Under the pieces are notes generated by a model that worked only from the letters and a program-made list of their open reading frames with translations, was not told the origin of the DNA and made no database searches. Positions 1 to 64,000 of a stretch of DNA of 64,000 bases are shown here, one piece after another (the stretch's first letter is position 1; the number at the start of each line of letters is the position of its first letter). The translations under genes and the position numbers were made by a program. This DNA comes from Acidobacteriota bacterium. GTDB taxonomy: Bacteria; Acidobacteriota; UBA890; WLXD01. The stretch is from positions 2,720,001 through 2,784,000 of the forward strand of contig CBDBHB010000009.1 of NCBI GenBank assembly GCA_965205505.1, given 5' to 3'.

Positions 1-833
1 TGCTCCCGCTGTAGCCGGGCTGTGCTGGCGGTGCTATCGGTGAGCGCGCTGTCGGCACGTCGCTGCTCGCGGTGCGCCGTTTCGAGCTCGGCACGCAGGT
101 CGTTGACGCGGGTGCGGAGCTCGTTGATACGTATCTCGCGCATGTTCAGTTGCTCTTGCAGCGCCCCGGATGTGGTCTCCTGTGCCGGAGACGACTCGGG
201 CGCCGCTGCCGCCTCGAGCTCCTTAAACTTCGCCTCACTGCATCGCAGCTGTTCCTCGAGAGGCTCGAGCTCGATCATGCGGCCTTCCAGCTTGACGATA
301 TGCGCAGCACGCTCATCGACGGCGCTCCGAAGGCTCCCGACCTCTGAGCGTAGGGAGACCAGTGCCGACGCTTTCTCGCGTAGCTCCGTTTCTACTGCGG
401 CGCGCAATCGGCGCTCGTTGGCGAGGTCGGCACGGGCATCCCGCCGTTGCCGCGCGTCCTCGAGAACCTCCACCGCGGCTCCGCCCCGCGGGCGCTCGGG
501 AATCGTTTCGGGTACCGGTTGACTCATCGCTGCCGCCAGCTGCGCCCGCCCCCGCGGGGCCTCCGGCGTGGCGGCCGTTGTTGTCTCGTCGAGCTTGGCC
601 TCGAGGCTCCGGTTCGTGTTCTCCAGCGCGTCGCTGCGCGACCGCAGGCTCTCCACTTGCCGAGACAAACCCGACAGCTCGCGGTCTTTGACATCGACCG
701 TAGCGCTGAGGGTCTGGCGCAGATCTTCAGCCTGGTCGGTATCACGGAACCCCCGCATCGACCAGCCGAGGAACCAACCGGCCAGCGCGGCGAGCAGCAA
801 GCACAGACCGATCTGTAGCAATAGCCAAATCAT
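1..833 (-). CDS. Membrane-anchored coiled-coil protein (3' end outside window)
   Basis: Not in the ORF track. Hand translation from ATG at 833, which overlaps the upstream TGA as ATGA, gives MIWLLLQIGLCLLLAALAGWFLGW (TM helix) followed by long E/R/L-rich heptads. The frame appears open to the window edge. Confidence 0.75.
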   Translation of the reverse strand, partial: MIWLLLQIGLCLLLAALAGWFLGWSMRGFRDTDQAEDLRQTLSATVDVKDRELSGLSRQVESLRSRSDALENTNRSLEAKLDETTTAATPEAPRGRAQLAAAMSQPVPETIPERPRGGAAVEVLEDARQRRDARADLANERRLRAAVETELREKASALVSLRSEVGSLRSAVDERAAHIVKLEGRMIELEPLEEQLRCSEAKFKELEAAAAPESSPAQETTSGALQEQLNMREIRINELRTRVNDLRAELETAHREQRRADSALTDSTASTARLQRE

Positions 834-1528
834 GCGTCGCCTCCGCCGGCTGCGCCGCCACGGGCGTTGAACAGTTCGAAGCGCCAGTGTAGCCCGGGGA
901 TCGACGCCGCTAATTCGTCGATGCGTCGTCGCTCAGCATTGCCGCGTACGCGTCCGCCGAGGATGGCCTGGTCGCCACGGACGCTGAGCCGGCCCGTATC
1001 CGACAGGGCGTTCATGATCCGCACCAATGCGTTGGCATTGAGCATCCAATCGTTCGGTTCGAGCTGGTTATCGATGCGCAGGTCGGAGCGCACGCGGCCG
1101 GCGCCGAATATATGTTCCGCGGCGACGACGAGGTTCTGTGCGTCGGTGTCGGACACACGTCCGGAGACGACGAGCATCGAGCCCAGTCGCTGCAGTCGCA
1201 GTTCGGCAAGCGCCACGCGACGCGGCGTGGGCGTGGACGCGATCACTCGCTCGACGACGAGCCGGTCGCGCACCGCACGCACACCGGGCACGGCGCCGAC
1301 GATCGCGACGATGCGTTCAGCCTGGTCGCTCGACGGCACGAAGCCACCCAGGACCGCGTCGCGACCGTCGAATTTCAGTCCATAGTAGGCAACGCCGGCG
1401 CTGGCCAGTGCGGCCTGCGTACGCCTTAGTAGGTCGGCCTGGATGCCGCCCACCGTTACCACGACACTCAGGATCAGGGTCCCGATGAGCATGAGTGTGA
1501 TGGTACCGAACCGCGCCCGCTCTCTCAT
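830..1528 (-). CDS. BON-domain membrane protein (ArfA/OsmY-like BON repeats, no OmpA C-terminal domain seen)
   Basis: N-terminal TM helix; BON-like motif DGRDAVLGG...AVPGVRAVRDRL; further BON-like repeats follow. Confidence 0.7.
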   Translation of the reverse strand: MRERARFGTITLMLIGTLILSVVVTVGGIQADLLRRTQAALASAGVAYYGLKFDGRDAVLGGFVPSSDQAERIVAIVGAVPGVRAVRDRLVVERVIASTPTPRRVALAELRLQRLGSMLVVSGRVSDTDAQNLVVAAEHIFGAGRVRSDLRIDNQLEPNDWMLNANALVRIMNALSDTGRLSVRGDQAILGGRVRGNAERRRIDELAASIPGLHWRFELFNARGGAAGGGDA

Positions 1529-1938
1529 GGCGATACCTCAGGCTCGGCGAGCTCCAAAGCCCGGCGGCGCCCAGGCAACATCAATCCGGCGGCCAGGAGC
1601 GCCAGCCCGGCGCCCAGCGCCGCCGCAAGCAGCATCAGCTGTGCGGGAGTCACGCCCTCGTGGTTGTTGAAGCGGATTCTGAGCTCGTCAGGGTCAACCG
1701 GAACATGCCCCGGTCCTTGGCGTAACTCGCCGTCCTGGGCCACCTGCAACAGGGGCTGGTCCTGCAAATAGACTTCGACCCGCGAGCCCGCTTCGCCGAG
1801 GCTCGGGGCGTCCTCGAGCAACGGCCAATAGGCATCTTCACGTAGCGGGTTCGATACCTGTATGGCCATGGCTACCGCTATCGCCAGACAGACGCCGGCG
1901 GGCACCAGCAATGCGACTCTCGACGGCGTGCGACTCAT
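1525..1938 (-). CDS. Hypothetical membrane protein (2 TM)
   Basis: Hydrophobic N- and C-terminal segments; its stop overlaps the start of the BON gene (ATGA). Confidence 0.65.
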   Translation of the reverse strand: MSRTPSRVALLVPAGVCLAIAVAMAIQVSNPLREDAYWPLLEDAPSLGEAGSRVEVYLQDQPLLQVAQDGELRQGPGHVPVDPDELRIRFNNHEGVTPAQLMLLAAALGAGLALLAAGLMLPGRRRALELAEPEVSP

Positions 1939-1943
1939 CGGCC

Positions 1944-2222
1944 CTAGCAGGCCGTGGTGAAAGTGTGGTGGGTCTGGTTACGGCGAGTTGGGGCCAGATG
2001 CAAGGCGGCCTGACACGGGCGATACCCTAGCCATCGTCGAGGAAGGCCAACGCTGCAGATGGCCCCAACTCGCCGTAACCCTTCGGGCGACAGGGGGTTG
2101 CGCGCGTATGCTGCGTCGTTCCTCGTCAACGATGGGGTAACCATCGCCTCCTCCTCTCTCCTTGCCTCCACTTCGCAAGACCCTGTCGCCAGATCCACCG
2201 CACTTTCACCACGGCCTGCTAG
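1944..2222. mobile_element. MITE-like structured element E1 (279 bp, CTAG ends, 34-bp TIR, two inverted internal modules)
   Basis: CTAGCAGGCCGTGGTGAAAGTGTGGTGGGTCTGG at 1944 pairs 32/34 with 2189-2222. Contains a perfect 21-bp internal stem and a central CCTTCGGG. Related copies at 14297, 25429, 42484 and 43844. Confidence 0.85.
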
Positions 2223-2477
2223 CCCCTTCAGTGTCCAATCCATGGGATTCTGACCACCCTTGTACCTTATCCGACTCGGGACCGTTTTTCCTGGCGTCCG
2301 GCCGTACGCAGCGTCGCGCGTCCGCCTGTTCGCCGCCACCGAACAGCGAACAATTACAGGGAAAAGTCCGTACAATGAGGTTTTCCGCGAGTCGGAAGCC
2401 CTACGGACTGGCTGGTGCCGGCGATCGTCGTGGCTCTGCCTCGGACGGAAGATCCAGCCAGGCCGCAGGAGCAGGTG

Positions 2478-3905
<1,428 letters not shown>

Positions 3906-3930
3906 GGCCACCGGTCGGACGTCGCGACGC

Positions 3931-4113
3931 TCAGTCGACGCAGGACCGATACCAGCCGCACGCTAAGCAAATTTGCTTGCAGTGCTGCTCATGAATCGCC
4001 TGAATGCCACACCAGGGGCACGGCCGCGGAGTGTTCACCGACGGATGCGTCTGCCAGTCGAAGCTCTCTTCAGCCTCTGGTTGTTTTTTCAGCTGCGGCT
4101 CGGTAACGCTCAC
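3931..4113 (-). CDS. Small Cys-rich zinc-finger protein (HVO_2523-like)
   Basis: CPWCG...HCKQICLACGWYRSCVD; GTG start overlaps the stop of the SDR gene (GTGA). Confidence 0.65.
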   Translation of the reverse strand: MSVTEPQLKKQPEAEESFDWQTHPSVNTPRPCPWCGIQAIHEQHCKQICLACGWYRSCVD

Positions 4114-4787
4114 CACGGAAGCTCTTTCCCGGAGAAATCGAAGAAGCCGCCGTTGTCGTCGTCGCCGAGTCCGTCGATCAGGCGAACAAGCCCGGCCGCG
4201 CTCTCGCGAATCGACGTCGGAGCGGCCGACCCTCCCATGTCCGTTTGCACCCATCCGGGGTGCAGAACGGCGCATATGAAGCCCTCTTCGGCCAGATCGA
4301 CCGACAGGCTGCGATTGAGCATATTGAGCGCCGCCTTGCTGGCCCGGTACGCATAGGAACCACCGCTGGTGTTGTCGCTGATGCTGCCCATCCGGCTCGT
4401 GAGGTGCATTACCTTGCGTGCTTTGCCGCGGCGTAGATGCGGCAACAGAGCTTCGGTGACGCGCATCGCTCCGACCGCGTTGGTATCGAAAAACCGCAAC
4501 ATCTTGTCGAAGTCGAGGTCGCCGAGCGGCCGGCCCCGGACACCGACACCGGCGTTGTTCACCAGCACGTCGAGAGCGCCAGGCTCCAGAGCTGCCGCGA
4601 GTCCGCCAACCTGGTCGGCGTTGGTGACATCGAGTGGCTCGACGCGTACGTCGAGGGAGCGCAACTCATCGGCCGCATCGGGGTTGCGGGCCGTCGCCAC
4701 GACCCGATCGCCTCGCTGCGACATCTGACGTGCGATCTCGAGCCCGACGCCGCGATTGGCACCGGTGATCAGAACATCCAAAGCCAT
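4110..4787 (-). CDS. SDR oxidoreductase (CsgA/C-factor-like)
   Basis: TGANRGVG, NNAG, YRASK and HPGWVQTDMGG motifs. Confidence 0.92.
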   Translation of the reverse strand: MALDVLITGANRGVGLEIARQMSQRGDRVVATARNPDAADELRSLDVRVEPLDVTNADQVGGLAAALEPGALDVLVNNAGVGVRGRPLGDLDFDKMLRFFDTNAVGAMRVTEALLPHLRRGKARKVMHLTSRMGSISDNTSGGSYAYRASKAALNMLNRSLSVDLAEEGFICAVLHPGWVQTDMGGSAAPTSIRESAAGLVRLIDGLGDDDNGGFFDFSGKELPW

Positions 4788-4894
4788 TGTTCACCCTCCC
4801 AGTCGACTCACGGCGCCATAACTCCACCCCGCTGTGCCGTTGCAAGGCTCCAGTTTATTGCCCGTCCGCCGACGGCACTACAGGGGGCGGCCGG

Positions 4895-5998
4895 CTAATC
4901 GACGAGCTCGAAGAGGCGCATTTGTGGCAACGAGCTCGCTTGCGCCTCGGCGCCCTCGGGAAGCTCCTCGAGCCTCCCGAGGTTGGCGACCCCGAGCCCG
5001 ATCAGGCGGATTCCGGTCCCCGGTTGCAGCTCAACACGGCGGGCCAGCTGACGCGCGATGGTGCGTAGCTCCTCGCTGCTGCGTACCGGGTCGCCGGGCG
5101 TCAGCGAGCGAGTCACGGTGCGAAAGTCATGGAAACGTACCTTGAGCACGACGGTACGCGCCCAGAGGTCTCGACGCTCCAGCGATGCAGAGATTTGCTC
5201 GGCGAAGCGACGAACATGCGGGGCCGCCTCTCGCCAGCTGCGGATGTCCCGGTCGAACGTGGTCTCGGCGGAGATTGACTTCGGTCGCCCCGGCTTGGAC
5301 ACCGGTCGCGTATCAATGCCGCGCGCCAGCTCGCCGATGCGCACACCGCTCTTGCCCAGGAGCTCCCGTAGCCGCTCCGCATCGGCGGCGGCCAAGTCGC
5401 CGATGCGCGGCAGCCCGGCGTCTCGTAGCCGCGATGCGGTGGAAGGCCCGATACCCCAGATGCGATCGACGTCGAGCGGGGCGAGGAAATCGACCGCATC
5501 CGCATCGGCGATTTCCGTCAGCCCGTCCGGCTTGTCGTAATCGGAGGCGAGCTTGGCCAGGAACTTGTTGCTTGCCACGCCAGCCGAGACTGTCAGTCCG
5601 GATCGGGCAAGAACATCCCGGCGGATGATCGCGGCAATCTCGACGCCGCGTTCGCGGCGCTCCGAGACATCGAGGTAGGCCTCGTCGAGAGACAGTGGCT
5701 GCATGAGGTCCGTCCACTCTCGGTAGATCTCGAACACCAACCGCGACAGCTCACGGTAACGGTCGAATCGGGGCCGCAGATAGATTCCGTCCGGACAGCG
5801 GCGCCGAGCAATCGCCATCGGTAGTGCCGAGTGAACACCGATGGCGCGCGCCTCGTACGAGGCCGATGCCACAACGCCGCGCCGTCCGAGGCCGCCGACG
5901 ATGACCGGCTTGCCGGCAAGTTGCGGATCGTCGAGAACCTCGACGGAGGGGTAGAAGGCATCGAGGTCCAGGTGCAGGATCTTTCTCGACATGGGCAT
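4895..5998 (-). CDS. dinB: DNA polymerase IV
   Basis: HLDLDAFYPSVE, ASYEAR, SLDEAYLD and KLASDYDKPDG motifs. Start could be 5992, 5998 or 6004. Confidence 0.95.
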   Translation of the reverse strand: MPMSRKILHLDLDAFYPSVEVLDDPQLAGKPVIVGGLGRRGVVASASYEARAIGVHSALPMAIARRRCPDGIYLRPRFDRYRELSRLVFEIYREWTDLMQPLSLDEAYLDVSERRERGVEIAAIIRRDVLARSGLTVSAGVASNKFLAKLASDYDKPDGLTEIADADAVDFLAPLDVDRIWGIGPSTASRLRDAGLPRIGDLAAADAERLRELLGKSGVRIGELARGIDTRPVSKPGRPKSISAETTFDRDIRSWREAAPHVRRFAEQISASLERRDLWARTVVLKVRFHDFRTVTRSLTPGDPVRSSEELRTIARQLARRVELQPGTGIRLIGLGVANLGRLEELPEGAEAQASSLPQMRLFELVD

Positions 5999-6027
5999 CG
6001 CCATCGTATCAACGAGTGGATGCGGAC

Positions 6028-7103
6028 ATGATGAATCTGGACGACCTCCCGACACCGGCGCTAATCGTCGACCTTGACAAGCTCGAGGGCAACATCAGCT
6101 CGATGGCCGGGCGCGCACGGCAGCTCGGCGTGTCGCTGCGTCCCCACGTCAAGACCCACAAGTGCATCGAGATCGGCAAGCTGCAAGTGGATGCGGGCGC
6201 GGGCGGAATCACCGCAGCGACGCTTTACGAAGCCGAGGTATTTGCCGATGCTGGATTCGACGACATCACCTGGGCGTTCCCGCTGATTCTGTCGCGCATT
6301 CCGCAAGCGCTGGTGCTGGCGCAGCGCGTTGAGCTCGGTGTTGTCGTTGACTCCATGCATGCGGCGCAGGCGCTGGCAGCAACCAAGCATCCGTTCAAGA
6401 CCTGGATCAAGGTCGATTGCGGCTACGGTCGTTCCGGCATCGATCCTGCCGCCGACATGGCCGAACGTCTCGTCGGCCTGATCGAGGCCGAGCGACTGCG
6501 CTTCGCCGGCCTGTTGTCTCATTCCGGCGATGCCTACGATCACGACACCGTCGAGGGGCGTGCCGCCGCCGCCGAGCAGGAGCGCCGGGTCCAGGTTGAG
6601 GTTGCTGACCGACTTCGCGCGGCGGGCTACGAAGTTCCAGCGCTTAGCGTGGGCTCGACCCCATCGATGACCGCGGTCCGCGACCTCGATGGGGTTACCG
6701 AGGCACGCGCCGGCAACTACGCGTACTTCGACCTGATGCAGGTGCGTCTGGGCTCGTGCACCGTGGCCGAATGTGCCCTGACAGTTGTCAGCAGCGTGGT
6801 CTCGTCGAGTCGTGACCACGCGGTTGTCGACGCCGCGCGTTGGCCCTCTCCCAGGATCCCGGCCTTCCACCTGCGAGCATGGGCGCGATCTACGAAGACT
6901 ACGAGGCCGGGACCCTCGATGACGATCTGCAGGTCGTCTCATTGAGCCAAGAGCACGGCAAGCTGTCGCAGCCTCGACCAGTCGGCAGACGTCTCCGGAT
7001 CCTACCGAACCACGCCGGTCTGACCGCCGCATGCTTTCCCGAGTGCTACGTGGTACGCGGACAGCGTGTAGTCGATCGGTGGCGGGTATGGAACGGACGC
7101 TAG
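6028..7103 (+). pseudogene. D-threonine aldolase/D-serine dehydratase-like fold-type III PLP enzyme, frameshifted near 6836
   Basis: LPTPAL, RPHVKTHK, GNYAYFD. Continues in another frame (ALSQD...SLSQEHG...ILPNHAGLT). A one-base loss at GACGCCGCGCG (expected DAGAL) could be a real lesion or a consensus error. Confidence 0.8.
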
Positions 7104-7120
7104 CAGGCTGTCCGACTGCA
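7100..7120. repeat. Possible terminal remnant of the CTAG element family
   Basis: CTAGCAGGCTGT begins exactly at the TAG stop of the upstream gene; no matching right end found. Confidence 0.4.
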
Positions 7121-7366
7121 CCGCAGGCGGTGCAAACCGCTCAGAGTCCCCCGCTGGCGCACGACCTGCCCGAGGACCGTCGCTTTTCAACAACGGTTTC
7201 CACAAGTTCAGTGAACAACGGGTTCACCGGATAAATCGACAGGATCCAGAGAATTATCCTGCACCAGACGAAGAGGTCGCCGTCGCCAACGGAGTATCGT
7301 GATCCTGGAGCTCAGGCACCGGCTCGGGGCCGAGCCAGGATCACCGCAACCAGGAACCGAGGCAAC

Positions 7367-9357
7367 TTGTATCGACAGCCGGGATTGGGAGCGGCCAGTA
7401 GCTCGCTTCTCTTGTTTGCATTAGCGACGTGGGCCATGACATCGGGCCACTCACTCGCCGAGCAGGAGGAGGTCGAGGTACGACATCCGCTCGACCCACT
7501 CACGGAGCGCGAGTACACCACCGTTAGGCTCGGCCTGAGACGCAGTGAGCATGTCGGCCCGATGGCGCGCTATCCGTTGGTCACTCTCCACGAGCCACCG
7601 AAGGCGGACGTCCTGCGATGGCAGTCCGGCGAGACCATCGACCGACCGCAAGGCGTTCGTGATTGTCAAGCAACGCCGGCGCCGTGGTCGACGCAGCCAG
7701 CAGCGAAGTGCTGTCGTGGACTCCGATCGAGGGTGTGCAGCCCGGCGTACTCATGACCGAGGAATGGAGCCTGGCCGTAGCGTTGGTGCTCAGGGATCCC
7801 GAGTGGCAGGCGGCAATCGGCGCACGAGGGATCACGGATCTGCGGCGTGTTGTCTGCACTCCGCTGACGGTGGGCAACTTCGGCCCCCAAGAGCACCCGC
7901 GCCGGCGGCTCGCCAAGGTCATCTGCTTTGACGCCCGCGGCATAGGCAACTACTGGGGACGGCCGATCGAAGGGCTGATTGCGACCGTCGATCTGGTCAA
8001 GCGCACCGTCGAGCTAGTTGACACCGGGACCGTCCCGATGCCGCAATCCCCCGTAGACCTCGCCGGCGAATCCGTGGGCGAGCTCCGGACGCCACCGAAT
8101 CCGGTCGAGGCAACGCAGCCTCTGGGGCCGAGCTTCGAGCTCGATGGGCAGCGTGAGCTGGCAGAAGTGGCGTTTCCACTTCCGCATCGATCCACGCCTG
8201 GGTCCGGTGATCTCCACGGTGCGATACGAGGACGGCGGCAGGCTGCGGTCGATTCTGTACCAGGGCTCGCTATCGGAGCTGTTCGTTCCCTACATGTCGC
8301 CGGACGAGGGTTGGTACTTCAGAACCTACATGGGCGCCGGTGAGTACGGCGTGGGGAAGCTGGCATCGCCCCTCGAGCCAAACCTGGACTGCCCGCCCTG
8401 GGCAACCTTCTTTGATGCGGTGTTCGCCGACGACTGGGGTGATCCTTACACGACGCCACGCGCCGTCTGTCTGTTCGAGCGCAGTGCAGGCGATGTCGCC
8501 TGGCGGCACTACGAATCAGTCACTGGGCGCACGGAGGTCCGCAGGCGCACCGACCTGGTCCTGCGCTTCGTTCCCGCGGTCGGCAACTACGATTACGTGA
8601 TCGACTGGGTGTTCCGGCAGGACGGCACGCTGCAGGTGGACCTGGGCGCCAGCGGGATCGCCCAGGTCAAAGCGGTGGAAAGCCGGACGCTGGCCGAGGA
8701 TGAAGAGGGCCGCGACACCGCTTACGGACGCATGGTGGCGGAGCACACAGTTGCCATAAGCCACGACCACTTCTTCTCGTTCCGGCTCGACCTGGATGTC
8801 GACGGTACGGACAACAGCTTCCTGGTGGACCGCCTGCGGACGGTGAGGCCGCCGGGCGACACTCGGCGCCGAAGCGTCTGGGTGGTCGAGCCGGCGATCG
8901 CCGAATCCGAACATGCCGCAAGGATGCGAATCGACCTCGAGCGGCCGGCCCTGTGGCGGGTCATCAACCCCAACGTCCATGGGCCGCTCGGTTACCCGGT
9001 GAGCTACGAGCTGAAGCCACAGGCGAACGCCGTGTCGCTGATGAAGCCAAACGATCCTCCGCAGCGACGCGCCGGGTTCACCGACTTCCACGTCTGGGTA
9101 ACTCCCTACGAACCGGACGAGCTCTACGCTGCCGGCCGCTACCCGAACCAGAGCCCAGGCGGGAGTGGCCTCCCCGAGTGGACGAGCGCGGATCGGCAGA
9201 TTCGCAATACGGATCTGGTCGTCTGGTACACCATGTGGTCCGCGCCGAGGACTGGGCCGTGCTACCCACGACGCGGGGCGGCTTCGAGTTGCGGCCCTTT
9301 GACTTCTTCCCACGTAACCCGGCTCTCGACATTCCCGAACAGACCAAACAGAACTGA
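7367..9357 (+). pseudogene. Copper-containing primary amine oxidase (TynA-like), at least 4 frame disruptions
   Basis: HPLDPLT, GRPIEG, ELFVPY, VGNYDY (TPQ site), HDH copper ligands and HHVVRAEDW are spread over five reading-frame segments. Confidence 0.9.
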
Positions 9358-9451
9358 CGCGGGCCGCAAAATCGAGGCACGAGCGATGCAGGACGAAAGC
9401 GAGCAGCGAGCAGATCTTGGGGCAAGGAAGCTACAGTGTGCGCCGATCACG

Positions 9452-9619
9452 ATGGCGCTCCTGGTGCTCGTTCTCACGGCCGGCGTGGCCCACTCGCACG
9501 ACATATGGCTTCATGCCGACAGATTTCGGCTCGACGTCGGCGACACGCTGATCGTCCGGCAGCTACTCGGCGAGGAGCTCGACACCGACCTGTCGCGACC
9601 CGAGGCTACGCAGGAGCTG
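9452..9619 (+). pseudogene. DUF4198-family protein, N-terminal fragment
   Basis: Signal peptide followed by AHSHDIWL...FRLDVGDTLIVR, typical of a DUF4198 start; similarity ends at about QEL. Confidence 0.6.
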
Positions 9620-9874
9620 CACAAAGTCAAGAACGTAAGCGAGAGCTCCCTGGCCAGATTCATGGACAGGGGCGCGTGCCGGTTGACCGCATGCGCGTCC
9701 AACGAGGTTGATGGGGACGACGTCATCACGCAGTACGTCTTCTTGCCGGGTGGCTCGTGCGATGCCACCGACGCCAACGACGACGGCTGGTGCGATGCTA
9801 CTGGCGCTCCGAGCGAAGTTCCCGCTGCGCTGAGCGCGGTCGGCATAACGCCCGCGTGCACGCCCTCGCACTGA
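9620..9874 (+). pseudogene. Orphan 3' fragment of an unknown Cys/Asp-rich protein
   Basis: Coding-like frame HKVKNV...CDATDANDDGWCDATG...PSH fused in frame to the DUF4198 N-terminus. Confidence 0.4.
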
Positions 9875-9902
9875 GTAGGCGTAAGCGTATCCGGGGCGTG
9901 GC

Positions 9903-10547
9903 CTAGTCCAGTTCGAAGCTGTAGGCGGTCCAGGCGCTCTCCCAGTCGGCGTCTTCGCACTCGCCGTCCGTGCGCCCGGAGCACGGCCTCATGTTGACGA
10001 GGCGAACGAGCCATAGCCCCGCACCCGCGAGGTTGAAGCGCGCGATGCCTTCGGCGTCGGTGTGGGCCTGCTGCCTCGAAACTGGCGCGCCGCGTCCGGC
10101 GTTGAAGGCGTTCACCAGCTGGCCCTCGACCGGGGTTCCGTGCGCCAGCACCTGGACCTCGAGTGTATCGCCAGGGTCCAGGCGGTACGGGTTCTGTAGC
10201 AGCACGATCTCGATCCTCTGACCCAGGACCTGCCTGTGTAGCTCGCTCGGGATCGCGTCGGCGCCATCGCCTCCGACCTGCACAAGGCACTTGAGGGTGC
10301 GGACGTAGGCCTCAGTCTGTTCGGTCCTCGATCCCATCGCCCGCCGGTGTTCCTCAGTGTCGACGGCCTCGTGCTCCAGATACTCGACGAACTCCTCGTT
10401 GGTGAACTCGCTATAGATAGGGTAGTGCTCCATGGTCACCAGGGCCAGGCCCTCAAAGCCTACCGGGCGCTCGATTACCGGCGTGAGAGTGGTGCGATCC
10501 TGTATGTCCGCCAGCAGGTCGACCGCCCCCTGGTCGGTGATCATCGC
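9903..10547 (-). pseudogene. DUF4198-family protein, C-terminal part on the opposite strand
   Basis: EEFVEYLEHE, EAYVRTLKCLVQVG, GQRIEIVLLQNPY, TDAEGIARF, GLWLVRLVNM and WESAWTAYSF. No signal peptide, and an in-frame TAG lies just upstream. Confidence 0.75.
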
Positions 10548-10800
10548 GGCCTATTCTGTACCCGCTGAGCGTGCCTGGGCTGATGCCGAGCTCGCCGGCG
10601 AGAGTGCGCATGGAGGCCGGGTGATCGTCGATGAGGTCGCCGAGGTAGCCGCCGAACTGCCGGAGAGGGTAGGCGAGAGGGCGGGCGTACCCAAAGACGT
10701 AGTCGACACCTTCTGGCTCGTGAGCCTGGACCAACAGCGCGGCGGCGTTTATCGGTCCTGCTCGCCGTGCGACCCTGTCCGAAGCGTTTGGATCGGCATC
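10546..10800 (-). pseudogene. Truncated fragment containing an XRE-like HTH
   Basis: SMRTLAGELGISPGTLSGYRIGR, cut where the DUF4198 segment begins; start unclear. Confidence 0.4.
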
Positions 10801-11210
10801 CGAGCGGCGTCTGCGTGCTGGATGCGGCCGCTTCGTAGCAGCGCCACCATGTGCGCGTTGGGCGGCGGGACAGCGTAGTCGCTCAGGTCGCGTAGTGGCA
10901 CCCAGCGGATCTGCCGGTGCACGCGCGGCTGTGGCGTGTCGGTGATCTTGGCGTCGAAGAAACGCAACCAGACGTGCTTCTCGGGATAGGTGTGCCGCGC
11001 CTCGGCGAGCTGACGACCGATCTGCGATGCTACGCCGAGCTCTTCGCGAAGCTCGCGCAGCAATGCTGCCCCCGGAGTCTCGTTGGCCTCGATCTTGCCA
11101 CCTGGAAACTCCCAAAGGAGGGGCAGGTGATCGCCGTCGTGGCGCTGACACAGCAACACGCGATCCCTTTCCATGACCACCGCTGCTACGACCTCGATCA
11201 CGTCGCTCAT
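10749..11210 (-). CDS. MutT/NudG-family NUDIX hydrolase
   Basis: WEFPGGKIEANETPGAALLRELREELGV Nudix box. Confidence 0.9.
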   Translation of the reverse strand: MSDVIEVVAAVVMERDRVLLCQRHDGDHLPLLWEFPGGKIEANETPGAALLRELREELGVASQIGRQLAEARHTYPEKHVWLRFFDAKITDTPQPRVHRQIRWVPLRDLSDYAVPPPNAHMVALLRSGRIQHADAARMPIQTLRTGSHGEQDR

Positions 11211-11674
11211 TCGCCATCTCCGATGCTCGCTGGCTGGCGGTTGGTGAGGTCACTGCTGGCTGTTCGGCAACGCTTTCCAACCTGAGCGAGCTTGGCCGCG
11301 TGGGCTCGGGCCCCGTCGAGGTAGAGTGCCTGCGTGCCGCCGGCGGTGTCGTCGACGTGAATCTCCTCGAGGTTGTCCGCTAGCAGGTAGGCAGATCGCT
11401 CGGCATCGGCGGCAATGTCGTTGAGTCGCTTTGCCGTCCGTCCGAGTTGGCGGTGCTGGGTTTCCAGCAAACCCAGCGTCGCCGACCAGTGGCTCCTGAA
11501 GTAGAGCACTGCGGTGGCCCAGAAGATCAGCACTCCGAGTCCCAGGCGCGCCCAGGGAAGCGGCAGGACCCTCTCCAGGAGGTCGACCAGTAGCTGATCG
11601 ATTGCCAGGATCGGCACCGCCAAGGCAAGCACGGCCCCCACCATCAGCCAGCCGTAGCCCTGCAACTTGCTCAT
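11207..11674 (-). CDS. Hypothetical membrane protein (2 TM plus helical tail)
   Basis: Two hydrophobic helices; coupled to the NUDIX gene (ATGA overlap). Confidence 0.6.
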   Translation of the reverse strand: MSKLQGYGWLMVGAVLALAVPILAIDQLLVDLLERVLPLPWARLGLGVLIFWATAVLYFRSHWSATLGLLETQHRQLGRTAKRLNDIAADAERSAYLLADNLEEIHVDDTAGGTQALYLDGARAHAAKLAQVGKRCRTASSDLTNRQPASIGDGE

Positions 11675-11712
11675 CGATTTCTTCCCGGAGGGCGGATGCT
11701 ACCACGGCGTGA

Positions 11713-11742
11713 TTGACCAACCTCTTGACGCCGGGCTAGCCT
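11713..11742 (+). promoter_or_regulatory. Putative sigma-70 promoter of moaA
   Basis: TTGACC-18 nt-TAGCCT, ending 6 nt before GTG 11749. Confidence 0.4.
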
Positions 11743-11748
11743 GTAGAC

Positions 11749-12762
11749 GTGCTTGAACATACTCCCATCGAGTCTCCTATTAGCGACAGCTACGGACGCC
11801 CCGTCGGTGACCTTCGCCTGTCGGTAACCGACCGCTGCAACCTCCGGTGCGCCTACTGCATTCCAGAGGAGACACCTCAGTTCCAGCCGCGCGACGAGCT
11901 GCTGACGTTCGAGGAGATGGAGCGGCTGGTACGGCTGTTCTGTCGGTTGGGTGTGGCCAAGGTTCGACTTACGGGCGGCGAGCCGCTGTTGCGCCGCGAG
12001 CTGTACCGCCTCGTGGCGGCCCTCGACGGTCTTGATGGTGTCCGGGACCTCGCCCTGACAACCAATGGCATCTTCTTGCGAGAGCAACTCGACGGCCTGC
12101 TTGCTGCCGGGCTGCAGCGAGTGAACATCAGCCTCGACACCCTGCGCCGCGAGCGCTTCCGGCTGCTCACGCGCCGCGGCGGACTGTCGAAAGTACTCGA
12201 TGCCATCAACGCTGCCCGCGAAGCGGAGTTGTGGCCGGTAAAGGTCAATGTGGTTCCCATGCGCGGCTTCAACGATGATGAGTTCGTCGCCTTCGGAGCC
12301 CTGGCACGCGATTTGGGCGTGATCGTGCGGTTCATCGAGTTCATGCCGTTGGAGGCTGGCGACGTCTGGAGTAGGGAACTGATGGTTCCGGGTCGAGAGG
12401 TCCGCGCGGCGTTCGAGCGTCAGTGGGGCGGCCTCGTGCCGGTCGATCCCAACCACCCTTCGGAAACCGCCGAGCGCTTCCGTTTTGGTGACGGCGTTGG
12501 GGAGATCGGTATCATCTCGCCGGTCACGCGACCGTTTTGCGGCGCCTGCAATCGCGCCCGTTTGACGGCTGACGGGAAGCTACGTACCTGCTTGTTCTCG
12601 CTTACCGAGGTCGACCTGAAGGAGCCCATGCGTGCCGGTGTGCCGGATGATGTGCTGCTCGAGCTCATCATCGGGGCATGGCAGCGTAAGGAAAAGGGTC
12701 ACCTGATTAACAGCCCCGACTTCGTGCGGCCGGCACGGACGATGTCGGCGATCGGCGGCTGA
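11749..12762 (+). CDS. moaA: GTP 3',8-cyclase
   Basis: LRLSVTDRCNLRCAYC, LTGGEP, FCGACNRARLTADG and the C-terminal MSAIGG. Confidence 0.97.
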   Translation: MLEHTPIESPISDSYGRPVGDLRLSVTDRCNLRCAYCIPEETPQFQPRDELLTFEEMERLVRLFCRLGVAKVRLTGGEPLLRRELYRLVAALDGLDGVRDLALTTNGIFLREQLDGLLAAGLQRVNISLDTLRRERFRLLTRRGGLSKVLDAINAAREAELWPVKVNVVPMRGFNDDEFVAFGALARDLGVIVRFIEFMPLEAGDVWSRELMVPGREVRAAFERQWGGLVPVDPNHPSETAERFRFGDGVGEIGIISPVTRPFCGACNRARLTADGKLRTCLFSLTEVDLKEPMRAGVPDDVLLELIIGAWQRKEKGHLINSPDFVRPARTMSAIGG

Positions 12763-12774
12763 GGCAGCGGCATC

Positions 12775-13020
12775 TTGCGGGTGGAGGTACTGCTGTTCGC
12801 GCGCGCTCGTGAAATCTGCGGTGGCGACCACGTGCAGCTGCAGCTGTCCGATGGCGCCACTGTAGGTGATTGTTTCGCTGAGTTGGCCGCCGACGCACCA
12901 GCGTTCGAGTCGATGCACGAGCGCCTACTGGTGGCGGTGAACGAGTGCTACGCCGGGTGGGATACGCGACTGAGCGATGGAGACGTGGTGGCGATGATTC
13001 CGCCGGTCAGCGGCGGGTGA
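12775..13020 (+). CDS. moaD: Molybdopterin synthase sulfur carrier
   Basis: LFARARE...AVN...IPPVSGG. Confidence 0.93.
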   Translation: MRVEVLLFARAREICGGDHVQLQLSDGATVGDCFAELAADAPAFESMHERLLVAVNECYAGWDTRLSDGDVVAMIPPVSGG

Positions 13021-13028
13021 GCTGACCG

Positions 13029-13499
13029 GTGGACGACGAGCCGCAGGCGACCGGGGCCACGGGCGTGGTCGACGTGCGGGTCGGCACCGAGACCATCTCT
13101 GCTGCGGCCTTGGCACAACAGGTGGGCTCGCACAGCGCTGGAGCCATCGCGACGTTCGAGGGCGTGGTGCGAGACCACCACGAGGGCAAGGCGGTCAGTT
13201 TCCTCGAGTACGAAGCCTATGTGCCGATGTCGGAGGCGGTGCTTCTGAGCATCGCCGAGCGCGCTTGCAGTCGCTGGGAGATCGAGGCGGTGGCGGTGCA
13301 TCATCGTGTCGGGCGGCTGGAGATCGGGGAGGTCTCGGTAGCGATTGCGGTGTCGGCAGCACACCGCGCCGCCGCCTTCGAGGCATCGCGCTACGTCATC
13401 GATACGCTCAAGAAAGAGGCGCCGATTTGGAAGCGTGAGACCGGTCCCGACGGGGCGTTTTGGGTTGAGGGGCCGGAGCTCATCGAGGCGTCCGACTGA
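13029..13499 (+). CDS. moaE: Molybdopterin synthase catalytic subunit
   Basis: GAIATFEGVVR, LEYEAY, HRVGRL and APIWKRE. Confidence 0.95.
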   Translation: MDDEPQATGATGVVDVRVGTETISAAALAQQVGSHSAGAIATFEGVVRDHHEGKAVSFLEYEAYVPMSEAVLLSIAERACSRWEIEAVAVHHRVGRLEIGEVSVAIAVSAAHRAAAFEASRYVIDTLKKEAPIWKRETGPDGAFWVEGPELIEASD

Positions 13500-13535
13500 G
13501 CAAGCGCCGATCGAGCCCCGTGCTAAGATTTTGCG

Positions 13536-14300
13536 ATGTCAGCAGATCACGTCGCTCGTAAAGATCTCAAGAAGTCGGACGAGTTCCAGCGTGGAGCTAC
13601 GGCCGCAATCTCTTGGTTCATGCAGCGGCGGAAGAGCATCGGACTGGTTCTTCTTTTCGTCGTCGCTGGACTGTCGGTTCTGGCTGGCGTGCGCTCGTAT
13701 CGAATGCGGCAGGAGCAGAATGCCGCGGCGATGCTCGCGGTAGCGCTGCAGGCGTTCAATGCCCAGATCGCCGGTGCCCCGACGACCATACCCGCCAGCT
13801 CTCCGGCCGGGCCAGCGTACGAGTCGGAAGAGGCGAAGCTCGAGGCTGCGATCCCGCCCCTGCAGGCGGTAATCGATGCCTATGGCACGTACCCTTCGGG
13901 TCGTGCCGCGTCGTTCTACCTGGGAACCAGTCTGGCGCGTCTCGGTCGCCTGGAGGCGGCCGAAGCGAGTCTACGGGACGGGGCTCAGGCGGCCGCTCCG
14001 CTGCCGCGTGCCACGTCGCTCCTTCGGCTCGGCGGGCTGTTCGCGCAGCAGGAGCGCTACGCTGAAGCTATCGAAGTGTTCGATCAGACGATCAGCGATC
14101 CGCCGCATGGGTTCCCCGTCGAGGAGGCGCTTGTCGCCAAGGCACGCGCGCATGAGGCGGCCGGACAGACTCAGGAGGCGATGCTCGCGTATCAGCAGAT
14201 CGTCGACAATCACCCAGGCTCGGTATACGCGCAGTCCGCCAAGACGCGTGCCGACGAGCTAGCCGCTACGCTCGGCCTCGACCCGGACGCAGAGCCCTAG
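13536..14300 (+). CDS. Membrane-anchored TPR protein (YfgM-like)
   Basis: RKDLKKSDEF N-terminus, one TM helix, TPR-like helices. Confidence 0.8.
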   Translation: MSADHVARKDLKKSDEFQRGATAAISWFMQRRKSIGLVLLFVVAGLSVLAGVRSYRMRQEQNAAAMLAVALQAFNAQIAGAPTTIPASSPAGPAYESEEAKLEAAIPPLQAVIDAYGTYPSGRAASFYLGTSLARLGRLEAAEASLRDGAQAAAPLPRATSLLRLGGLFAQQERYAEAIEVFDQTISDPPHGFPVEEALVAKARAHEAAGQTQEAMLAYQQIVDNHPGSVYAQSAKTRADELAATLGLDPDAEP

Positions 14301-14357
14301 CAGGCCGTGGTGCATCAGACCCCGACTCGCCGCAACCAAGCCCGCCAGCCTTCCTAG
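14297..14357. repeat. Short remnant of the CTAG element family
   Basis: CTAGCAGGCCGTGGTG (16 nt identical to the E1 end) starts in the TAG stop of the TPR gene; a second CTAG lies at 14354. Confidence 0.6.
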
Positions 14358-14369
14358 TGCAGCATCTTA

Positions 14370-15557
14370 TTGGTTGCTAGCCAGCGGATTTTCGAGCCAT
14401 TCGTGGTCGTTGTCTGCGATAGCGTCGGCTGCGGCCTGGCGCCCGATGCTGCCGAGTTCGGTGACGAGGGTGCGAACACCCTCGCCCACGTCATCGAGTC
14501 GGCGACGCCGTCGTTGCCGAACCTCGCTGCTCTCGGCCTCGATCGGATTCCCGGAGTCCCTCCGTTGACCACGCCAGGTGGCGCCCCACAGGCGGCTCAC
14601 GGTCGGTTGATCGAACATGGCCCCGCCAAGGACACCATGATGGGGCACTGGGAGCTCATGGGGGTAGTGGCAGAGCAGGAAGGTCCGCTCTACCCCGAGG
14701 GCTTCCCGGAGGAGGTTATCGAGGCCTTCCGCACTGCGACTGGCTACGAGGTGTTGGGCAACTACGCAGCCTCGGGCACGGCCGTGATCGACGAGCTCGG
14801 GGCCGAGCACATGCGCTCTGGCTGGCCGATTCTCTATACCTCGGGCGACAGCGTGTTTCAGCTCGCCGCGCATGAGCGTGTGCTTGCCGTCAGCGTGCTC
14901 TACGAGCTCTGCGTGAAGGCTCGTCGGTTGCTACGCGGCGAGCACGGGGTTGGTCGGGTAATTGCCCGTCCGTTCGCCGGGGCCGGCCCCGGAAACTTTG
15001 TCCGCCTGTCGTCGCAACGCGTCGACTACCCGCTACCCCCGCCTCGGCCGACCGCGTTGGAGCATCTCCTCGCGGCTGGTGTGCGCACACGCGGCATCGG
15101 CAAGATCAACGACATCTTCGGCGGCCGCGGTATCAGGGCCTACGAGAAGATCGCTGACAACGCCCACGGGATCGAGCTGATCCGCCGTTCTCTGATCGAC
15201 CAGAATGAGCCGTTCGTGATGGCCAACCTCGTCGACTTCGACTCCTTGTACGGCCATCGCAACGACGCCATCGGATACGCAGCCGCGTTGGAGGAATTGG
15301 ATCAGGCCGTGCCGATCTGGCTGGAAGCGCTGCCCGATGCGGGCATGCTCGTGCTGACCGCCGACCACGGTAACGACCCGACCTGGCCGGGTACCGACCA
15401 CACGCGAGAGTGCGTGCCGTTGCTGGCCGTCGGGCATCACGTTCCGCCGGTATCACTCGGGGTGCGCGCGTTCGCCGATCTCGGGGCGACGATTCTCGCC
15501 AACTTCGGAGTCGACGCGCCTACCGACGGCGAGTCGTTTCTCGACGCGCTGAACTGA
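14370..15557 (+). CDS. deoB: Phosphopentomutase
   Basis: DSVGCG...PDAAEFGDEGANT, KDTMMGHWE, YTSGDSVFQ, YGHRND, TADHGNDP and DHTRE. Confidence 0.95.
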   Translation: MVASQRIFEPFVVVVCDSVGCGLAPDAAEFGDEGANTLAHVIESATPSLPNLAALGLDRIPGVPPLTTPGGAPQAAHGRLIEHGPAKDTMMGHWELMGVVAEQEGPLYPEGFPEEVIEAFRTATGYEVLGNYAASGTAVIDELGAEHMRSGWPILYTSGDSVFQLAAHERVLAVSVLYELCVKARRLLRGEHGVGRVIARPFAGAGPGNFVRLSSQRVDYPLPPPRPTALEHLLAAGVRTRGIGKINDIFGGRGIRAYEKIADNAHGIELIRRSLIDQNEPFVMANLVDFDSLYGHRNDAIGYAAALEELDQAVPIWLEALPDAGMLVLTADHGNDPTWPGTDHTRECVPLLAVGHHVPPVSLGVRAFADLGATILANFGVDAPTDGESFLDALN

Positions 15558-15576
15558 TCGGGGGACCCCCGATCAG
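15554..15576. terminator. Perfect palindrome between the convergent deoB and ccmD genes
   Basis: CTGATCGGGGG-A-CCCCCGATCAG; no U-tract. Confidence 0.5.
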
Positions 15577-15580
15577 CCTG

Positions 15581-15724
15581 CTACGCGTCCGGGTTCATGC
15601 GGTCCTCGACACTACCTAGCCGTTGCTGCAGGTCTTTGGTGCGCCTCGCCAGGTACCAGAGGTACCCGAAGGTGATTGCCCATGCGGCGGCGAATCCCGC
15701 AAACAAGAACCCCAGGTCGCTCAT
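15581..15724 (-). CDS. ccmD: CcmD-like heme exporter protein
   Basis: 47 aa, MSDLGFLFAGFAAAWAITFGYLWYLARRTKDLQQRL, directly after ccmC (below the ORF-track length cutoff). Confidence 0.8.
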   Translation of the reverse strand: MSDLGFLFAGFAAAWAITFGYLWYLARRTKDLQQRLGSVEDRMNPDA

Positions 15725-15764
15725 CGCTGTCGTCCTTCTCTGTACTGCATGCTGCCCAACGTGC

Positions 15765-16490
15765 CTAACCTTCGGAACGAAGAAGTTCCCCGGCCACCTC
15801 GAGACGCCGTTCCATGCGTTCCAAACGCAGGCGCAGCCGCAGCAAGACGGCGAACAGCATGAGTGCTGCCACGGTACCCAGCGCCAACGTGAGGAACATC
15901 GACGTTTCCATGCCCCCGCCCATGGAGCCCTGTGTCATGACCTTGGGCTCCGGGTGGAGCGTGCGCCACCACTGCACCGAATAGTGGATGATGGGGAGGT
16001 CGGCGAAGCCGATGATGCCCACCACGGCACAGTAGCGGGCTACTTGCTCGCCGCCCCCACCGTAGGCGCGCAACATCAGGTACGCGCAGAAGATCAGCCA
16101 AAGCAGCAACGTCGTGGTAAGGCGTGCGTCCCAAACCCAGTAAGTCCCCCACGCCTTCTTGGCCCAGATGGGGCCGGTTATCAGCACGGTTGTGGCGAAC
16201 ACGGTACCGACCTCGGCTGACGCCGCCGCCAGCTCGTCCCAGCGGCTATCGCGTCGCGTCAGGTACATGACGCTGGCGAGGAACACGAGGCTGTAGGCGA
16301 CATACATCGTCATGGCCGCGGGCACGTGCATATACAGGATGCGCTGCACGATGCCCTCGATGCGCTCGGTCGGCGCATACAGGAAAGCAGCCCAGAGAGC
16401 CACGAGCGCGGCAAGAAAACCGATCGGTACGAGCGTGTTGAGGGAGTCAGTGCCACCGCTCGAGGGGGTGTCGGATTGGTCGGCACTCAC
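15765..16490 (-). CDS. ccmC: Heme exporter protein C
   Basis: ILYMHVP, WAKKAWGTYWVWDARLT and WWRTLHP. Confidence 0.95.
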   Translation of the reverse strand: MSADQSDTPSSGGTDSLNTLVPIGFLAALVALWAAFLYAPTERIEGIVQRILYMHVPAAMTMYVAYSLVFLASVMYLTRRDSRWDELAAASAEVGTVFATTVLITGPIWAKKAWGTYWVWDARLTTTLLLWLIFCAYLMLRAYGGGGEQVARYCAVVGIIGFADLPIIHYSVQWWRTLHPEPKVMTQGSMGGGMETSMFLTLALGTVAALMLFAVLLRLRLRLERMERRLEVAGELLRSEG

Positions 16491-16494
16491 GTGC

Positions 16495-17172
16495 TCACTC
16501 CTCGAGTAGGGCCGGGAAGGTCAGGTATCCAAGTGCCAGAAACAGCGCGTCGAAGGCAATCAGCAATCTCAGCCAGTGTAGCTCCTCTGCGAGACCTCGG
16601 CCGGCCAGGATGGAGCCGGTTGTCTCGACGCAGGCGATCAGCAGCGGCACGGCGAAGGGTATCAAAAGCAGGGGCAGCATCACCTCGCGCGTTCGTGTTC
16701 GAACCGACATGGTTGCGAGCGTTGTTCCCAAGGCCACCAGACCCATTGTGCCGAGTGCCACGACAAGCGCGAGCGCCCCGACCAGACCGTAGACGGGCAC
16801 GTTGAAGAAGACCACGAACAGCGCAAGGGTCACGATCTCGGTGGCCGAGAGCAGCAGGAACAGGCTCAAGCACTTGGCGATATATAGGCTCGTGCGCTGC
16901 ATGGGGCAGAGCATCAACCCCTCGAGCCTGGCGTCCTCTCGTTCGTCGAGCATCAAGCGGTTCATTGCCAGGATCGACCCGAAGAGGAACGCTATCCAGA
17001 GAATTCCGGCGCCAACCACGCTGAGATCGCGGGTACCGGGATCGAACGCGAAGTTGAAGACCAGCAGCACCAGCAGAGAAAAGAAGACGGTCGAGATCAG
17101 GGCCTCTTTGGTGCGCAGTTCGCCGCGCAGGTCCTTAACGACGATCAGCGCGATGTGGCGTGCTGCGTTCAT
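16495..17172 (-). CDS. ccmB: Heme exporter protein B
   Basis: KDLRGELRTKE, GILWIAF and REVMLPLLLIP; start ATG 17172 overlaps the ccmA stop. Confidence 0.92.
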   Translation of the reverse strand: MNAARHIALIVVKDLRGELRTKEALISTVFFSLLVLLVFNFAFDPGTRDLSVVGAGILWIAFLFGSILAMNRLMLDEREDARLEGLMLCPMQRTSLYIAKCLSLFLLLSATEIVTLALFVVFFNVPVYGLVGALALVVALGTMGLVALGTTLATMSVRTRTREVMLPLLLIPFAVPLLIACVETTGSILAGRGLAEELHWLRLLIAFDALFLALGYLTFPALLEE

Positions 17173-17879
17173 CGGCCACCCTCTGCGACCAGACCATAGT
17201 AGGTGGCTTCGAACTCGTCGGCGGCGCCCGCCGGCTGGATATGAGCTAGCTTGCCTCGCCGAAGCACCGCCACGCGGTCGGCCAGCTCGATGCCGCGGCG
17301 AAGGTCGTGGCTGGTCATGATGACGGTGCCGCCGGCGGCGTGGGCGGCGCGCAAGAGGTCTACCAAGCGCTCGGCGGCCATGGGGTCGAGCCCGGAGAAC
17401 GGCTCGTCGAAGAGCAGCACCTCGGGCTCGTGCACCAACGCGCGTGCGATGGAGCATCGCTGTACAAGCCCACGCGAGAAGGTCCGCACCTGATCATCGA
17501 GACGATTGCTGAGCTGCATCATGTTGGCAACGGCGCGTACGCGTGCTTCAGGATGCTCGACACCGAACATTCGGGCGTAGAAAAGAAGATTCTCGCGCGC
17601 CGTGAGCTGTCCGTAGAGGAACGATTGGTGCGACACGACGCCGATCCGTGCACGGATCCTGGCGTCGGCGCGCAACAGCCCGGTTCCGAGGATCTCGACG
17701 GTACCGGTGGTGGGACGGGCCAGCGTCGATAAGCAACGAATCAGGGTTGTCTTGCCGGCACCGTTGGGTCCGAAGATGGTAAGGAACTCGCCCCGCGGCA
17801 CCTCGAGCTCGACGCCGGCCAAGCCCACGTGCCGCCCGAATCGCTTCCCGAGCCCACGGGCAACGATGGTGGCTTGCAC
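17169..17879 (-). CDS. ccmA: Heme ABC exporter ATP-binding protein
   Basis: GPNGAGKTT, FSRG and LLFDEPFSGLD; located in the ccm cluster. Confidence 0.9.
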   Translation of the reverse strand: MQATIVARGLGKRFGRHVGLAGVELEVPRGEFLTIFGPNGAGKTTLIRCLSTLARPTTGTVEILGTGLLRADARIRARIGVVSHQSFLYGQLTARENLLFYARMFGVEHPEARVRAVANMMQLSNRLDDQVRTFSRGLVQRCSIARALVHEPEVLLFDEPFSGLDPMAAERLVDLLRAAHAAGGTVIMTSHDLRRGIELADRVAVLRRGKLAHIQPAGAADEFEATYYGLVAEGGR

Positions 17880-18157
17880 TAGTGCTCCTGATCATAAGTA
17901 CGGTGACGTTTGCAGGAGCGAGATGCGGGCGAGATCAAGGAAGGGTGAGGAAGGCGATGTCTTAGCCATCCTCGACGAGCCCTGACGCCGAGATCGCCCG
18001 CATCTCGCTCCTGCCCTCCGGGTGGCCGCGGGGCCGGCCACCTTGGGCGTCGCGGCGCCTCGACGATACACCCAGCATCGCCCTCGTCGCCGCTCCTACA
18101 ATTCGCCCCGGTCGCGCGCGCCACAAACGTCACCGTACTTATGATCAGGAGCACTAG
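17879..18157. mobile_element. MITE-like structured element E3 (279 bp, perfect 34-bp TIR of unrelated sequence)
   Basis: CTAGTGCTCCTGATCATAAGTACGGTGACGTTTG and its exact reverse complement at 18124-18157; same internal two-module layout as E1. Confidence 0.85.
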
Positions 18158-18165
18158 TAGTGTCA

Positions 18166-19341
18166 CTAGCTAGTCGCGCGCGTTGCTCGCGCCAATTTGG
18201 TTTGCTGCTCCAGTAGCTGTAGACGCTCCAGCTCCAGGCCGCGCTCTCGAAAGTATTGGTGGTCGGCGATCTCGCCGCGCTCATGCCCTAGGTCGAGGCG
18301 CGCTATCCGGTCGATCAGACGGGCGTGGAGTTGGCGAGCATGTTGCACCGACCCTCCACCGTGTAACGACGCCAACACGGCCGTCACCATGGCGATAGCA
18401 AGGCCGATTAGCGCCCAGTGCGTTGACAGCAGCCGGACACCACGAGCGCTGAGCTCGAACGACAACTCGGTCCCAGGCGCGAGCGCCTGTGCCGTCCACA
18501 GCTCGTACAGCTGGCCGCCGATATCCTGCGGCTCGTCTTGCTGCAGCGTCGAGGTCGTGAGCTCGAGGCCCGTCGTCGCGTCACCGCCCAGCATCACACT
18601 GGCCGTGCTCACCGGGTAGGGCAGGTCGAGCCTGAACGGCAAGCGGCTGTCATCGGCGGTCAACGTGTAGGTCACCGCCACCTGGCGTCCGGCGGGAGGT
18701 ACCGGTCGCGCATCCAATACTCGACCGGGCTCGATCTGGGTGTCGGCTCGCGACAGGGCATCTTCCGGCGTTGGAAACGGTGCAGGGCTGACTTCAGACG
18801 CTTGATCGGGGAGTGGAATAACCAATCCGGCCGGTCGTCCATCGTCGAGCTGCGGGCCACCGGCGTAGGCTGCTTGGCCGGCGTTGCTGACGGTCATGAA
18901 CTGCAGGACGCGGTAGATGTTGGGGTCATCGGCCTGGACAATCACGTGCAGCGTGTCGATGTGGAGCGGGTTTCCGACAGCGGTGACCGGGAATACCGGT
19001 AGGTCGATCTGGAGAACCGTCCCGATGCTCACAGTGGCCGTCGCTGATCGATAGGTGGCACCGTCGTACTCGGCGCTGACGGTGGCGTGCATGCCTGGTG
19101 CGGCCGGTACCGAATCCCACCGGACGGTGCCAGTGTCGTCTGCATCGGCCCGCGCCGAAAACACGACCGCGGTGCCGTCGTGTACTTCAAGCCGCATGAG
19201 CGGCGATGCCGGCGAGCCGTCCGGGAGCGTCGCGCGAGCCTCTACCGAGGTGGTCTCGTCCTGGGTCGGTGCCGCCGTGACCATGCCACCGGCGATCAGG
19301 GCGACGATCGCGCTGCAGGCCGCACCTCCCTTCCAGCGCAT
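18166..19341 (-). CDS. Exported, C-terminally membrane-anchored protein in the ccm cluster
   Basis: Signal peptide MRWKGGAACSAIVALIAGG, beta-rich body, C-terminal TM followed by IARLDLGHERGEI...YFRER. Confidence 0.75.
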   Translation of the reverse strand: MRWKGGAACSAIVALIAGGMVTAAPTQDETTSVEARATLPDGSPASPLMRLEVHDGTAVVFSARADADDTGTVRWDSVPAAPGMHATVSAEYDGATYRSATATVSIGTVLQIDLPVFPVTAVGNPLHIDTLHVIVQADDPNIYRVLQFMTVSNAGQAAYAGGPQLDDGRPAGLVIPLPDQASEVSPAPFPTPEDALSRADTQIEPGRVLDARPVPPAGRQVAVTYTLTADDSRLPFRLDLPYPVSTASVMLGGDATTGLELTTSTLQQDEPQDIGGQLYELWTAQALAPGTELSFELSARGVRLLSTHWALIGLAIAMVTAVLASLHGGGSVQHARQLHARLIDRIARLDLGHERGEIADHQYFRERGLELERLQLLEQQTKLARATRATS

Positions 19342-19343
19342 CG

Positions 19344-19859
19344 TCAGGTGGCTTTGAGCCCGGCGCCGCAGGCGGCACAGAAGCGATCTCCGGGGTCGGT
19401 GACGTGGCCGCAGGAAGTGCAAAACCTGGCCGTCGCCCCGGGCGCGTCGCCAGCGGCCGCCATGCCCGCAGCGGTGGCACGATCGGTCGTTGCCTCCGAT
19501 GCGTTTTGCTCCTCCTGCAATACGCGGTGCCGAGCCGAGGAGATGCTCTTCTCGAGCGACTTCGTGGCTTGCGGCGCCTGGTTGCGCAATGCTTCGATCT
19601 GCGCCACTACCTCGATCGCCTGGCTCTTCAGCAACTCGACCTCGAGCCGGTAGTCCTCTTCGCCGACCTTGTCGGTGCGGAAGTCGAAGCTCGCCTCGCG
19701 AATCGCTCCGTAGAGAACCAGCTTGCGCTCCTCGAGGGCGGCGAGCTTTGACCACGGTCCGGCGCCTTCATCGAGGGCCAGCAACGGTGGCCGCACTAAC
19801 GGATACAGCAGCCCGAGGGCTGCCAGCACCGCCACCGCCACGGGAATGACGATGTCCAT
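19344..19859 (-). CDS. CcmI-N-like protein with a C-terminal zinc ribbon
   Basis: TM helix, YGAIREASFDFRTDKV..EDY and FCTSCG...FCAACG. Confidence 0.75.
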   Translation of the reverse strand: MDIVIPVAVAVLAALGLLYPLVRPPLLALDEGAGPWSKLAALEERKLVLYGAIREASFDFRTDKVGEEDYRLEVELLKSQAIEVVAQIEALRNQAPQATKSLEKSISSARHRVLQEEQNASEATTDRATAAGMAAAGDAPGATARFCTSCGHVTDPGDRFCAACGAGLKAT

Positions 19860-20377
19860 CAGTCTTCGAGCGAGCTCAGCTCGCGCTCGACGATCTCGCG
19901 TAGCCTGGCGTCGTCGTCACTGCTTGGCGGTGCCACCTCGTCGCCGCTGTCGTCGGGACTGCGTCGAGTCCAGCGCGACAGCACCGACCCGACACCGACG
20001 GCGCCCACCGTCAACAACAGGATGGGTGCTGCCCAGGCGGCCAAACCGAGCCCGGAGCCCTCGGGCTTGATGCGCACCGACGCATCGTAGCGGGCCACTA
20101 AGGTGGCCATGACCTGCTCATCGGATTGGCCGGAGTCGACCAGCTCGTGGAGCTCGGCAAGCATGCCGTCGGCGTAGCCGCATCCGCAGGTAGCGATGGG
20201 TCTCAGCGGGCAGGTCCCACACTGGCATCCGATCTCACCGGCCAGGCGAGTGAACGAGTCGACGCTGTAGTCCGGCTGAGCCATCCACCACGCTGCACCC
20301 AACCCCAATGCGACCGCCACGATGGCAGTCAGCACGAATAGCTTTCCAGTGCCGTCTTCGTGGCGCCTTGTACCCAT
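19859..20377 (-). CDS. ccmH: Cytochrome c biogenesis protein CcmH-like
   Basis: GCQCGTC...CGCG motif, TM AWAAPILLL; directly downstream of ccmF. Confidence 0.75.
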   Translation of the reverse strand: MGTRRHEDGTGKLFVLTAIVAVALGLGAAWWMAQPDYSVDSFTRLAGEIGCQCGTCPLRPIATCGCGYADGMLAELHELVDSGQSDEQVMATLVARYDASVRIKPEGSGLGLAAWAAPILLLTVGAVGVGSVLSRWTRRSPDDSGDEVAPPSSDDDARLREIVERELSSLED

Positions 20378-20391
20378 GATGTAGCTCGTCG

Positions 20392-22353
20392 TCAGTAGTT
20401 CGGAATTCCGACCTGGCTGCGCTGTCGGTCGGGGAACATCGCCAGAATGGAGCCCAGCGCCAGCACCGCGAGACCGATCCAGATCCACTTCACCAGTGGA
20501 TTCAAGTATGCCTTGAACGTCGCCGTCTGCTGCGCATCCCAACCAGCGAGCACAATGTACAGATCGTGGCGCAGGCTGCTCCAGATCGCTACTTCCGTGG
20601 TGGGGTTTTCCTGCGCCGGATGGAAGTGCCGTTGCGGTACCAGTCGGAACCGCGGGCGGCCTCCAGCAAAGGCGATCAGCGAAGCCGAGCTCACCTCGAC
20701 CCCGCTCACCTGGAAGTGGTTGAGCTCCTCGTATTGGAGCCGATAGCTGCCGATATCGACGGTCTCGCCCGGGCGCAGCGTCGCCTCTACCTCGCGCTGG
20801 AACACGCTGGATCCGGTGATACCTACGGCCATCAGAACGATCCCTACGTGAATGACGTAGCCGCCGTAGCGGCGTTTGTTGCGCATCGTCAGGCCGAGCA
20901 GCGCTTGGTGCCACGACTCGTCGTTGGCTGAGGATCGTGCCCTAGTACCGCGCCAAAATTCCTGGACAACGGTGCCAACAACGAACGCCGACAGGCCGAT
21001 CGACATGAGCGCGTAGGGGCCGCCGACGCGCATCACCAGCATCACGATCATCGCGCCAAGCCCTGAGATGCTTGGCCATACGAATGCCCGACGCAGGCTG
21101 GGCCACGAGGCCCGTCGCCAGGCGATGAGCGGGCCGATTCCGGTCAGCGCCAGGAGCATGAGGAAGATGGGCACGTTCACGCGGTTGAAGAAAGGCGGCC
21201 CGACGGTGATCTTGACGCCGTTTATCGCCTCGCTGATCACCGGGAACATAGTTCCCCAGAGCACCGCGAAACAGGACACCACCAAGACGAGATTGTTAAA
21301 CAGAAACGATGACTCGCGCGACAGCACCGACTCGAGCTGATTCTTGCTCCGGAGGTCGGGAAGTCGCCACGCCACCAAGCCGAGACTGACTGCAAGGATG
21401 ACCGCCAGGAAGATGGCGAACAACGGGCCCAGGTTCGAAGTTGTGAATGCGTGTACTGACGAGACGATTCCCGAGCGGGTGAGGAACGTACCGAAGATGC
21501 ATAGTGCGAAGGTCGCGATGACCATCAGCATGTTCCACACCCGCAGCATCTGTTTCTTCTCTTCGATCATCACCGAGTGCAGATATGCGGTCGCTACGAG
21601 CCAGGGCATCAACGAGGCGTTTTCCACCGGATCCCAGCCCCAGTAGCCTCCCCAGCCGAGCTCGACGTAAGCCCATTGCGCTCCCAGCGTGATGCCGATG
21701 GACAGGAAGAACCAGGCAACAATCGTCCAACGTCGAATAGCATGCAGCCACGACGTATCTAGCCGACCGCTGGCCAGCGCGGCGATCGCGAAGGCGAACG
21801 GGATCGTGAACCCCACAAAGCCGAGATACAGGTTGGGCGGGTGGATGGCCATCGCCGGGTTCTGCAAGAGCGGGTTCAGGCCACGCCCATCCAGCGGCGT
21901 GAAGGGCAGCGTCTCGAACGGATCCGCGGCGAACAGCTGCAGCGCAATGAAGAACATCGCCGTCGTCATGCATACGGCATAGACGTAGGGCATGAGCTCC
22001 GGGTGGCTTCGCCTGTTAGTCCACACGGCCAGGGACGAGTACATGCACAGAACCACAGTCCACAACAGTAACGACCCGGCCATCCCCCCCCAGAGCGCCG
22101 AGATCTTGTACACGAGTGGCTGGTCGATACGTGAGTTCTCGGCTACGTAGCGAACGACGAAGCGATCGTTGGCCATCAACCAGAGAAGCGACCCAACGGC
22201 GACCACTACCAGGCCCGAGGTCACGTACACGCCGTTGCGGGCGCTCGCTATGAGGCTAGCCTGCCGGCGGCGGACGCCGAGCAGCGCCACCGCAATCGTG
22301 TATGCCGCCGTGCCAAACGCGGCGATCAGGGCACTGTGACCTAGGACGATCAA
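20392..22353 (-). CDS. ccmF: Heme lyase CcmF
   Basis: GLNPLLQNPAMAIHPP, WAYVELGWGGYWGWDPVEN and SVHAF. Confidence 0.97.
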   Translation of the reverse strand: MIVLGHSALIAAFGTAAYTIAVALLGVRRRQASLIASARNGVYVTSGLVVVAVGSLLWLMANDRFVVRYVAENSRIDQPLVYKISALWGGMAGSLLLWTVVLCMYSSLAVWTNRRSHPELMPYVYAVCMTTAMFFIALQLFAADPFETLPFTPLDGRGLNPLLQNPAMAIHPPNLYLGFVGFTIPFAFAIAALASGRLDTSWLHAIRRWTIVAWFFLSIGITLGAQWAYVELGWGGYWGWDPVENASLMPWLVATAYLHSVMIEEKKQMLRVWNMLMVIATFALCIFGTFLTRSGIVSSVHAFTTSNLGPLFAIFLAVILAVSLGLVAWRLPDLRSKNQLESVLSRESSFLFNNLVLVVSCFAVLWGTMFPVISEAINGVKITVGPPFFNRVNVPIFLMLLALTGIGPLIAWRRASWPSLRRAFVWPSISGLGAMIVMLVMRVGGPYALMSIGLSAFVVGTVVQEFWRGTRARSSANDESWHQALLGLTMRNKRRYGGYVIHVGIVLMAVGITGSSVFQREVEATLRPGETVDIGSYRLQYEELNHFQVSGVEVSSASLIAFAGGRPRFRLVPQRHFHPAQENPTTEVAIWSSLRHDLYIVLAGWDAQQTATFKAYLNPLVKWIWIGLAVLALGSILAMFPDRQRSQVGIPNY

Positions 22354-22378
22354 CTGCGGGAAGCTCCGCTGCCCGTGA

Positions 22379-22828
22379 TCAGGGCGAGGTCTGGGTTCGG
22401 GCTGCTACGCCGGCCTCGCGGTACTTGGAGAGGTCGGTCTCGGCCTCGTACTTCGAGGGGCACTTGGCCATCACGAAGGTGGCGTGGAACACGCCGTCCG
22501 CACCCAGTTTGCCTTCGACCACGGCGTCGGCACCGTCAACCAGAGTATCTGGCGTAATGCCGTGGTAGGTGACCGGAATCTGGAAGCCACCTTCCTGGAT
22601 CACGAAACGCCGATCGAGATGATTCGTGTCCGACACCTGAATCGTGCCGGCGACAACCTTGCCAGCAACGCGCAGCGGGACGTTGCCGAGCGTGTCACGC
22701 TGCGAGGAGACCTCGCTGACGGTATAGTAGAACACCATCGTGTCGCGCATGCCGGTAACGATCAGGTAGCCGAGCGCTGTGGCCACGATCAACCCCGCGA
22801 TCACGATCCCTTTACTTCGAATGCCCAT
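22379..22828 (-). CDS. ccmE: Heme chaperone CcmE (Cys-type)
   Basis: N-terminal TM, LRVAGKV, YHGITPD and AKCPSKY. Confidence 0.9.
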   Translation of the reverse strand: MGIRSKGIVIAGLIVATALGYLIVTGMRDTMVFYYTVSEVSSQRDTLGNVPLRVAGKVVAGTIQVSDTNHLDRRFVIQEGGFQIPVTYHGITPDTLVDGADAVVEGKLGADGVFHATFVMAKCPSKYEAETDLSKYREAGVAARTQTSP

Positions 22829-23179
22829 GGAATCGCTCCCTACAATTCGTGCCGAGAAACCAGTTAGAGGTTAGCACAGCGGGTATCGCGCCGATCATTC
22901 CGAGGTGTTCCGTCGTAGGCTTCTTTCGGGCTCGCAAGTGCGCTTCAATGGAGCGCTCGAGGCCGAGCGAGTCGAGCCGAAACTTGAACACCTTGCGGCC
23001 GGCCAGCACCCCGACCGGTATCTGCGCACCGTACTTCCGCTCCCAGCCTGGATCGAGCCCGACATTGCGCTCCTCTATACGCAGAGCTAGCGGGCTACGA
23101 ATGGTGCCAGGGCCTCCTTGGCCTCATCGCAAAGGTGGCAACCGGGGCGGCTGTAAAGCACCAACAGCAACTCGGACAT
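22812..23179 (-). pseudogene. Glutaredoxin-like protein (DUF836), frameshifted near 23088
   Basis: LYSRPGCHLCDEAK, then TAG; continues in another frame as LRIEERNV...YGAQIPVGVLAGRKVFKFR. Confidence 0.75.
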
Positions 23180-23305
23180 TGCCTCCACCACGGCCTGTTG
23201 ATCCGGCGTTAGGGACTGTACGCCGTGGTAACATCGGCCGCCGTTCGCAGCCTCTGTTCGTCGGCGCCGTCTGCCGGCACCCTCCGCGCGACCTTCCACG
23301 TGACG

Positions 23306-24112
23306 ATGTTTGACGGACTTCGTGTCACCTTTCTGGGTACGGGCACCTCGGCGGGGATTCCTGTCATCACCTGCGGCTGCGATGTTTGCACATCTGCCGA
23401 TCCTCGCAACCGGCGTTTGCGTGCCAGCTTGTTGCTGGAATGGTCCACACCCGATGGGGAGGTGGCCAAGGTACTCGTGGATACTGCAACCGATCTTCGC
23501 CAGCAGGCGCTGCGAGCGGGCATCGACCGGGTCGACGCGGTGATGTATACGCATGCTCATGCCGACCATGTTCTGGGGCTCGACGAGCTCAGAATCTTCA
23601 ACTTCGTGCACCGACGGGCGATCCCGCTCTACGGTGATGGTCGAACGCTCGCCGCGCTGCAGGGAATGTTCGAGTATGCCTTCGATCCTGACGCCATCGC
23701 CGTACCAAGGCTGACACCTATAGAGATCGGCGATTGTTTCGAGCTACTCGGGTTGACGGTCGAGGCAATCGCTTTGCCACATGGGCAGGGAACCGTGCGG
23801 GCATTCCGCATCGGCGACTTCGCCTACGCGACGGACTGCAACGAGATCCCCGCCGATGCCGCCGCCCGGCTGCGCGGTCTCGATGTGCTGGTCGTTGACG
23901 CGCTTCGTCGTAAGCCACATCGGTCGCACTTCACCGTAGAACAGGCGCTGGAGCAGGTGGCGAGACTGCGACCCAGGCAGGCCTACCTGACTCATTTGAG
24001 CCACGATCTGGAACACGCGGACATCCAGGCGAGCCTCCCCGACGGCGTCGCCGTGGCGCACGACGAGCTTACCCTCGAGCTGACCCTACCGGAGCGATCC
24101 CGATGCGTGTAG
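23306..24112 (+). CDS. MBL-fold metallohydrolase (PhnP-like)
   Basis: LGTGTSAGIP, CGCDVC, THAHADH and THLSH. Confidence 0.9.
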   Translation: MFDGLRVTFLGTGTSAGIPVITCGCDVCTSADPRNRRLRASLLLEWSTPDGEVAKVLVDTATDLRQQALRAGIDRVDAVMYTHAHADHVLGLDELRIFNFVHRRAIPLYGDGRTLAALQGMFEYAFDPDAIAVPRLTPIEIGDCFELLGLTVEAIALPHGQGTVRAFRIGDFAYATDCNEIPADAAARLRGLDVLVVDALRRKPHRSHFTVEQALEQVARLRPRQAYLTHLSHDLEHADIQASLPDGVAVAHDELTLELTLPERSRCV

Positions 24113-25041
24113 TGCGCGGGTTTCGCCATCTGGATCTTCACCTCGATCGCCCGGCGGTGACCATCGGAAACTTCGACGGTGTGCACCTGGGACATCAGGA
24201 GGTCATGCGCCGAACGACGGATGGGGCACGCCAGCGAGGCGCGAAGGCCGTCGTGTGCACTTTCGATCCCCACACCATGGCAGTGCTATCGGACAATCCC
24301 CCGGCGTCGCTGCAGACCACCGAGCAGCGCATTGCGGCGATCGAGGCGGTCGGTGTCGACGTGGCGGTGGTGATCCCTTTCGATCGCCAGATCGCCGCGA
24401 TCGGCCGAAGGCGATTCGTCGATGACTTCCTCATCGCCGAGCTCGATGTGGGCTCGGTGCATGTCAGCGAGGGGTTTTCCTTCGGTCGCGAGCGCGCCGG
24501 CCGAACGGCGTATCTAGAGCGCCGGGCGGAGGACGCCGGGTTCACCGTCGAGCGCGTTCCAGCGGTCGTCGTGGATGGCGAGCCGGTCTCGTCGTCGCGC
24601 GTCCGTGAGCTCATCGGCAGGGGCAAGATCGAGGCGGCGGCGGCGTTGCTCGGCAGGCCCTACGCACTTGCCGGGGAAATCGTCTCCGGAAGGGGCCGCG
24701 GCCGGCTGCTAGCGGCGCCCACGGCGAATCTCGAGCTTGGCGACGCCTGCACGCCGCGCCGCGGCGTGTATGTGGCCGAAGTGAGGCTCGATGGTGAGAC
24801 CCATCAGGCGGTCGCGAATATTGGCAGTCGACCAACATTCGAGGCCCACGGAGACCTCGTTGCCGAGGCTCACATGCTTGATTTCACCGAGTCGATCTAC
24901 GGTCGTAACATCGAGCTTGGGCTGCTGCGCATGCTTCGCGAGGAGCGCACGTTTCCGGATGGCGCGGCGCTCGCGGCGCAGATCCAAGACGATGTTCGAG
25001 CAACTCGACATTATTTCCAAACGCGGTCGACATCGCCCTGA
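24103..25041 (+). CDS. ribF: Riboflavin kinase/FAD synthetase
   Basis: IGNFDGVHLGH, VSSSRVR, PTAN and NIGSRPTF. Confidence 0.95.
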   Translation: MRVVRGFRHLDLHLDRPAVTIGNFDGVHLGHQEVMRRTTDGARQRGAKAVVCTFDPHTMAVLSDNPPASLQTTEQRIAAIEAVGVDVAVVIPFDRQIAAIGRRRFVDDFLIAELDVGSVHVSEGFSFGRERAGRTAYLERRAEDAGFTVERVPAVVVDGEPVSSSRVRELIGRGKIEAAAALLGRPYALAGEIVSGRGRGRLLAAPTANLELGDACTPRRGVYVAEVRLDGETHQAVANIGSRPTFEAHGDLVAEAHMLDFTESIYGRNIELGLLRMLREERTFPDGAALAAQIQDDVRATRHYFQTRSTSP

Positions 25042-25147
25042 GACGTTGCTTCCGGCGGAACCCGGTTCAAGGGATAGCGTGAGCTATACTGCCACCTTCT
25101 GACGTTCGGGCGCCGCGTCCATCGGCCATGAGGCGATCACTGCGATC

Positions 25148-25432
25148 ATGAACCACGAGCTTGTTGGCGAGGAGGTCACCCTCACCGGGACGGCCTCCGG
25201 GATGCTCCGTCTCGTTGTGGACGCCACTGAGTCTTTCATGACCGCCGCCGGCGCTGCCGGATGCGATAGCGCTCAACTGGAGGCCGGTGTTCGACAGGCG
25301 CTCGACGATATCGGAGAGACGTCGGCCACCGCGATTCGTGCTCGGTTGATCGTCGTCACCGAGGGCATCGACGTGATCATCGGTCCCGATGCCGAGGGCG
25401 CGGAGTCGCACACGGTTTCGTGCCGCGTCTAG
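25148..25432 (+). CDS. Hypothetical 94-aa protein
   Basis: Coding-like composition; TATACT -10-like element upstream; its stop is the left CTAG of element E2. Confidence 0.55.
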   Translation: MNHELVGEEVTLTGTASGMLRLVVDATESFMTAAGAAGCDSAQLEAGVRQALDDIGETSATAIRARLIVVTEGIDVIIGPDAEGAESHTVSCRV

Positions 25433-25709
25433 CAGGCCGTGGTGAGAGTGTGATGGGTCTGGTTACGCCGCCAAGGGCGCAGCTGCAAGGCGCAGCGACG
25501 CCAGCAATGCCTCCGCGCATCGTTCAGGAGCGGCAACGCCGCAGATGTACCGTTGGCGGCGTAACCCTTCGGGCAAGTGGGAGTTACGGGCAAATGGCAT
25601 CGTCGTTCCTCCTCGACGATGGGCACCGCATCGCCATCCTCATCGCGCCTTGAGCTTGCCCCCATCTCGACCCAGCAATATGCAACGAACCTCTGCTACA
25701 GGCCACTAG
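25429..25709. mobile_element. MITE-like structured element E2 (281 bp, non-matching ends)
   Basis: Left end is 32/34 identical to E1; same two modules and CCTTCGGG centre; right end ...CTCTGCTACAGGCCACTAG is different. Confidence 0.8.
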
Positions 25710-27190
25710 TGTCAACGCGCCTCTACAACACATCAACACGCCGCAAGGAACAGTTCGAGCCACTGTTGCCGCCGCGGGTGTGCGTTTACTCGTGTGGCCC
25801 CACGGTCTACGACACACCTCACATCGGCAACTACCGCTTCTTCGTATGGGTTGACCTCGTGCACCGCTACCTTGCGTGGCGCGGCTACGACGTGAACCTG
25901 GTGATGAACATCACCGACATCGACGACCGCACTATCTCCGGCGCGCTTCAAGCCGGGGTGCCGCTGCGAGAGCACACGGAACCGTTCGTCGACCAGTTTC
26001 TCAGCGGCCTCGAAGTGCTCGGAGTGCGGCCGGCGGCGTGCTATCCGAGGGCGACCGATCACGTCGAGGAAATGATCGACCTGATCTCTCGGCTGCTAGC
26101 CAACGATCATGCCTATGTTGCCGAAGGCAACGTCTTCTTCCGAGTGGGGTCGTTCGCCTCCTACGGTCAGCTGGCGCGGCTCGATCCGGAAGCGATGAAG
26201 TCGACGGAGCGTGTCGAAGGCGACCGGCTGGCGAAGGAGGAACCCCGCGACTTCACGCTATGGAAGGCGGCTATCCGAGGTGAGCCATCGTGGCCATCTC
26301 CGTTCGGCGAAGGCAGACCGGGGTGGCACCTGGAGTGCTCGGCGATGAGCATGAAGTACCTGGGTGAGACCTTCGACATTCATCTTGGCGGCGCCGATCT
26401 GATCTTCCCTCATCACGAGAACGAGATCGCACAGAGCGAAGCCGCTACCGGTGTGCAGTTCGTCCGTTACTGGATGCACTGCAGCCACCTGATCGTTGAC
26501 GGCACCAAGATGTCCAAGTCGCTGGGGAACTTCTACACCCTGGCCCAGCTGCTCGAGGCAGGCCATGATCCGATGGCGATTCGCTACTTGCTTGCCAAGG
26601 TGCACTACCGTCGCCCGCTCAACTTCACCTTCGAGGCCATAGAACAGGCCGCGGCATCGATCGGCCGGGTGCACGAGCTGTTGGCACGAATCGAGGAGCG
26701 ATCACAGCGTCTGCCGAGTGACGATCCCGAACGAGCGTCGTCGTTGCGTGCCGCTCTCCGCGACGCTCAGCGGGATTTCGGTGCAGCCATCGACGACGAC
26801 CTCAACAGCGCCGGGGCTTTGGGCCATGTGTTCAGCCTCGTGCGTGAGGTCAACACCGCCCTCGACCGAGAGGAGGCCGATCGCAGCGTTCTCGACGCGG
26901 TGACCGAGTGGCTCGTGGATGTAGATTCGCTGTGGGGCATCCTGCCGCGCGACGAGCGACGTGAGCTCGATATCGACCATGAGGGGACGAGCATCCGCGC
27001 CAGTGGTCCGGTGGTTCCGCCCGGCGTCGAGGCGATGATCGTGCAGCGTGCGAAGGCACGCATGGCGCGTGATTTCGAGGCCTCCGACGCTCTCCGGAAA
27101 CAACTCCGTGAGCTGGGTGTAGAGCTCGAAGACACGGCCGAGGGGGTGCGCTGGCGGCGCGTGGCAGCGGGGAGCGTCGCGGATAGCTGA
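25709..27190 (+). CDS. cysS: Cysteine--tRNA ligase
   Basis: [29 protein letters not shown] and KMSKS. Likely start is GTG 25709, overlapping the CTAG. Confidence 0.97.
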
Positions 27191-27209
27191 CCGTCTCCAT
27201 GGTTTGCAC

Positions 27210-27587
27210 ATGGGACAGCACAGCGCCTGGCGCAGTCGTTTCGGCCGCGCCGCCGAGCGCCATGCAGAGCAGTTGCTCACCCGGGCCGGCTTGCGGGTGA
27301 TCGAACGCCGTTTCCGCAGGGCAGGAGGCGAGATCGACTTGATCGCCCTCGACGAGGACGGAGGCTTGGTATTCGTCGAGGTGAAGGCGCGGCGTTCGGA
27401 TCGCTTTGGAGCACCCTTCGAGGCGGTCGATCGTCGCAAGCAGCGCCGCCTGGCGCGCGCCGCCGCAGCGTTTCTACACGAATACGAGCAGCCGTTCCAA
27501 TCAGCCCGATTCGACGTTGTGTCCTTGCTGACCGATGGGCGAGGCAGCCTGCTGTCGGAGTGGGTTCGCGACGCCTTCCGGATTTGA
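27210..27587 (+). CDS. YraN-family protein (UPF0102)
   Basis: GEIDLIA, FVEVKAR, EAVDRRKQRRL and RFDVV. Confidence 0.9.
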   Translation: MGQHSAWRSRFGRAAERHAEQLLTRAGLRVIERRFRRAGGEIDLIALDEDGGLVFVEVKARRSDRFGAPFEAVDRRKQRRLARAAAAFLHEYEQPFQSARFDVVSLLTDGRGSLLSEWVRDAFRI

Positions 27588-27596
27588 TAGCCGCGG

Positions 27597-28496
27597 TTAC
27601 GCCCACAGTCGCGCTGCGGCTCGTACCGTGTTGCCGTGAATTGTCACGGTGTCCTCGACACGGCGGGCGTAGCCGCCCGCCAGCACCACAGCCACGGGAA
27701 TCTGGTGCTGTTCGCAGGCGCCCAGAACCAACTCGTCGCGGTGTCGAAGCCCATCGATTGACAGCGCCAGCGAACCGAGTTGATCCTCCACGTACGGATC
27801 TGCTCCGGCCACGTAGATGGCAAGCTCGGGCTGGTGTGTGGCGATCAACGGTATCAGGCTCGAGCTCAATTCCCTCGAGTACTGTTCATCTCCGGTGCCC
27901 GATCCTAGTCCGACATCGACGGTGCTCGGTGGCTTGTAGAACGGGTAGATATCTTGTTGGTGGATCGAGAACGTAGCTACGGCCGGATCGTTGGCGAAGA
28001 TCGCGGCGGTGCCGTTGCCTTGATGCACGTCACAGTCGATCACGATGGCACGCTCGATGCGACCCTCCGCCAGCAAGGTGCGGACCGCGCAGGCCGGGTC
28101 GTTGAACACGCAGAAGCCCTCGCCGTGGTCAGGGAATGCGTGGTGAAAGCCGCCGCCGATGTGGATACCCACCCCGTGCTCGAGCGCCAGGCGAGCCGCC
28201 ATGCTCGTGCCGCGGACGCACCGCATCGAGGCCTCAAGTAGCGCTGGCGACCAGGGCAGCTCCAACTGAGCGATCTCGGTGGCCGAGAGTTTGCCGCTCA
28301 GGCACCTCGAGACGTAGCCCGGCGTATGGACTCGTCGTAGCTCGTCCTCGTCGGCCGGATCCGGATCCACGATCTCGGTTGGGCTGAGCGTTCCGTCGGC
28401 CAATAGGCGAGCTATCAGCAGCGCGTACTTGTTCGTCGGGAACACGTGGGCGCCGATGTCGACGCCGTATCGGGACGAGGTGACGACCTGTCGCAT
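27597..28496 (-). CDS. Histone deacetylase-family protein
   Basis: GGGFHHA, GEGFCVFND, DCDVHQGNGT and AGGY. Confidence 0.93.
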   Translation of the reverse strand: MRQVVTSSRYGVDIGAHVFPTNKYALLIARLLADGTLSPTEIVDPDPADEDELRRVHTPGYVSRCLSGKLSATEIAQLELPWSPALLEASMRCVRGTSMAARLALEHGVGIHIGGGFHHAFPDHGEGFCVFNDPACAVRTLLAEGRIERAIVIDCDVHQGNGTAAIFANDPAVATFSIHQQDIYPFYKPPSTVDVGLGSGTGDEQYSRELSSSLIPLIATHQPELAIYVAGADPYVEDQLGSLALSIDGLRHRDELVLGACEQHQIPVAVVLAGGYARRVEDTVTIHGNTVRAAARLWA

Positions 28497-28516
28497 GACG
28501 ACGAATTATAGAGTTC

Positions 28517-28545
28517 TTGCCTGTGTCTCACCCCGCCGATATCCT
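28517..28545 (+). promoter_or_regulatory. Sigma-70 promoter of the tRNA pair
   Basis: TTGCCT-17 nt-TATCCT, ending 12 nt upstream of tRNA-Gly. Confidence 0.55.
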
Positions 28546-28557
28546 GTTGATTCCGGA

Positions 28558-28633
28558 GCGGGAATAGCTCAGCTGGTAGAGCGCAACGTTGCCAACGTTG
28601 AGGTCGCGGGTTCGAATCCCGTTTCCCGCTCCA
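28558..28633 (+). tRNA. tRNA-Gly(GCC)
   Basis: GCGGGAA/TTCCCGC acceptor stem, anticodon loop TTGCCAA, GGTTCGAATCC, encoded CCA. Confidence 0.97.
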
Positions 28634-28721
28634 ACTAATCTTGGCGCGCGGACCCTCTTCGCGCGTAGATCCGGCCGCCCCCACAGCACGTCGGGGCGAG
28701 TCCGGCGTCGACCCTTGATGA

Positions 28722-28793
28722 GGCGGCGTAGCCAAGTGGTAAGGCAGCGGTCTGCAAAACCGCGATTCGGCGGTTCGATCCCGCCCGCCGCCT
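28722..28793 (+). tRNA. tRNA-Cys(GCA)
   Basis: GGCGGCG/CGCCGCC acceptor stem, CTGCAAA anticodon loop, GGTTCGATCCC, U discriminator; CCA not encoded. Confidence 0.95.
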
Positions 28794-28855
28794 CCTCCTT
28801 TGCACACGCCGCTGATGTCGAAGCCACTCGACATCGACGTGGCCGACGTGTTGTC

Positions 28856-29395
28856 GTGCGTATCGTGGGGTTGGCCGTCTTGGTTGGCCTGACGCTATGT
28901 TCGCAGTCGATGACCTCCGTCGCGGCCATCCAGCAGGAGCCCACACCGCCGGACCAGCCGCCGCTCGAGTGGACAAACTGGATCTCTGACGTACCGGTGG
29001 TGGACATGACGGGTGAGTGGGTGTTCGACACCGCGTCGAGCGACCCGATGGTCGAGGTATGGCGCGAGCGTGAGGTGGTCTACCAGATCGACCAGCAGCT
29101 CGATCGGATCGTTTTCGAGTTCCGACCCGAGAACGGACAGCAGAACGTGCAGACGTATCGCTGGGGCGGGTCGATCAGCGAGTTTCAGCGCGGCGATGCC
29201 GAAGTGCGTGAGCGCGCCCGATGGACGGAGGGCGGCCGCGTTCTCGAGGTCGAAGGTCGTTGGTGGACGTTCGACGATCTGTCGACGGTGCGGCAGTACA
29301 CCTTCCGCTACGAGACGACGAGCTTCGACATGCTTGTCCTTACGCAGGGCGATGAGCACGGCACGACGATGTGGCGTTTCCGTCGCCGCCGTTAA
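28856..29395 (+). CDS. Exported hypothetical protein (lipocalin-like beta-barrel?)
   Basis: Signal peptide, DMTGEWVFD motif, beta-rich; start uncertain. Confidence 0.6.
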   Translation: MRIVGLAVLVGLTLCSQSMTSVAAIQQEPTPPDQPPLEWTNWISDVPVVDMTGEWVFDTASSDPMVEVWREREVVYQIDQQLDRIVFEFRPENGQQNVQTYRWGGSISEFQRGDAEVRERARWTEGGRVLEVEGRWWTFDDLSTVRQYTFRYETTSFDMLVLTQGDEHGTTMWRFRRRR

Positions 29396-29434
29396 CAGGG
29401 TGCTGAAGAACTCTGCTAACAGATCGGCGTCGGA

Positions 29435-30490
29435 TCAGCGGTTGGCTCCGTTTGGCGGAGCCAGGTCCGGGTCGCGCAGGCGGAATCGGTGCAAGAGGCC
29501 CTCGTGGTCGATGACCCAGACCGTACGATCAGGGGCGACAGCCACGATGCGTGCGGAGTAGGGGAGCATCACCGAGCCGCGGTATGCGCCGGAGGTGTCA
29601 TAGCGGTACAACTCGGTGCCGATCGTCCAGGTGCCCTCGGCGGTACGATCGACGTACCCGGCTAGCACCCAATAGAGGCCGCGGGCCTCGTCCCACGAAA
29701 TGTCGGAAGCGGTTCGCGCCACGTGATCAAGGCTCTGGTTGCTAATGTGCCGGGGCAGACTCCCCAGCGGTGCCCAGATGGCGGCCTTGTAAAGGACATC
29801 GATCGTTCCGGTTCTCGACCCGAGTCGATCGTAGATTTGCACCTGGCTGGCGACGTGGGTATGCGCGAGCGCGAAACCACCGCCAGGAGCCGGCGCGAGG
29901 CGGCGAGTGTTGAGCAGAAAGTAGAGGATTCCGACGTCGTGCCGCTGCGGGGGCACGAGGCTATCGAGGAGCTTGCCATCGCGATCCAGCACGCTCACCA
30001 AGGGCTCGGCTTCGGGGCCGAACATGAACGACGTTGTGGGCAGCCGTAGCACGAAGATGTGCTCCGCCGTTCCGACCACCCCGAGCGGGAGGTAGTCGAC
30101 CGGAATCTCGTCGAGCGGCTCGGCTGCGGCACCGAAGCGCGCGAGGCGTCGGTTTCCTGTATCCGCAATCAGGATCTCGCCGTTTGGATACACCCACATC
30201 CCCTCGGGGCGGTTCATCTCGCCGGGCCCGTTACCCTGCCTGCCACGCGACGCGACGAGCTCCCCGGCAGGCGAGAATACCTGCACGCGATGGTTGCCGC
30301 TGTCGAGCACGTAGATTTGGCCCAGGGCGTCGAATCCCAGGGCGGCCGGATTCAAGAAGGCGGTGGCGGCATCAACGGGAGTTTTCCCGAGGGTGCTGAT
30401 CTCCTCGGCCTCCAATGTCCATTCCGCCGGTACGGGAGGCCGCTGGCAGGCGCTGATCAAGCCCAGATTCCACAGGCACAGCCACACCAC
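29435..30490 (-). CDS. NHL/6-bladed beta-propeller lipoprotein
   Basis: ISA-C lipobox-like; IYVLDSGNHRVQVF, GRQGNGPGEMNRPEG and IADTGNRR NHL repeats; start uncertain. Confidence 0.8.
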   Translation of the reverse strand: MVWLCLWNLGLISACQRPPVPAEWTLEAEEISTLGKTPVDAATAFLNPAALGFDALGQIYVLDSGNHRVQVFSPAGELVASRGRQGNGPGEMNRPEGMWVYPNGEILIADTGNRRLARFGAAAEPLDEIPVDYLPLGVVGTAEHIFVLRLPTTSFMFGPEAEPLVSVLDRDGKLLDSLVPPQRHDVGILYFLLNTRRLAPAPGGGFALAHTHVASQVQIYDRLGSRTGTIDVLYKAAIWAPLGSLPRHISNQSLDHVARTASDISWDEARGLYWVLAGYVDRTAEGTWTIGTELYRYDTSGAYRGSVMLPYSARIVAVAPDRTVWVIDHEGLLHRFRLRDPDLAPPNGANR

Positions 30491-30555
30491 GTTGCCCGGG
30501 AAAGCGAAACCTCCCGAGCGGTTCCGCCACGACGACGCAACGCCGCTGCGGTAGC

Positions 30556-30822
30556 CTAGGCCGCGCACCGGCATGCGTCGTGGTTGCCGAGCATGATGTG
30601 GTGGTACGCATCGATGCTGCAGTCGCACGCCATCATGTTGGCGTCGCGGATGAGCCTCCAATCGAGCTCCGTGATGCCGTTCCCCAGATGCTCCTGAACC
30701 CGGTGCATGCATGAGCGGAGCTCCTTGACGCACACTGCGCCGGGTGAGCCGGGTACAGAGGCGCCCCCGATGAGCAGCAAAGCGGTGAGGCACAGCAGCG
30801 GGTTGCGCAGCGAATGAGCCAT
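30556..30822 (-). CDS. Small secreted Cys-rich protein (88 aa)
   Basis: GGGGGA RBS, signal peptide, six Cys in the mature part. Confidence 0.6.
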   Translation of the reverse strand: MAHSLRNPLLCLTALLLIGGASVPGSPGAVCVKELRSCMHRVQEHLGNGITELDWRLIRDANMMACDCSIDAYHHIMLGNHDACRCAA

Positions 30823-31001
30823 TGACGTCCCCCAGGACGGGGACGCGGCGCCACCCCCCGTCGCGCCTTGCGCCCAGTCCTCAACCCGCTTTGACGGACA
30901 CCGCTTGGTAGAATCACGAAACGTTCGGGAAGTCCGTAGATAATCTCCACATCTACGCGGATCCGCTTGTCCAGCTCGCCTCATCAGGCGGAGGTTCAAA
31001 C

Positions 31002-32351
31002 GTGCGCGTTCGCCTTGATTCGATCGGCTGTCGGCTCAATATCGGCGAGATGGAGGAGCTCGCCTTGATCTTGGCCGGGCATGGCCACCGCATCGTAGGC
31101 CCGGGTGACGACGCCGACCTGTTCATCTTCAACACCTGCGCCGTTACTCACGTGGCGGCGCGCAAGTCGCGCAAGATCTTGCGTCAGATACGGCGCGATC
31201 ATCCTCACGCCAGCATCGTGGCGACCGGCTGCTACGCCGACCTGTCGGCAGAAGAGGTCGAGAGGCTCGGCGTCGACATGGTGGTCGGAAATCATCAAAA
31301 GGACCAGCTCGCCGACGAGCTTGCCAACGCCGGTTTGCTACACGACGCCGACCCGATCGGCGACGCTGACGCGGCGCCCTTCCCCGTGCCTCATGGTCGG
31401 ACGCGCGCCTTTGTCAAAGTGCAGGATGGCTGCGACAACCGCTGCACCTTCTGCATCGTCACCGTGGCGCGCGGCAACAGCCGGAGTCGGCCGCTCGAGT
31501 CGGTAGTCGCCCAGGTCCGGCATCTGACAGAGATCGGGTATCGAGAGGCGGTGCTGACCGGGGTGCATTTGGGCTCGTACGGGCACGATCGTGACGATCG
31601 ACACGGCCTCGAGAATCTCGTCGCGGCGATCCTCGAGCGCACCGATATTCCACGTCTGAGGCTGTCGTCGCTCGAACCCTGGGACATGCGCCCCGAGCTC
31701 TTCGACCTCTGGAGCGATAGGCGCCTGCAGCCGCATTTGCATCTGCCACTGCAGAGCGGCTGCGATGCCACGCTGCGGCGCATGTCGCGGCGCACCAGCC
31801 AAGTCGAGTTTGCGTCCTTGGTCGCGGCGGCCAATGCGGTGATTCCGGATCTGGCCGTCAGCACCGATGTGATCGTCGGGTTTCCCGGGGAGACCAAGGA
31901 GGACTTTGAAGAGTCGATCGAGTTCGTCGAATCGATGGCCTTCTCGCGGTTGCACGTATTCCGCTATTCGCCGCGGGCAGGCACCGCGGCAGCGCACATG
32001 CCCGATCAGGTTGATCCGGCCACCGCGCAAGGCCGCAGTCGGCGGTTGCACGCGCTCGGTGCCGATCTGGAAACGAGCTTCCGGCGCGGCATGCTGGGCA
32101 GCAAGGTCCAGGTTCTGTGGGAGTCAAGCGAGCCGTTCGGCGACGGCAACCGCTGGAGCGGCTTGACCGGCAACTACGTGCGCGTGCTCACCGATACGGG
32201 GCCAGACGTCGATCTCCGTAACCGATCGATGGCCACCGAGCTGGTGGAGTCGCTGCCGGGTGCTCTCTATGGGCAGTGCGCGGCGACGCGCGGGCGTCTG
32301 TACGAGGACGGCTCCGGCGTCCACCACAGGCCACTAACGTGCCGTGACTGA
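31002..32351 (+). CDS. mtaB: tRNA t6A37 methylthiotransferase (MtaB-type radical SAM)
   Basis: GCRLN, NTCAVT, KVQDGCDNRCTFC and LHVFRYSPRAGT. Confidence 0.88.
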   Translation: MRVRLDSIGCRLNIGEMEELALILAGHGHRIVGPGDDADLFIFNTCAVTHVAARKSRKILRQIRRDHPHASIVATGCYADLSAEEVERLGVDMVVGNHQKDQLADELANAGLLHDADPIGDADAAPFPVPHGRTRAFVKVQDGCDNRCTFCIVTVARGNSRSRPLESVVAQVRHLTEIGYREAVLTGVHLGSYGHDRDDRHGLENLVAAILERTDIPRLRLSSLEPWDMRPELFDLWSDRRLQPHLHLPLQSGCDATLRRMSRRTSQVEFASLVAAANAVIPDLAVSTDVIVGFPGETKEDFEESIEFVESMAFSRLHVFRYSPRAGTAAAHMPDQVDPATAQGRSRRLHALGADLETSFRRGMLGSKVQVLWESSEPFGDGNRWSGLTGNYVRVLTDTGPDVDLRNRSMATELVESLPGALYGQCAATRGRLYEDGSGVHHRPLTCRD

Positions 32352-32361
32352 CGAGGAAGCC

Positions 32362-34014
32362 ATGAACATGCGCGTTGCGACCCTTACCCTGATGCTCACC
32401 CTAGCCGGCGGCGCCTGTGCCCCCGCCGACGGTCCGGCGGAACTCGTGGACGCACCCACGAGCGCCGCGGAGCTCGGCCTCGCCAAGTACATCGAGGTCA
32501 GCCTCGAGCCGGACCTGTCAGGTCTGAGCGATAACCAGCGAGCCATCTTGAGCCTGCTGATCGACGCGGCGCTGGCGGTGGACGAGATCTTCTGGATACA
32601 GGCGTATGGGGACCGCGCCGAGCTGCTCGAATCACTCGACGCCCCTGCGGAGCGACGCTTTGCGGAGGCTAACTTCGGTCCCTGGGATCGGCTGGACGCC
32701 AACACGGCGTTCGTAACCGGCATGGGCGCGAAGCCTGCAGGCGCCAACCTCTACCCTCCCGACATCACGCGCGAGGAGATCGAGGCGGCGGGCAACTCGG
32801 AGCTTCGAGCCCTGTACACCTTGGTGCGACGCGACGACGCCGGCGGGCTGATCGCCAAGCCATACCACGAGGTCTTTTCCGATCAAGTGGGACGCGCCGC
32901 CGCCAAGCTACGTGAAGCGGCGACGCTGGCCGACGACCCGGGGTTGCAGAACTACCTGGAGCTTCGCGCCACAGCTTTGTTGAACGACGATTATCGAGCT
33001 AGCGACCTGGCTTGGATGGACATGACCGACAACACAATCGAGGTCGTCATCGGTCCGATAGAGGTGTACGAAGACCAGTTCCTTGGCGCCAAAGCGGCGT
33101 TCGAGGCATTGATCTTCATCAAGGACCAGGAGTGGAGCGCTCGCCTAGCTCGCTACGCCAGCCTGCTACCGTCGTTACAACGCACCTTACCTGTGGCCGA
33201 TGCCTACAAGGCGGAAGAACCCGGCAGCGACGCCCAGCTCAACGCCTACGATCTGGTCTATGCGGGCGGAGACGCCAACGCCGGCGCCAAATCGATCGCC
33301 GTGAACCTGCCCAACGACGAGGTCGTCCAACTGCAGAAGGGCACGCGCCGGATTCAGATCAAGAACGGCATGCGCGCCAAGTTCGACGCTATCCTCGTTC
33401 CGATCGCGGCGGAGCTGATCTCGCCCGACCAGCGTGGGCACGTGACGTTTGACGCCTTCTTCGCCAACACGATGTTTCACGAGGTGGCGCATGGACTCGG
33501 CATCAAGAACACCATCGACGGTGGCGGCACCGTGAGGCAGGCGCTGGCCGAGCACGCGTCGTGGGTGGAGGAAGGGAAGGCGGATATTCTCGGTCTGCAT
33601 ATGCTCACCGAGCTAAACGCCAGCGGCGAGCTCGGCAACGCCGATCTGATGGACAATTACGTGACGTTCTTCGCCTCGATCTTTCGTTCGATCCGCTTCG
33701 GGCTCACGAGTGCGCACGGGCGCGCCAATTTGGCGCGTTTCAATTACTTCCGCGACCAGCAGGCGTTCGTGTTCGACGAGGCCACCGGTACCTATTCGAT
33801 CGACCTCGACCGTGTTCAGGCGGCGATCGCCGGGCTGTCGGAGAAGCTGCTGCGCCTGCAGGGTGATGGGGACTATGACGGCACGGCGGCATACTGGTCG
33901 GTAGCCGGGGTGATAGGGCCTGGCCTGCAGGCGGCCCTCGATCGGCTTGGCGAGCGTTCCATCCCGGTCGATATCATCTACCGCCAAGGGCCGGAGGTAT
34001 TGGGGCTCGATTAG
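32362..34014 (+). CDS. Zn peptidase, dipeptidyl-peptidase III (M49)-like lipoprotein
   Basis: Lipobox AGGA-C; NLPNDE, FHEVAHGLG and EEGKAD. Confidence 0.8.
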   Translation: MNMRVATLTLMLTLAGGACAPADGPAELVDAPTSAAELGLAKYIEVSLEPDLSGLSDNQRAILSLLIDAALAVDEIFWIQAYGDRAELLESLDAPAERRFAEANFGPWDRLDANTAFVTGMGAKPAGANLYPPDITREEIEAAGNSELRALYTLVRRDDAGGLIAKPYHEVFSDQVGRAAAKLREAATLADDPGLQNYLELRATALLNDDYRASDLAWMDMTDNTIEVVIGPIEVYEDQFLGAKAAFEALIFIKDQEWSARLARYASLLPSLQRTLPVADAYKAEEPGSDAQLNAYDLVYAGGDANAGAKSIAVNLPNDEVVQLQKGTRRIQIKNGMRAKFDAILVPIAAELISPDQRGHVTFDAFFANTMFHEVAHGLGIKNTIDGGGTVRQALAEHASWVEEGKADILGLHMLTELNASGELGNADLMDNYVTFFASIFRSIRFGLTSAHGRANLARFNYFRDQQAFVFDEATGTYSIDLDRVQAAIAGLSEKLLRLQGDGDYDGTAAYWSVAGVIGPGLQAALDRLGERSIPVDIIYRQGPEVLGLD

Positions 34015-34050
34015 CGATAATCTGCCAAGGGATGGCAAGCCTATTGCACG

Positions 34051-34860
34051 ATGCTGAGAGATATGTGGAAAGCGCGTGACCTTCTGGGGGGTACTGAGCC
34101 CCGTGGCACAGATCCGATCGTGGACCGTGACCCGAACTCACCGATCGTTCGGCTACGTGGACTCGAGAAGTGGTACAAGTCGGGGTTCGGCCGCACGTAC
34201 GTGCTGCGCCGTATCAACGCAGACATCCGTCAGGGCGAGTTCGTCACCATCATGGGCCCGTCCGGGGCTGGTAAGTCGACTTTGTTGAGCATCGTCGGAA
34301 TGCTCGACGGGTCATGGGAAGGGGAGTACTACTTCCTGGACTATCCGGTTCATGACCTGAGCTCGAAAGAGCGAAATCGCCTTAATCGCGAATACATCGG
34401 CTTCGTCTTCCAGAGCTACCACCTGATCGACAGCATGACCGTCTACGAGAACCTCGACGTGCCGCTGTCGTATCGGAACGTCAAGCGTGCACAGCGCAAG
34501 AGCATGGTGGCGGACACCCTCGATCGCTTCAATATCGTCGGCAAGAAGGACCTCTATCCGAGCCAGCTATCGGGCGGTCAGCAGCAGCTGGTGGGCGTTG
34601 CTCGCGCCATCATCGGCAATCCCAAGGTACTTCTTGCCGACGAGCCGACCGGCAACCTGCACACCGCGCAGGGCAGAGAGATCATGGAGCTGTTCAAGCG
34701 CCTGTGTGAGGAGGAGGGAACGACCATCGTGCAGGTCACCCACTCCGAGATGAGCGCTGCATACAGCGACCGGATCATCAACTTGCTGGACGGCTGGGTC
34801 GTTGAAGACGATCCGTACAAAGCCGAGCACGCCGAGCCTGCCGAACCTGCCGAGTCGTAG
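34051..34860 (+). CDS. MacB/LolD-type ABC ATP-binding protein
   Basis: GPSGAGKST, IGFVFQSYHL, LSGGQQQ and LADEPTGNL. Confidence 0.93.
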   Translation: MLRDMWKARDLLGGTEPRGTDPIVDRDPNSPIVRLRGLEKWYKSGFGRTYVLRRINADIRQGEFVTIMGPSGAGKSTLLSIVGMLDGSWEGEYYFLDYPVHDLSSKERNRLNREYIGFVFQSYHLIDSMTVYENLDVPLSYRNVKRAQRKSMVADTLDRFNIVGKKDLYPSQLSGGQQQLVGVARAIIGNPKVLLADEPTGNLHTAQGREIMELFKRLCEEEGTTIVQVTHSEMSAAYSDRIINLLDGWVVEDDPYKAEHAEPAEPAES

Positions 34861-34965
34861 GGCCGTCCGGTTCTGGAACGACGGTTTCCCAGAATCGGCA
34901 CAGCATTGGCGCTACGGCGCGGCGCACCGCGAAGCCAGCCGGGTGCGGCAGATGGGGCGGCCACT

Positions 34966-34982
34966 TTGGCACGCCGCTTGCT
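34966..34982 (+). promoter_or_regulatory. Sigma-54 (-24/-12) promoter
   Basis: TTGGCACGCCGCTTGCT fits the YTGGCACG-N4-TTGCW consensus with exact GG-N10-GC spacing; predicted +1 is about 34993. Confidence 0.8.
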
Positions 34983-34992
34983 TCTTACTTCG

Positions 34993-35205
34993 GGCAAGAG
35001 CTCAGGTGACAGCGAGGACGCCAGCCCTGTTCCGATCATGGACGTAAAGGGGAGCGGCCTGGGGCTGAGGCTGGCGTGCCCGGTGTCACCCGAGCGAGTG
35101 AATACCCGGCGGTATCGAGGACGTCAGCCCTGTCCCGATATGGACGTAAAGGGGAGCGGCCTGGGGGCGATGGCTGGCGTGCCCGATACCGCCGGGTGTT
35201 TCTTT
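34993..35205 (+). ncRNA. Candidate sigma-54-dependent tandem-hairpin sRNA
   Basis: Two units of about 100 nt with different but paired outer stems, a shared inner stem ACGYCAGCC/GGCTGGCGT and an identical 27-nt core; ends in GTTTCTTT. Confidence 0.65.
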
Positions 35206-35365
35206 GCTCGGCGGAGGTCGACCGAGTACGGATTCACGAATCGGCGGTTCGATTTCCTGGATTATAGCCGACGAGAACTGTCAGTTCCGAATGGATCTGG
35301 TGGGCTGGCGTGCCAAAATGTCGCCGCCGGCCGCCCGACATGGCCAGACCCAGGAGGATTCGCTC

Positions 35366-35650
35366 GTGTGTCGAAACATCCGTCCGTTGTTCAATTTCAA
35401 GCCTGTGGCTACCGACGCCGAGGTTCGAGCCTCGGCGTTGCAATACGTACGTAAGATCAGCGGCATGCGGGCTCCGTCGCGCACCAACCACGCGGCGTTC
35501 GAGCAGGCCGTAGACGATGTTGCCGTCGTCTCGCAGCGGCTGCTGGCCAGCCTCGTTACGACGGTGGCCCCGAAGTCGCGTGAAGAAGAGCGCGCCAAGG
35601 CCCGTATGCGATGGGAGCGGCGCGCCGCACGCCTGCAAGCGAGCGGCTGA
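35366..35650 (+). CDS. DUF2277-family protein
   Basis: MCRNIRPLFNF...ALQYVRKISG; AGGAGG RBS before GTG 35366. Confidence 0.85.
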   Translation: MCRNIRPLFNFKPVATDAEVRASALQYVRKISGMRAPSRTNHAAFEQAVDDVAVVSQRLLASLVTTVAPKSREEERAKARMRWERRAARLQASG

Positions 35651-35712
35651 TGGCCTGGCTGATCGCCGATCGTAGTCGGTCGCGCGCTGCCTGACGATGC
35701 GAGCCTGAGGGC

Positions 35713-36435
35713 ATGGCCGAGCTATCGTATTGCGTGTTCTGTGGCTCTCGGCACGGTGTTCGCCCCGCCTACGCCGCCGCCGCCGCTGCACTTGGCAAGG
35801 CGCTCGTCGGGCGCCGGCTCGGACTGGTATACGGCGGCGGTAACGTCGGTCTGATGGGCGTGATTGCCGACTCCGTGCTGGCGGCGGGAGGCCGGGTCAC
35901 CGGGGTCATCCCCCACGGGTTGGAGGTACGCGAGGTTGGCCACCCGTCTTTGAGCGAGCTTCTCGTGGTGGACTCGATGCACGAGCGCAAGCATCTGATG
36001 TCGGAGCTGTCGTCCGGGTTCGTCGCGTTGCCCGGCGGCATCGGCACCTTCGAGGAGTTGTTCGAGATCAGCGCCTGGGCGCAACTCGGGATGCACCGCA
36101 AGCCCGTAGCTCTCTTGAACGTCGCTGGCTACTACGACCGGCTCTTGGCGATGCTCGACCACGCGGTCGGCGAGGGCTTCGTCGAGTCTGAGCGGCGAGA
36201 GCAACTGATCGTCGACGACGAACCGGACCGACTACTGGACCGCATGGCCGGGTACGATGCTCCCAACGTGCCGCGATGGCTGGGCAGCAAGAAGACTGAG
36301 CTCGGTCGGCACAGGGGCGAACTTGATCCATGCGACGCTGTTGGCGACACTGCTGATATCTCCCCGCTCCAGAAGGGCCCTGCCCGCAAGCGCGATGCGT
36401 CGTCGCAGACGGGTCTGCCACGAGGTGAAGCGTGA
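35713..36435 (+). CDS. LOG-family nucleotide phosphoribohydrolase (TIGR00730-like)
   Basis: CVFCGS, YGGGNVGLMG, MHERK and PGGIGTFEE. The last 45 or so residues may be read-through past a lost stop near 36298. Confidence 0.9.
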   Translation: MAELSYCVFCGSRHGVRPAYAAAAAALGKALVGRRLGLVYGGGNVGLMGVIADSVLAAGGRVTGVIPHGLEVREVGHPSLSELLVVDSMHERKHLMSELSSGFVALPGGIGTFEELFEISAWAQLGMHRKPVALLNVAGYYDRLLAMLDHAVGEGFVESERREQLIVDDEPDRLLDRMAGYDAPNVPRWLGSKKTELGRHRGELDPCDAVGDTADISPLQKGPARKRDASSQTGLPRGEA

Positions 36436-38912
36436 AGAAGCTCCTCCGAGGTCTCTCGGTCCTGATCTTGCTCGTCTTGTTCGCCACACCTGCTCATGCG
36501 CAGGTCGGCTTTGGCCGGGTTGTTGCCATTGGCGACGACGAGGTGTTTGTCGGCGAGGCCGGCAATCGGGCGAGCTCTGGGTACGTTTATGTATATCGCC
36601 GAGACGGTAGCGACTGGACCGAGGTGGCAGCCCTCGCGGCCTCGGACGCCACTGACGGCGACGGCTTTGGCAGCGCGATCTCCGTTGGTGGGGAGCTGCT
36701 GCTGGTCAGCGCGGTCACCGAGGAGAACGGCGCTGTATACATGTTCCATCGCGACGGGCGCTCGTGGAACGAAGTCGGTACGCTGATGCGTTCGGGCGGG
36801 CTCGACAGCGACCGGTTTGGCGCCTCCATGTCGCGCGACGGAACGCAGCTGCTGGTCGGTGCTCCCGCCGCCGCCGATGGTTGGGGATCGGCTGTCGTGT
36901 TCGAGATGCAGGACTATCAATGGGTTCAGGTGGCGCGGCTGTCGGGAATGCGTCCGGAGGTCGAGCACGGAGCAGAGGAGGACCGCGACCGGGCGCATGG
37001 CGAGGCCGCCGGCGAACGTGCCGATAGGGGGGAGGATGGCGAGGGCGACGATGAGGCCGAGCCCCCGACACCCGAGCGCTTCGGTTCCGCCGTATTGATC
37101 AGCGATGAGTGGGCGGTGGTGGGCGCTCCCAATGCCAACAAGCGCGCCGGGCTCGCGTACGTGTTCCGCAACGGCGACGACGGCTGGAAGCAGGTGACGA
37201 CGCTAGGGGATTTCTCGGAGGAGAACGATCGCTTCGGCTCATCGTTGGCGATCAAGGGCTCCGAGCTGCTCGTGGGTGCTGTTGGTGCGGGTCAACTCGG
37301 TGCTGTGCGGCGCTTCCAATACGACGCCGAGAACGGCGAGCTCACGCGCGCGGCGAGCATGTTCCCGTTCGAAGGAACGGCGTTCGGCTTCGGCGCTGCG
37401 ATCGCCGTCCAGGGCGATGATGTGTACGTGGCGGCACCGCGGGCCAACAATGGCTCTGGCGTTATATTCCGCTACACCGACGACGGTGCCGGTAACTGGT
37501 CGGAAGTCTCCAAGATCGGTACCGGTGCGTTCGGCCCGCGATCCCGGTTCGCCGCCTCGATGGCAGTCGATGGAGACATCATCGTCGCCGGCATTCCCAA
37601 CGTCGACTTCGGTGCTGGCCAAGCGATGATCCTGACCCGCACCTACGGTGGCTGGGATCGCACTACGGTGCTCTCGGAGATCAAGGCGCTCGAGCGCATT
37701 ACCGGCGCCGCGGTGCCATGCGATGCTGGGCAGGTAGGCCATTTCGAGTGTGCCGGCGTCGACTTGCTTGCCTTCCTGCCAACGCACGAGATCGGTGGCG
37801 GGCGTGGCGTCGTCACCAACGATGTCTGGGGATGGACGGATCCCGACACGGGCCGCGACATCGCCATCGTCGGCCTCAGCACTGCCGCCTCGTTTGTCGA
37901 CGTCACGGATCCATACAACCCGGTGTACTTGGGCAGGCTACCGAGGACGGACGGGTCCAACACCAGCGTCTGGCGCGACATCAAGGTTTACGCCGACCAC
38001 GCGTTCATCGTTTCCGACAACGCCGGTGAGCATGGCATGCAGGTCTTCGACTTGAAGCGGTTGCGCGAGTTCGAAGGCGATCCGATTACCTTCATCGAGG
38101 ACGTGCTCTACACCGACATGAACTCGGCGCACAACATCGTCATCAATGAAGAGACCGCCTTCGCGTTCATCGTCGGTGCCAGTGGCGGCGGCGAGACGTG
38201 CGGCGGCGGGCTGCACATGGTGAACATCGAAGACCCGAAGCAGCCAGTCTTCGCAGGCTGCTTCCAGGACGTACGCACCGGACAGCGCGGTACCGGCTAC
38301 TCCCACGACGCGCAGTGCGTGACTTACCACGGTCCCGACGAGCGCTATGTGGGCCGAGAGATCTGCTTCGGCTCAAACGAAACAGCGTTGTCGATCGCCG
38401 ATGTCAGTGACAAGCGCGACCCGCAGGCCATCGGCATGTCGAGTTATCCGAACGTTGCCTACAGCCACCAGGGCTGGCTGACCGACGATCACCGCTACTT
38501 CTACATGAACGACGAAGGCGACGAGATGACGGGCCTCGTGGAGGGCACGCGGACGATCGTCTGGGATGTGCAGGATCTGGAGGACCCGATCGTGGCCTCC
38601 GAATACGTCTCGGACAATCCCGCAATCGACCACAACCTCTACGTGGTCGGCAACGTGATGTATCAGTCGAACTACGATTCCGGGCTGCGAGTGTTCGATG
38701 TCTCCGAACCGGAAGCGATCAAGGAGATTGGTTACATAGATACGGTGCCATTTGGTGATGACGGCCAGGGAATGGGTGGCTCATGGAGTAACTACCCGTA
38801 CTTCGGCAACGGTATCGTCGTGATCACCTCGATGAGCGAAGGCTTCTTCGTCGCCAAGGTGCGCGACGATGCCCTGCCTGCCGGGGCCTCGAGCGGATCG
38901 GAGAGGGAGTGA
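36432..38912 (+). CDS. Secreted FG-GAP repeat plus choice-of-anchor B (LVIVD-like propeller) protein, paralog 1
   Basis: Signal peptide; FG-x-S/A...VGAP repeats; NDVWGWTDP, WRDIKVY, SAHNI, YSHDAQC, YSHQGW, DHNLY and WSNYPYF. Confidence 0.85.
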   Translation: MKKLLRGLSVLILLVLFATPAHAQVGFGRVVAIGDDEVFVGEAGNRASSGYVYVYRRDGSDWTEVAALAASDATDGDGFGSAISVGGELLLVSAVTEENGAVYMFHRDGRSWNEVGTLMRSGGLDSDRFGASMSRDGTQLLVGAPAAADGWGSAVVFEMQDYQWVQVARLSGMRPEVEHGAEEDRDRAHGEAAGERADRGEDGEGDDEAEPPTPERFGSAVLISDEWAVVGAPNANKRAGLAYVFRNGDDGWKQVTTLGDFSEENDRFGSSLAIKGSELLVGAVGAGQLGAVRRFQYDAENGELTRAASMFPFEGTAFGFGAAIAVQGDDVYVAAPRANNGSGVIFRYTDDGAGNWSEVSKIGTGAFGPRSRFAASMAVDGDIIVAGIPNVDFGAGQAMILTRTYGGWDRTTVLSEIKALERITGAAVPCDAGQVGHFECAGVDLLAFLPTHEIGGGRGVVTNDVWGWTDPDTGRDIAIVGLSTAASFVDVTDPYNPVYLGRLPRTDGSNTSVWRDIKVYADHAFIVSDNAGEHGMQVFDLKRLREFEGDPITFIEDVLYTDMNSAHNIVINEETAFAFIVGASGGGETCGGGLHMVNIEDPKQPVFAGCFQDVRTGQRGTGYSHDAQCVTYHGPDERYVGREICFGSNETALSIADVSDKRDPQAIGMSSYPNVAYSHQGWLTDDHRYFYMNDEGDEMTGLVEGTRTIVWDVQDLEDPIVASEYVSDNPAIDHNLYVVGNVMYQSNYDSGLRVFDVSEPEAIKEIGYIDTVPFGDDGQGMGGSWSNYPYFGNGIVVITSMSEGFFVAKVRDDALPAGASSGSERE

Positions 38913-39985
38913 AGCCGATGGCCCGGAGAATCGTCGGGTCGCTGATCGCGGTGACCTTGATCGTCGTCGTGTTGGCATGGTCGTCGAGCGCGTTGGCGGC
39001 ACCGTCAGGGCGGGTCTACGTGGCCAGTCAAGATGGCGCGGCGATCTCGGTGATCGACATCGAGACACAGCAGCTGATCGCCACGATCGACCTCACGTCG
39101 CTCGGCTTCAACCCCACCTCCAAGCCGCATCACGTGGCCGTCGAGCCCGACGGGTCGCACTGGTACGTTTCGCTCATCGCCGATTGGCGCGTGCTCAAGT
39201 TCGATCGCGACAACAACCTCGTAGGTCAGGCCGAGTTCGAAACACCGGGGTTGCTCTCGCTCGATCCGACCGGCGAGCTGCTCTACGTAGGCCGGTCGAT
39301 GGCGGCGGTGAGCCCGCCAACGCGCATCGGGGTGATCGATCGCGACAGCATGGCGATCGACGAGATCGACGTGTTCTTTGCCCGGCCACACGCGCTAATA
39401 GCGAACCCGAACGGCGAGGTGGTGTACACGGCGAGCCTGGCCGAGAACCGTATCGCGACTGTGGAGCCGGGCGAGGACGGACTGGAGCTTCTCGACGTTC
39501 CGGGTGGGACGCATACCTTCGTTCAGTTCGCCATCTCCCCCGCCGGCGACACGATGGTCACCGGTGGCCAGATCTCTGGTGAGATCCTGGTGTTCGACAT
39601 TAGTGATTCGCGTAATCCGGTCCTGCAGAAGCGCTTTGCGCTAGGTGGCCAGCCTTGGCACCCGGTCTACTCGGCCGACGGCTCGGTGGTGTATTTCCCG
39701 CAACGCACGGCAAATACCGTAGCGGTGATCGACACGAGCAGCTGGGAGTTGGTGGATCAGATCAGCGGCGGGGGGCTCTACGAGCCACATGGTAGCGCCA
39801 TCTCAGGCGACGGCCGCTGGCTATTCGTATCCGGCCGCAACACCGCAGGTGAGTACGGTGATGTCGTCGAGGACGCCAAGCCTCCCGGAACGCTCAATAT
39901 CATCGATACGGAATCCCGGCAGGTCGTGAAGGTGCTCGAGGTGCCAGCGTATGCTGCTGGCGTCGGTGCATCTGGCAGTCGCTGA
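38909..39985 (+). CDS. Secreted YncE/YVTN-type beta-propeller
   Basis: Signal peptide; RVYVAS...ISVID, NTVAVID and P-H motifs in successive blades. Confidence 0.85.
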   Translation: MKPMARRIVGSLIAVTLIVVVLAWSSSALAAPSGRVYVASQDGAAISVIDIETQQLIATIDLTSLGFNPTSKPHHVAVEPDGSHWYVSLIADWRVLKFDRDNNLVGQAEFETPGLLSLDPTGELLYVGRSMAAVSPPTRIGVIDRDSMAIDEIDVFFARPHALIANPNGEVVYTASLAENRIATVEPGEDGLELLDVPGGTHTFVQFAISPAGDTMVTGGQISGEILVFDISDSRNPVLQKRFALGGQPWHPVYSADGSVVYFPQRTANTVAVIDTSSWELVDQISGGGLYEPHGSAISGDGRWLFVSGRNTAGEYGDVVEDAKPPGTLNIIDTESRQVVKVLEVPAYAAGVGASGSR

Positions 39986-40070
39986 TCGACTCGGCGCCCT
40001 GGGAGCGCGCACCGGGCTGCCCGGGCAGGCATGGCAGAATTCGTCGTCTTCAAACAACCGAGGTACGTCC

Positions 40071-42487
40071 ATGAGAAAGGCCGGCGCTGCCCTGTCAATG
40101 ATCGCCCTGATCGCGACCGCCACGCCTGCCCTGGCCCAGCTCGGATACGGATCTGCCGCGGCGATCGGCGCCGCCGACGTCTTTGTCGGCGAGCCGGCGA
40201 ACTTGATCGGGCCGGGGGTCGTCTACGTCTATCGGCCGGCCAACGGAGGCTGGCAGCAGGTACAGGAATTGCTTGCCTCGGATGCGAGCGATACCGATGG
40301 GTTCGGCCGTTCGATCGCGGTCGACGGCAACCGGTTGCTCGTGGGTGCAGACTCCGTTGGTGCGGCGTACCTGTTTCGCCAGCAAGCGGGTGCTTGGGAG
40401 GAAACGGCGCGCCTCGCTCCGCATAGCGCCGGCGCCGGCTTCGGTGCCGCGGTGGCGCTCGGCGATGATCTGATCCTTGTCGGCGCTCCCGGCGGCAACG
40501 AAGGTGCAGGGAGCGTGTCTATCTTCGAGCCCGCCGGCGAAGGATGGGCGTTGGCAGACGTTATCGAAGGTGACGGAACGGACGCCGCCTCGGGAGCACC
40601 AGAGGGTTTCGGCGCAACCGTAGCGCAAGCTGGCGATTGGATCTTCGTTGGCGCGCCCGGCGGGCGCGTGGATATGTTCCTCCGCGGTCAGTTTCAGCGG
40701 AACCCGCCGCACGGGAGCGTCTACGTGTTTCGTCGCGACAATGACGGCTGGAGCCGTGTCGACAAGCTCGAATCTCCTCCACAGCGCGCCGCTGGGGCGA
40801 TGTTCGGCTCGAGCATTGCTTTGAACGAAACCGAGGCGCTGATCGGTGCAGTCGGCACCGACGACTTCAGCGGCGCGGTCTACCACTATCGCTATACCCA
40901 AGAGGATGCGAGCTGGACCGTGGCGGGTAGCCTGGCGCCGTTCGATGCCCCCGCCGGCGGTATGTTCGGTATCGATATAGCGCTGGGCGAGGACGAGGCT
41001 CTCGTCGGCGCGCCGGGCGCTGGTACCGGACGGCTGGAGGGGCGCGTCTATCGCTTCAGGCGCGGTCGAACGGGCGAATGGGCCGCCGCCTCGAAGCTCG
41101 GTACCACAGGTCTCAGGTTCGGCTCCGCATACGGCGCCGCGCTTGCCGCGAAGGATGATCTGGTCGTTGCCGGGCTCCCGGGTGACGATTATGGTGCCGG
41201 TAGCGCCGTCATCATGAGCCGGTTGGCGGACGGCTGGGACCGTTCGCACGTGCTGAGCGGAGCACGCGGTCTACCCGCGATCACCGGCGGAGCGGTGGAG
41301 TGCGTCGACGGCCGCGCCGGGATCTTCGAGTGCGACAACGTCGACCTGATCGCCTTCCTCCCGGTGCAGGCCATAGGTGGAGGGCGCGGCGTGACCACGA
41401 ACGACATCTGGGGCTGGACCGATCCGCAGACCGACCGCGACTACGCCATCGTTGGCATGCGCGATGGTACTTCCTTCGTCGATGTGAGCGATCCGTACGT
41501 CCCCGTCTTCGTCGGCAAGCTGTCGAAGTCAGCCGACTCCCCCGCCAGCCTGTGGCGTGACATCAAGGTCTACGCCGATCACGCCTTCATCGTTGCCGAC
41601 GCTTCCGGGCCGCATGGGGTACAGGTCTTCGACCTGACTCAGCTACGAGAGTTCGAGGGCACGCCACTCGTCTTTAGCGAAGCGGCGCACTACAACGGTG
41701 TGAACTCGTCACACAATATTCACATCAACGTCGATAGCGCCTTCGCGTACGCGGTGGGCAATAGCTCCGGCGGGGAAACGTGCGGCGGTGCGCTGCACAT
41801 GATCAACGTCGAGGATCCACGCAACCCGATCTTCGCGGGATGTTTCGAGCCACAGGCGGGCAGCCCGCGCGGCCCCGGTGGTACGCACGATGTGCAATGC
41901 GTCACCTACGAGGGCCAGATGAGCGCTATCGAGGACGGGAGGTGTGCTTCAGCTCCGACGGACGGGCTTTCGGCATCGGCGACGTCACCGACAAACGCAA
42001 CCCGCGAGTGATCGCCCTAGCGATCTACCCGAATCTAGCGTACACGCATCAGGGCTGGCTCGACGGGGAGCACCGCTACTTCTATATGAACGACGAGGGC
42101 GATGAAATCGCCGGGCTCGTCGTTGGCACACGGACGCTGATCTGGGACGTGCAGGATCTGGAGGATCCGATCCTCGTAGGCGAGTACACCACCGACAACC
42201 CCGCCACCGACCACAACCTCTACATCGTCGGCGACGTGATGTACCAGTCGAATTACCGCAGTGGTTTGCACGTGCTCGATATCAGCGAGCGCGAGCAACC
42301 GCGGCCGCTCGGTTTCTTCGACACCGTACCGTGGGGCGACAACGACGGCATGGGCGACATCCTGTCCGGGGCGATCGGCTCGTGGAGCAACTACCCGTTC
42401 TTCGACAGCGGCGTGGTGGCCGTAACTTCCGGCAAAGAGGGTCTGTTCATCCTCAAGGTGCACGACCCCGACCGGTACCGCCCCTAG
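40071..42487 (+). pseudogene. FG-GAP plus choice-of-anchor B protein, paralog 2, single frameshift near 41912
   Basis: Collinear with paralog 1; the frame changes at TYEG/GPDERY (GAGGGCCAGATG, a short homopolymer), possibly a sequencing error. Confidence 0.8.
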
Positions 42488-42642
42488 CAGGCCGTGGTGA
42501 AAGTGTGGTGGGTCTGGCGACAGGGTCTTGCGAAGTGGAGGCAAGGAGAGAGAGGAGAAGGCGATGGTTACGCCATCGTTGACGAGGAACGACGCAGCAT
42601 ACGCGCGCAACCCCCTGTCGCCCGATCACCACGGCCTGCTAG
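42484..42642. mobile_element. Single-module derivative E4 of element E1 (159 bp)
   Basis: Nearly identical to the reverse complement of the right half of E1, up to CCCGA of the central linker, then joined to a 17-bp TIR end. Left CTAG is a TAG stop. Confidence 0.85.
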
Positions 42643-42648
42643 CACTGG

Positions 42649-43257
42649 ATGACGGGCGTAGTGGCTGACAACGGCGGACAACATGCGTCCGGGCAGCGTG
42701 CGGGGGGAAGCGGTGCGCCGAGCGCAGCTCGGCTGATCGAGCGGCTGGTGGCTTTGGGTACTACCCACGTCGTCGGTATTCCGGACAACGACACCGCGCA
42801 GGTTTTCGAGCGCCTGTGCGGTCACCCGACGATCCGGCTGCTGAGCGTCACGCGAGAGGGCGAGGCGTTCGCCATTGCTGCGGGGCTATGGATCGGCGGC
42901 CAACAGTCGGTGGTGATCATCCAAAACACCGGGTTGCTCGAGAGCGGCGATAGCCTGCGCGGCACCGCCGGGCGCATGGGGGTTCCATTGCTCTGCCTGG
43001 TGGGCTATCGGGGCTACGCGAAGATGCTCGCCGCCAAGCTGGCAACGCTTCCCCGACCGTACGATGCAGCGACGCTGACGCGCGCCGACGTCGACTCGGT
43101 GGCCCTCCTGACCGAGCCTACGTTGGCCGCCTGGGGCGTGCCGTTCTGGCGGCATGACTCGGACATCGACACCGATAAGGTGGTGCCACACGCTTTCGAG
43201 ACGGCTGCGCAGCAGTCTCAACCCACCGTTGTGCTGCTGACGCGCGGGTTCACGTGA
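42649..43257 (+). CDS. ThDP-dependent sulfopyruvate/phosphonopyruvate decarboxylase-like alpha subunit
   Basis: VVGIPD, VTREGEAFAIAAG, IQNTG and GYRG. Confidence 0.8.
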   Translation: MTGVVADNGGQHASGQRAGGSGAPSAARLIERLVALGTTHVVGIPDNDTAQVFERLCGHPTIRLLSVTREGEAFAIAAGLWIGGQQSVVIIQNTGLLESGDSLRGTAGRMGVPLLCLVGYRGYAKMLAAKLATLPRPYDAATLTRADVDSVALLTEPTLAAWGVPFWRHDSDIDTDKVVPHAFETAAQQSQPTVVLLTRGFT

Positions 43258-43847
43258 TGCTCACGAAGGACGAGCTGCTCGCCCCGCTCGCACGGCTGCG
43301 CGAGGATCGGATCGTGGTGACGACGATGTCCGTGGTGCGCCCATGGGCACGCCATTCGCAGAGCGAGCTCGATTTTGCGTCGGCAGATAGCGCCATGGGG
43401 CACGCGGCAGACCTGGCGCTGGGTTTGGCGCTGGCGCAGCCGAAGCGCGGTGTGGTCTGCCTCAACGGCGACGGCAGCATGCTGATGAGCTTGGGTACGC
43501 TGGCGACGATCGTCGACTCCGGCGCCACCAACTTGACCCTTCTGATCGTCGACAACGGTACCTATGAGATCACCGGTAGTCAGCCGCTGCCGGCACAGGG
43601 GAGGATTGACTTCGGTGCCCTGGCGCGTGCCGTCGGTTTCCGCAGGACGTACGCCTTCGAGGACGCCGACGAGTACGAGCAGCAGTTGCCGGAGGTGCTG
43701 GCCGGCGTGGGGCCAGTGCTGGTCTCCGTTCGCGTCGAGCCGGGCACCGAGGGGCCGCTGGCGCGGAGGCCATCAGCATCGTCGCACTACCTGCGCACGT
43801 CGCTACGCGAATCGGCCCGGCGACTGCGCGAGATCCTGAGTGGCTAG
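43254..43847 (+). CDS. ThDP-dependent decarboxylase-like beta subunit
   Basis: AMGHA, NGDGSMLMSLGTL and DNGTYEITGSQP ThDP motif; GTGA coupling to the alpha subunit. Confidence 0.8.
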   Translation: MMLTKDELLAPLARLREDRIVVTTMSVVRPWARHSQSELDFASADSAMGHAADLALGLALAQPKRGVVCLNGDGSMLMSLGTLATIVDSGATNLTLLIVDNGTYEITGSQPLPAQGRIDFGALARAVGFRRTYAFEDADEYEQQLPEVLAGVGPVLVSVRVEPGTEGPLARRPSASSHYLRTSLRESARRLREILSG

Positions 43848-43908
43848 GAAGTGTGGTGGGTCTGGCGACAGGGTCAGCGTACCGCGGTCAGGGTGCGGTT
43901 TACGCTAG
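43844..43908. repeat. Remnant of E4-type element
   Basis: After CTAG (a TAG stop) comes AAGTGTGGTGGGTCTGGCGACAGGGTC, identical to 42501-42527; another CTAG lies at 43905. Confidence 0.7.
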
Positions 43909-44011
43909 AGTTGGACGCGCAGCGTCGCTCTCGCCTCGAACTGTACGGAAATCGCGTGCTCCCTACCGCTTCGATTGCTGGCAAGACCCACTACTCGGGG
44001 ACTTCCGCGTC

Positions 44012-45925
44012 ATGAGACGGTTCGGCGGAGCGCTCGCTATGCTGATCGCTGTCGGCGCAGCGAGCATGCTCGGCGCGACCGGTGCGGTCGACCGGCAAGA
44101 ACCTGGCGGGGATGCGTTTCGAGTCGAGTTTGGCGGAGGATCTGAGACGGCGCGCTCCGAATTCGAGCGTGACGTCTACGCCTTCGAGGTTCTCGACGCG
44201 GATGGCAGCCCCTACGCGCACCCCTTCCTAGGCGGCCTCAACCTGCCACGGCCGCAACTTGCCGATATTGACGGCGACGGCGATCTCGATCTGTTCGTGC
44301 AGGAGTACACCGGTGCTGTGATGTTCTTCGAACAGACGGGCACGCCCACGGAACCCCGCTACGTATGGCGTACGGATGCCTACCAGGGCGTCGATATCGG
44401 CGAGTGGTACCTGTTCGTCGACCTCGACGAGGATGGTGATCTCGATCTTCTAGGTGAGGAGCGGTTTAGCCTTGTGCGTATGTACCGCAATGAAGGCGAC
44501 CGCACGGCCCCGCGCTTCGAGTTGCTGGCGGAGCGCCTCATGGACGACAAGGGCGAACCGGTTTTTGCCGACCGCCAGAACATACCAAAGGTTGCGGATC
44601 TGGACTGTGACGGCCGGCTCGATCTCATGGTGGGCCGGGTCGAGGGTACGATCTCTCGCAACGAGATGGTCGGTCTGGACGAGCGCGGCGCACCGATATT
44701 TCGTCACCTGGAGGATCGTTTCCAGGGCATCGAGATCATCGGTCAGGTGTTGGGCGGCCCCACGTCGCGAGCGTCTGGCGCCGGATCTCGGGGAACACTT
44801 CACGGCGCCAATACGATGGCCTTCGTGGACTTCGACGGCGACGGTGACCTGGACCTGTTCTGGGGCGATTTCTTCGAGCCCGGCCTCTTGCTGATCGAGA
44901 ATCGGGGCTCCTGTCGAACACCGTCGTTGCGCTCGAACCCCACGCCGTTTCCGCCCAACGACCCGGTGAAGACGAGTGGCTACAATGCCCCTGCCTTCGG
45001 CGATCTCGATGGTGATGGTGATATCGATCTGCTGGTGGGCGTGTTGGGCGGAGCGTTCAATCCCAACAACACGACGATCGATAACTTGCTGCATCTGGAT
45101 CGTACCGGCACACGACGCCTGGAGCTTCAGACGCGCCGCTTTCTCACTCAAGTCGACGTCGGCAGCGAGAGCTTTCCGGCGTTCGCCGACATCGACAGCG
45201 ACGGCGATCTGGATCTTTTCCTGGGCAACAAGATCGAACCCGGCGACACGCGGGCCGGCCGCCTGTTCTTCTTCGAGAACATCGGTACCACGACGCAGCC
45301 ACGCCTGCAGTTTCGCGGGCCCATCGAATCGTTTGCCGGCGTCTACCACTATGCCCCGGCATTCGGTGACCTGGACGGCGACGGCGATCTCGACATTCTG
45401 ATGGGTAGTTGGGGCGACGAGCTACAGCTGGTGCGCAACGAGGGGAGCGCCGCTCGTCCTGATTGGGCGGTTGCCGATCCACAGATCGTCACGCTCACGC
45501 GAGGGCGCAACGCGGTCCCCGCTCTCGGGGATATCGACGCCGATGGTGACCTGGATCTGTTCGTCGGAGAGTCTTCGGGCGAGTTGAACTTCTACCGCAA
45601 CGTCGGATCGGCGACGGCGCCACGCTACGAGCTGGTCGACGACAAGTTCGAGGGAATCGACGTGGGGCGGCGCAGCGCCCCGACGCTTACCGATCTCGAC
45701 GGTGACGGAGATCTCGATCTGGTGGTTGGCTCCGAAGCCGAGGGACTTGTCCTGTTCCGTAACGTCGGTACACCTCAGGCGCCGCAGTTCGAGGCTGATG
45801 GGGCCTTCGGTCCTGCGGGACATCCGTTCGCCACGCCGGTTTTCGCCGATCTCGACGAGGATGGCACACTCGACCTGTTCGTCGGCGGTGTCGGCGGTGG
45901 TATCGAGGCGTACCGGAGGCAATAG
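44012..45925 (+). CDS. Secreted FG-GAP/VCBS repeat protein
   Basis: Signal peptide; about ten DxDGDGDLD calcium-blade motifs. Confidence 0.88.
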   Translation: MRRFGGALAMLIAVGAASMLGATGAVDRQEPGGDAFRVEFGGGSETARSEFERDVYAFEVLDADGSPYAHPFLGGLNLPRPQLADIDGDGDLDLFVQEYTGAVMFFEQTGTPTEPRYVWRTDAYQGVDIGEWYLFVDLDEDGDLDLLGEERFSLVRMYRNEGDRTAPRFELLAERLMDDKGEPVFADRQNIPKVADLDCDGRLDLMVGRVEGTISRNEMVGLDERGAPIFRHLEDRFQGIEIIGQVLGGPTSRASGAGSRGTLHGANTMAFVDFDGDGDLDLFWGDFFEPGLLLIENRGSCRTPSLRSNPTPFPPNDPVKTSGYNAPAFGDLDGDGDIDLLVGVLGGAFNPNNTTIDNLLHLDRTGTRRLELQTRRFLTQVDVGSESFPAFADIDSDGDLDLFLGNKIEPGDTRAGRLFFFENIGTTTQPRLQFRGPIESFAGVYHYAPAFGDLDGDGDLDILMGSWGDELQLVRNEGSAARPDWAVADPQIVTLTRGRNAVPALGDIDADGDLDLFVGESSGELNFYRNVGSATAPRYELVDDKFEGIDVGRRSAPTLTDLDGDGDLDLVVGSEAEGLVLFRNVGTPQAPQFEADGAFGPAGHPFATPVFADLDEDGTLDLFVGGVGGGIEAYRRQ

Positions 45926-45970
45926 CGCCGACCGGAATCTGCATGCGGTGACGCCGTAGGGGGCGGTCCA

Positions 45971-47110
45971 ATGGCCCTCTATCCCCGTGGAGCGACAGTG
46001 CGCGGTATTCAGGTGTTTCTGGTCGTCTGTGTGGCAGTGCTCGGCATGGTGAGCCTCACCGCGGCTCCGCAGGCGCCCTCATACGCTCGGGAGTCGGTCG
46101 CGGTGGGGGTGGATGCCGCCAAAGCGATCGTTCGCAGCTTGAGCTTCAAGCGCCTCAAGCGCAACGTGCGCACCCTGGCCGGGTTTCAGACCCGGTACTG
46201 GAGCACGGAGGGTAACGAGCGCGCCCGCGACTGGCTCCACGCCGAGCTCAAGGGGTACGGCTATGCGGTGGAGCGGCACCGGTTCATAGCCGCCGGCCGC
46301 AACGGCAACGAGACTCCGAAGGAGATCGACAGCGTTTACGCTACGAAGGTCGGCACCGTAAGGGCTGGCCAGATGTATATCGCCTCGGCCCATATGGACA
46401 GCACCAACTTCGACAGTGGCGACCGGTCGTTTGCCCCAGGTGCGAACGACGATGCGTCGGGAACCGCTCTCGTGCTCGAGCTAGCGCGGGTGTTCTCACA
46501 CCCCGACGTAGTAACCGACGTCTCCATCCGCTTCACCTTCTGGAATGCCGAGGAGATTGGCCTGGTGGGCTCCCGGGCATACGTCGAAGATCGGCTGGCG
46601 CTGCAGGGCGTGGAGTCGCCGCCCGGATCTAGCGCGTTTCCGGAGCCCGAATGGTTGGGGGTGATCCAGCACGACATGATGCTCTACGACCATGGCATGC
46701 CGGTCGCTGCCACCGGGTTGCCGGCCGACCGGCAGATCCCGTCTGCCGACGTCGACATCGAGTACGACGCCGACTTGCCGTTTGGCGGTGGCGCCTTGAG
46801 GCTCGCGGCCGCGTGGCTAAGCGCCAATGCGACGTACGCGACGACCCGTTACCCAGCCGAGGTAGGGCAGTTCATGCAGAGCACCGACTCGGTTTCTTTC
46901 TCGCCCGATGTCGCTTCGATCAGCGTTCGCGAGAACGAGCGGCGTGACGTGATAGGGCGCGGTAGCGATCCGCATTGGCACAGAAGTAGCGACACGTTCG
47001 ATACGTATCGTAACGAGGACTTCCGCCTCGGCTTCACGGCGCTACAGATGAGCGCCGGCGCTCTTTCGGAGCTTGTGGTAGCGCGGCTACTCGAAGGTGC
47101 CTTGCCGTAG
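45971..47110 (+). CDS. Secreted M28 metallopeptidase
   Basis: SAHMDS, APGANDDASG, NAEEIGLVGS, QHDM and a late His. Confidence 0.88.
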   Translation: MALYPRGATVRGIQVFLVVCVAVLGMVSLTAAPQAPSYARESVAVGVDAAKAIVRSLSFKRLKRNVRTLAGFQTRYWSTEGNERARDWLHAELKGYGYAVERHRFIAAGRNGNETPKEIDSVYATKVGTVRAGQMYIASAHMDSTNFDSGDRSFAPGANDDASGTALVLELARVFSHPDVVTDVSIRFTFWNAEEIGLVGSRAYVEDRLALQGVESPPGSSAFPEPEWLGVIQHDMMLYDHGMPVAATGLPADRQIPSADVDIEYDADLPFGGGALRLAAAWLSANATYATTRYPAEVGQFMQSTDSVSFSPDVASISVRENERRDVIGRGSDPHWHRSSDTFDTYRNEDFRLGFTALQMSAGALSELVVARLLEGALP

Positions 47111-48274
47111 GAGGGCTCCGTGCTGCATGAACAACTCGCCGCCGGCGACCACAGCTTGCACGTCGAGCTCCGAATCAATCAGCAGCAGGTCGGCGTCCGC
47201 ACCAACGGTCAAGCTACCCTTTCCAGGGAGGCGGAGAATTGCGGCCGGGTTCGCGGTCACGGCGGCGAGCGCTTGCGATAACTCGAGCCCCTCGTTGCGG
47301 ACGGCGTCGACGATCTCACGCCAGATCTCGCCCGGCTTGCCGCTGGTCAGGCCCACGAGCTCGCCGTGAGCATCGAACTCGGGGAGCGAGCCACACGCGT
47401 CGGAGCTCATCGTGATGTGGGCGTTCGGTACGCCGGCCTCCAGCAGCTCACGGAGGGCACGTGAGGGCTTGACGTCGTCTGCCCCGAGACCACGCCAGCC
47501 GCACGCGGTGATATCGACCGGCGCCTCGATGCCGTACTGCTTGGTCTGGTCGAAGCAATGCGGGTTACGGTTTATGTGCGTCGGGTAGAATTGCGCAAAG
47601 CCAAGCTCGGAGCTTCGTACTGCCTCCTGAACAACGCTGAACGGATCCTCGGCATCGCCGAGGTGCAAGTGCACGAGGCCACACTTGCCGCCCAGCATGC
47701 CACCTCGGCGCGCCTCCTTGGCGAGACGGACCAGATCAAGGGCAGTCGGGTTGGAAGAGCGGTGGTCGGCGATAGCGATCTCGCCTACGCCGATAACCTC
47801 CTCGATAATCGCTATGTCGCGTGCCACGTCTCCAGTGAGGGTGGGTGGCGGCAGTTGGTACGAGCCGGTCCACATCCAGGCCGACACCCCCTCGGCGCGC
47901 AACCCCTTGGCCTTCATCAGCAAGCTGTCGAGGCTGCGCGTCACACCGTCTGTGCCCAGCAGCCCCACAACGGTGGTAATCCCGGCCTGGATCATCCAGG
48001 AAAGCGGCATCTCGGGTGTTCGTGTCGCTGGCCCGCCCTCCCCGCCGGCGCCGGCGATGTGGATATGCCCGTCGATCAGCCCCGGGACGACCTTCTGGCC
48101 GCCGGCGTCGATCACTTGCACGTCGACACCGCCAGGCGGCTCCAGATCGTTGCTCAGGCCGACGATCCTGCCGCCAGCGCACAGCACGTCGCGGACACCG
48201 AGCGGCTCCGGCGCGTATACGTCGCCGCGACGAATCAGAAGGGGCGTAGGGCCGATACGCCGCGCACAAGGCAC
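47087..48274 (-). CDS. iadA: Isoaspartyl dipeptidase (beta-aspartyl peptidase)
   Basis: PGLIDGHIHIAGAGGEGG, RTPE, VGLLGTDG, AIADHRS, PTHINR and SSDACGSLP. Confidence 0.92.
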   Translation of the reverse strand: MPCARRIGPTPLLIRRGDVYAPEPLGVRDVLCAGGRIVGLSNDLEPPGGVDVQVIDAGGQKVVPGLIDGHIHIAGAGGEGGPATRTPEMPLSWMIQAGITTVVGLLGTDGVTRSLDSLLMKAKGLRAEGVSAWMWTGSYQLPPPTLTGDVARDIAIIEEVIGVGEIAIADHRSSNPTALDLVRLAKEARRGGMLGGKCGLVHLHLGDAEDPFSVVQEAVRSSELGFAQFYPTHINRNPHCFDQTKQYGIEAPVDITACGWRGLGADDVKPSRALRELLEAGVPNAHITMSSDACGSLPEFDAHGELVGLTSGKPGEIWREIVDAVRNEGLELSQALAAVTANPAAILRLPGKGSLTVGADADLLLIDSELDVQAVVAGGELFMQHGALLRQGTFE

Positions 48275-48283
48275 AGAATCACC

Positions 48284-51200
48284 TCAGTCCGGGTCGTATC
48301 CGAGGTTCGGTCGGAGGCAGCGTTCCGACTCCTGCGGTGTCAGCCCCTTGCGCGCCGCATAATCCTCTACCTGATCCGCGCCGATCTTCCCGAGCGCGAA
48401 GTAGCGCGCCCGGGGATGGTTGAGATAGATACCCGAAACGGACGCAGCGGGGGTCATGGCGCAGGTTTCCGTAAGGACGATTCCGGTTCCCGCCTCGACA
48501 TCGAGGAGTCGCCACAGAGTGCGTTTCTCCGTGTGGTCCGGCTGCGCCGGATAACCGGGCGCCGGGCGGGTGCCGCGATAGCGTTCGGCGATGAGGTCTT
48601 CGGTCGAAAGTGCCGCCTCGTCGATGCCGCACGCGGCGCGCGCGCGCGCATGCAGCCGTTCTGCGAGCGCCTCGGCAAGCCGGTCGGCAAGCGCCTTCAC
48701 CATGATGGCGTTGTAGTCGTCGTACTGCGCCTCGTATTCCGCCACGATCGGTCCGATTCCCTCGCCTGCCGTCACGGCGAAGGCGCCGACATAGTCGGGG
48801 ATGCCGGTCTCCGACGGCGCAATGAAGTCGCTGATCGATAGATAACCAGCGTCGTCGCTCTTGCGCCGCTGCTGTCGCAGCCCGTGCAGCACGGCGCGCA
48901 CCTGAGTACGAGTCTCGTCGGTGAACAACACAATGTCATCGCCGTCGGCATTGGCGGGGAAGAAGGCGCTCACCGCGTGGGCACGAAGCCGATTGTCCTT
49001 GATGATCTCGTCGAGCAGCGTGCGCGCGTTGTCGAATAGCTCCCGCGCTGCCTCGCCCACCTCGGGATGGTCGAGGATACGCGGGAACACGCCCTTGAGC
49101 TCCCAGGTATGGAAAAACGGAGTCCAGTCGATGAACTCCGCAATCTCCGACAACGGGATATCGCGTAGGATCTGGCGCTCGAGGCTGATCGGCTTCGCGA
49201 CGTCCGCGATCCTCCACTCGAACGCCAGCGCTCGTTGGCGCGCGTGACCCAGCGTCACCAGGTTGCTGACGGTGCCGCTGGCGAAGTCGGCGCGTACTCT
49301 CTCTTGCTCGCGTTGCAGCTGCTCGATGAGCCCCGGACGCCTCTCGTCGCTCGTAAGACCACCGACGACGCCCACCGCTCGGGAAGCGTCCTTCACGTGA
49401 ACGGTTGCGCCGGCGTAGCGTGGCGCGATCTTCACCGCCGTGTGTTTGGTCGAAGTGGTAGCGCCGCCGATCAAGAGCGGGATTTCTAGCCCGGTTCGCT
49501 CCATCTCCGACGCCACGTGCACCATTTCATCGAGCGACGGCGTGATCAGGCCCGACAGCCCGATCATGTCGGCATCGTGCTCGCGCGCCGTAGCAAGAAT
49601 CTTCTCGGCCGGAACCATCACGCCGAGATCGACAATCTGGTAGTTGTTGCACCCCAGCACCACACCGACGATGTTCTTGCCGATGTCGTGCACATCCCCC
49701 TTCACGGTAGCCGTGACGACTGTTCCAGCCATCCGGCGGCGCCCCTCGTCGCCGTCGTCCTCCATGAACGGCTCAAGATAGGCGACGGCGCGCTTCATCA
49801 CGCGGGCGCTCTTGACCACCTGAGGCAGGAACATCTTTCCGACGCCGAACAGGTCGCCGACGACGTTCATGCCGTCCATCAGCGGGCCCTCGATCACGTG
49901 CAATGGCCGGTCGTACTGCTGGCGCGCCTCCTCTACGTCGTCCTCGATGTGATCGACGATTCCCTTGACGAGGGCATGTCGCAGCCGTTCCTCTACCGGC
50001 TCGAGCCTCCATGCCTCCTCGGCTGTCTCATCCACAGTCGTTCCGAGATGCTTCTCGGCCGCTTCAACGAGGCGATCGGTGGCGTCCTTCCGACGGCAGA
50101 ACAGAACGTCCTCGAGCAGCTCCAAGAGCTCTGCATCGATGTCGTCGTACACGTCGAGCTGGCCGGCGTTGACGATCCCCATATCGAGGCCCGCCTGGAT
50201 AGCGTGGTAGAGGAACGCGCTGTTCATGGCGCGGCGCACCGGCTCGTTGCCACGGAACGAGAAGCTGAGATTCGAGATGCCTCCCGACACCTTGGCCAAA
50301 GGCCAGCGCTCCTTGAGCGCCCGGGTCGCCTCGATGAAGTTGATCGCGTACGCGTCGTGCTCCTCCATGCCGGTGGCGACGGTCAGGATGTTCGGATCGA
50401 AGATGATGTCCTGCTCTGGAAAGCCGACTTCGTCGACCAGGATGCGTCCGGCGCGCGATAGCACCTCGATTCGATCATCGATTCCGGTGGCCTGCCCAGT
50501 CTCGTCAAACGCCATGACCACGGCGGCGGCTCCGTGGCGGCGCACGCCGATTGCCTTGTCACGGAACGCCTCTTCGCCATCCTTGAGCGAGATCGAGTTG
50601 ACTACGCACTTTCCCTGAACGCAGCCGAGGCCCGCCTCGATGACCTCGAAGCTCGACGAATCGATCATGATCGGCAGCTTCGCTATATCGGGCTCGGCCA
50701 TGATCAGGTTCAGGAAAGTCTTCATTGCCGCGACCGAATCGAGCAGCCCCTCGTCCATGTTGACGTCGACGATGTTGGCCCCACCGGCAACCTGATGGCG
50801 GGCAACCTCGAGCGCGGTCTCATAGTCGCCCGATTTGATCAATCGGCGGAATCGCGCCGAGCCTGTAATGTTGGTGCGCTCCCCGACGACCACGAAGTTA
50901 GTGTCGGGAAAGATCGTCAGTGCCTCCAGCCCCGAGTAGCGCGAGTAGGGCGGCGGATCGCTCGGCACGTGCGGCGGCACGCCGGCGATGGCCTCGCTGA
51001 TGACACGGATATGCTCGGGCGTAGTGCCGCAGCAACCGCCGACCAGGTTCAGCCATCCGGCGCGCGCGAACTCGCCGAGTACCTCGCCCATCTGTTCCGG
51101 AGTCTCGTCGTAGCCGCCGAACTCGTTAGGTAGGCCGGCGTTCGGATAGCAACAGATATGGCAATTGGCGATCGCTGCCAGCTCCTCGACATAAGGTCGC

Positions 51201-51958
51201 ATGGCCGCCGGGCCCAACGCGCAGTTGATCCCCACCACATCCATATTTGCATGAGCTACGGAATTCCAGAACGCCGCTACCGTCTGCCCCGACAGCGTCC
51301 TGCCGGAGGCGTCGGTGATGGTCACTGAAACGACCAGCGGCACGCGCTGTTGGCGCTCATCCAATAGCTCCTGGATGGCGTACAGCGCCGCCTTGGCGTT
51401 GAGCGTGTCGAAGATTGTCTCGACCAGCAGAAGGTCGGCGCCGCCGTCGAGCAACCCCTCGGCTTGCTCCCGGTACGCACGGCGGAAGTCCTCGAAGCTT
51501 GCTGCTCTGAAGCCGGGATCGTCAACGTCGGGCGAAAGCGAGGCAGTGCGGTTGGTAGGGCCCATCGATCCGATTACGAAGCGTGGCTTGGACGGGTCGC
51601 GCTGCGTCCAATCGTCGGCGGCCGAGCGTGCCAACCGCGCCGCGGCCGAGTTGATCTCGTAAACGTGCTCCTCGAGTCTGTAATCGGACATCGAGATCGA
51701 GGTGGCGTTGAAGGTGTTGGTGGAAATGACGTCGGCGCCAGCGGCGAGAAAACCATGATGAATCTCGGTAACGACGGCGGGCCTGGTCAGACAGAGCAGG
51801 TCGTTGGCGCCGCGTAGCTCTCGAGAGTGGTCAGCGAAGCGCTCGCCGCGATAGTCGGCCTCGGTGAGGCCATACGACTGGATCATCGTCCCGGTGGCAC
51901 CGTCGAGCAGCAGAATACGCTGGCTGAAGAGCTCGCGCAGGCCCTGCGAGGTGAGCAT
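48284..51958 (-). CDS. metH: Cobalamin-dependent methionine synthase
   Basis: [37 protein letters not shown] and RPAPGYP; start ATG 51958. Confidence 0.98.
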
Positions 51959-52114
51959 CAGAGACGTCCGGGTCGGCGGAGGAAGAGAGCGCCACGGCTG
52001 CGCTCCGACGGCGCAGCGCTGCCGCGAGTGTAGCATTGGGTTGGCGGCCCAAACGGCCGCCCTACGCTCCCTCAGACGCACCTTGGGAAGAGAGCTAGCG
52101 TTACTCGACTAGGC

Positions 52115-54319
52115 TCAGCGATTCTTTTGACCGGGCTGCAGGCGCTGCAACATGCCTTGCATACGCGGTTGATCGGGCAGCAGCGTGAGTGATTGCTCGA
52201 TGAGCTCCCGGGCACGATCGGACTCTCCGTCGGCGAGGTACTCGGCAGCAAGGGAGTTAAGAAGCTCCGGGGTGTCATCGGCGCCGCCGATACGGGCACG
52301 CTCGTAGTAGCGAACCGCGTCCCGATGCTCTCCGAGCCTTGCGGCCACCTCAGCGAGTTGCAGCAGCAACGCCTGATCGTTGGGGGCCTTCGACAGGCGC
52401 GGCTCGAGCAACTCCCGGAGCTCCGGCAGTCTCCCGAGCTCGGCCAGCAGCTCACCGACGAGGATGATGCCGTCGGCTGACCCGGCGTCGCGTTGCAGCG
52501 CGCTCTGCGCCATCGCGAGCGCCTCCTCAGGCCGCTGGCTGATGCGCAGCTGCCGAGCTCGAGTAAGCAGCGATCCCGGGTCCGTAGCCGGGGGTAAGGT
52601 GGCTGCGTGGGCTTGCGGCGACCGATACTCATCTTGGGTGCTGATTCGGACTGGCAACGGCGCCTGCCGCCAGCCATCGATGGCCAGCTCGACGTCGACG
52701 CTGTAACGGCCCACGGCAACGCCATCCAGCGGTATGGCTGTGAGCTGGTTGAGCACGCCGTATCGATCCTTCCTTCGCAATGGCAACGTCGTCGCCTTGC
52801 GGGCGGTGACGCCGCCGGCCGCATCGCGCAGGGTATACGTAGCCGCGAGGGGTTCGGTGCTGTTGGCCGGCGCGTAGACCTGATGAAAGACCCACAGTGT
52901 GCCGCCGCTCGGGAAAGGTCCATCGAAGGCGGGTAGCACGAAGTTGCGACCAATCTGGAAGGCGTAGTGGCTGCCGAAGCGGTCGTAATCGGAGCCCATG
53001 TCTTCGTGCTCGGCCACTAGAATGGCCGGACTTGCGGAGAGCGTAGAGGGCGACGGCGACGGAACGGCGACGCGCCGCTCGTCACGCCCGAACTCGCGCG
53101 TCACGTTGTTCTCGATCATCAACCCGAGCACGTAGTCACCCGGAACTGCGGGGATCCGGTCGAGATAGCTCAGCGGACCCTGGGCGAGCTGACGAGCCTC
53201 GGTTGCCTCCAGTGCCACCTCGACGGTACGCGCTGGTTCGCCGCTCAACACGTGGGCGCCTGATCTGAGCGACGAGCTGACGTCGAAAGTCAGGTAGCTG
53301 GCCGCTTCTGCGGCGCGCAGGTTCAGACGCGCGGCGGGCGCTCGTACGGCGTAGTGCAAGAAGGGCAACCCTGAGGGGTCCAGCAGACCGATCGCCAGTG
53401 CCTCCAATGGCAGGGTCTCGAAGCGAACGTTCGAATCGGCCGATCCCGTCAGCACAGGGTACGCCCAATCGGCCCTCGGCATGACGCGGTTCGGCAGGTC
53501 GTCGATCTGCGCAAGCAACATCTCCGACCGCAAGGGGGACAGGTCCGCTCCAATGCCGGTCGCCGGGATCAAGCTGATCGCTGCGTTCGATAGCTCGGCG
53601 TCGACCAAATCGAGCGCCATCAGAAAACCGACCTGGTCCCCGTACTGCGTGGGCCGACCGCGCGAGGTGCGCCCTTCGGCAACCATTGCATCGCGCGCGT
53701 AGTTGTGGCCGGACGGGTTCAGCAGGCTTTCCGGACGATCGGCCACCGGGCTGTACAGGCGATAGTCACCGAAACCGCCGCGGCGAAAAAACAGAACATA
53801 GAAGAAGGGCGGCAGCCCGAGCTCCGGCGAAGATGCGTAGGTCCACAGCTCCATCGGGTAGGCGAGCTGCGTGCTGGGAAATCTGAGCACGCTCTAGGGC
53901 TCGCCGAGCAATATATAGATGCGGCCTCGATCACCGAGCCAGCCCGGGGTAGGGGAGCCGCGGCTAAACTGCATGGTGACGAACGCGAGGCGCCCGCCGT
54001 GCTCTTCGCGATACTCGTTTGACCGCGTCCCCGGGGTAGGGTCACGATTGAGCCAGAACCCCTCGATGAAGCGGTCGCGCTGAGCGTCGCTGCTCAAGCG
54101 GAGGAACACTTCGCGCTCGGTATCCGTTATCAGCCAGCGGACGTCGCGCTCGACCCACGAGCGATGGTGTTTGGGCAGCTCGTCGAGCTCCAGCGCCGGG
54201 AACGCCTCCAGGTCGACGGGCGGTTGTTGGAAGGTGGCCTCGGCCGGCCCTGACGCCAACTGAACGGCGGCAAGCGCGGCGAACAACACGCATGGTGCAG
54301 GTCGGCTCATGACTCTCAT
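52115..54319 (-). pseudogene. GWxTD-domain/TPR protein interrupted by one in-frame TAG (53894-53896)
   Basis: Signal peptide, FWLNRDPTP, PGWLGDRGRIYILLGEP*SVLRF...ELWTY; both ORF halves are in the same frame; C-terminal TPRs. Confidence 0.8.
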
Positions 54320-54370
54320 GCTACCTGAGGGCGTATCCTTGCTGCTGGCCGGGCGAACCTGTCGGATACG

Positions 54371-55456
54371 CTACGCCACCATGGAGTCTTCGTCGTGGTC
54401 GGGAGCCACCGGATGTAGCAAGGCGCGGGCCGCTTGGCGCGTCGCGCCGACGGCGCGGGCCGGCAGGGCGGTCAGGCCGGCGTAAGAGGCCACTCGCCAG
54501 TCCCACTGCTGCCTCAGGCTGCGCAGTAGATGCCGGCGCGCGTGCTGGTAATTGCTGTCGTAGTAGAAGCTCATGCCGGCCCACGCGTGGGCCGTGGCCC
54601 GCAGCTCGCGAAGCTCGCGGTCGGACCAGTGCAACAGGTGCCGATCGTGCTCGATCACCGGTTCGATGGTCCGCAGATAGTTGACCGCCATATGGTGTTG
54701 CAGGCTGGCGCATGTCAGCTGGTCGTCTCGCCCGGTCATATAGGTGATGGTCGCAAGGTCGATTAGCGCAACCTGGGTTTCGCGACACGTACGTAGGTGG
54801 AAATCGAAGTCTTCGCCGGTCGGACGCAGCTGTTCGTTGAATGGGCCAACCTGGTCCACGACGGCGCGACGCAGGAGCACTGTCGATGTGTGCACCAGGT
54901 TTCCGGCGAGCATGGCCGAGAAGATCGAACCGCTGTACACCCGTGCTCCGCGGACTGGAGCGTTTGATCTCGGGGCTAGCTCGTCCAGTGGAGCTACGGA
55001 GCTGAAGAGCTCGGCTTTCGGAAAACGCTGATAGTTGTCGTACATCACTGTCAGGTAGGTGGGGCTCTCGGGGCTCCCGTCCGCTCGAATGGCCTCCATC
55101 TCGGTCCACAACATGCCGACCTCGGGGAGCGCCTGCATCACGTCGAGCTGCAGGCGCAGCTTGAACGCCTTCCAGGCATCGTCGGAGTCGAGAAAGGCCA
55201 TGAAGTCGCCGCGCGCCAACTTCAACCCGGTGTTTCGCGCCGCCGCTACGCCGCTGTTGGCGCACCGTACGTAGCGAACGCGGTGATCGTCGGCGTAGCG
55301 CGACATGAGATCGGGCGTGCCGTCGGTCGAGCCATCGTCGACGACAATGAGCTCCCAATCGGAATGGGACTGCGCCTGCACGCTGTCGACCGCGGCGCCC
55401 AGGCAGTAGCCGCGGTTGAATGTCGGCAGAACGATGCTAAGCAGCTCTGAACGCAT
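54371..55456 (-). CDS. Family 2 glycosyltransferase
   Basis: SIVLPTFNR, VVDDGSTD, ARNTG, FLDSDD and EDFDF. Confidence 0.9.
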   Translation of the reverse strand: MRSELLSIVLPTFNRGYCLGAAVDSVQAQSHSDWELIVVDDGSTDGTPDLMSRYADDHRVRYVRCANSGVAAARNTGLKLARGDFMAFLDSDDAWKAFKLRLQLDVMQALPEVGMLWTEMEAIRADGSPESPTYLTVMYDNYQRFPKAELFSSVAPLDELAPRSNAPVRGARVYSGSIFSAMLAGNLVHTSTVLLRRAVVDQVGPFNEQLRPTGEDFDFHLRTCRETQVALIDLATITYMTGRDDQLTCASLQHHMAVNYLRTIEPVIEHDRHLLHWSDRELRELRATAHAWAGMSFYYDSNYQHARRHLLRSLRQQWDWRVASYAGLTALPARAVGATRQAARALLHPVAPDHDEDSMVA

Positions 55457-55799
55457 CCACGGTCGTCCTTTCCAGGGGCGGCAGAAGCTGCAGCAAGAGA
55501 GGCTGCCCGCATCCTCGTACAAGAAGAGGCTACCGGCGTCGCGTGGTTCCATGCATGCCTTTTCGCTGCCCTGCCCCGGCTTGACCGGACAGGAGGTGCC
55601 GCGACAGTTCAGCAGTGGCGGCGTAGCGATTCCGTACCGAGTCGGCTAGCCTCGGCCGATACCGGCAGCAGGCGGCCGGTCGGGGCAACAGCGGCGAGGT
55701 GGGCCCTCGATGGCGGCGCTCGAACCGATAGCATCGGTGCCTCGCGTTGGGACAGCGGCGGCTGAGGCACACGCCCCGCAAGACGGACGATGGGATGCG

Positions 55800-56921
55800 A
55801 TGAGAAAGCTGAATTGGGGTTTGATTGTCGGTGGTTGCTCGGTGGTCGCCGCCGTTCTGCTTCTTCCGAGCGCCGGGCGCGGGCAAACGATGCTCCGAAC
55901 GCGGAACGTCGTGCTGGTCACTGTGGATGGTCTGCGTCACCAGGAGCTCTTCGCCGGACTGGACCGCGCTCTTCTCAACGGCGGTCAAAAGATTGGAATC
56001 GAGGATCCCGAGGCTCTTGCGGCAAAATTCTGGGATGAGTCGGCGCGGGGTCGGCGCGAGCGGCTGATGCCGTTTTTCTGGACCACGCTTGCACCTCGGG
56101 GAATCGTTCTCGGGAGCCGAGCTGACGGGAGTATGGTCTCGGTGAGCAACCCGTATCGCGTCTCGTATCCCTGCTATGCGGAGATCCTCACCGGTCAGGT
56201 GCAGCCCGACGTGACCGGCAACATCCCGATTCAGGTCCCCCGGGAGACCGTGCTCGAGTTCGTCCGCCGAGAGCTCGAGCTGGAGGTGAGCGGAGTCGCT
56301 GCGCTCACTTCATGGAATCACTTTCCGTACATCGTCGAGCACGAGCCGGGATCGATTACCGTCAACGCGGGTGGACCATTCCTCGAGGGGATGCAAAACG
56401 AGGAGATTCGTCGCCTTGTATCGCTAGAGGAACGAACGCTGTCTCCTTGGAGCTCGGTGCGGCAGAACGCCTTCACCGAAGGCCTGGCGTTCGCCTACCT
56501 AGAGGAGTTCCAGCCGCGCTTTCTGTATCTCGCGCTCGATGAGACCGACGAGTGGGCACACGGGCGACGTTACGACCGTACCGTCGAAGCGATCCGAAAC
56601 TTCGATGAGACGCTGCGGTTGCTATGGGAGCTCCTGCAGTCGATGGACGCATATCGCGACAAGACGACCCTGGTGATCACGACGGACCACGGCCGCGGTC
56701 GGACGCCCGATGATTGGACGTCACACGGCAGAGATGTTGCGGGGGCCGAGGAGATCTGGATCGCTATCATCGGGCCCGATACCACTGCCCGGGGGATCGT
56801 GCGCGCTCACGCCCCGTTGCAGCAGACTCAGATCGCCGCGACGATTCTCAGGTTTTTCGGCCTGGATCCCGGCAATTTCAATCCGCAGGCGGGCGAGCCT
56901 ATCGCGCTCGCCCTGCCCTGA
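55800..56921 (+). CDS. Secreted alkaline-phosphatase-superfamily metalloenzyme
   Basis: Signal peptide; VTVDGLR, SYPCYAEILTG, ETDEWAH and TTDHGRG. Confidence 0.85.
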   Translation: MRKLNWGLIVGGCSVVAAVLLLPSAGRGQTMLRTRNVVLVTVDGLRHQELFAGLDRALLNGGQKIGIEDPEALAAKFWDESARGRRERLMPFFWTTLAPRGIVLGSRADGSMVSVSNPYRVSYPCYAEILTGQVQPDVTGNIPIQVPRETVLEFVRRELELEVSGVAALTSWNHFPYIVEHEPGSITVNAGGPFLEGMQNEEIRRLVSLEERTLSPWSSVRQNAFTEGLAFAYLEEFQPRFLYLALDETDEWAHGRRYDRTVEAIRNFDETLRLLWELLQSMDAYRDKTTLVITTDHGRGRTPDDWTSHGRDVAGAEEIWIAIIGPDTTARGIVRAHAPLQQTQIAATILRFFGLDPGNFNPQAGEPIALALP

Positions 56922-56931
56922 AGTGTCTTCA

Positions 56932-58263
56932 TCATGCGCTCATCCGCCTCCGGAAGTAGGCGGCGCAGCCAATCATCATGAGCGGAACAAACACCATGAC
57001 GACGTAGCTCGTGTACTCCAGCAATGTGACCCAGGGCAGCTCTTGCTGCGCGAAGGACTGGTACACGTCGTGCCCCAGGTAGGTCGCCACGACGCTGAGA
57101 TAACCGAATGAGTCTCCAAGCGAGATGAGGAAGGCGGCTGTCGCGACGGTGTGAAGTGAAGCGAGCAGTCGATCCATCAGGATGCTCTGATACGGGACGA
57201 ACGCGACATAGAGACCAATGCCGTTGAGCACATAAAACGTCTTCGGGCCGAGCCAATCCATCTTGAGCATGACGGTTGACCCGCCGAGCAGCACGGCCCC
57301 GACACCGACCAACGTCAGGTTTGCCCAGACGGCGCGGCGGTTGTCGCGAAAAAACCAAAGAAGGCACAAGACCGCGATCACCGTCACGCCCACATAGCTC
57401 TCTATCGATACGAAGTCCGAGCTGCTTACCGTGTGCCCGAGGTCGCGGAGTATTTGGTCCATGAAGTCGTCCCGGATATTGCGGTACGCCATGAGGCACA
57501 GATAGCCCAGGGTCAGCATCACGACGCCAGGGAAGAAGGTGCGGACGAACTCGTTGCGGTCGTCACGCGTCATCGGGGCTCGCTTGGTCCGCTGTTCGAT
57601 GTCCGCGGCGGTGGGCGGCGGTACATGCCAGAGCATGAACATCGATAGCAGCAGGAGCGGCACAAACAGCATGCCGGTGACGGCGGGCATCCAGAACTCG
57701 GGGACATGCCACACGTCCATCGTCCATTGGCCCGCGCCCTTTGCCCAGCCAGAGGCAAAGACGACGCTGACGCTCATGCCCAGTCCGAGGAACTCGGTGA
57801 TGCGCCGACCCTCGACGATGCCGAAGAGCATCGACCAAACCATGCCCAGCGGCAGACCGTTGAAGAAGAGAAAGAGCACGTTGTACGGCGCCGGGGTCAT
57901 GCCGAACAGAACCAGCATCGCCTCGGCGAGGAAGATCAGTCCGATCACGATCGGCACGCGTTTGCCCAGAGGCGCCTCGGAAGCAAACTTGATGCCGAGA
58001 AACTTGGAGCACGTGTAGCCGACAACCTGACTGATCACCGCGATGGGCTTGTAGCCAAAGGCGACGCCGAGCAGCGTGATCGGCTCGACCGCCTCGTAGC
58101 CGGTCGCGGTGAAGGGCCGGCGGAAAGCGTACATGCTCATGTAGCCGGCGAACGCGGCGGTCATCGCGTAGATCGTGAGCACGAACTCGGATTGGCGATC
58201 GATCCACGCGGTCAAGGCTGGTATCGGCGATGACCCGGCTGACCTGGTGTTCTGATCCGGCAT
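56932..58263 (-). CDS. DUF5690-family MFS-like membrane protein
   Basis: MYAFRRPF, SKFLGIK, NGLPLGMVW, EGRRITE, EFWMP and DSFGYL; about 12 TM. Confidence 0.8.
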   Translation of the reverse strand: MPDQNTRSAGSSPIPALTAWIDRQSEFVLTIYAMTAAFAGYMSMYAFRRPFTATGYEAVEPITLLGVAFGYKPIAVISQVVGYTCSKFLGIKFASEAPLGKRVPIVIGLIFLAEAMLVLFGMTPAPYNVLFLFFNGLPLGMVWSMLFGIVEGRRITEFLGLGMSVSVVFASGWAKGAGQWTMDVWHVPEFWMPAVTGMLFVPLLLLSMFMLWHVPPPTAADIEQRTKRAPMTRDDRNEFVRTFFPGVVMLTLGYLCLMAYRNIRDDFMDQILRDLGHTVSSSDFVSIESYVGVTVIAVLCLLWFFRDNRRAVWANLTLVGVGAVLLGGSTVMLKMDWLGPKTFYVLNGIGLYVAFVPYQSILMDRLLASLHTVATAAFLISLGDSFGYLSVVATYLGHDVYQSFAQQELPWVTLLEYTSYVVMVFVPLMMIGCAAYFRRRMSA

Positions 58264-58334
58264 GGAACGCTCCGAGGGCGAGGTACCGTATCGCTGCGCC
58301 CGCGGGCGTTCGGTGAGCAAGGCGGCTCGCCAGG

Positions 58335-59525
58335 TTATTGGCTAGCTATGGCCCGCCCGACCCCGCGAGGGTCGAACCCCATCTCCTGCACCACGCTGTC
58401 GATCGCCAACAGCAGCGCCTTCATGTCGCACGGATAGAGACGTCCTATATTGCCGATGCGGAAGCACGACGCCCCGGTCACCTTGCCGGGATAGATCACC
58501 ATGCTGCGATCGGAGAGCTTGTCGTAGAACGTCTGGAAGTCGTAGCTCGGATGATCGGGGCAGTGGTACGTAGTGATGATGTGGCTCATCACTTCGCGCT
58601 CGAGGAACGGGACGAAGCCGAGGTGATCCATGCCCTCGAGGAGGGTGCGGTGGTTTGCCATGTAACGGGCCCGCCGAGCAGCGACGCCCCCCTCAGCGAA
58701 GAACTCACGCAGTGCTTGTCGGAATGCCAGTAGCACCTGATTCGGTGGTGTGAAGCGAAATTTCCCGCTGCTTTCGAAGCCGCGCCACTGGTCATGGAGA
58801 TCCATGGAATGGCTACGTGCCCAGGCGCCCTCTCCAGCCTGCTCGAGCAGATCGCGCCGTGCAAGGATGAAGCTGAACCCGGGTACTCCCTCGATGCTCT
58901 TGTTCGAGCCGGAGATCAGCGTATCGATGCTGATGCCGCGCATGTCGATGGGATATGCGCCGAAGGTGCTCATCGCGTCGACGAGGAATCGTCGTCCAGC
59001 GTCGCGAATCACATGTCCGATCGTTTCAATATTGTTGTACAACCCGGTGGTCGTTTCACAGTGAATGATGCCCACGGTATGGATGCTCGGGTCGGTTTCG
59101 AGCATGTCGGCTACGATCTCTCCCCTGGCCGGCTCATTCTCGGCGAAACGGATCGGCACGACATCGATGTCGAGCATCCGGGCGATCGTGATCATGCGCT
59201 CGCCGTATGCGCCGTTGGAGACCACAGCGAAGCGGCCTTCGCGGGGAATCAGGGAACCGACTGCCGACTCCACGCCGAAGGTGCCGCTCCCCTGCATCAA
59301 GACGCACTCCCAGCCATCGGAGACGGTGACGTCGCCGACTTCGAGTATGCCGTCGCGGATCTCTTTGACCAACGTTCGCAGCGGTGCATCCCAGGCGCCG
59401 ATGTCGTGACACATCGCGTGCTTCACAGCGAGCGATGTGGTCAACGGCCCGGGCGTGAACAGGCGCGGGTCGAACGTGCCTGGAAACGCTTCGCCGTGCG
59501 ATTCTCGAGATGGTGGGATGGCCAT
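58335..59525 (-). CDS. phnW: 2-aminoethylphosphonate--pyruvate transaminase
   Basis: LFTPGPLTTS, MQGSGTFGVE, HCETTTG, DAMSTFG, NKSIEGVPG, RFTPP and IYPGK. Confidence 0.92.
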   Translation of the reverse strand: MAIPPSRESHGEAFPGTFDPRLFTPGPLTTSLAVKHAMCHDIGAWDAPLRTLVKEIRDGILEVGDVTVSDGWECVLMQGSGTFGVESAVGSLIPREGRFAVVSNGAYGERMITIARMLDIDVVPIRFAENEPARGEIVADMLETDPSIHTVGIIHCETTTGLYNNIETIGHVIRDAGRRFLVDAMSTFGAYPIDMRGISIDTLISGSNKSIEGVPGFSFILARRDLLEQAGEGAWARSHSMDLHDQWRGFESSGKFRFTPPNQVLLAFRQALREFFAEGGVAARRARYMANHRTLLEGMDHLGFVPFLEREVMSHIITTYHCPDHPSYDFQTFYDKLSDRSMVIYPGKVTGASCFRIGNIGRLYPCDMKALLLAIDSVVQEMGFDPRGVGRAIASQ

Positions 59526-59663
59526 CGTGCCGCCGCGAGTCGATTCCTGAGGATGCGTCCGCATTCTACAAGGGGTGAGAGCGTCCGCCGGGCAGCGGGC
59601 GACACCTGGCCGGCGAGCGCCTCGACCCCACCCGGTCGTCTTGAATCGCCTGGCGCCGCAGCG

Positions 59664-61292
59664 CTACTCGTCGGCAGACCGGGGCTCCGAGCAAGCCTCA
59701 TTGCCGGCCGCATCGATTGCACAGACACGATAGGAGGCGCCCGATAGACTCGGCGCGGGTATCTCGGCGAACCACAAGTACTCGCCGTACCAGGCCATGG
59801 GGACCTCCCTGTCGGTTCCCGACTCGACCCAGCGGAGCGTTACTGATTGCCAGTCGTGCGGCATCGTCGGGCTCTTGCGGTCGTGGATACGGGCGTGGAC
59901 CCGGAGAGCCCCGTCCCGCCGTAGCTGGCTGCGCACGCCGCCGATGAACGGCGCTGCGGTATCCGGATCAAGGCCGCTGCCGAGAAAGATCTTCTCTTCG
60001 ACGGCAGCCGGATTCTCGCCCTGTCCGTGGACGACGTCGAGACGATCATCGCCGTCGAGATCGGCCAGCATAAGCGACAGCGTGCCGGCTGTCTCGGGAC
60101 CAGAAAAGACCTCCTGGGCCATCGTGAAACGACCAGACCCGTCGTTGATCAGCAGGCGGTCGGCGCCGGTGAGTGATCCGACGACGAAATCGGCATCGCC
60201 GTCGGAGTCGTAGTCGAGAAATACTGCGCTGTTGTCGTCTTCGCCGACATTCTCGCTATCCGGCCATAGCGTCTCCGTGGCATCCGTATACGCTTTGCCG
60301 GCGTCGTTACGGAAAACGTGTTGACGACGCATCATGTTCACCTGTCCGACGATCTCTCCATCGTTGATCGTGACCAGGTCGAGGAAGCCGTCGCCGTCGA
60401 TGTCCATGGGCTCGAACTCGTAGTTGTTCGAGTGCCTGGGTAGGCCAACGAGGTCCTCTTCGAAGTTGCCGGTCCCGTCATTCACGAAAAGGCTTCCACC
60501 GTAGCAACGCTTACACGATACGGCGATGTCGAGGTCGAAGTCGTTGTCGAAGTCCAGGAACTCCAGGTCCCAAGAGAAGCCCAGCAGGGTCTCGGGCATG
60601 CGGGCAGCGGTAACGTCTGTGAAGTGGCCTGCGCCGTCGTTGAGCCACAGCTGCGTGCGGCCGCCGAGGTTATCCATGTTGTTACCGGCACCCCAGTCGG
60701 CCAAGACGACGTCAAGGTCGCCGTCGCCGTCCACGTCGCCGAGCTCGAGGTCGCCGACGCTCGCTGGGCGCTGCGGCAGGTGGGAAGAGGTGACCTCCCG
60801 GAACGTTCCCCGACCGTCGCCGAGATACAGGCGACTCTGGGTCTGGAAGGTGGTCCCGACCAGGATGTCGACAATGCCGTCGCCGCTGACGTCGCGAACC
60901 TTGATCACCCGAGCAAAGTCGCCGCGTGCGCCAAACACCTGCTCGGTGACCTCTTCGAACGGTTGCCCGGGACCGCGATTGAGAAACACTCGATTCAATT
61001 CCGCCTGTCCCGGTTCCGAGTAGTTGCCACCATTGGCGAACAGCAGATCGACGCGCCCGTCGCCGTCGATGTCGGCGAGCTCCACACGGTTCGTCCATTC
61101 TGCAGTTTCGGGCAAGAGCCGTTCCGTCGCGTCGACCCAGAGGGCAGTCGGCAGGCTGTCGCTTCCAATGGGGTCGGACCCGCGCGGGCTATCTGCCGCT
61201 GTTCCACATCCGACACTCAATCCTGCGAGCAGACACACGAGTAGCAGCGGTGTCAGACGGCTGCGGGAGTGGCACTCGAACCGGAGTTTCAT
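59664..61292 (-). CDS. FG-GAP/VCBS repeat lipoprotein
   Basis: Lipobox LSVG-C; seven DxDxDG motifs; C-terminal beta domain. Confidence 0.85.
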   Translation of the reverse strand: MKLRFECHSRSRLTPLLLVCLLAGLSVGCGTAADSPRGSDPIGSDSLPTALWVDATERLLPETAEWTNRVELADIDGDGRVDLLFANGGNYSEPGQAELNRVFLNRGPGQPFEEVTEQVFGARGDFARVIKVRDVSGDGIVDILVGTTFQTQSRLYLGDGRGTFREVTSSHLPQRPASVGDLELGDVDGDGDLDVVLADWGAGNNMDNLGGRTQLWLNDGAGHFTDVTAARMPETLLGFSWDLEFLDFDNDFDLDIAVSCKRCYGGSLFVNDGTGNFEEDLVGLPRHSNNYEFEPMDIDGDGFLDLVTINDGEIVGQVNMMRRQHVFRNDAGKAYTDATETLWPDSENVGEDDNSAVFLDYDSDGDADFVVGSLTGADRLLINDGSGRFTMAQEVFSGPETAGTLSLMLADLDGDDRLDVVHGQGENPAAVEEKIFLGSGLDPDTAAPFIGGVRSQLRRDGALRVHARIHDRKSPTMPHDWQSVTLRWVESGTDREVPMAWYGEYLWFAEIPAPSLSGASYRVCAIDAAGNEACSEPRSADE

Positions 61293-61503
61293 GGGCGCTA
61301 CCAGAGATGGAGGCTTGAGGATTCGTGGAGCGTATCGCTAGAACGTGCGCGATCCAATCGCGGCAGCCGCTCGAGCCTGCTCGACCGGCAGGGTATCTGG
61401 TGAGCTGTCTGGGTGTCATCGCTGCGGCGACTCTGGGTCATTACAATGTTGTCGACCATCCCGGTACCCAGGCCGACCGAACCGGCAGGAGCCTTCAACG
61501 ACC

Positions 61504-62145
61504 ATGCGTGCACCTGTCATCCACGACGTCTCGATACCGTTGCAACCGGGGGTGACCACCTGGCCGGGCGATGTCGATTTCGAGATGCGCGACGAGATGC
61601 GCATCTCGGCTGGCGACGAATGCAACGTGACGAGCATTTGCATGAGCGCGCACACCGCGACTCACGTCGATGCGCCCTGGCACTTCGTCGACGACGGCAG
61701 CACGGTCGAGGCGCTCGATCTGTCCACGCTCATCGGTCCTGCGACGGTCGTAGATCTGGGCGACGCCAGCGTGGTTACCCCGGAGGTGCTCGTCGCGGCG
61801 GGCGTGGCGCCGAAGACAGAACGCTTGTTACTGCGAACGAAGAACTCGGAGTCATGGCACGACGCCCGAGCCGACTTCAAGCGCGACTACGTGGCATTGG
61901 ACGCTGAAGCCGCCCGCTGGGTGGTGGAAAGCGGCATTCGTCTGATCGGTGTCGATTACCTTTCGGTTCAGCGTTTCGACGATCCACCCGATACGCATGA
62001 AATCCTGCTCCGGTCTAGTGTGGTGATCGTAGAAGGACTGGATCTATCGGGTGTCGGCGCGGGTCGGTACCGGCTCGTGTGTCTGCCGCTGAAGATCGTT
62101 GGCAGCGACGGCGCACCAGCGCGCGCCGTGCTGATCGAGGAGTAG
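61504..62145 (+). CDS. Cyclase family/kynurenine formamidase-like hydrolase
   Basis: WPGD, HTATHVDAPWH, GVDYLSV and DGAPARA. Confidence 0.9.
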   Translation: MRAPVIHDVSIPLQPGVTTWPGDVDFEMRDEMRISAGDECNVTSICMSAHTATHVDAPWHFVDDGSTVEALDLSTLIGPATVVDLGDASVVTPEVLVAAGVAPKTERLLLRTKNSESWHDARADFKRDYVALDAEAARWVVESGIRLIGVDYLSVQRFDDPPDTHEILLRSSVVIVEGLDLSGVGAGRYRLVCLPLKIVGSDGAPARAVLIEE

Positions 62146-62173
62146 CCGACCCATTACCGCGGCTGAGGTGCTC

Positions 62174-62401
62174 TCATCGATCGACGACGAAGTTGCTCAT
62201 CGCTTGCCGCAGCTCATCTCCGCCATTCTCGAGCACTTGGAGGAGAACCTGCCGGGTCTGTTTCGTGTCGAGTTTGTTCGAGTACCCACATCCGTCGCAA
62301 ACGAAGCTCATGGCCGCCTGGAGCCGAGCAATTGGCTGCCGAAAGCCGCCGCCGCAGTTGAGGCAGGCGATCGAGATTTCATGCAATAGGCGCTCCGACA
62401 T
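62174..62401 (-). CDS. Small zinc-ribbon protein
   Basis: CLNC...CDGC; GGAGGA RBS upstream. Confidence 0.65.
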   Translation of the reverse strand: MSERLLHEISIACLNCGGGFRQPIARLQAAMSFVCDGCGYSNKLDTKQTRQVLLQVLENGGDELRQAMSNFVVDR

Positions 62402-62697
62402 GGTGGGTCCTCCGATGCTGGCGATTCCGAACGCTCGCCTACATAGACGCTAGCACGGTGGGAGCGATCGCCAGAAGCACAGAGTTGTGGGTCACCAGTC
62501 ATCTGTTAATAGCGATGAGTCGCCACAGGCCACCGCGTTGCGGTCGTGCTCAGAACCAAGTAGGTCAGTGGGGCCTGGTATGAGACTCGATGGCTCGAAC
62601 GGGATCGTTCGCCCCGACGATTGACATAACCTACGGCCCACCCACGCACTTAGCGGTATCGTGACGTTCACGCCCAACGGTCGAGAGGGAGGTTGGC

Positions 62698-63669
62698 ATG
62701 CGTCGATTGAGTGGTCGCTTGTACAACGGATTCAGTAGAGTACCGCAGACGCTCGCTCTACTGCTCGCGGTTACGCCGTGTGCGCTCACCGTACCGCTGG
62801 CCGCGACGGGCCACTCGGTCGTTGCCCAACCGACAGCACGTGTGGCGATCGTGTCGGCCGTGCCCCTGGAGATGGACCAGCTGCTGGCGGAGGCCGACGT
62901 CGAGTCAACGCGGGCCATCATCGGCCGAATCCATCACGTCGGGGTGCTTCGCGGTGTCGACGTGGTGCTGGTGCTCAGCGGCCGCGGCATGATCAACGCC
63001 GCGATGCTGACGCAGGCGCTAGTGGACCACTTCTCGGTGCGAGCGATCATTTTCTCAGGCGTCGCGGGCGGGGTGAATCCGGGGCTGTCGATCGGCGACG
63101 TCACCGTGCCTGCCCAGTGGGGGCAATACCAGGAGCACTTGTTCGCGCGCCAGACGCCCGATGGCTGGGATGTCGGCGGCCGTCCGGTGGAGTTCAGCAA
63201 CTACGGCATGATGTTCCCGCGCTCCCAACGGGTCACACGGAAAGACGGCGAGCCCAAGGTCGAGGAAACGCGCTTCTGGTTTCCCGCCGACCCGAACATG
63301 CTCGAAGTGGCGACCCAGGTCGCGTCGGACGTGAAGCTGGCTCGCTGCGATCGGATGGGCGACTGCCTGGAAGCCGCGCCGAGAATCGTGGTCGGTGGCA
63401 ACGGGGTCAGCGGCGCAACGTTCGTCGAGAACGCCGCCTACCGCCAGTGGGTGTGGAAGACGTTCCAGGCCGACGCCCTCGACATGGAGAGCGCCGCGGT
63501 CGCCCACGTAGCGTACGTGAGCCGGATCCCGTTCCTGGCCTTCCGCTCGCTGTCGGACCTCGCCGGCGGCAACGATGCCAGCAATCTGCGCGTGTTCCAG
63601 AGTCTCGCCGCAGGCAATTCCGCGCAAATGCTACTGGCGTTCCTCGAGCACTGGAACGATTCGTTATGA
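62698..63669 (+). CDS. MTA/SAH nucleosidase (PNP_UDP_1) family protein with a putative signal peptide
   Basis: SGRGMINAA, FSGVAGG, DMESAAVA and RSLSDLAGG; GGAGG RBS. Confidence 0.88.
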   Translation: MRRLSGRLYNGFSRVPQTLALLLAVTPCALTVPLAATGHSVVAQPTARVAIVSAVPLEMDQLLAEADVESTRAIIGRIHHVGVLRGVDVVLVLSGRGMINAAMLTQALVDHFSVRAIIFSGVAGGVNPGLSIGDVTVPAQWGQYQEHLFARQTPDGWDVGGRPVEFSNYGMMFPRSQRVTRKDGEPKVEETRFWFPADPNMLEVATQVASDVKLARCDRMGDCLEAAPRIVVGGNGVSGATFVENAAYRQWVWKTFQADALDMESAAVAHVAYVSRIPFLAFRSLSDLAGGNDASNLRVFQSLAAGNSAQMLLAFLEHWNDSL

Positions 63670-63687
63670 AGCTGAGCCGATGCCCTG

Positions 63688-63858
63688 TTAGGTGGCGCGC
63701 CGATTCTGCCCGGATCGCCGATCCTTCTCGCCACGCCTGTCTCCTCGTCGGCGATCAGGGAAGTCGATGGGACTGTCTTCCTTACGGCGACTCTCCCCAC
63801 TTCGCCTGTCAGGAGAGTTGCGCCGTTCGCTTACTTTTCTTCGTTCTTTCGCTGTCAT
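63688..63858 (-). CDS. 56-aa Arg-rich microprotein with (E/D/S/N)RR repeats
   Basis: MTAKERRKVSERRNSPDRRSGESRR...DRRRGDRRGEKDRRSGQNRR. Confidence 0.55.
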   Translation of the reverse strand: MTAKERRKVSERRNSPDRRSGESRRKEDSPIDFPDRRRGDRRGEKDRRSGQNRRAT

Positions 63859-64000
63859 GTGATACCGCGCTCGCTCGCTGTTTCCGTGCCGGTCACCCAA
63901 ACGGCGGCAAGGCTCGTCGATCGACTCCATGCCGGTTCGGTACCCGAGCTTCGATTACCTCGGTTTTACAGCATGGGCGACAGAATCTTCCACCGCAAGG

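Follow-up and report, generated by a model that had tools for sequence, protein, structure and literature searches.

The question raised by this locus is what kind of element E1 is and which of its features selection has kept. The ends are what normally define a bacterial MITE, whose interior decays; an earlier note on the window (the whole 64-kb stretch of DNA analyzed here) had described in E1 and two relatives, E2 and E3, the reverse pattern, that is, a conserved folded interior between ends of differing sequence.

The sequence bears out both the positions that the note gave for these three elements and their common plan (Table 1): CTAG, an end, a hairpin module, a short linker (CCCTTCGGG in E1 and E2, CCCTCCGGG in E3), an inverted module, an end, and CTAG. 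The ends of E1 are 34 nt long, with 2 mismatches between the arms, and its predicted fold has an energy of −179.3 kcal/mol (z = −13). E3, flanked by the stop of a 529-aa ORF on one side and the start of a ccmA-like ABC ATPase gene on the other, has ends of 35 nt (17878–17912 and 18124–18158) that are 100% complementary. E2, located between cysS and a small ORF that uses the terminal TAG of E2 as its stop, has no inverted repeat at its ends; its right end is of a type other than its left and, by alignment, is common to loci L054 and L056, and E2 looks like a recombinant of two subfamilies. E4 has a full left end but a truncated right end of 17 nt; its arms show 97% complementarity to those of E1 at 2083–2222, and the upstream ORF (41780–42487) ends in its terminal TAG.

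The window also contains shorter CTAG-bounded stretches. The remnant at 14297 opens with 16 nt that match the E1-type end (1 mismatch in 17) and is degenerate thereafter, and the covariance model described below finds no match in it; the remnant at 43844 begins on the TAG stop of a TPP-enzyme gene and consists of the inner E1-type end and the first class B stem bases, with positions 43849–43875 identical to 42501–42527. The inner bases of the mini-stretch beside E3 resemble the first and last bases of the type-2 end, and similar mini-remnants occur in loci L009, L026, and L039; the stretch may be an excision footprint or an extreme deletion derivative. The elements in the window are 159–281 bp long and have no transposase coding capacity; the overlapping ORFs are spurious and reflect the palindromic DNA. 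CTAG is rare in the window (61 occurrences vs 559 of GATC).

Table 1. CTAG-flanked elements, their parts, and their remnants in the 64-kb window (CM, covariance-model score)
Feature	Position	Strand	Description	CM (bits)	Basis
E1	1944–2222	.	complete two-module element (dimer)		sequence
E1 left CTAG and end	1944–1977				
E1 class A module	1975–2080	+		103.6	
E1 linker	2079–2087		CCCTTCGGG		
E1 class B module	2086–2191	-		95.9	
E1 right end and CTAG	2189–2222				
Remnant	14297–14357	+	CTAG to CTAG, 61 bp, without module		
E3	17879–18157	.	two-module element, end type other than that of E1		
E3 first module	17910–18015	+		101.7	
E3 second module	18021–18125	-		71	
Mini CTAG-bounded stretch beside E3	18158–18173	.			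sequence
E2	25429–25709	.	chimeric two-module element		
E2 left end	25429–25462		E1-type		
E2 first module	25460–25566	+		88.8	
E2 second module	25572–25678	-		79.5	
E4	42484–42642	+	one-module copy, absent from the earlier note		
E4 class B module	42515–42622			94	
Remnant	43844–43908	+	CTAG to CTAG, 65 bp		

The module is ~105 nt long, and its 5′-to-3′ direction runs from the nearer end toward the center of the element. The motif proposed for it in the note holds in a refined form, CAAGG-N12-14-GCGAT-N9-ATCSTYSASG-N7-ACG, that fits 5 of the 7 modules in the window and has 0 occurrences in 100 shuffles; it fails for the A module of E2 (GCAAT) and the B module of E3 (GTAGG). As the note had suggested, a covariance model was built from the 7 modules; in the window it finds only these, with 71–103.6 bits on the sense strand (their antisense strands score 15–45 bits, and the best unrelated match scores 17.7). 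Two-module copies usually contain a class A and a class B module with a 5-nt junction between them, an arrangement in which one strand can fold into a Y, that is, an end-to-end stem and two hairpins. The classes are separated by one core pair, which is C-G in 22 lineages and G-C in 5. The linker is often C(UNCG)G-like: one strand has a UNCG-like loop there, and the opposite strand a GNA-like loop. The core of the module is better conserved (identity 0.71) than the ends (0.39) or the outer stems (0.43). A coding reading, in which the fixed blocks would represent a conserved peptide, was dropped on inspection because the spacers between the blocks vary by 1–2 nt and the stems are palindromic; a promoter or terminator reading was set aside by inspection only, as the hairpins are followed by no T run and the modules contain no AT-rich −10-like box.

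A motif scan of public genomes yielded at least 68 loci, each 8 kb or less, in MAGs labelled Acidobacteriota, Thermoanaerobaculia, Gemmatimonadota, Myxococcota, Brocadiaceae, Alphaproteobacteria, and ‘proteobacterium’, and the covariance model has at least 134 matches in the loci listed. Non-overlapping modules, including the 7 in the window, number at least 118 (36 dimers and 46 single modules); at the 85% identity level, those in the listed loci and the window form 35 lineages with MAG labels of five or more phyla. E1 itself is matched at full length at at least 21 loci (88.7–97.5% identity; 18 in one MAG) that have unrelated flanks and thus is a multicopy, non-autonomous, MITE-type repeat. 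These matches also qualify the reversed pattern described in the note: structure is kept while stems vary, but within a subfamily the element is conserved throughout, its ends included, as an ordinary MITE would be. The copies occur in both orientations, include truncated forms, remnants, and one chimera and, in the listed loci and the window, are scattered among housekeeping genes rather than arranged in arrays. Several short contigs end inside or beside a copy (e.g., L005, L019, L025, L027, and L043); the repeat probably breaks metagenome assemblies. An all-against-all comparison of the listed loci and the window found no orthologous pair spanning an insertion (an empty site), and blastn in distant mode found no match to E1 or E3 in plasmids or to E1 in phages.

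Pfam identifies no transposase, integrase, HUH enzyme, or reverse transcriptase among 56 ORFs in the window (42 + 14) or 119 ORFs in the loci (93 + 26, of 272 listed), in agreement with the note's view of the element as non-autonomous. In these scanned ORFs, no HUH/Y1 or tyrosine recombinase gene is located beside any copy, and no autonomous copy with the same ends is found (the listed loci being 8 kb or less); among the loci listed, the ends enclose a gene only in L038, and the cargo is a LuxR-type response regulator, not a transposase. Since neither an empty site nor an autonomous copy or partner enzyme turned up, the case for mobility comes down to copy number and boundaries. Searches of Rfam at the gathering threshold return only 2 tRNAs in the window and only 3 tRNAs in 18 taxonomically diverse loci; with E1 and E-values up to 10, only hairpin-like miRNA models far below threshold appear. 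A literature search found no description of a CTAG-flanked hairpin-module family; the available text of a MITE census (PMC11602168), as distinct from its supplementary tables, which might list the family, contains no mention of one, nor does the available portion of bioRxiv 10.64898/2026.09.15.751765.

At the boundaries of the elements, a TAG is found 25–36 nt outside the module in 91 of 114 module-side ends, and in 78 of these 91 it is part of CTAG (TTAG and ATAG are variants); CTAG is present on both sides in 23 of the 33 listed dimers, and one CTAG is common to adjacent elements in L054 and L019. Nearly half of these ends (45/91) coincide with the stop codon of an open frame that spans at least 80 codons, compared with 24 and 12 in the two shifted frames. 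This coincidence is alike on both sides (A, 13/24; B, 14/23), and one-module copies between co-directional genes have no orientation bias (5 sense, 8 antisense); these two results suggest that the role of the module belongs to the element, not to the host.

The note had called the ends of E1 and E3 unrelated beyond CTAG and had described the ends as interchangeable; both descriptions are overstated. Aligned without gaps from CTAG, the two ends have the same base at 12 of 30 positions, 8 of which fall within the 10 positions 14–23; more generally, several end positions are kept in 14–17 of 21 lineages, and end identity between subfamilies averages 0.39, compared with 0.25 when shuffled. Judged from these alignments, the ends of different subfamilies are diverged homologues. 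Both sides carry the same end type in 32 of the 33 listed dimers, with E2 the sole mixed one.

We examined the structure of the module using 33 lineage representatives (MAFFT alignment, structure assigned partly by eye). Paired cells amount to 82.7%, compared with 63.2% in shuffled controls, which relatedness alone can beat, and 29–49% when the partner is slid; the covariation score is 0.469, compared with 0.163 (shuffled; 0 of 500 shuffles as high) and at most 0.144 (slid), and both sides have changed in 24 of 31 pairs. Selection is also apparent among young copies, in which substitutions are fewer per paired site (0.023, 0.027) than per unpaired site (0.048, 0.094). The covariation that the note had proposed looking for is thus present: the module structure is under selection, with stems compensating around fixed internal loops.

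The two strands are not equivalent. The sense (inward-reading) strand gives the more stable fold in 30 of 35 lineages (mean −7.25 kcal/mol; Wilcoxon p = 6e-6); the variable stems contain 41 G-U and 12 A-C pairs; positions 7–33 of the end-to-end stem, scored in 21 dimers on the class-A-sense strand, contain 17 G-U vs 1 A-C, over 12 positions; and a non-palindromic G-U pair in the inner helix is kept in 28 of 33 lineages. The counts are drawn from related copies, so the events are not all independent, and a strand-biased mutation process could add to the asymmetry. The bias is also uneven: E1-type class B modules, on their own sense strand, have 7 G-U vs 5 A-C, and in the ends of only 7 one-module copies the polarity trend is absent (class A, G-U 1 and A-C 3; class B, G-U 6 and A-C 2). 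The preference for one strand is in keeping with selection on a folded single strand (RNA or ssDNA), which is what the note had proposed, conserved internal loops included.

On balance, and with modest confidence, we favor the reading that E1 is a copy of a multicopy, gene-less, CTAG-flanked MITE-type repeat that is moved in trans and that belongs to a multi-phylum superfamily defined by the ~105-nt module and not by its ends. Each element comprises two ends of about 27–30 nt and one or two modules. The mobilizing enzyme would be encoded elsewhere and would most likely be an IS630/Tc1-mariner-like or IS5-like DDE transposase, directed to TA within CTAG or duplicating CTAG; lineage-specific binding sites of this putative transposase would be found in the diverged ends. 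The (C)TAG boundaries very often lie on the TAG stop codon of a gene, and the element regenerates this stop. We infer that the selected object is the single-stranded form of the element, either a transcript or an ssDNA intermediate, and that the module acts in cis in the element's own cycle, that is, in recognition, synapsis, or control by the mobilizing enzyme or a helper, instead of serving a neighboring host gene. We hold out only a small chance for a stronger version, in which these are cross-phylum mobile elements that need, for their cycle, a folded single strand of one fixed polarity, and the Y fold, not the double-stranded ends, is read by the machinery. That machinery could be a single-strand-specific recombinase or nuclease of a kind so far not connected with such elements, or an RNA copy could serve as template or guide; if true, this would be a new mode of transposon recognition in bacteria.

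An alternative that we consider unlikely is that an ordinary transposase uses the ends alone and the module acts after insertion, as RNA within host transcripts (3′ stabilizer, terminator or insulator, or processing site), so that copies that keep the fold are tolerated or favored. In its favor, 45 of 91 ends are located exactly on a TAG stop, and a transcript from either flank would meet a sense module first; however, the stop-codon coincidence shows no preference for the A or B side, and the one-module copies between co-directional genes are sense in 5 cases and antisense in 8. Also in its favor, G-U pairs are tolerated (the inner-helix pair included), the linker often resembles C(UNCG)G and, among young copies, paired sites have fewer substitutions than unpaired ones. 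The hairpins of E1, E3, and E2 are not followed by a T run, though; internal loops conserved in sequence across phyla exceed the needs of a stabilizing hairpin; and the asymmetry of the end stem tracks the polarity of the element, not that of the host. A precedent exists in bcr1, described in the portion of the source available as a transcribed repeat with compensatory changes (PMC3184786).

We regard as improbable that the element moves as a folded single strand handled by a structure-specific enzyme, either HUH/Y1 (as in IS200/IS605 and REP-RAYT) or a tyrosine recombinase (as for attC or a folded attP), with the inverted ends only the basal stem of the fold and CTAG a cleavage or crossover site, not a duplication. 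One strand is favored, the end-to-end stem included (G-U 17 vs A-C 1), but the ends of 27–34 nt retain particular positions and resemble inverted repeats that a protein binds. The stems vary in sequence with their structure preserved, and the same module is carried with very different end sequences; the two modules are on opposite strands, however, unlike those in IS200/IS605. Although the boundaries are a fixed palindromic tetranucleotide, the elements are scattered and form no cassette arrays, and the GTTACGG stem found in some lineages misfits the attC core (other lineages lack GTTACGG). No DDE partner is seen in the scanned window and locus ORFs, but neither is a HUH or tyrosine recombinase gene near any copy.

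The controls for covariation bear on another account, in which the repeat is a neutral palindromic MITE: the hairpins would be functionless, their arms kept by fold-back synthesis or intra-element gene conversion, and the core would reflect descent and recent horizontal spread. The stems are near-perfect DNA palindromes, the data are mostly young copies of few subfamilies, and relatedness alone can exceed the shuffle control; but the slid-partner controls, in which relatedness is kept, fall far below the observed pairing and score (29–49% vs 82.7%; ≤0.144 vs 0.469), and core identity is 0.71 vs 0.43 for the stems across 35 lineages with labels of five or more phyla. Symmetric conversion would not yield the excess of G-U (41) over A-C (12); the sense strand that is more stable in 30 of 35 lineages and the non-palindromic G-U pair kept in 28 of 33 also count against this account. 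We judge it quite improbable. We consider it very improbable that these are host genes for a family of domesticated, structured non-coding RNAs and only resemble a transposon: the structure is conserved with fixed loops, and the lack of an Rfam match could mean an undescribed RNA, but dozens of near-identical copies at unrelated sites of one MAG, the two orientations, the truncated copies, remnants, and chimera, and the insertions on stop codons and beside other copies argue against it.

The preferred reading, a MITE-type repeat moved in trans, can be compared with known systems. MITEs are ~50–800 bp long, lack transposase coding capacity, and have terminal inverted repeats and copies at many unrelated sites; the CTAG-flanked elements are likewise small and without a transposase gene, have terminal inverted repeats (E2 excepted), and occur at many unrelated sites. 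An autonomous relative supplying the transposase was not found in the scanned ORFs, plasmids, or phages; to our knowledge, a partner enzyme is still lacking for some classic bacterial MITEs too.

IS630 reportedly prefers TA within 5′-CTAG-3′, a preference said to have been described by Tenzen and Ohtsubo in 1991. The boundaries of the CTAG-flanked family (CTAG in 78/91 ends, with TTAG and ATAG variants) resemble the signatures of IS630 and the IS5 group. According to the accessible parts of the sources, IS630/Tc1-mariner elements duplicate TA (PMC2170065) and IS5 duplicates a 4-bp target with the consensus C(A/T)A(G/A) (PMC11677980). Two dimers (TTAG/CTAG and ATAG/CTAG) read like, and fit, a TA duplication, which L015, with TTAG on both sides, does not; L015 and L065 (one extra base) read like a 4-bp duplication, whereas the tetranucleotides are unequal at the two sides in three dimers. 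No IS630- or IS5-related transposase or autonomous copy was found for the family in the scanned window and locus ORFs. We know of no description of covarying subterminal hairpin modules in MITEs of the IS630/Tc1-mariner or IS5 groups. The family also offers an example of harmless insertion, into a CTAG, rare in the window and often a TAG stop that the element restores.

Integron attC sites, IS200/IS605 hairpins, and REP/REPIN sequences are recognized by shape, with sequence free and one strand active. IS200/IS605-type elements have subterminal hairpins that are both on one strand, no inverted ends, and no duplication; attC is a 60–140-nt imperfect palindrome with conserved core sites that closes the 3′ end of gene cassettes, which lie in arrays next to an integrase gene. 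The CTAG-flanked family is like these folded single-strand sites in that stems covary and one strand is favored; the sites differ in being 20–140 nt long, without long inverted ends or CTAG, and beside cassettes or their own HUH or integrase genes. We rejected an IS200/IS605-type identity (the modules are on opposite strands and long inverted ends are present) and an integron attC identity (the copies are dispersed among housekeeping genes instead of forming arrays, and the scanned ORFs include no integrase). REP/REPIN sequences are, in the available text, 20–40-nt palindromes tagged GTAG or CGTC, often in inverted pairs, with a RAYT gene in the genome (PMC3733652); an assignment to REP/REPIN with RAYT was rejected given modules of ~105 nt, CTAG boundaries, inverted ends of 27–34 nt, and no Y1/HUH enzyme in the Pfam scans.

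Among mobile repeats that conserve structure rather than sequence, the closest precedent by its description is bcr1, from the Bacillus cereus group: as presented in the part of the source available, it is ~155 bp long, is flanked by short direct repeats, is placed differently in related strains, and is transcribed, with compensatory changes keeping a cruciform-like fold at the RNA level (PMC3184786). It belongs to one bacterial group and has 5-bp direct repeats, whereas the CTAG-flanked family has CTAG boundaries and occurs in MAGs of several phyla; unlike bcr1, the family also has inverted ends of 27–34 nt and one or two ~105-nt modules with sequence-fixed loops in A and B classes. The same source, in the same part, describes Correia (CREE, Neisseria) and ERIC-type MITEs as intergenic, 100–160 bp long, and with terminal inverted repeats, the ERIC-type copies being flanked by 5′-TA-3′ (PMC3184786). 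Like the CTAG-flanked family, these are high-copy, have no transposase gene, and form long single-strand hairpins; their descriptions set them apart, that is, CREE and ERIC conserve their ends and overall sequence within one genus or family, whereas the CTAG-flanked family conserves an internal module, with very different ends, in several phyla. With a covariance model of the module, annotators could label or mask this repeat, which at present goes unannotated in Acidobacteriota and further phyla that are little studied. Across at least five labelled phyla, the CTAG-flanked family keeps an internal ~105-nt fold and its loop sequences while its ends diverge, which points to a cis-acting structured nucleic acid in the life cycle of a transposon.

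Inspection of the sequence at all three elements confirmed the coordinates and the common plan that the earlier note had given for E1, E2, and E3: each of these two-module elements (dimers) consists of CTAG, an end of ~30 nt, a module (a ~105-nt hairpin unit, read 5′ to 3′ inward from the nearer end), a short junction (CCCTTCGGG in E1 and E2; CCCTCCGGG in E3), an inverted second module, an end, and CTAG; in E2, the left and right ends differ from each other. We built a covariance model on the seven modules of the window and scanned the whole window with filters off; the model recovers all seven at 71–104 bits (antisense strands, 15–45 bits) and finds no further module in the window, all other scores being ≤17.7 bits. 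Within the window the module motif has 5 occurrences, whereas 100 shuffles yield none. The predicted fold of E1 as RNA (−179 kcal/mol, z = −13) is a Y formed by end–end pairing and two module hairpins.

Elements and element fragments in the window
Feature	Position	Description	Located by
E1	1944–2222	two modules; ends inverted, 34 nt, 2 mismatches	earlier note
End-only remnant	14297–14357		first 17 nt of E1 end
E3	17879–18157	two modules; arms 35 nt, perfect	earlier note
E2	25429–25709	two modules	
E4	42484–42642	one module; arms 97% complementary to right half of E1	repeat search
Fragment of same end and stem	43849–43875		repeat search

The window (64% G+C) encodes housekeeping functions (fumarase, a DinB-type polymerase, molybdopterin synthesis, ccm cytochrome c maturation, ribF, cysS, and metH) as well as several FG-GAP proteins; no match to any transposase, integrase, HUH, or reverse transcriptase family was found among the 56 window ORFs scanned. 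The elements are housed in very narrow intergenic gaps: E3 is flanked by the stop of a 529-aa ORF and the start of a ccmA-like gene, and E2 and E4 each start at the stop codon (TAG) of the ORF upstream. Just upstream of E4, two ORFs (39951–42011 and 41780–42487) overlap in different frames and jointly resemble the paralogous FG-GAP gene at 36432–38912, with a 300-nt repeat (38331–38630 and 41912–42211) of 72% identity, an arrangement that points to either a frameshift in the gene or an error in sequencing. A thiamine-pyrophosphate-enzyme gene pair (42649–43847) lies between E4 and a directly oriented 65-bp remnant of this element (42484–43908), and at a locus from another Acidobacteriota MAG (L008, 4098–5085) a TPP_enzyme_C gene adjoins a module. 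The tRNA genes of the window (28558–28630 and 28722–28793) have no element adjacent; elsewhere, a tRNA gene (312–385) is sandwiched by two modules in a Myxococcota locus (L062, 170–531), and two tRNA genes lie ≤250 nt from a module in L016 (7503–7836).

Other repeats also occur in the window. Two tandem hairpin units of ~90–115 nt with a long conserved loop region in common (34998–35211) are flanked by an ABC ATPase gene (34051–34860) and a DUF2277 gene (35204–35650), followed by a LOG-family gene; they match no Rfam family at the gathering threshold (E-values ≤1 give only miRNA-like hairpin noise) and may represent a cis-regulatory RNA that has not been described or a further repeat. The periodic 150–230-nt repeats at 44252–45885 and 60372–61089 lie within FG-GAP/VCBS-type genes and encode calcium-binding-like Asp/Gly-rich motifs; they are an ordinary protein repeat, unconnected with the CTAG element family.

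A scan of a species-representative genome set with the module motif identified at least 68 loci, in MAGs labelled Acidobacteriota (most among the matches listed), Thermoanaerobaculia, Gemmatimonadota, Myxococcota, Brocadiaceae, Alphaproteobacteria, and ‘proteobacterium’. The covariance model gives 134 hits on the 68 listed loci; with the seven window modules included and antisense overlaps dropped, 118 modules form 36 two-module elements and 46 singles, several of the latter being complete one-module elements with both ends and others being interrupted by contig or locus ends. Full-length matches to E1 are found in 21 of the listed loci (88.7–97.5% identity; 18 from one MAG) and are confined to the element, with flanks that never match; thus, the subfamily of E1 is young and high in copy number and is conserved over its full length, ends included, like any MITE. 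Among the matches listed, this subfamily is nearest to copies from Acidobacteriota MAGs. The genes adjoining the listed copies are ordinary metabolic genes, and no transposase, integrase, or HUH protein was found among the 119 ORFs scanned around them. At one locus (L038, 4937–6241), a gene for a LuxR-type response regulator (5415–6065) is preceded by a complete one-module element and followed by an antisense class B module core (6098–6165, 28 bits) and an inverted end; this ~1.3 kb with a passenger gene bracketed by matching ends may be a cargo-carrying composite.

For the structure of the module, 112 modules of ≥95 nt were grouped into 35 clusters at 85% identity, and 33 representatives were aligned. 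The alignment describes a long irregular hairpin. Its two outermost helices are free in sequence and lead to a fixed internal loop, caAgG (5′ side) opposite ACGC (3′ side). Next come a 5-bp helix, also free in sequence, and a loop rich in purines, followed by a sequence-fixed inner helix (GGCGATGc ... cATCGTc) with a G-U pair in 28 of 33 representatives; the terminal loop is again free in sequence. On this structure 82.7% of cells are paired (63.2% when shuffled, 29–49% with slid partners), the covariation score is 0.469 (0.163 when shuffled, with 0 of 500 shuffles as high; ≤0.144 when slid), and 24 of 31 pairs have changes on both sides, in support of the conserved structure with freely varying stems described in the earlier note. 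One core pair is C-G in 22 lineages and G-C in 5, a split that divides modules into classes A and B. Most dimers combine one class A and one class B module, irrespective of end type and in Acidobacteriota as well as Gemmatimonadota; the two-module architecture is therefore old.

The ends are diverse, with at least 51 distinguishable ends found next to the same module. One group (the E1 type and relatives) occurs in Acidobacteriota, Brocadiaceae, Gemmatimonadota, and Thermoanaerobaculia, a second is the E3 type, a third forms the right end of E2, and Myxococcota and proteobacterial MAGs have yet other ends. The ends of E1 and E3 had been considered unrelated; instead, ends are diverged homologues, with a mean pairwise identity of 0.39 across 21 lineages (0.25 when shuffled) and several positions kept in 14–17 of 21. 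Counted by hand from CTAG without gaps, 12 of 30 positions are identical between E1 and E3, including 8 of 10 at positions 14–23. The proposed contrast between a conserved interior and diverged ends is real between subfamilies (identity of 0.71 in the module core, 0.43 in the outer stems, and 0.39 in the ends), albeit with ends that are still homologous. Nor are the ends freely interchangeable, since 32 of the 33 listed dimers have both ends of one type. The sole exception is E2, which looks like a recombinant of two subfamilies because its left half is E1-like and its right end aligns with those of two other loci (L054 and L056).

The better-scoring (sense) strand of every module reads inward from the nearer end; in 30 of 35 lineages it also folds more stably than its complement (mean difference −7.25 kcal/mol, Wilcoxon p = 6e-6). 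In counts that come from related copies, so that the events are not all independent, the variable stems contain 41 G-U and 12 A-C pairs (class A, 32 and 9; class B, 3 and 0), and the stem that joins the two ends contains, on the class-A-sense strand of 21 dimers, 17 G-U and 1 A-C (positions 7–33, 12 positions involved). In young E1-type copies, paired sites have 0.023 and 0.027 substitutions per site and unpaired sites 0.048 and 0.094. Together, these observations favor a single strand of defined polarity as the folded form. E1-type class B modules have just 7 G-U and 5 A-C, and the one-module copies (n = 7) have no strand trend; a strand-biased mutation process could contribute to the asymmetry. 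The data fit RNA and DNA alike: the junction can be read as a UNCG-like loop on one strand and, on the opposite strand, as a GNA-like loop. If the hairpin served a neighboring host gene, its orientation would be expected to follow host transcription; it does not. From small numbers and crude gene calls, one-module copies between co-directional genes are sense in 5 cases and antisense in 8, and in dimers a stop codon coincides equally with the A side (13/24) and the B side (14/23). This independence from host transcription favors a role for the module in the element's own cycle, most likely as a cis-acting structure that would be recognized by a mobilizing enzyme or helper.

At 91 of 114 module-side ends, a TAG lies 25–36 nt outward of the module, within CTAG (78), TTAG (7), ATAG (3), or GTAG (3). 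This TAG is the stop of an open frame of ≥80 codons entering the element at 45 of the 91 ends (24 and 12 in shifted frames); thus, the elements are frequently located exactly on TAG stop codons, which they restore. CTAG is scarce in the window (61 occurrences vs 559 for GATC, ~9 times rarer); it is present on both sides of 23 of 33 dimers, and one CTAG is common to two adjacent elements in both L054 and L019. At one locus (L015) the element is flanked by TTAG at either end, consistent with a 4-bp duplication (L065 is similar, with one extra base), and in two dimers TTAG or ATAG at one end is paired with CTAG at the opposite end, consistent with a TA duplication. Both kinds of duplication have precedents: IS630 is reported to prefer TA within CTAG (Tenzen and Ohtsubo 1991, cited in PMC2170065), TA duplication is described in PMC2170065, and IS5 duplicates C(A/T)A(G/A) (PMC11677980). 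A few mini CTAG-bounded stretches that retain just the outermost and innermost bases of an end (window 18158–18173, L009, L026, and L039) may be excision footprints.

No Rfam family matches the elements in the window, in E1, or in 18 of the listed loci, and plasmid collections contain nothing similar to E1 or E3 and phage collections nothing similar to E1; we found no description of this family in the literature, although the supplementary tables of a published MITE census might already list it. The definitions of REP/RAYT, IS200/IS605-type, and attC elements do not fit. Its closest precedents are found among small folding repeats of bacteria: PMC3184786 describes the Correia and ERIC elements as MITEs, with TA flanks on ERIC-type copies, and the bcr1 repeat of the Bacillus cereus group as transcribed, with compensatory changes that maintain its fold. 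The family described here has the structural features of MITEs (small, gene-less, with inverted ends and many copies), and no autonomous parent was found among the window and locus ORFs scanned; we file it as a MITE-type repeat whose conserved, defining part is the internal structured module common to several phyla.

What the first reader, a model, noticed from the sequence alone, without database searches (positions are those of the whole stretch)
34966..35205. Sigma-54 promoter driving a tandem two-unit structured RNA with an invariant 27-nt loop core
Seen: consensus -24/-12 promoter with +1 near 34993. Unit 1 (35000-35095) is closed by GCTCAGGTGACA/TGTCACCCGAGC. Unit 2 (35101-35200) is closed by the unrelated AATACCCGGCGGTATCG/CGATACCGCCGGGTGTT and followed by TCTTT, which is terminator-like. 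Both units share the stem ACGYCAGCC/GGCTGGCGT and the exact sequence ATGGACGTAAAGGGGAGCGGCCTGGGG in the loop region. Divergent stems around an invariant core are typical of a functional RNA rather than a recent duplication. Inference: an undescribed sigma-54-dependent sRNA, possibly processed into two units. It could act by base pairing with a C-rich target or as a protein sponge (three GGA motifs per unit). Sigma-54 sRNAs such as Qrr, NrsZ and Pxr are analogies only.
Basis: partly seen in the sequence, partly recalled or inferred. Interest (0 to 1): 0.8.

Follow-up and report, generated by a model that had tools for sequence, protein, structure and literature searches.

The report
Sigma-54 tandem hairpin RNA, Acidobacteriota
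A small, previously undescribed structured RNA made of two ~100-nt hairpins sits behind a sigma-54 promoter in an acidobacterial genome, and related hairpins also sit just upstream of an unknown small-protein gene in related genomes, so it is probably a new regulatory RNA family whose partner is still unknown.

Summary
There is a perfect sigma-54 -24/-12 box (34967-34982). Two ~100-nt hairpins follow (35000-35095, 35101-35200) and share an exact 27-mer. The second is closed by a stem plus T-run.

One scan of 185,579 species genomes with the 18-nt core gave 21 loci, 19 of them in 15 Acidobacteriota MAGs.
- Four loci (class A) are syntenic with the window. All keep the sigma-54 box, with one or two units.
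- Fifteen (class B) carry a single homologous hairpin behind an ECF-type promoter. It sits upstream of a conserved ~110-aa protein of no known family.

The long stem covaries: 16 of 34 pairs show compensatory changes, and G.U cells outnumber A.C cells 99 to 14, which points to sense-strand RNA. The apical stem-loop stays fixed while flanking proteins are only 55-92% identical.

There is no Rfam match, no plausible coding frame, no plasmid match, and no paper found.

Best reading, inferred: a terminated ~213-nt sigma-54 sRNA displaying two copies of a protein-recognition stem-loop, acting as a decoy. A cis-acting leader or attenuator role is nearly as likely. Base pairing found no support.

It is a new RNA family of a known kind.

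The parts
34861..34900 (+). Partly conserved block directly after the ABC ATPase stop codon, 68-107 nt upstream of the -24 box. Candidate activator (enhancer) site or weak terminator of the upstream operon.
   Evidence: Alignment of the 5 class A promoter regions gives 11 invariant columns in this block. Function not tested.
34967..34982 (+). Sigma-54 type promoter, -24 TGGCAC and -12 TTGCT. Predicted start near 34993.
   Evidence: Only perfect consensus match in the window. TTGGCACG-N4-TTGCT is invariant in 5 of 5 syntenic loci, always 70-72 nt upstream of the first core.
34993..35207 (+). Predicted primary transcript (~213 nt): two hairpin units ending at an intrinsic terminator.
   Evidence: Inferred from promoter geometry and the terminator. 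No expression data.
35000..35095 (+). Hairpin unit 1 (P1, P2, P3, apical stem-loop). No T-run follows it.
   Evidence: MFE fold. Consensus structure with covariation. CM R1 gives 95.6 bits on the sense strand and 35.0 on the antisense.
35038..35064 (+). Invariant core of unit 1: apical stem-loop GGACGU-AAAGGGGA-GCGGCC plus the 3' strand of P3.
   Evidence: Exact 27-nt repeat. The 18-mer inside it recurs in 19 acidobacterial loci.
35096..35100 (+). Spacer between the units. Together with the A-rich start of unit 2 it can pair with the T-run region downstream.
   Evidence: MFE structure and inverted repeat I1.
35101..35200 (+). Hairpin unit 2. Its 17-bp closing stem doubles as the terminator stem.
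   Evidence: CM R1 gives 95.9 bits on the sense strand and 41.5 on the antisense.
35140..35166 (+). Invariant core of unit 2.
35201..35210 (+). T-rich tail (TCTTTGCTCG; T-run of the terminator).
   Evidence: A T-rich tail follows the last unit in 4 of 5 class A loci (window, L006, L018, L008; weak in L021).

Best explanation
**What it is (well supported).** A chromosomal gene for a ~213-nt non-coding RNA of a new family found so far only in Acidobacteriota. A sigma-54 promoter drives two paralogous ~100-nt extended hairpins. Each hairpin has a variable but always paired lower stem (P1 of 14 pairs, P2 of 9 pairs) and a sequence-invariant apical module. That module is P3 plus a 20-nt stem-loop with the purine-rich loop AAAGGGGA. 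The closing stem of the second hairpin, together with a T-run, ends the transcript.

**How it most likely works (inferred).** The apical module is a recognition site for a protein. The same module sits on a hairpin that starts just downstream of an ECF-type promoter, upstream of a conserved ~110-aa protein gene (class B loci). The sigma-54 RNA carries one or two extra copies of that site on a stable, terminated RNA. When the sigma-54 activator fires, the RNA would titrate the binding protein away from its other hairpin-bearing transcripts. That is decoy or mimic logic, as with GlmY versus GlmZ or CsrB versus CsrA targets.

**Partner.** It is unidentified. The class B protein itself is the first candidate, because the hairpin and that gene are always adjacent.
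For: **Shown**
- Promoter, units and terminator are present.
- There are 22 homologous units from the window plus 15 MAG genomes.
- 16 of 34 pairs carry compensatory changes, 15 of them in the 23 pairs of P1 and P2. 95.6% of cells pair, against 87.5% in shuffles (0 of 500 reach it) and 38-46% when partners are slid.
- 99 G.U cells against 14 A.C cells. CM scores are 80-107 bits sense and 26-50 antisense. The sense strand is therefore RNA.
- The sigma-54 box is invariant in 5 of 5 syntenic loci, while flanking proteins are 55-92% identical.
- Unit 1 and unit 2 are old paralogs, yet their cores are identical in the window and L021 and 17 of 18 in L006.
- A T-rich tail follows the last unit in 4 of 5 class A loci and is absent after unit 1.

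**Pointing to a protein site rather than a pairing seed**
- The conserved part is a structured module of about 45 nt that includes paired bases. The truly unpaired internal loops vary in sequence and length.
- No complement of the core occurs in the window.
- Loop-to-leader and P3-to-leader duplexes are no better than shuffles.

**Pointing to stand-alone RNA use**
- In B2 loci the protein gene has its own sigma-54-like promoter downstream of the hairpin (5 of 6), and the hairpin has a T-richer tail.
- Class A loci were found in 3 of 6 B2 genomes and 0 of 8 B1 genomes.

**Hairpin-protein link**
- 14 of 15 class B loci show the gene downstream. The 15th is cut by a contig end.
Against: - There is no expression data, so the transcript, its ends and its rpoN dependence are predictions.
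- No protein partner is identified.
- The class B protein has no recognisable RNA-binding domain: no Pfam, NCBIfam or PDB sequence match, best Foldseek PDB E-value 0.77, and only unnamed clusters in the Atlas.
- Invariance of the 18-mer is partly built in, because the only genome scan required it exactly.
- In 5 of 5 class A loci the RNA points at the same downstream operon, which fits a cis-acting leader equally well.
- Two binding sites is few for a sponge.
Confidence: 0.4

Rival explanations
1. **Cis-acting leader or attenuator.** The sigma-54 promoter is the promoter of the downstream operon (DUF2277-LOG-choice-of-anchor B/FG-GAP). The hairpins are its leader. A factor bound to the apical module, which is transcribed before the terminator stem closes, decides whether RNA polymerase stops at the T-run or reads through. 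This is protein-dependent attenuation, comparable in logic to lambda N/nut (recalled, not tested). In class B loci the same element would autoregulate the small protein gene.
For: - In 5 of 5 class A loci the RNA is followed on the same strand by the same FG-GAP/choice-of-anchor B gene, directly or through DUF2277-LOG.
- In 14 of 15 class B loci it is followed by the small protein gene.
- No sigma-70-like promoter is found between the terminator and DUF2277 (0 sites in 34600-35800).
- T-runs are interrupted or weak in L018 and L021.
- B1 hairpins have no T-run and sit in the predicted leader upstream of the ORF.
Against: - A 45-nt block conserved in the window, L006 and L018 between terminator and DUF2277 could be a separate promoter or operator.
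- No alternative (antiterminator) pairing was found.
- In B2 loci a sigma-54-like promoter lies after the hairpin, so the gene can be expressed without it.
- The long covarying P1/P2 stems are kept even where no terminator follows.
Confidence: 0.3
2. **Base-pairing sRNA of the NrsZ type.** The identical apical loops (AAAGGGGAG, Shine-Dalgarno-like) kiss a C-rich sequence in a target leader. They would open a self-inhibitory structure, or block a C-rich RNA. The RNA may be cut into single-hairpin modules.
For: - The architecture parallels NrsZ: an RpoN promoter, similar stem-loop modules with identical loops, and processing. This rests on passages of PMC4253122.
- B1 leaders carry a conserved CCCCTGG...GGGGG element just before the start codon in 7 of 7 loci. 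That element could pair with 5 nt of the loop.
Against: - Predicted loop-leader duplexes are no better than shuffled leaders. The fraction of shuffles at least as good is 0.02-0.89 over 13 loci.
- The same holds for the P3 strand, 0.06-0.88.
- B2 leaders, from the genomes that also hold class A, lack the CCCCTGG element.
- No complement of the core exists in the 64-kb window.
- Conservation of paired bases is not explained by a seed.
- The CCCCTGG/GGGGG pairing shows no covariation, 0 of 5 pairs.
Confidence: 0.15
3. **CsrA/RsmA-type sponge** (a specific case of the protein-decoy idea). GGA motifs in the loop and internal loops sequester a CsrA homologue.
For: - There are three GGA per unit in class A.
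- One GGA lies in the apical loop and one 11 nt upstream of it.
Against: - The first GGA (CGAGGACG) is absent from 13 of 14 class B units.
- Six sites in all is well below the many sites I recall in CsrB/RsmZ-type sponges.
- No Rfam CsrB/RsmY/RsmZ-type hit appears at E up to 10.
- Presence of csrA in these genomes could not be checked.
Confidence: 0.08
4. **Not an RNA gene.** It could be a small ORF (MDVKGSGLG...), a DNA palindrome bound by a protein, or a mobile repeat.
For: - The 27-mer begins with ATG, and the two ATGs are in frame (102 nt apart) inside a 182-codon ORF.
- Unit spacing is a multiple of 3 in all three tandem loci: 99, 102 and 105 nt.
Against: - The ATG is missing in 4 of 22 units (L008, both L021 units, L007).
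- In L006 the frame has a stop between the units.
- The compensatory changes and the 99:14 excess of G.U over A.C cells are RNA signatures.
- At most two loci per genome were found, each in a fixed syntenic place.
- No plasmid match.
Confidence: 0.03

Closest known systems
NrsZ of Pseudomonas aeruginosa (RpoN/NtrC-dependent sRNA; passages of PMC4253122 read)
   Same: Sigma-54 promoter. One transcript of about 220 nt made of similar stem-loop modules that expose an identical loop sequence. It lies in an intergenic region and ends at a terminator.
   Different: No sequence or structure homology (no Rfam hit). The units here are ~100-nt extended hairpins, not ~40-nt stem-loops. There are two rather than three units and no spacer hairpins. 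The kissing-loop target pairing shown for NrsZ found no support here. Processing is untested.
GlmY/GlmZ-RapZ of Enterobacteriaceae (search listing and abstract openings of PMC7073468, PMC4152352 and PMC6075780)
   Same: Homologous RNAs deployed from different promoters, at least one of them sigma-54 dependent. One acts as a decoy that mimics the other for a binding protein. This is the logic proposed here for the sigma-54 RNA versus the hairpin of the class B loci.
   Different: No homology. Here the second copy is a hairpin upstream of a protein gene (a predicted leader), not a base-pairing sRNA. The binding protein is unknown, and decoy action is inferred, not shown.
CsrB/RsmZ and CrcZ-type protein-sponge sRNAs (recalled, no call)
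   Same: Repeated copies of a short protein-binding motif on a dedicated regulated RNA. As I recall, CrcZ is also sigma-54 dependent.
   Different: Only 1-2 large structured sites rather than many short GGA or A-rich motifs. No Rfam match. Only two of three GGA motifs are conserved.
Protein-dependent leader elements such as lambda nut/N or RAT/BglG attenuators (recalled, no call)
   Same: A conserved hairpin close to the promoter, upstream of a terminator and of the regulated genes. A copy lies just upstream of the putative regulator's own gene.
   Different: The hairpin is far longer than boxB or RAT. No alternative antiterminator fold was seen. The class B protein shows no similarity to known antiterminators.
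Acido-1 (RF01686) and Acido-Lenti-1 (RF01687), the RNA motifs listed for Acidobacteria in Table 1 of PMC2864571 (passages)
   Same: Non-coding structured RNA candidates from the same phylum.
   Different: Neither model matches the window region or L009 at E up to 10. No Rfam family reaches its gathering score in 14 related loci.

Membership tests
Sigma-54 (RpoN) dependent promoter | GG at -24 and GC at -12 with the fixed spacing TGGCAC-N5-TTGCW (consensus recalled) | tested here: met
   Perfect match at 34967-34982, unique in the window. Invariant in 5 of 5 syntenic loci. Fixed distance of 70-72 nt to the first core.
Sigma-54 (RpoN) dependent promoter | Upstream activator (bEBP) binding sites about 80-150 bp upstream | tested here: inconclusive
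   A partly conserved block lies at 34861-34900. No clear palindrome of 10 nt or more was found there. No bEBP gene was found among the window ORFs scanned or the locus ORFs scanned.
Sigma-54 (RpoN) dependent promoter | Transcription requires rpoN and an activator ATPase | not testable with these tools
   No expression data. rpoN is not in the window.
Intrinsic terminator | G+C-rich stem directly followed by a T-run | tested here: met
   The scan hit ends at 35199 with tail TTCTTTGCTC. A T-rich tail follows the last unit in 4 of 5 class A loci.
Structured non-coding RNA (general criterion) | Base pairs kept through compensatory changes, and strand-specific G.U pairs | tested here: met
   16 of 34 pairs show double changes. 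Covariation score is 0.346 against 0.199 in shuffles (0 of 500 reach it) and 0.07-0.10 when partners are slid. 99 G.U cells against 14 A.C cells. The apical P4/P5 pairs never vary, so they are uninformative, partly by ascertainment.
Any Rfam 15 family (including NrsZ, Qrr, Pxr, CsrB/Rsm, Y RNA, Acido-1, riboswitches) | Score at or above the family's gathering threshold | tested here: not met
   Only two tRNAs in the window. In 34800-35400 the best hit is a plant miRNA precursor at 24.7 bits against a threshold of 142. 0 hits in 14 related loci.
NrsZ-like modular base-pairing sRNA | Identical loop sequence complementary to a target leader | tested here: inconclusive
   Tested only against the leaders of the linked class B genes and within the window. 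No better than shuffles and no complement found. Whole genomes were not available.
NrsZ-like modular base-pairing sRNA | Processing into single stem-loop modules | not testable with these tools
   Needs RNA-seq or Northern blots.
Riboswitch or cis-regulator of DUF2277 | Constant association with the regulated gene family | tested here: not met
   DUF2277 follows the RNA in 3 of 5 class A loci (window, L006, L018). It is absent in L008 and L021, and in all class B loci examined.
CsrA/RsmA sponge | Many GGA motifs in loops or single-stranded stretches, conserved across homologues | tested here: not met
   Three per unit in class A, but the first is missing in 13 of 14 class B units. That leaves two conserved per unit.
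Mobile or REP-like repeat | Many dispersed copies without fixed genomic context | tested here: not met
   2 copies in the window. 1-2 loci per genome in 15 genomes, each in one of two syntenic contexts. No plasmid match.

The most novel reading that the evidence does not exclude
The hairpin and the adjacent ~110-aa protein form a previously unknown RNA-protein regulatory module of Acidobacteriota. The protein belongs to an uncharacterised helical family in which all 18 aligned members end in Ala-Ala. In this reading the protein binds the invariant apical stem-loop. It controls its own gene through the hairpin that lies upstream of it. The sigma-54 tandem RNA is then either its decoy or a nut-like loading site that gates read-through into the downstream operon. 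That would wire an ECF-sigma input and a sigma-54 input together through one RNA fold.
Probability: 0.2. Interest if true: 0.75.

Novelty: new member of a known kind. Interest (0 to 1): 0.6.

Why it matters
My searches found no published regulatory RNA of this kind in Acidobacteriota. The only Acidobacteria RNA motifs I located were Acido-1 and Acido-Lenti-1. This locus gives a well-defined family with a clear promoter, a covarying structure, an old tandem duplication and a built-in terminator. It also has a sister element tied to an unknown small-protein gene under a different sigma factor.

That yields a concrete and testable link between sigma-54 signalling, ECF-sigma signalling and post-transcriptional control in an uncultured lineage. 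It also yields a covariance model that can be used to annotate other genomes.

It is not a new kind of system. Sigma-54-dependent modular sRNAs and decoy RNAs are already known.

Tried and rejected
- **Rfam.** Searched at gathering score and at E up to 10 on the window region, on L009, and on 14 loci. Nothing real. A 22-bit antisense CcsR1 hit in L009 is far below its 65-bit threshold.
- **Further copies in the window.** The CM found none, with default filters on the whole window and filters off on 30000-40000. The best other hit scores 19 bits at E 0.09.
- **Third, decayed unit in the DUF2277 leader.** A 12-mer repeat lies at 35303-35314. The local alignment is matched by 9-11 of 500 shuffles and the CM sees nothing there. 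Dropped.
- **Complement of the core in the window.** None found.
- **Loop-to-leader and P3-to-leader pairing in class B mRNAs.** Not better than shuffles.
- **Coding potential.** Rejected.
- **Plasmid collection, blastn.** No match.
- **Class B protein.**
  - No match in Pfam, NCBIfam or PDB by sequence.
  - AF2 model at pLDDT 73.8, then Foldseek against PDB with best E 0.77.
  - The ESM Atlas returned only unnamed clusters.
  - A profile search gave 102 representatives. Of the 67 I scanned, 0 have a Pfam domain over the homologous part, 2 carry an extra HTH and 1 a PilZ. Of 22 scanned against PHROGs, 4 weakly match phrog_7024, of unknown function.
- **Literature.** Searches for DUF2277, for Acidobacteria with small RNA and sigma-54, for Acidobacteriota structured RNA, and for Acidobacteria RNA motifs found no description of this element.

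**Not checked.**
- Only one genome scan was allowed, and it needed the exact 18-mer. Diverged family members and the true variability of the core are therefore unknown.
- Paper supplements were closed. The additional files of PMC2864571 with motif details were not seen.

Full report
**The observation**

The window reads TGGCACGCCGCTTGCT at 34967-34982. This is the only zero-mismatch match to the sigma-54 consensus TGGCAC-N5-TTGCW in 64 kb. With one mismatch allowed there are 3 matches against 1.61 expected.

Two extended hairpins follow. Unit 1 (35000-35095) and unit 2 (35101-35200) have unrelated closing stems. They share nearly identical inner parts, including an exact 27-mer at 35038-35064 and 35140-35166.

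The 218-nt stretch folds into two independent hairpins at -130.1 kcal/mol, z = -7.8, with 0 of 200 shuffles as good. The closing stem of unit 2 is followed by a T-rich tail and is picked up by the terminator scan. The only change is that the '27-nt loop core' is an apical stem-loop plus one strand of a helix, not a loop.

**Surroundings**

The region is an ordinary chromosome stretch at about 64% G+C. The genes around the RNA, all on the + strand, are:

| Position | Gene |
|---|---|
| 31002-32351 | MtaB-like methylthiotransferase |
| 32344-34014 | M49-like peptidase |
| 34051-34860 | lone ABC ATPase |
| 35366-35650 | DUF2277 gene |
| 35713-36435 | LOG-family gene |
| 36432-38912 | FG-GAP / choice-of-anchor B protein |

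No sigma-54 activator or rpoN gene was found among the window ORFs scanned.

**Relatives**

It returned 21 loci. Two of them (a Streptomyces and a Treponema) have no hairpin and are chance matches. The other 19 come from 15 Acidobacteriota MAGs, and they fall into two contexts.

*Class A* comprises L006, L018, L008 and L021.
- These loci are syntenic with the window: MtaB-like, M49-like, ABC ATPase, RNA, then the FG-GAP protein.
- DUF2277-LOG lies in between in the window, L006 and L018 but not in L008 or L021.
- All five loci keep TTGGCACG-N4-TTGCT, although the intergenic alignment is only 55% identical overall.
- The box always lies 70-72 nt upstream of the first core.
- The window, L006 and L021 have two units. 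L018 and L008 have one.

*Class B* comprises 15 loci in 14 genomes. L001 and L010 may be one locus split over two contigs.
- Each has a single homologous hairpin.
- The hairpin starts a few bases downstream of a conserved element. 12 of 13 loci with upstream sequence read AAACT, about 17 nt, then GCGTC. L019 deviates.
- I read this element as an ECF-sigma type promoter. That rests on the recalled 'AAC ... CGT' rule, not on a test.
- Downstream lies a conserved ORF of about 109-114 aa in 14 of 15 loci. The 15th is cut by the contig end.

**Structure**

I aligned 22 units (8 class A, 14 class B). RNAalifold gives one long hairpin of 34 pairs:
- P1, 14 pairs.
- P2, 9 pairs.
- An internal loop.
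- P3, 6 pairs.
- An asymmetric internal loop.
- A 20-nt apical stem-loop, GG-A-CGU / AAAGGGGA / GCG-G-CC.

Sixteen pairs carry compensatory double changes, 15 of them in P1 and P2. 95.6% of cells pair, against 87.5% in column shuffles (0 of 500 reach the observed value) and 38-46% when partners are slid by 1-3 columns.

G.U cells number 99 against 14 A.C cells (from the pair table). A covariance model scores the sense strand at 80-107 bits and the antisense at 26-50. The functional molecule is therefore RNA of the + strand.

The apical pairs never vary. That says nothing for or against them, and it is partly an artefact of searching with the exact 18-mer. The one unit found only by adjacency (L006 unit 2) still keeps 17 of 18 core positions.

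As calibration, proteins flanking class A loci are 55-92% identical between genomes.

**History of the tandem**

Two features distinguish unit 1 from unit 2. One is C versus T in the 5' strand of P2. The other is the different P1 stems. Both are shared by the window, L006 and L021. The duplication therefore predates these genomes, and the identical cores reflect constraint rather than recency.

The single-unit loci are chimeras. Their 5' P1 strand resembles unit 1 (L018 against window unit 1, 0.94). Their 3' P1 strand resembles unit 2 (L018 against window unit 2, 0.88). L008 shows the same pattern. The resulting stems have extra mismatches. This is what recombination across the identical cores would leave.

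**What it is not**

- *A known RNA family.* No Rfam 15 family matches. This includes the two Acidobacteria motifs listed in Table 1 of PMC2864571 (passages).
- *Coding.* The ATG is absent in 4 of 22 units, and L006 has a stop between its units in that frame.
- *A dispersed repeat.* There are two copies in the window, one or two fixed loci per genome, and no plasmid match.
- *A DUF2277 riboswitch.* DUF2277 is absent from 2 of 5 class A loci, and the hairpin serves other genes.
- *Described in print, as far as I could find.* Four literature searches found no description.

**Class B details that bear on mechanism**

*The protein.*
- It is helical (AF2 mean pLDDT 73.8).
- All 18 aligned members end in Ala-Ala.
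- It has no Pfam, NCBIfam, PDB-sequence or significant Foldseek match.
- It belongs to a wider unnamed family: 102 representatives at E up to 0.001. None of the 67 I scanned has a Pfam domain over the homologous part.

*Sub-type B1.*
- It comprises nine loci in eight genomes: L001/L010, L003, L004, L009, L012, L013, L014 and L017.
- The hairpin lies in the predicted leader upstream of the ORF.
- In 7 of the 7 loci aligned (L004 and the contig-cut L010 were left out), a conserved CCCCTGG...GGGGG element sits just before the start codon. No covariation supports that pairing.

*Sub-type B2.*
- It comprises L002, L005, L007, L015, L016 and L019.
- A sigma-54-like box, GGCAY-N5-TTGCA, lies between the hairpin and the ORF in 5 of 6 loci. 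L015 is degenerate.
- The hairpin has a T-richer tail.

*Co-occurrence.* Class A loci were found in 3 of 6 B2 genomes and in 0 of 8 B1 genomes. MAG incompleteness and the exact-core requirement limit this count.

**Mechanism**

*Shown:* a conserved sigma-54 box, a conserved RNA fold, a terminator-like end, an invariant structured apical module, and reuse of that module next to a specific small-protein gene.

*Inferred:* the module is a recognition site for a partner. I favour a protein, for three reasons.
- The conserved part is a folded 45-nt unit that includes paired bases.
- The truly single-stranded internal loops vary in sequence and length.
- No complementary target turned up. The window holds none. 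Predicted duplexes between the loop or the P3 strand and the class B leaders are no better than shuffled leaders.

Given a protein partner, there are two possible uses.
1. *A terminated ~213-nt RNA that titrates the protein (decoy).* This is supported by the terminator, by the B2 arrangement in which the hairpin is separable from the gene, and by the co-occurrence of class A with B2. I rate it 0.4.
2. *A cis-acting leader that gates read-through into the downstream operon.* This is supported by the constant downstream orientation (5 of 5 and 14 of 15 loci), by the absence of a sigma-70-like promoter before DUF2277, and by the weak T-runs in L018 and L021. I rate it 0.3.

An NrsZ-like kissing-loop mechanism stays possible at 0.15, because only 64 kb and the linked leaders could be searched. 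The comparison rests on passages of PMC4253122. That the locus is a real, conserved, sigma-54-linked structured RNA I rate at about 0.9.

**Comparison and novelty**

It works like known sigma-54-dependent modular sRNAs such as NrsZ. In the favoured reading it also works like decoy RNAs such as GlmY (search listing and abstract openings). It is a member of none of these families, because every homology test failed.

It is therefore a new family of a known kind. It is noteworthy for its clean comparative support, its dual deployment under two alternative sigma factors, and its link to an uncharacterised protein family in a poorly studied phylum.

Noticed in passing
window 35228-35270: A ~45-nt block between the RNA terminator and the DUF2277 start is conserved in the window, L006 and L018. 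It contains a near-palindrome, CGAATC-N3-GATTCG in L006. It may be the promoter or operator of the DUF2277-LOG-FG-GAP operon, or part of its leader.
   Followed up: partly
window 35303-35314: A third exact copy of GGCTGGCGTGCC, the 3' strand of helix P2, lies in the DUF2277 leader. It is complementary to the 5' strand of P2. It is not significant on its own: 9-11 of 500 shuffles match it. The CM sees no third unit.
   Followed up: yes
L002, L005, L007, L016, L019 (74-105 nt downstream of the core start): A sigma-54-like box, GGCAY-N5-TTGCA, lies between the class B hairpin and the small-protein ORF in 5 of 6 B2 loci. That gene is therefore probably sigma-54 dependent itself.
   Followed up: partly
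L009 566-892 and relatives (alignment A4): This is a conserved ~110-aa helical protein family with no Pfam, NCBIfam or PDB match. All 18 aligned members end in Ala-Ala, a possible C-terminal degradation tag. Distant relatives weakly match phrog_7024, of unknown function. A few are fused to an HTH or PilZ domain.
   Followed up: partly
L018 4152-4253 and L008 3184-3285: The single-unit versions of the sigma-54 RNA are chimeras of the unit 1 5' strand and the unit 2 3' strand, with uncompensated mismatches in P1. This indicates unit loss by recombination across the identical cores.
   Followed up: yes
window 34861-34900: A partly conserved block right after the ABC ATPase stop codon lies 68-107 nt upstream of the -24 box. 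It contains two GGNAC(A/G)-like repeats about 21 nt apart. It could be an enhancer site or a weak terminator.
   Followed up: partly
window 7663-8340 and 8144-9871: The copper amine oxidase N3 domain and the catalytic domain lie in two overlapping ORFs in different frames. This may be one gene with a frameshift or a sequencing error.
   Followed up: no
window 28558-28630 and 28722-28793: Two tRNA genes lie on the + strand. They are the only Rfam gathering-level hits in the window.
   Followed up: no
L015 2770-3830 and L019 3880-4356 (plus the ORF just upstream): A zf-HC2 anti-sigma gene lies 2-3 kb from the class B locus in these two related genomes, and L015 also shows the adjoining ECF sigma factor gene (Pfam-confirmed only there). 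No such gene was seen among the ORFs scanned in the other loci.
   Followed up: no
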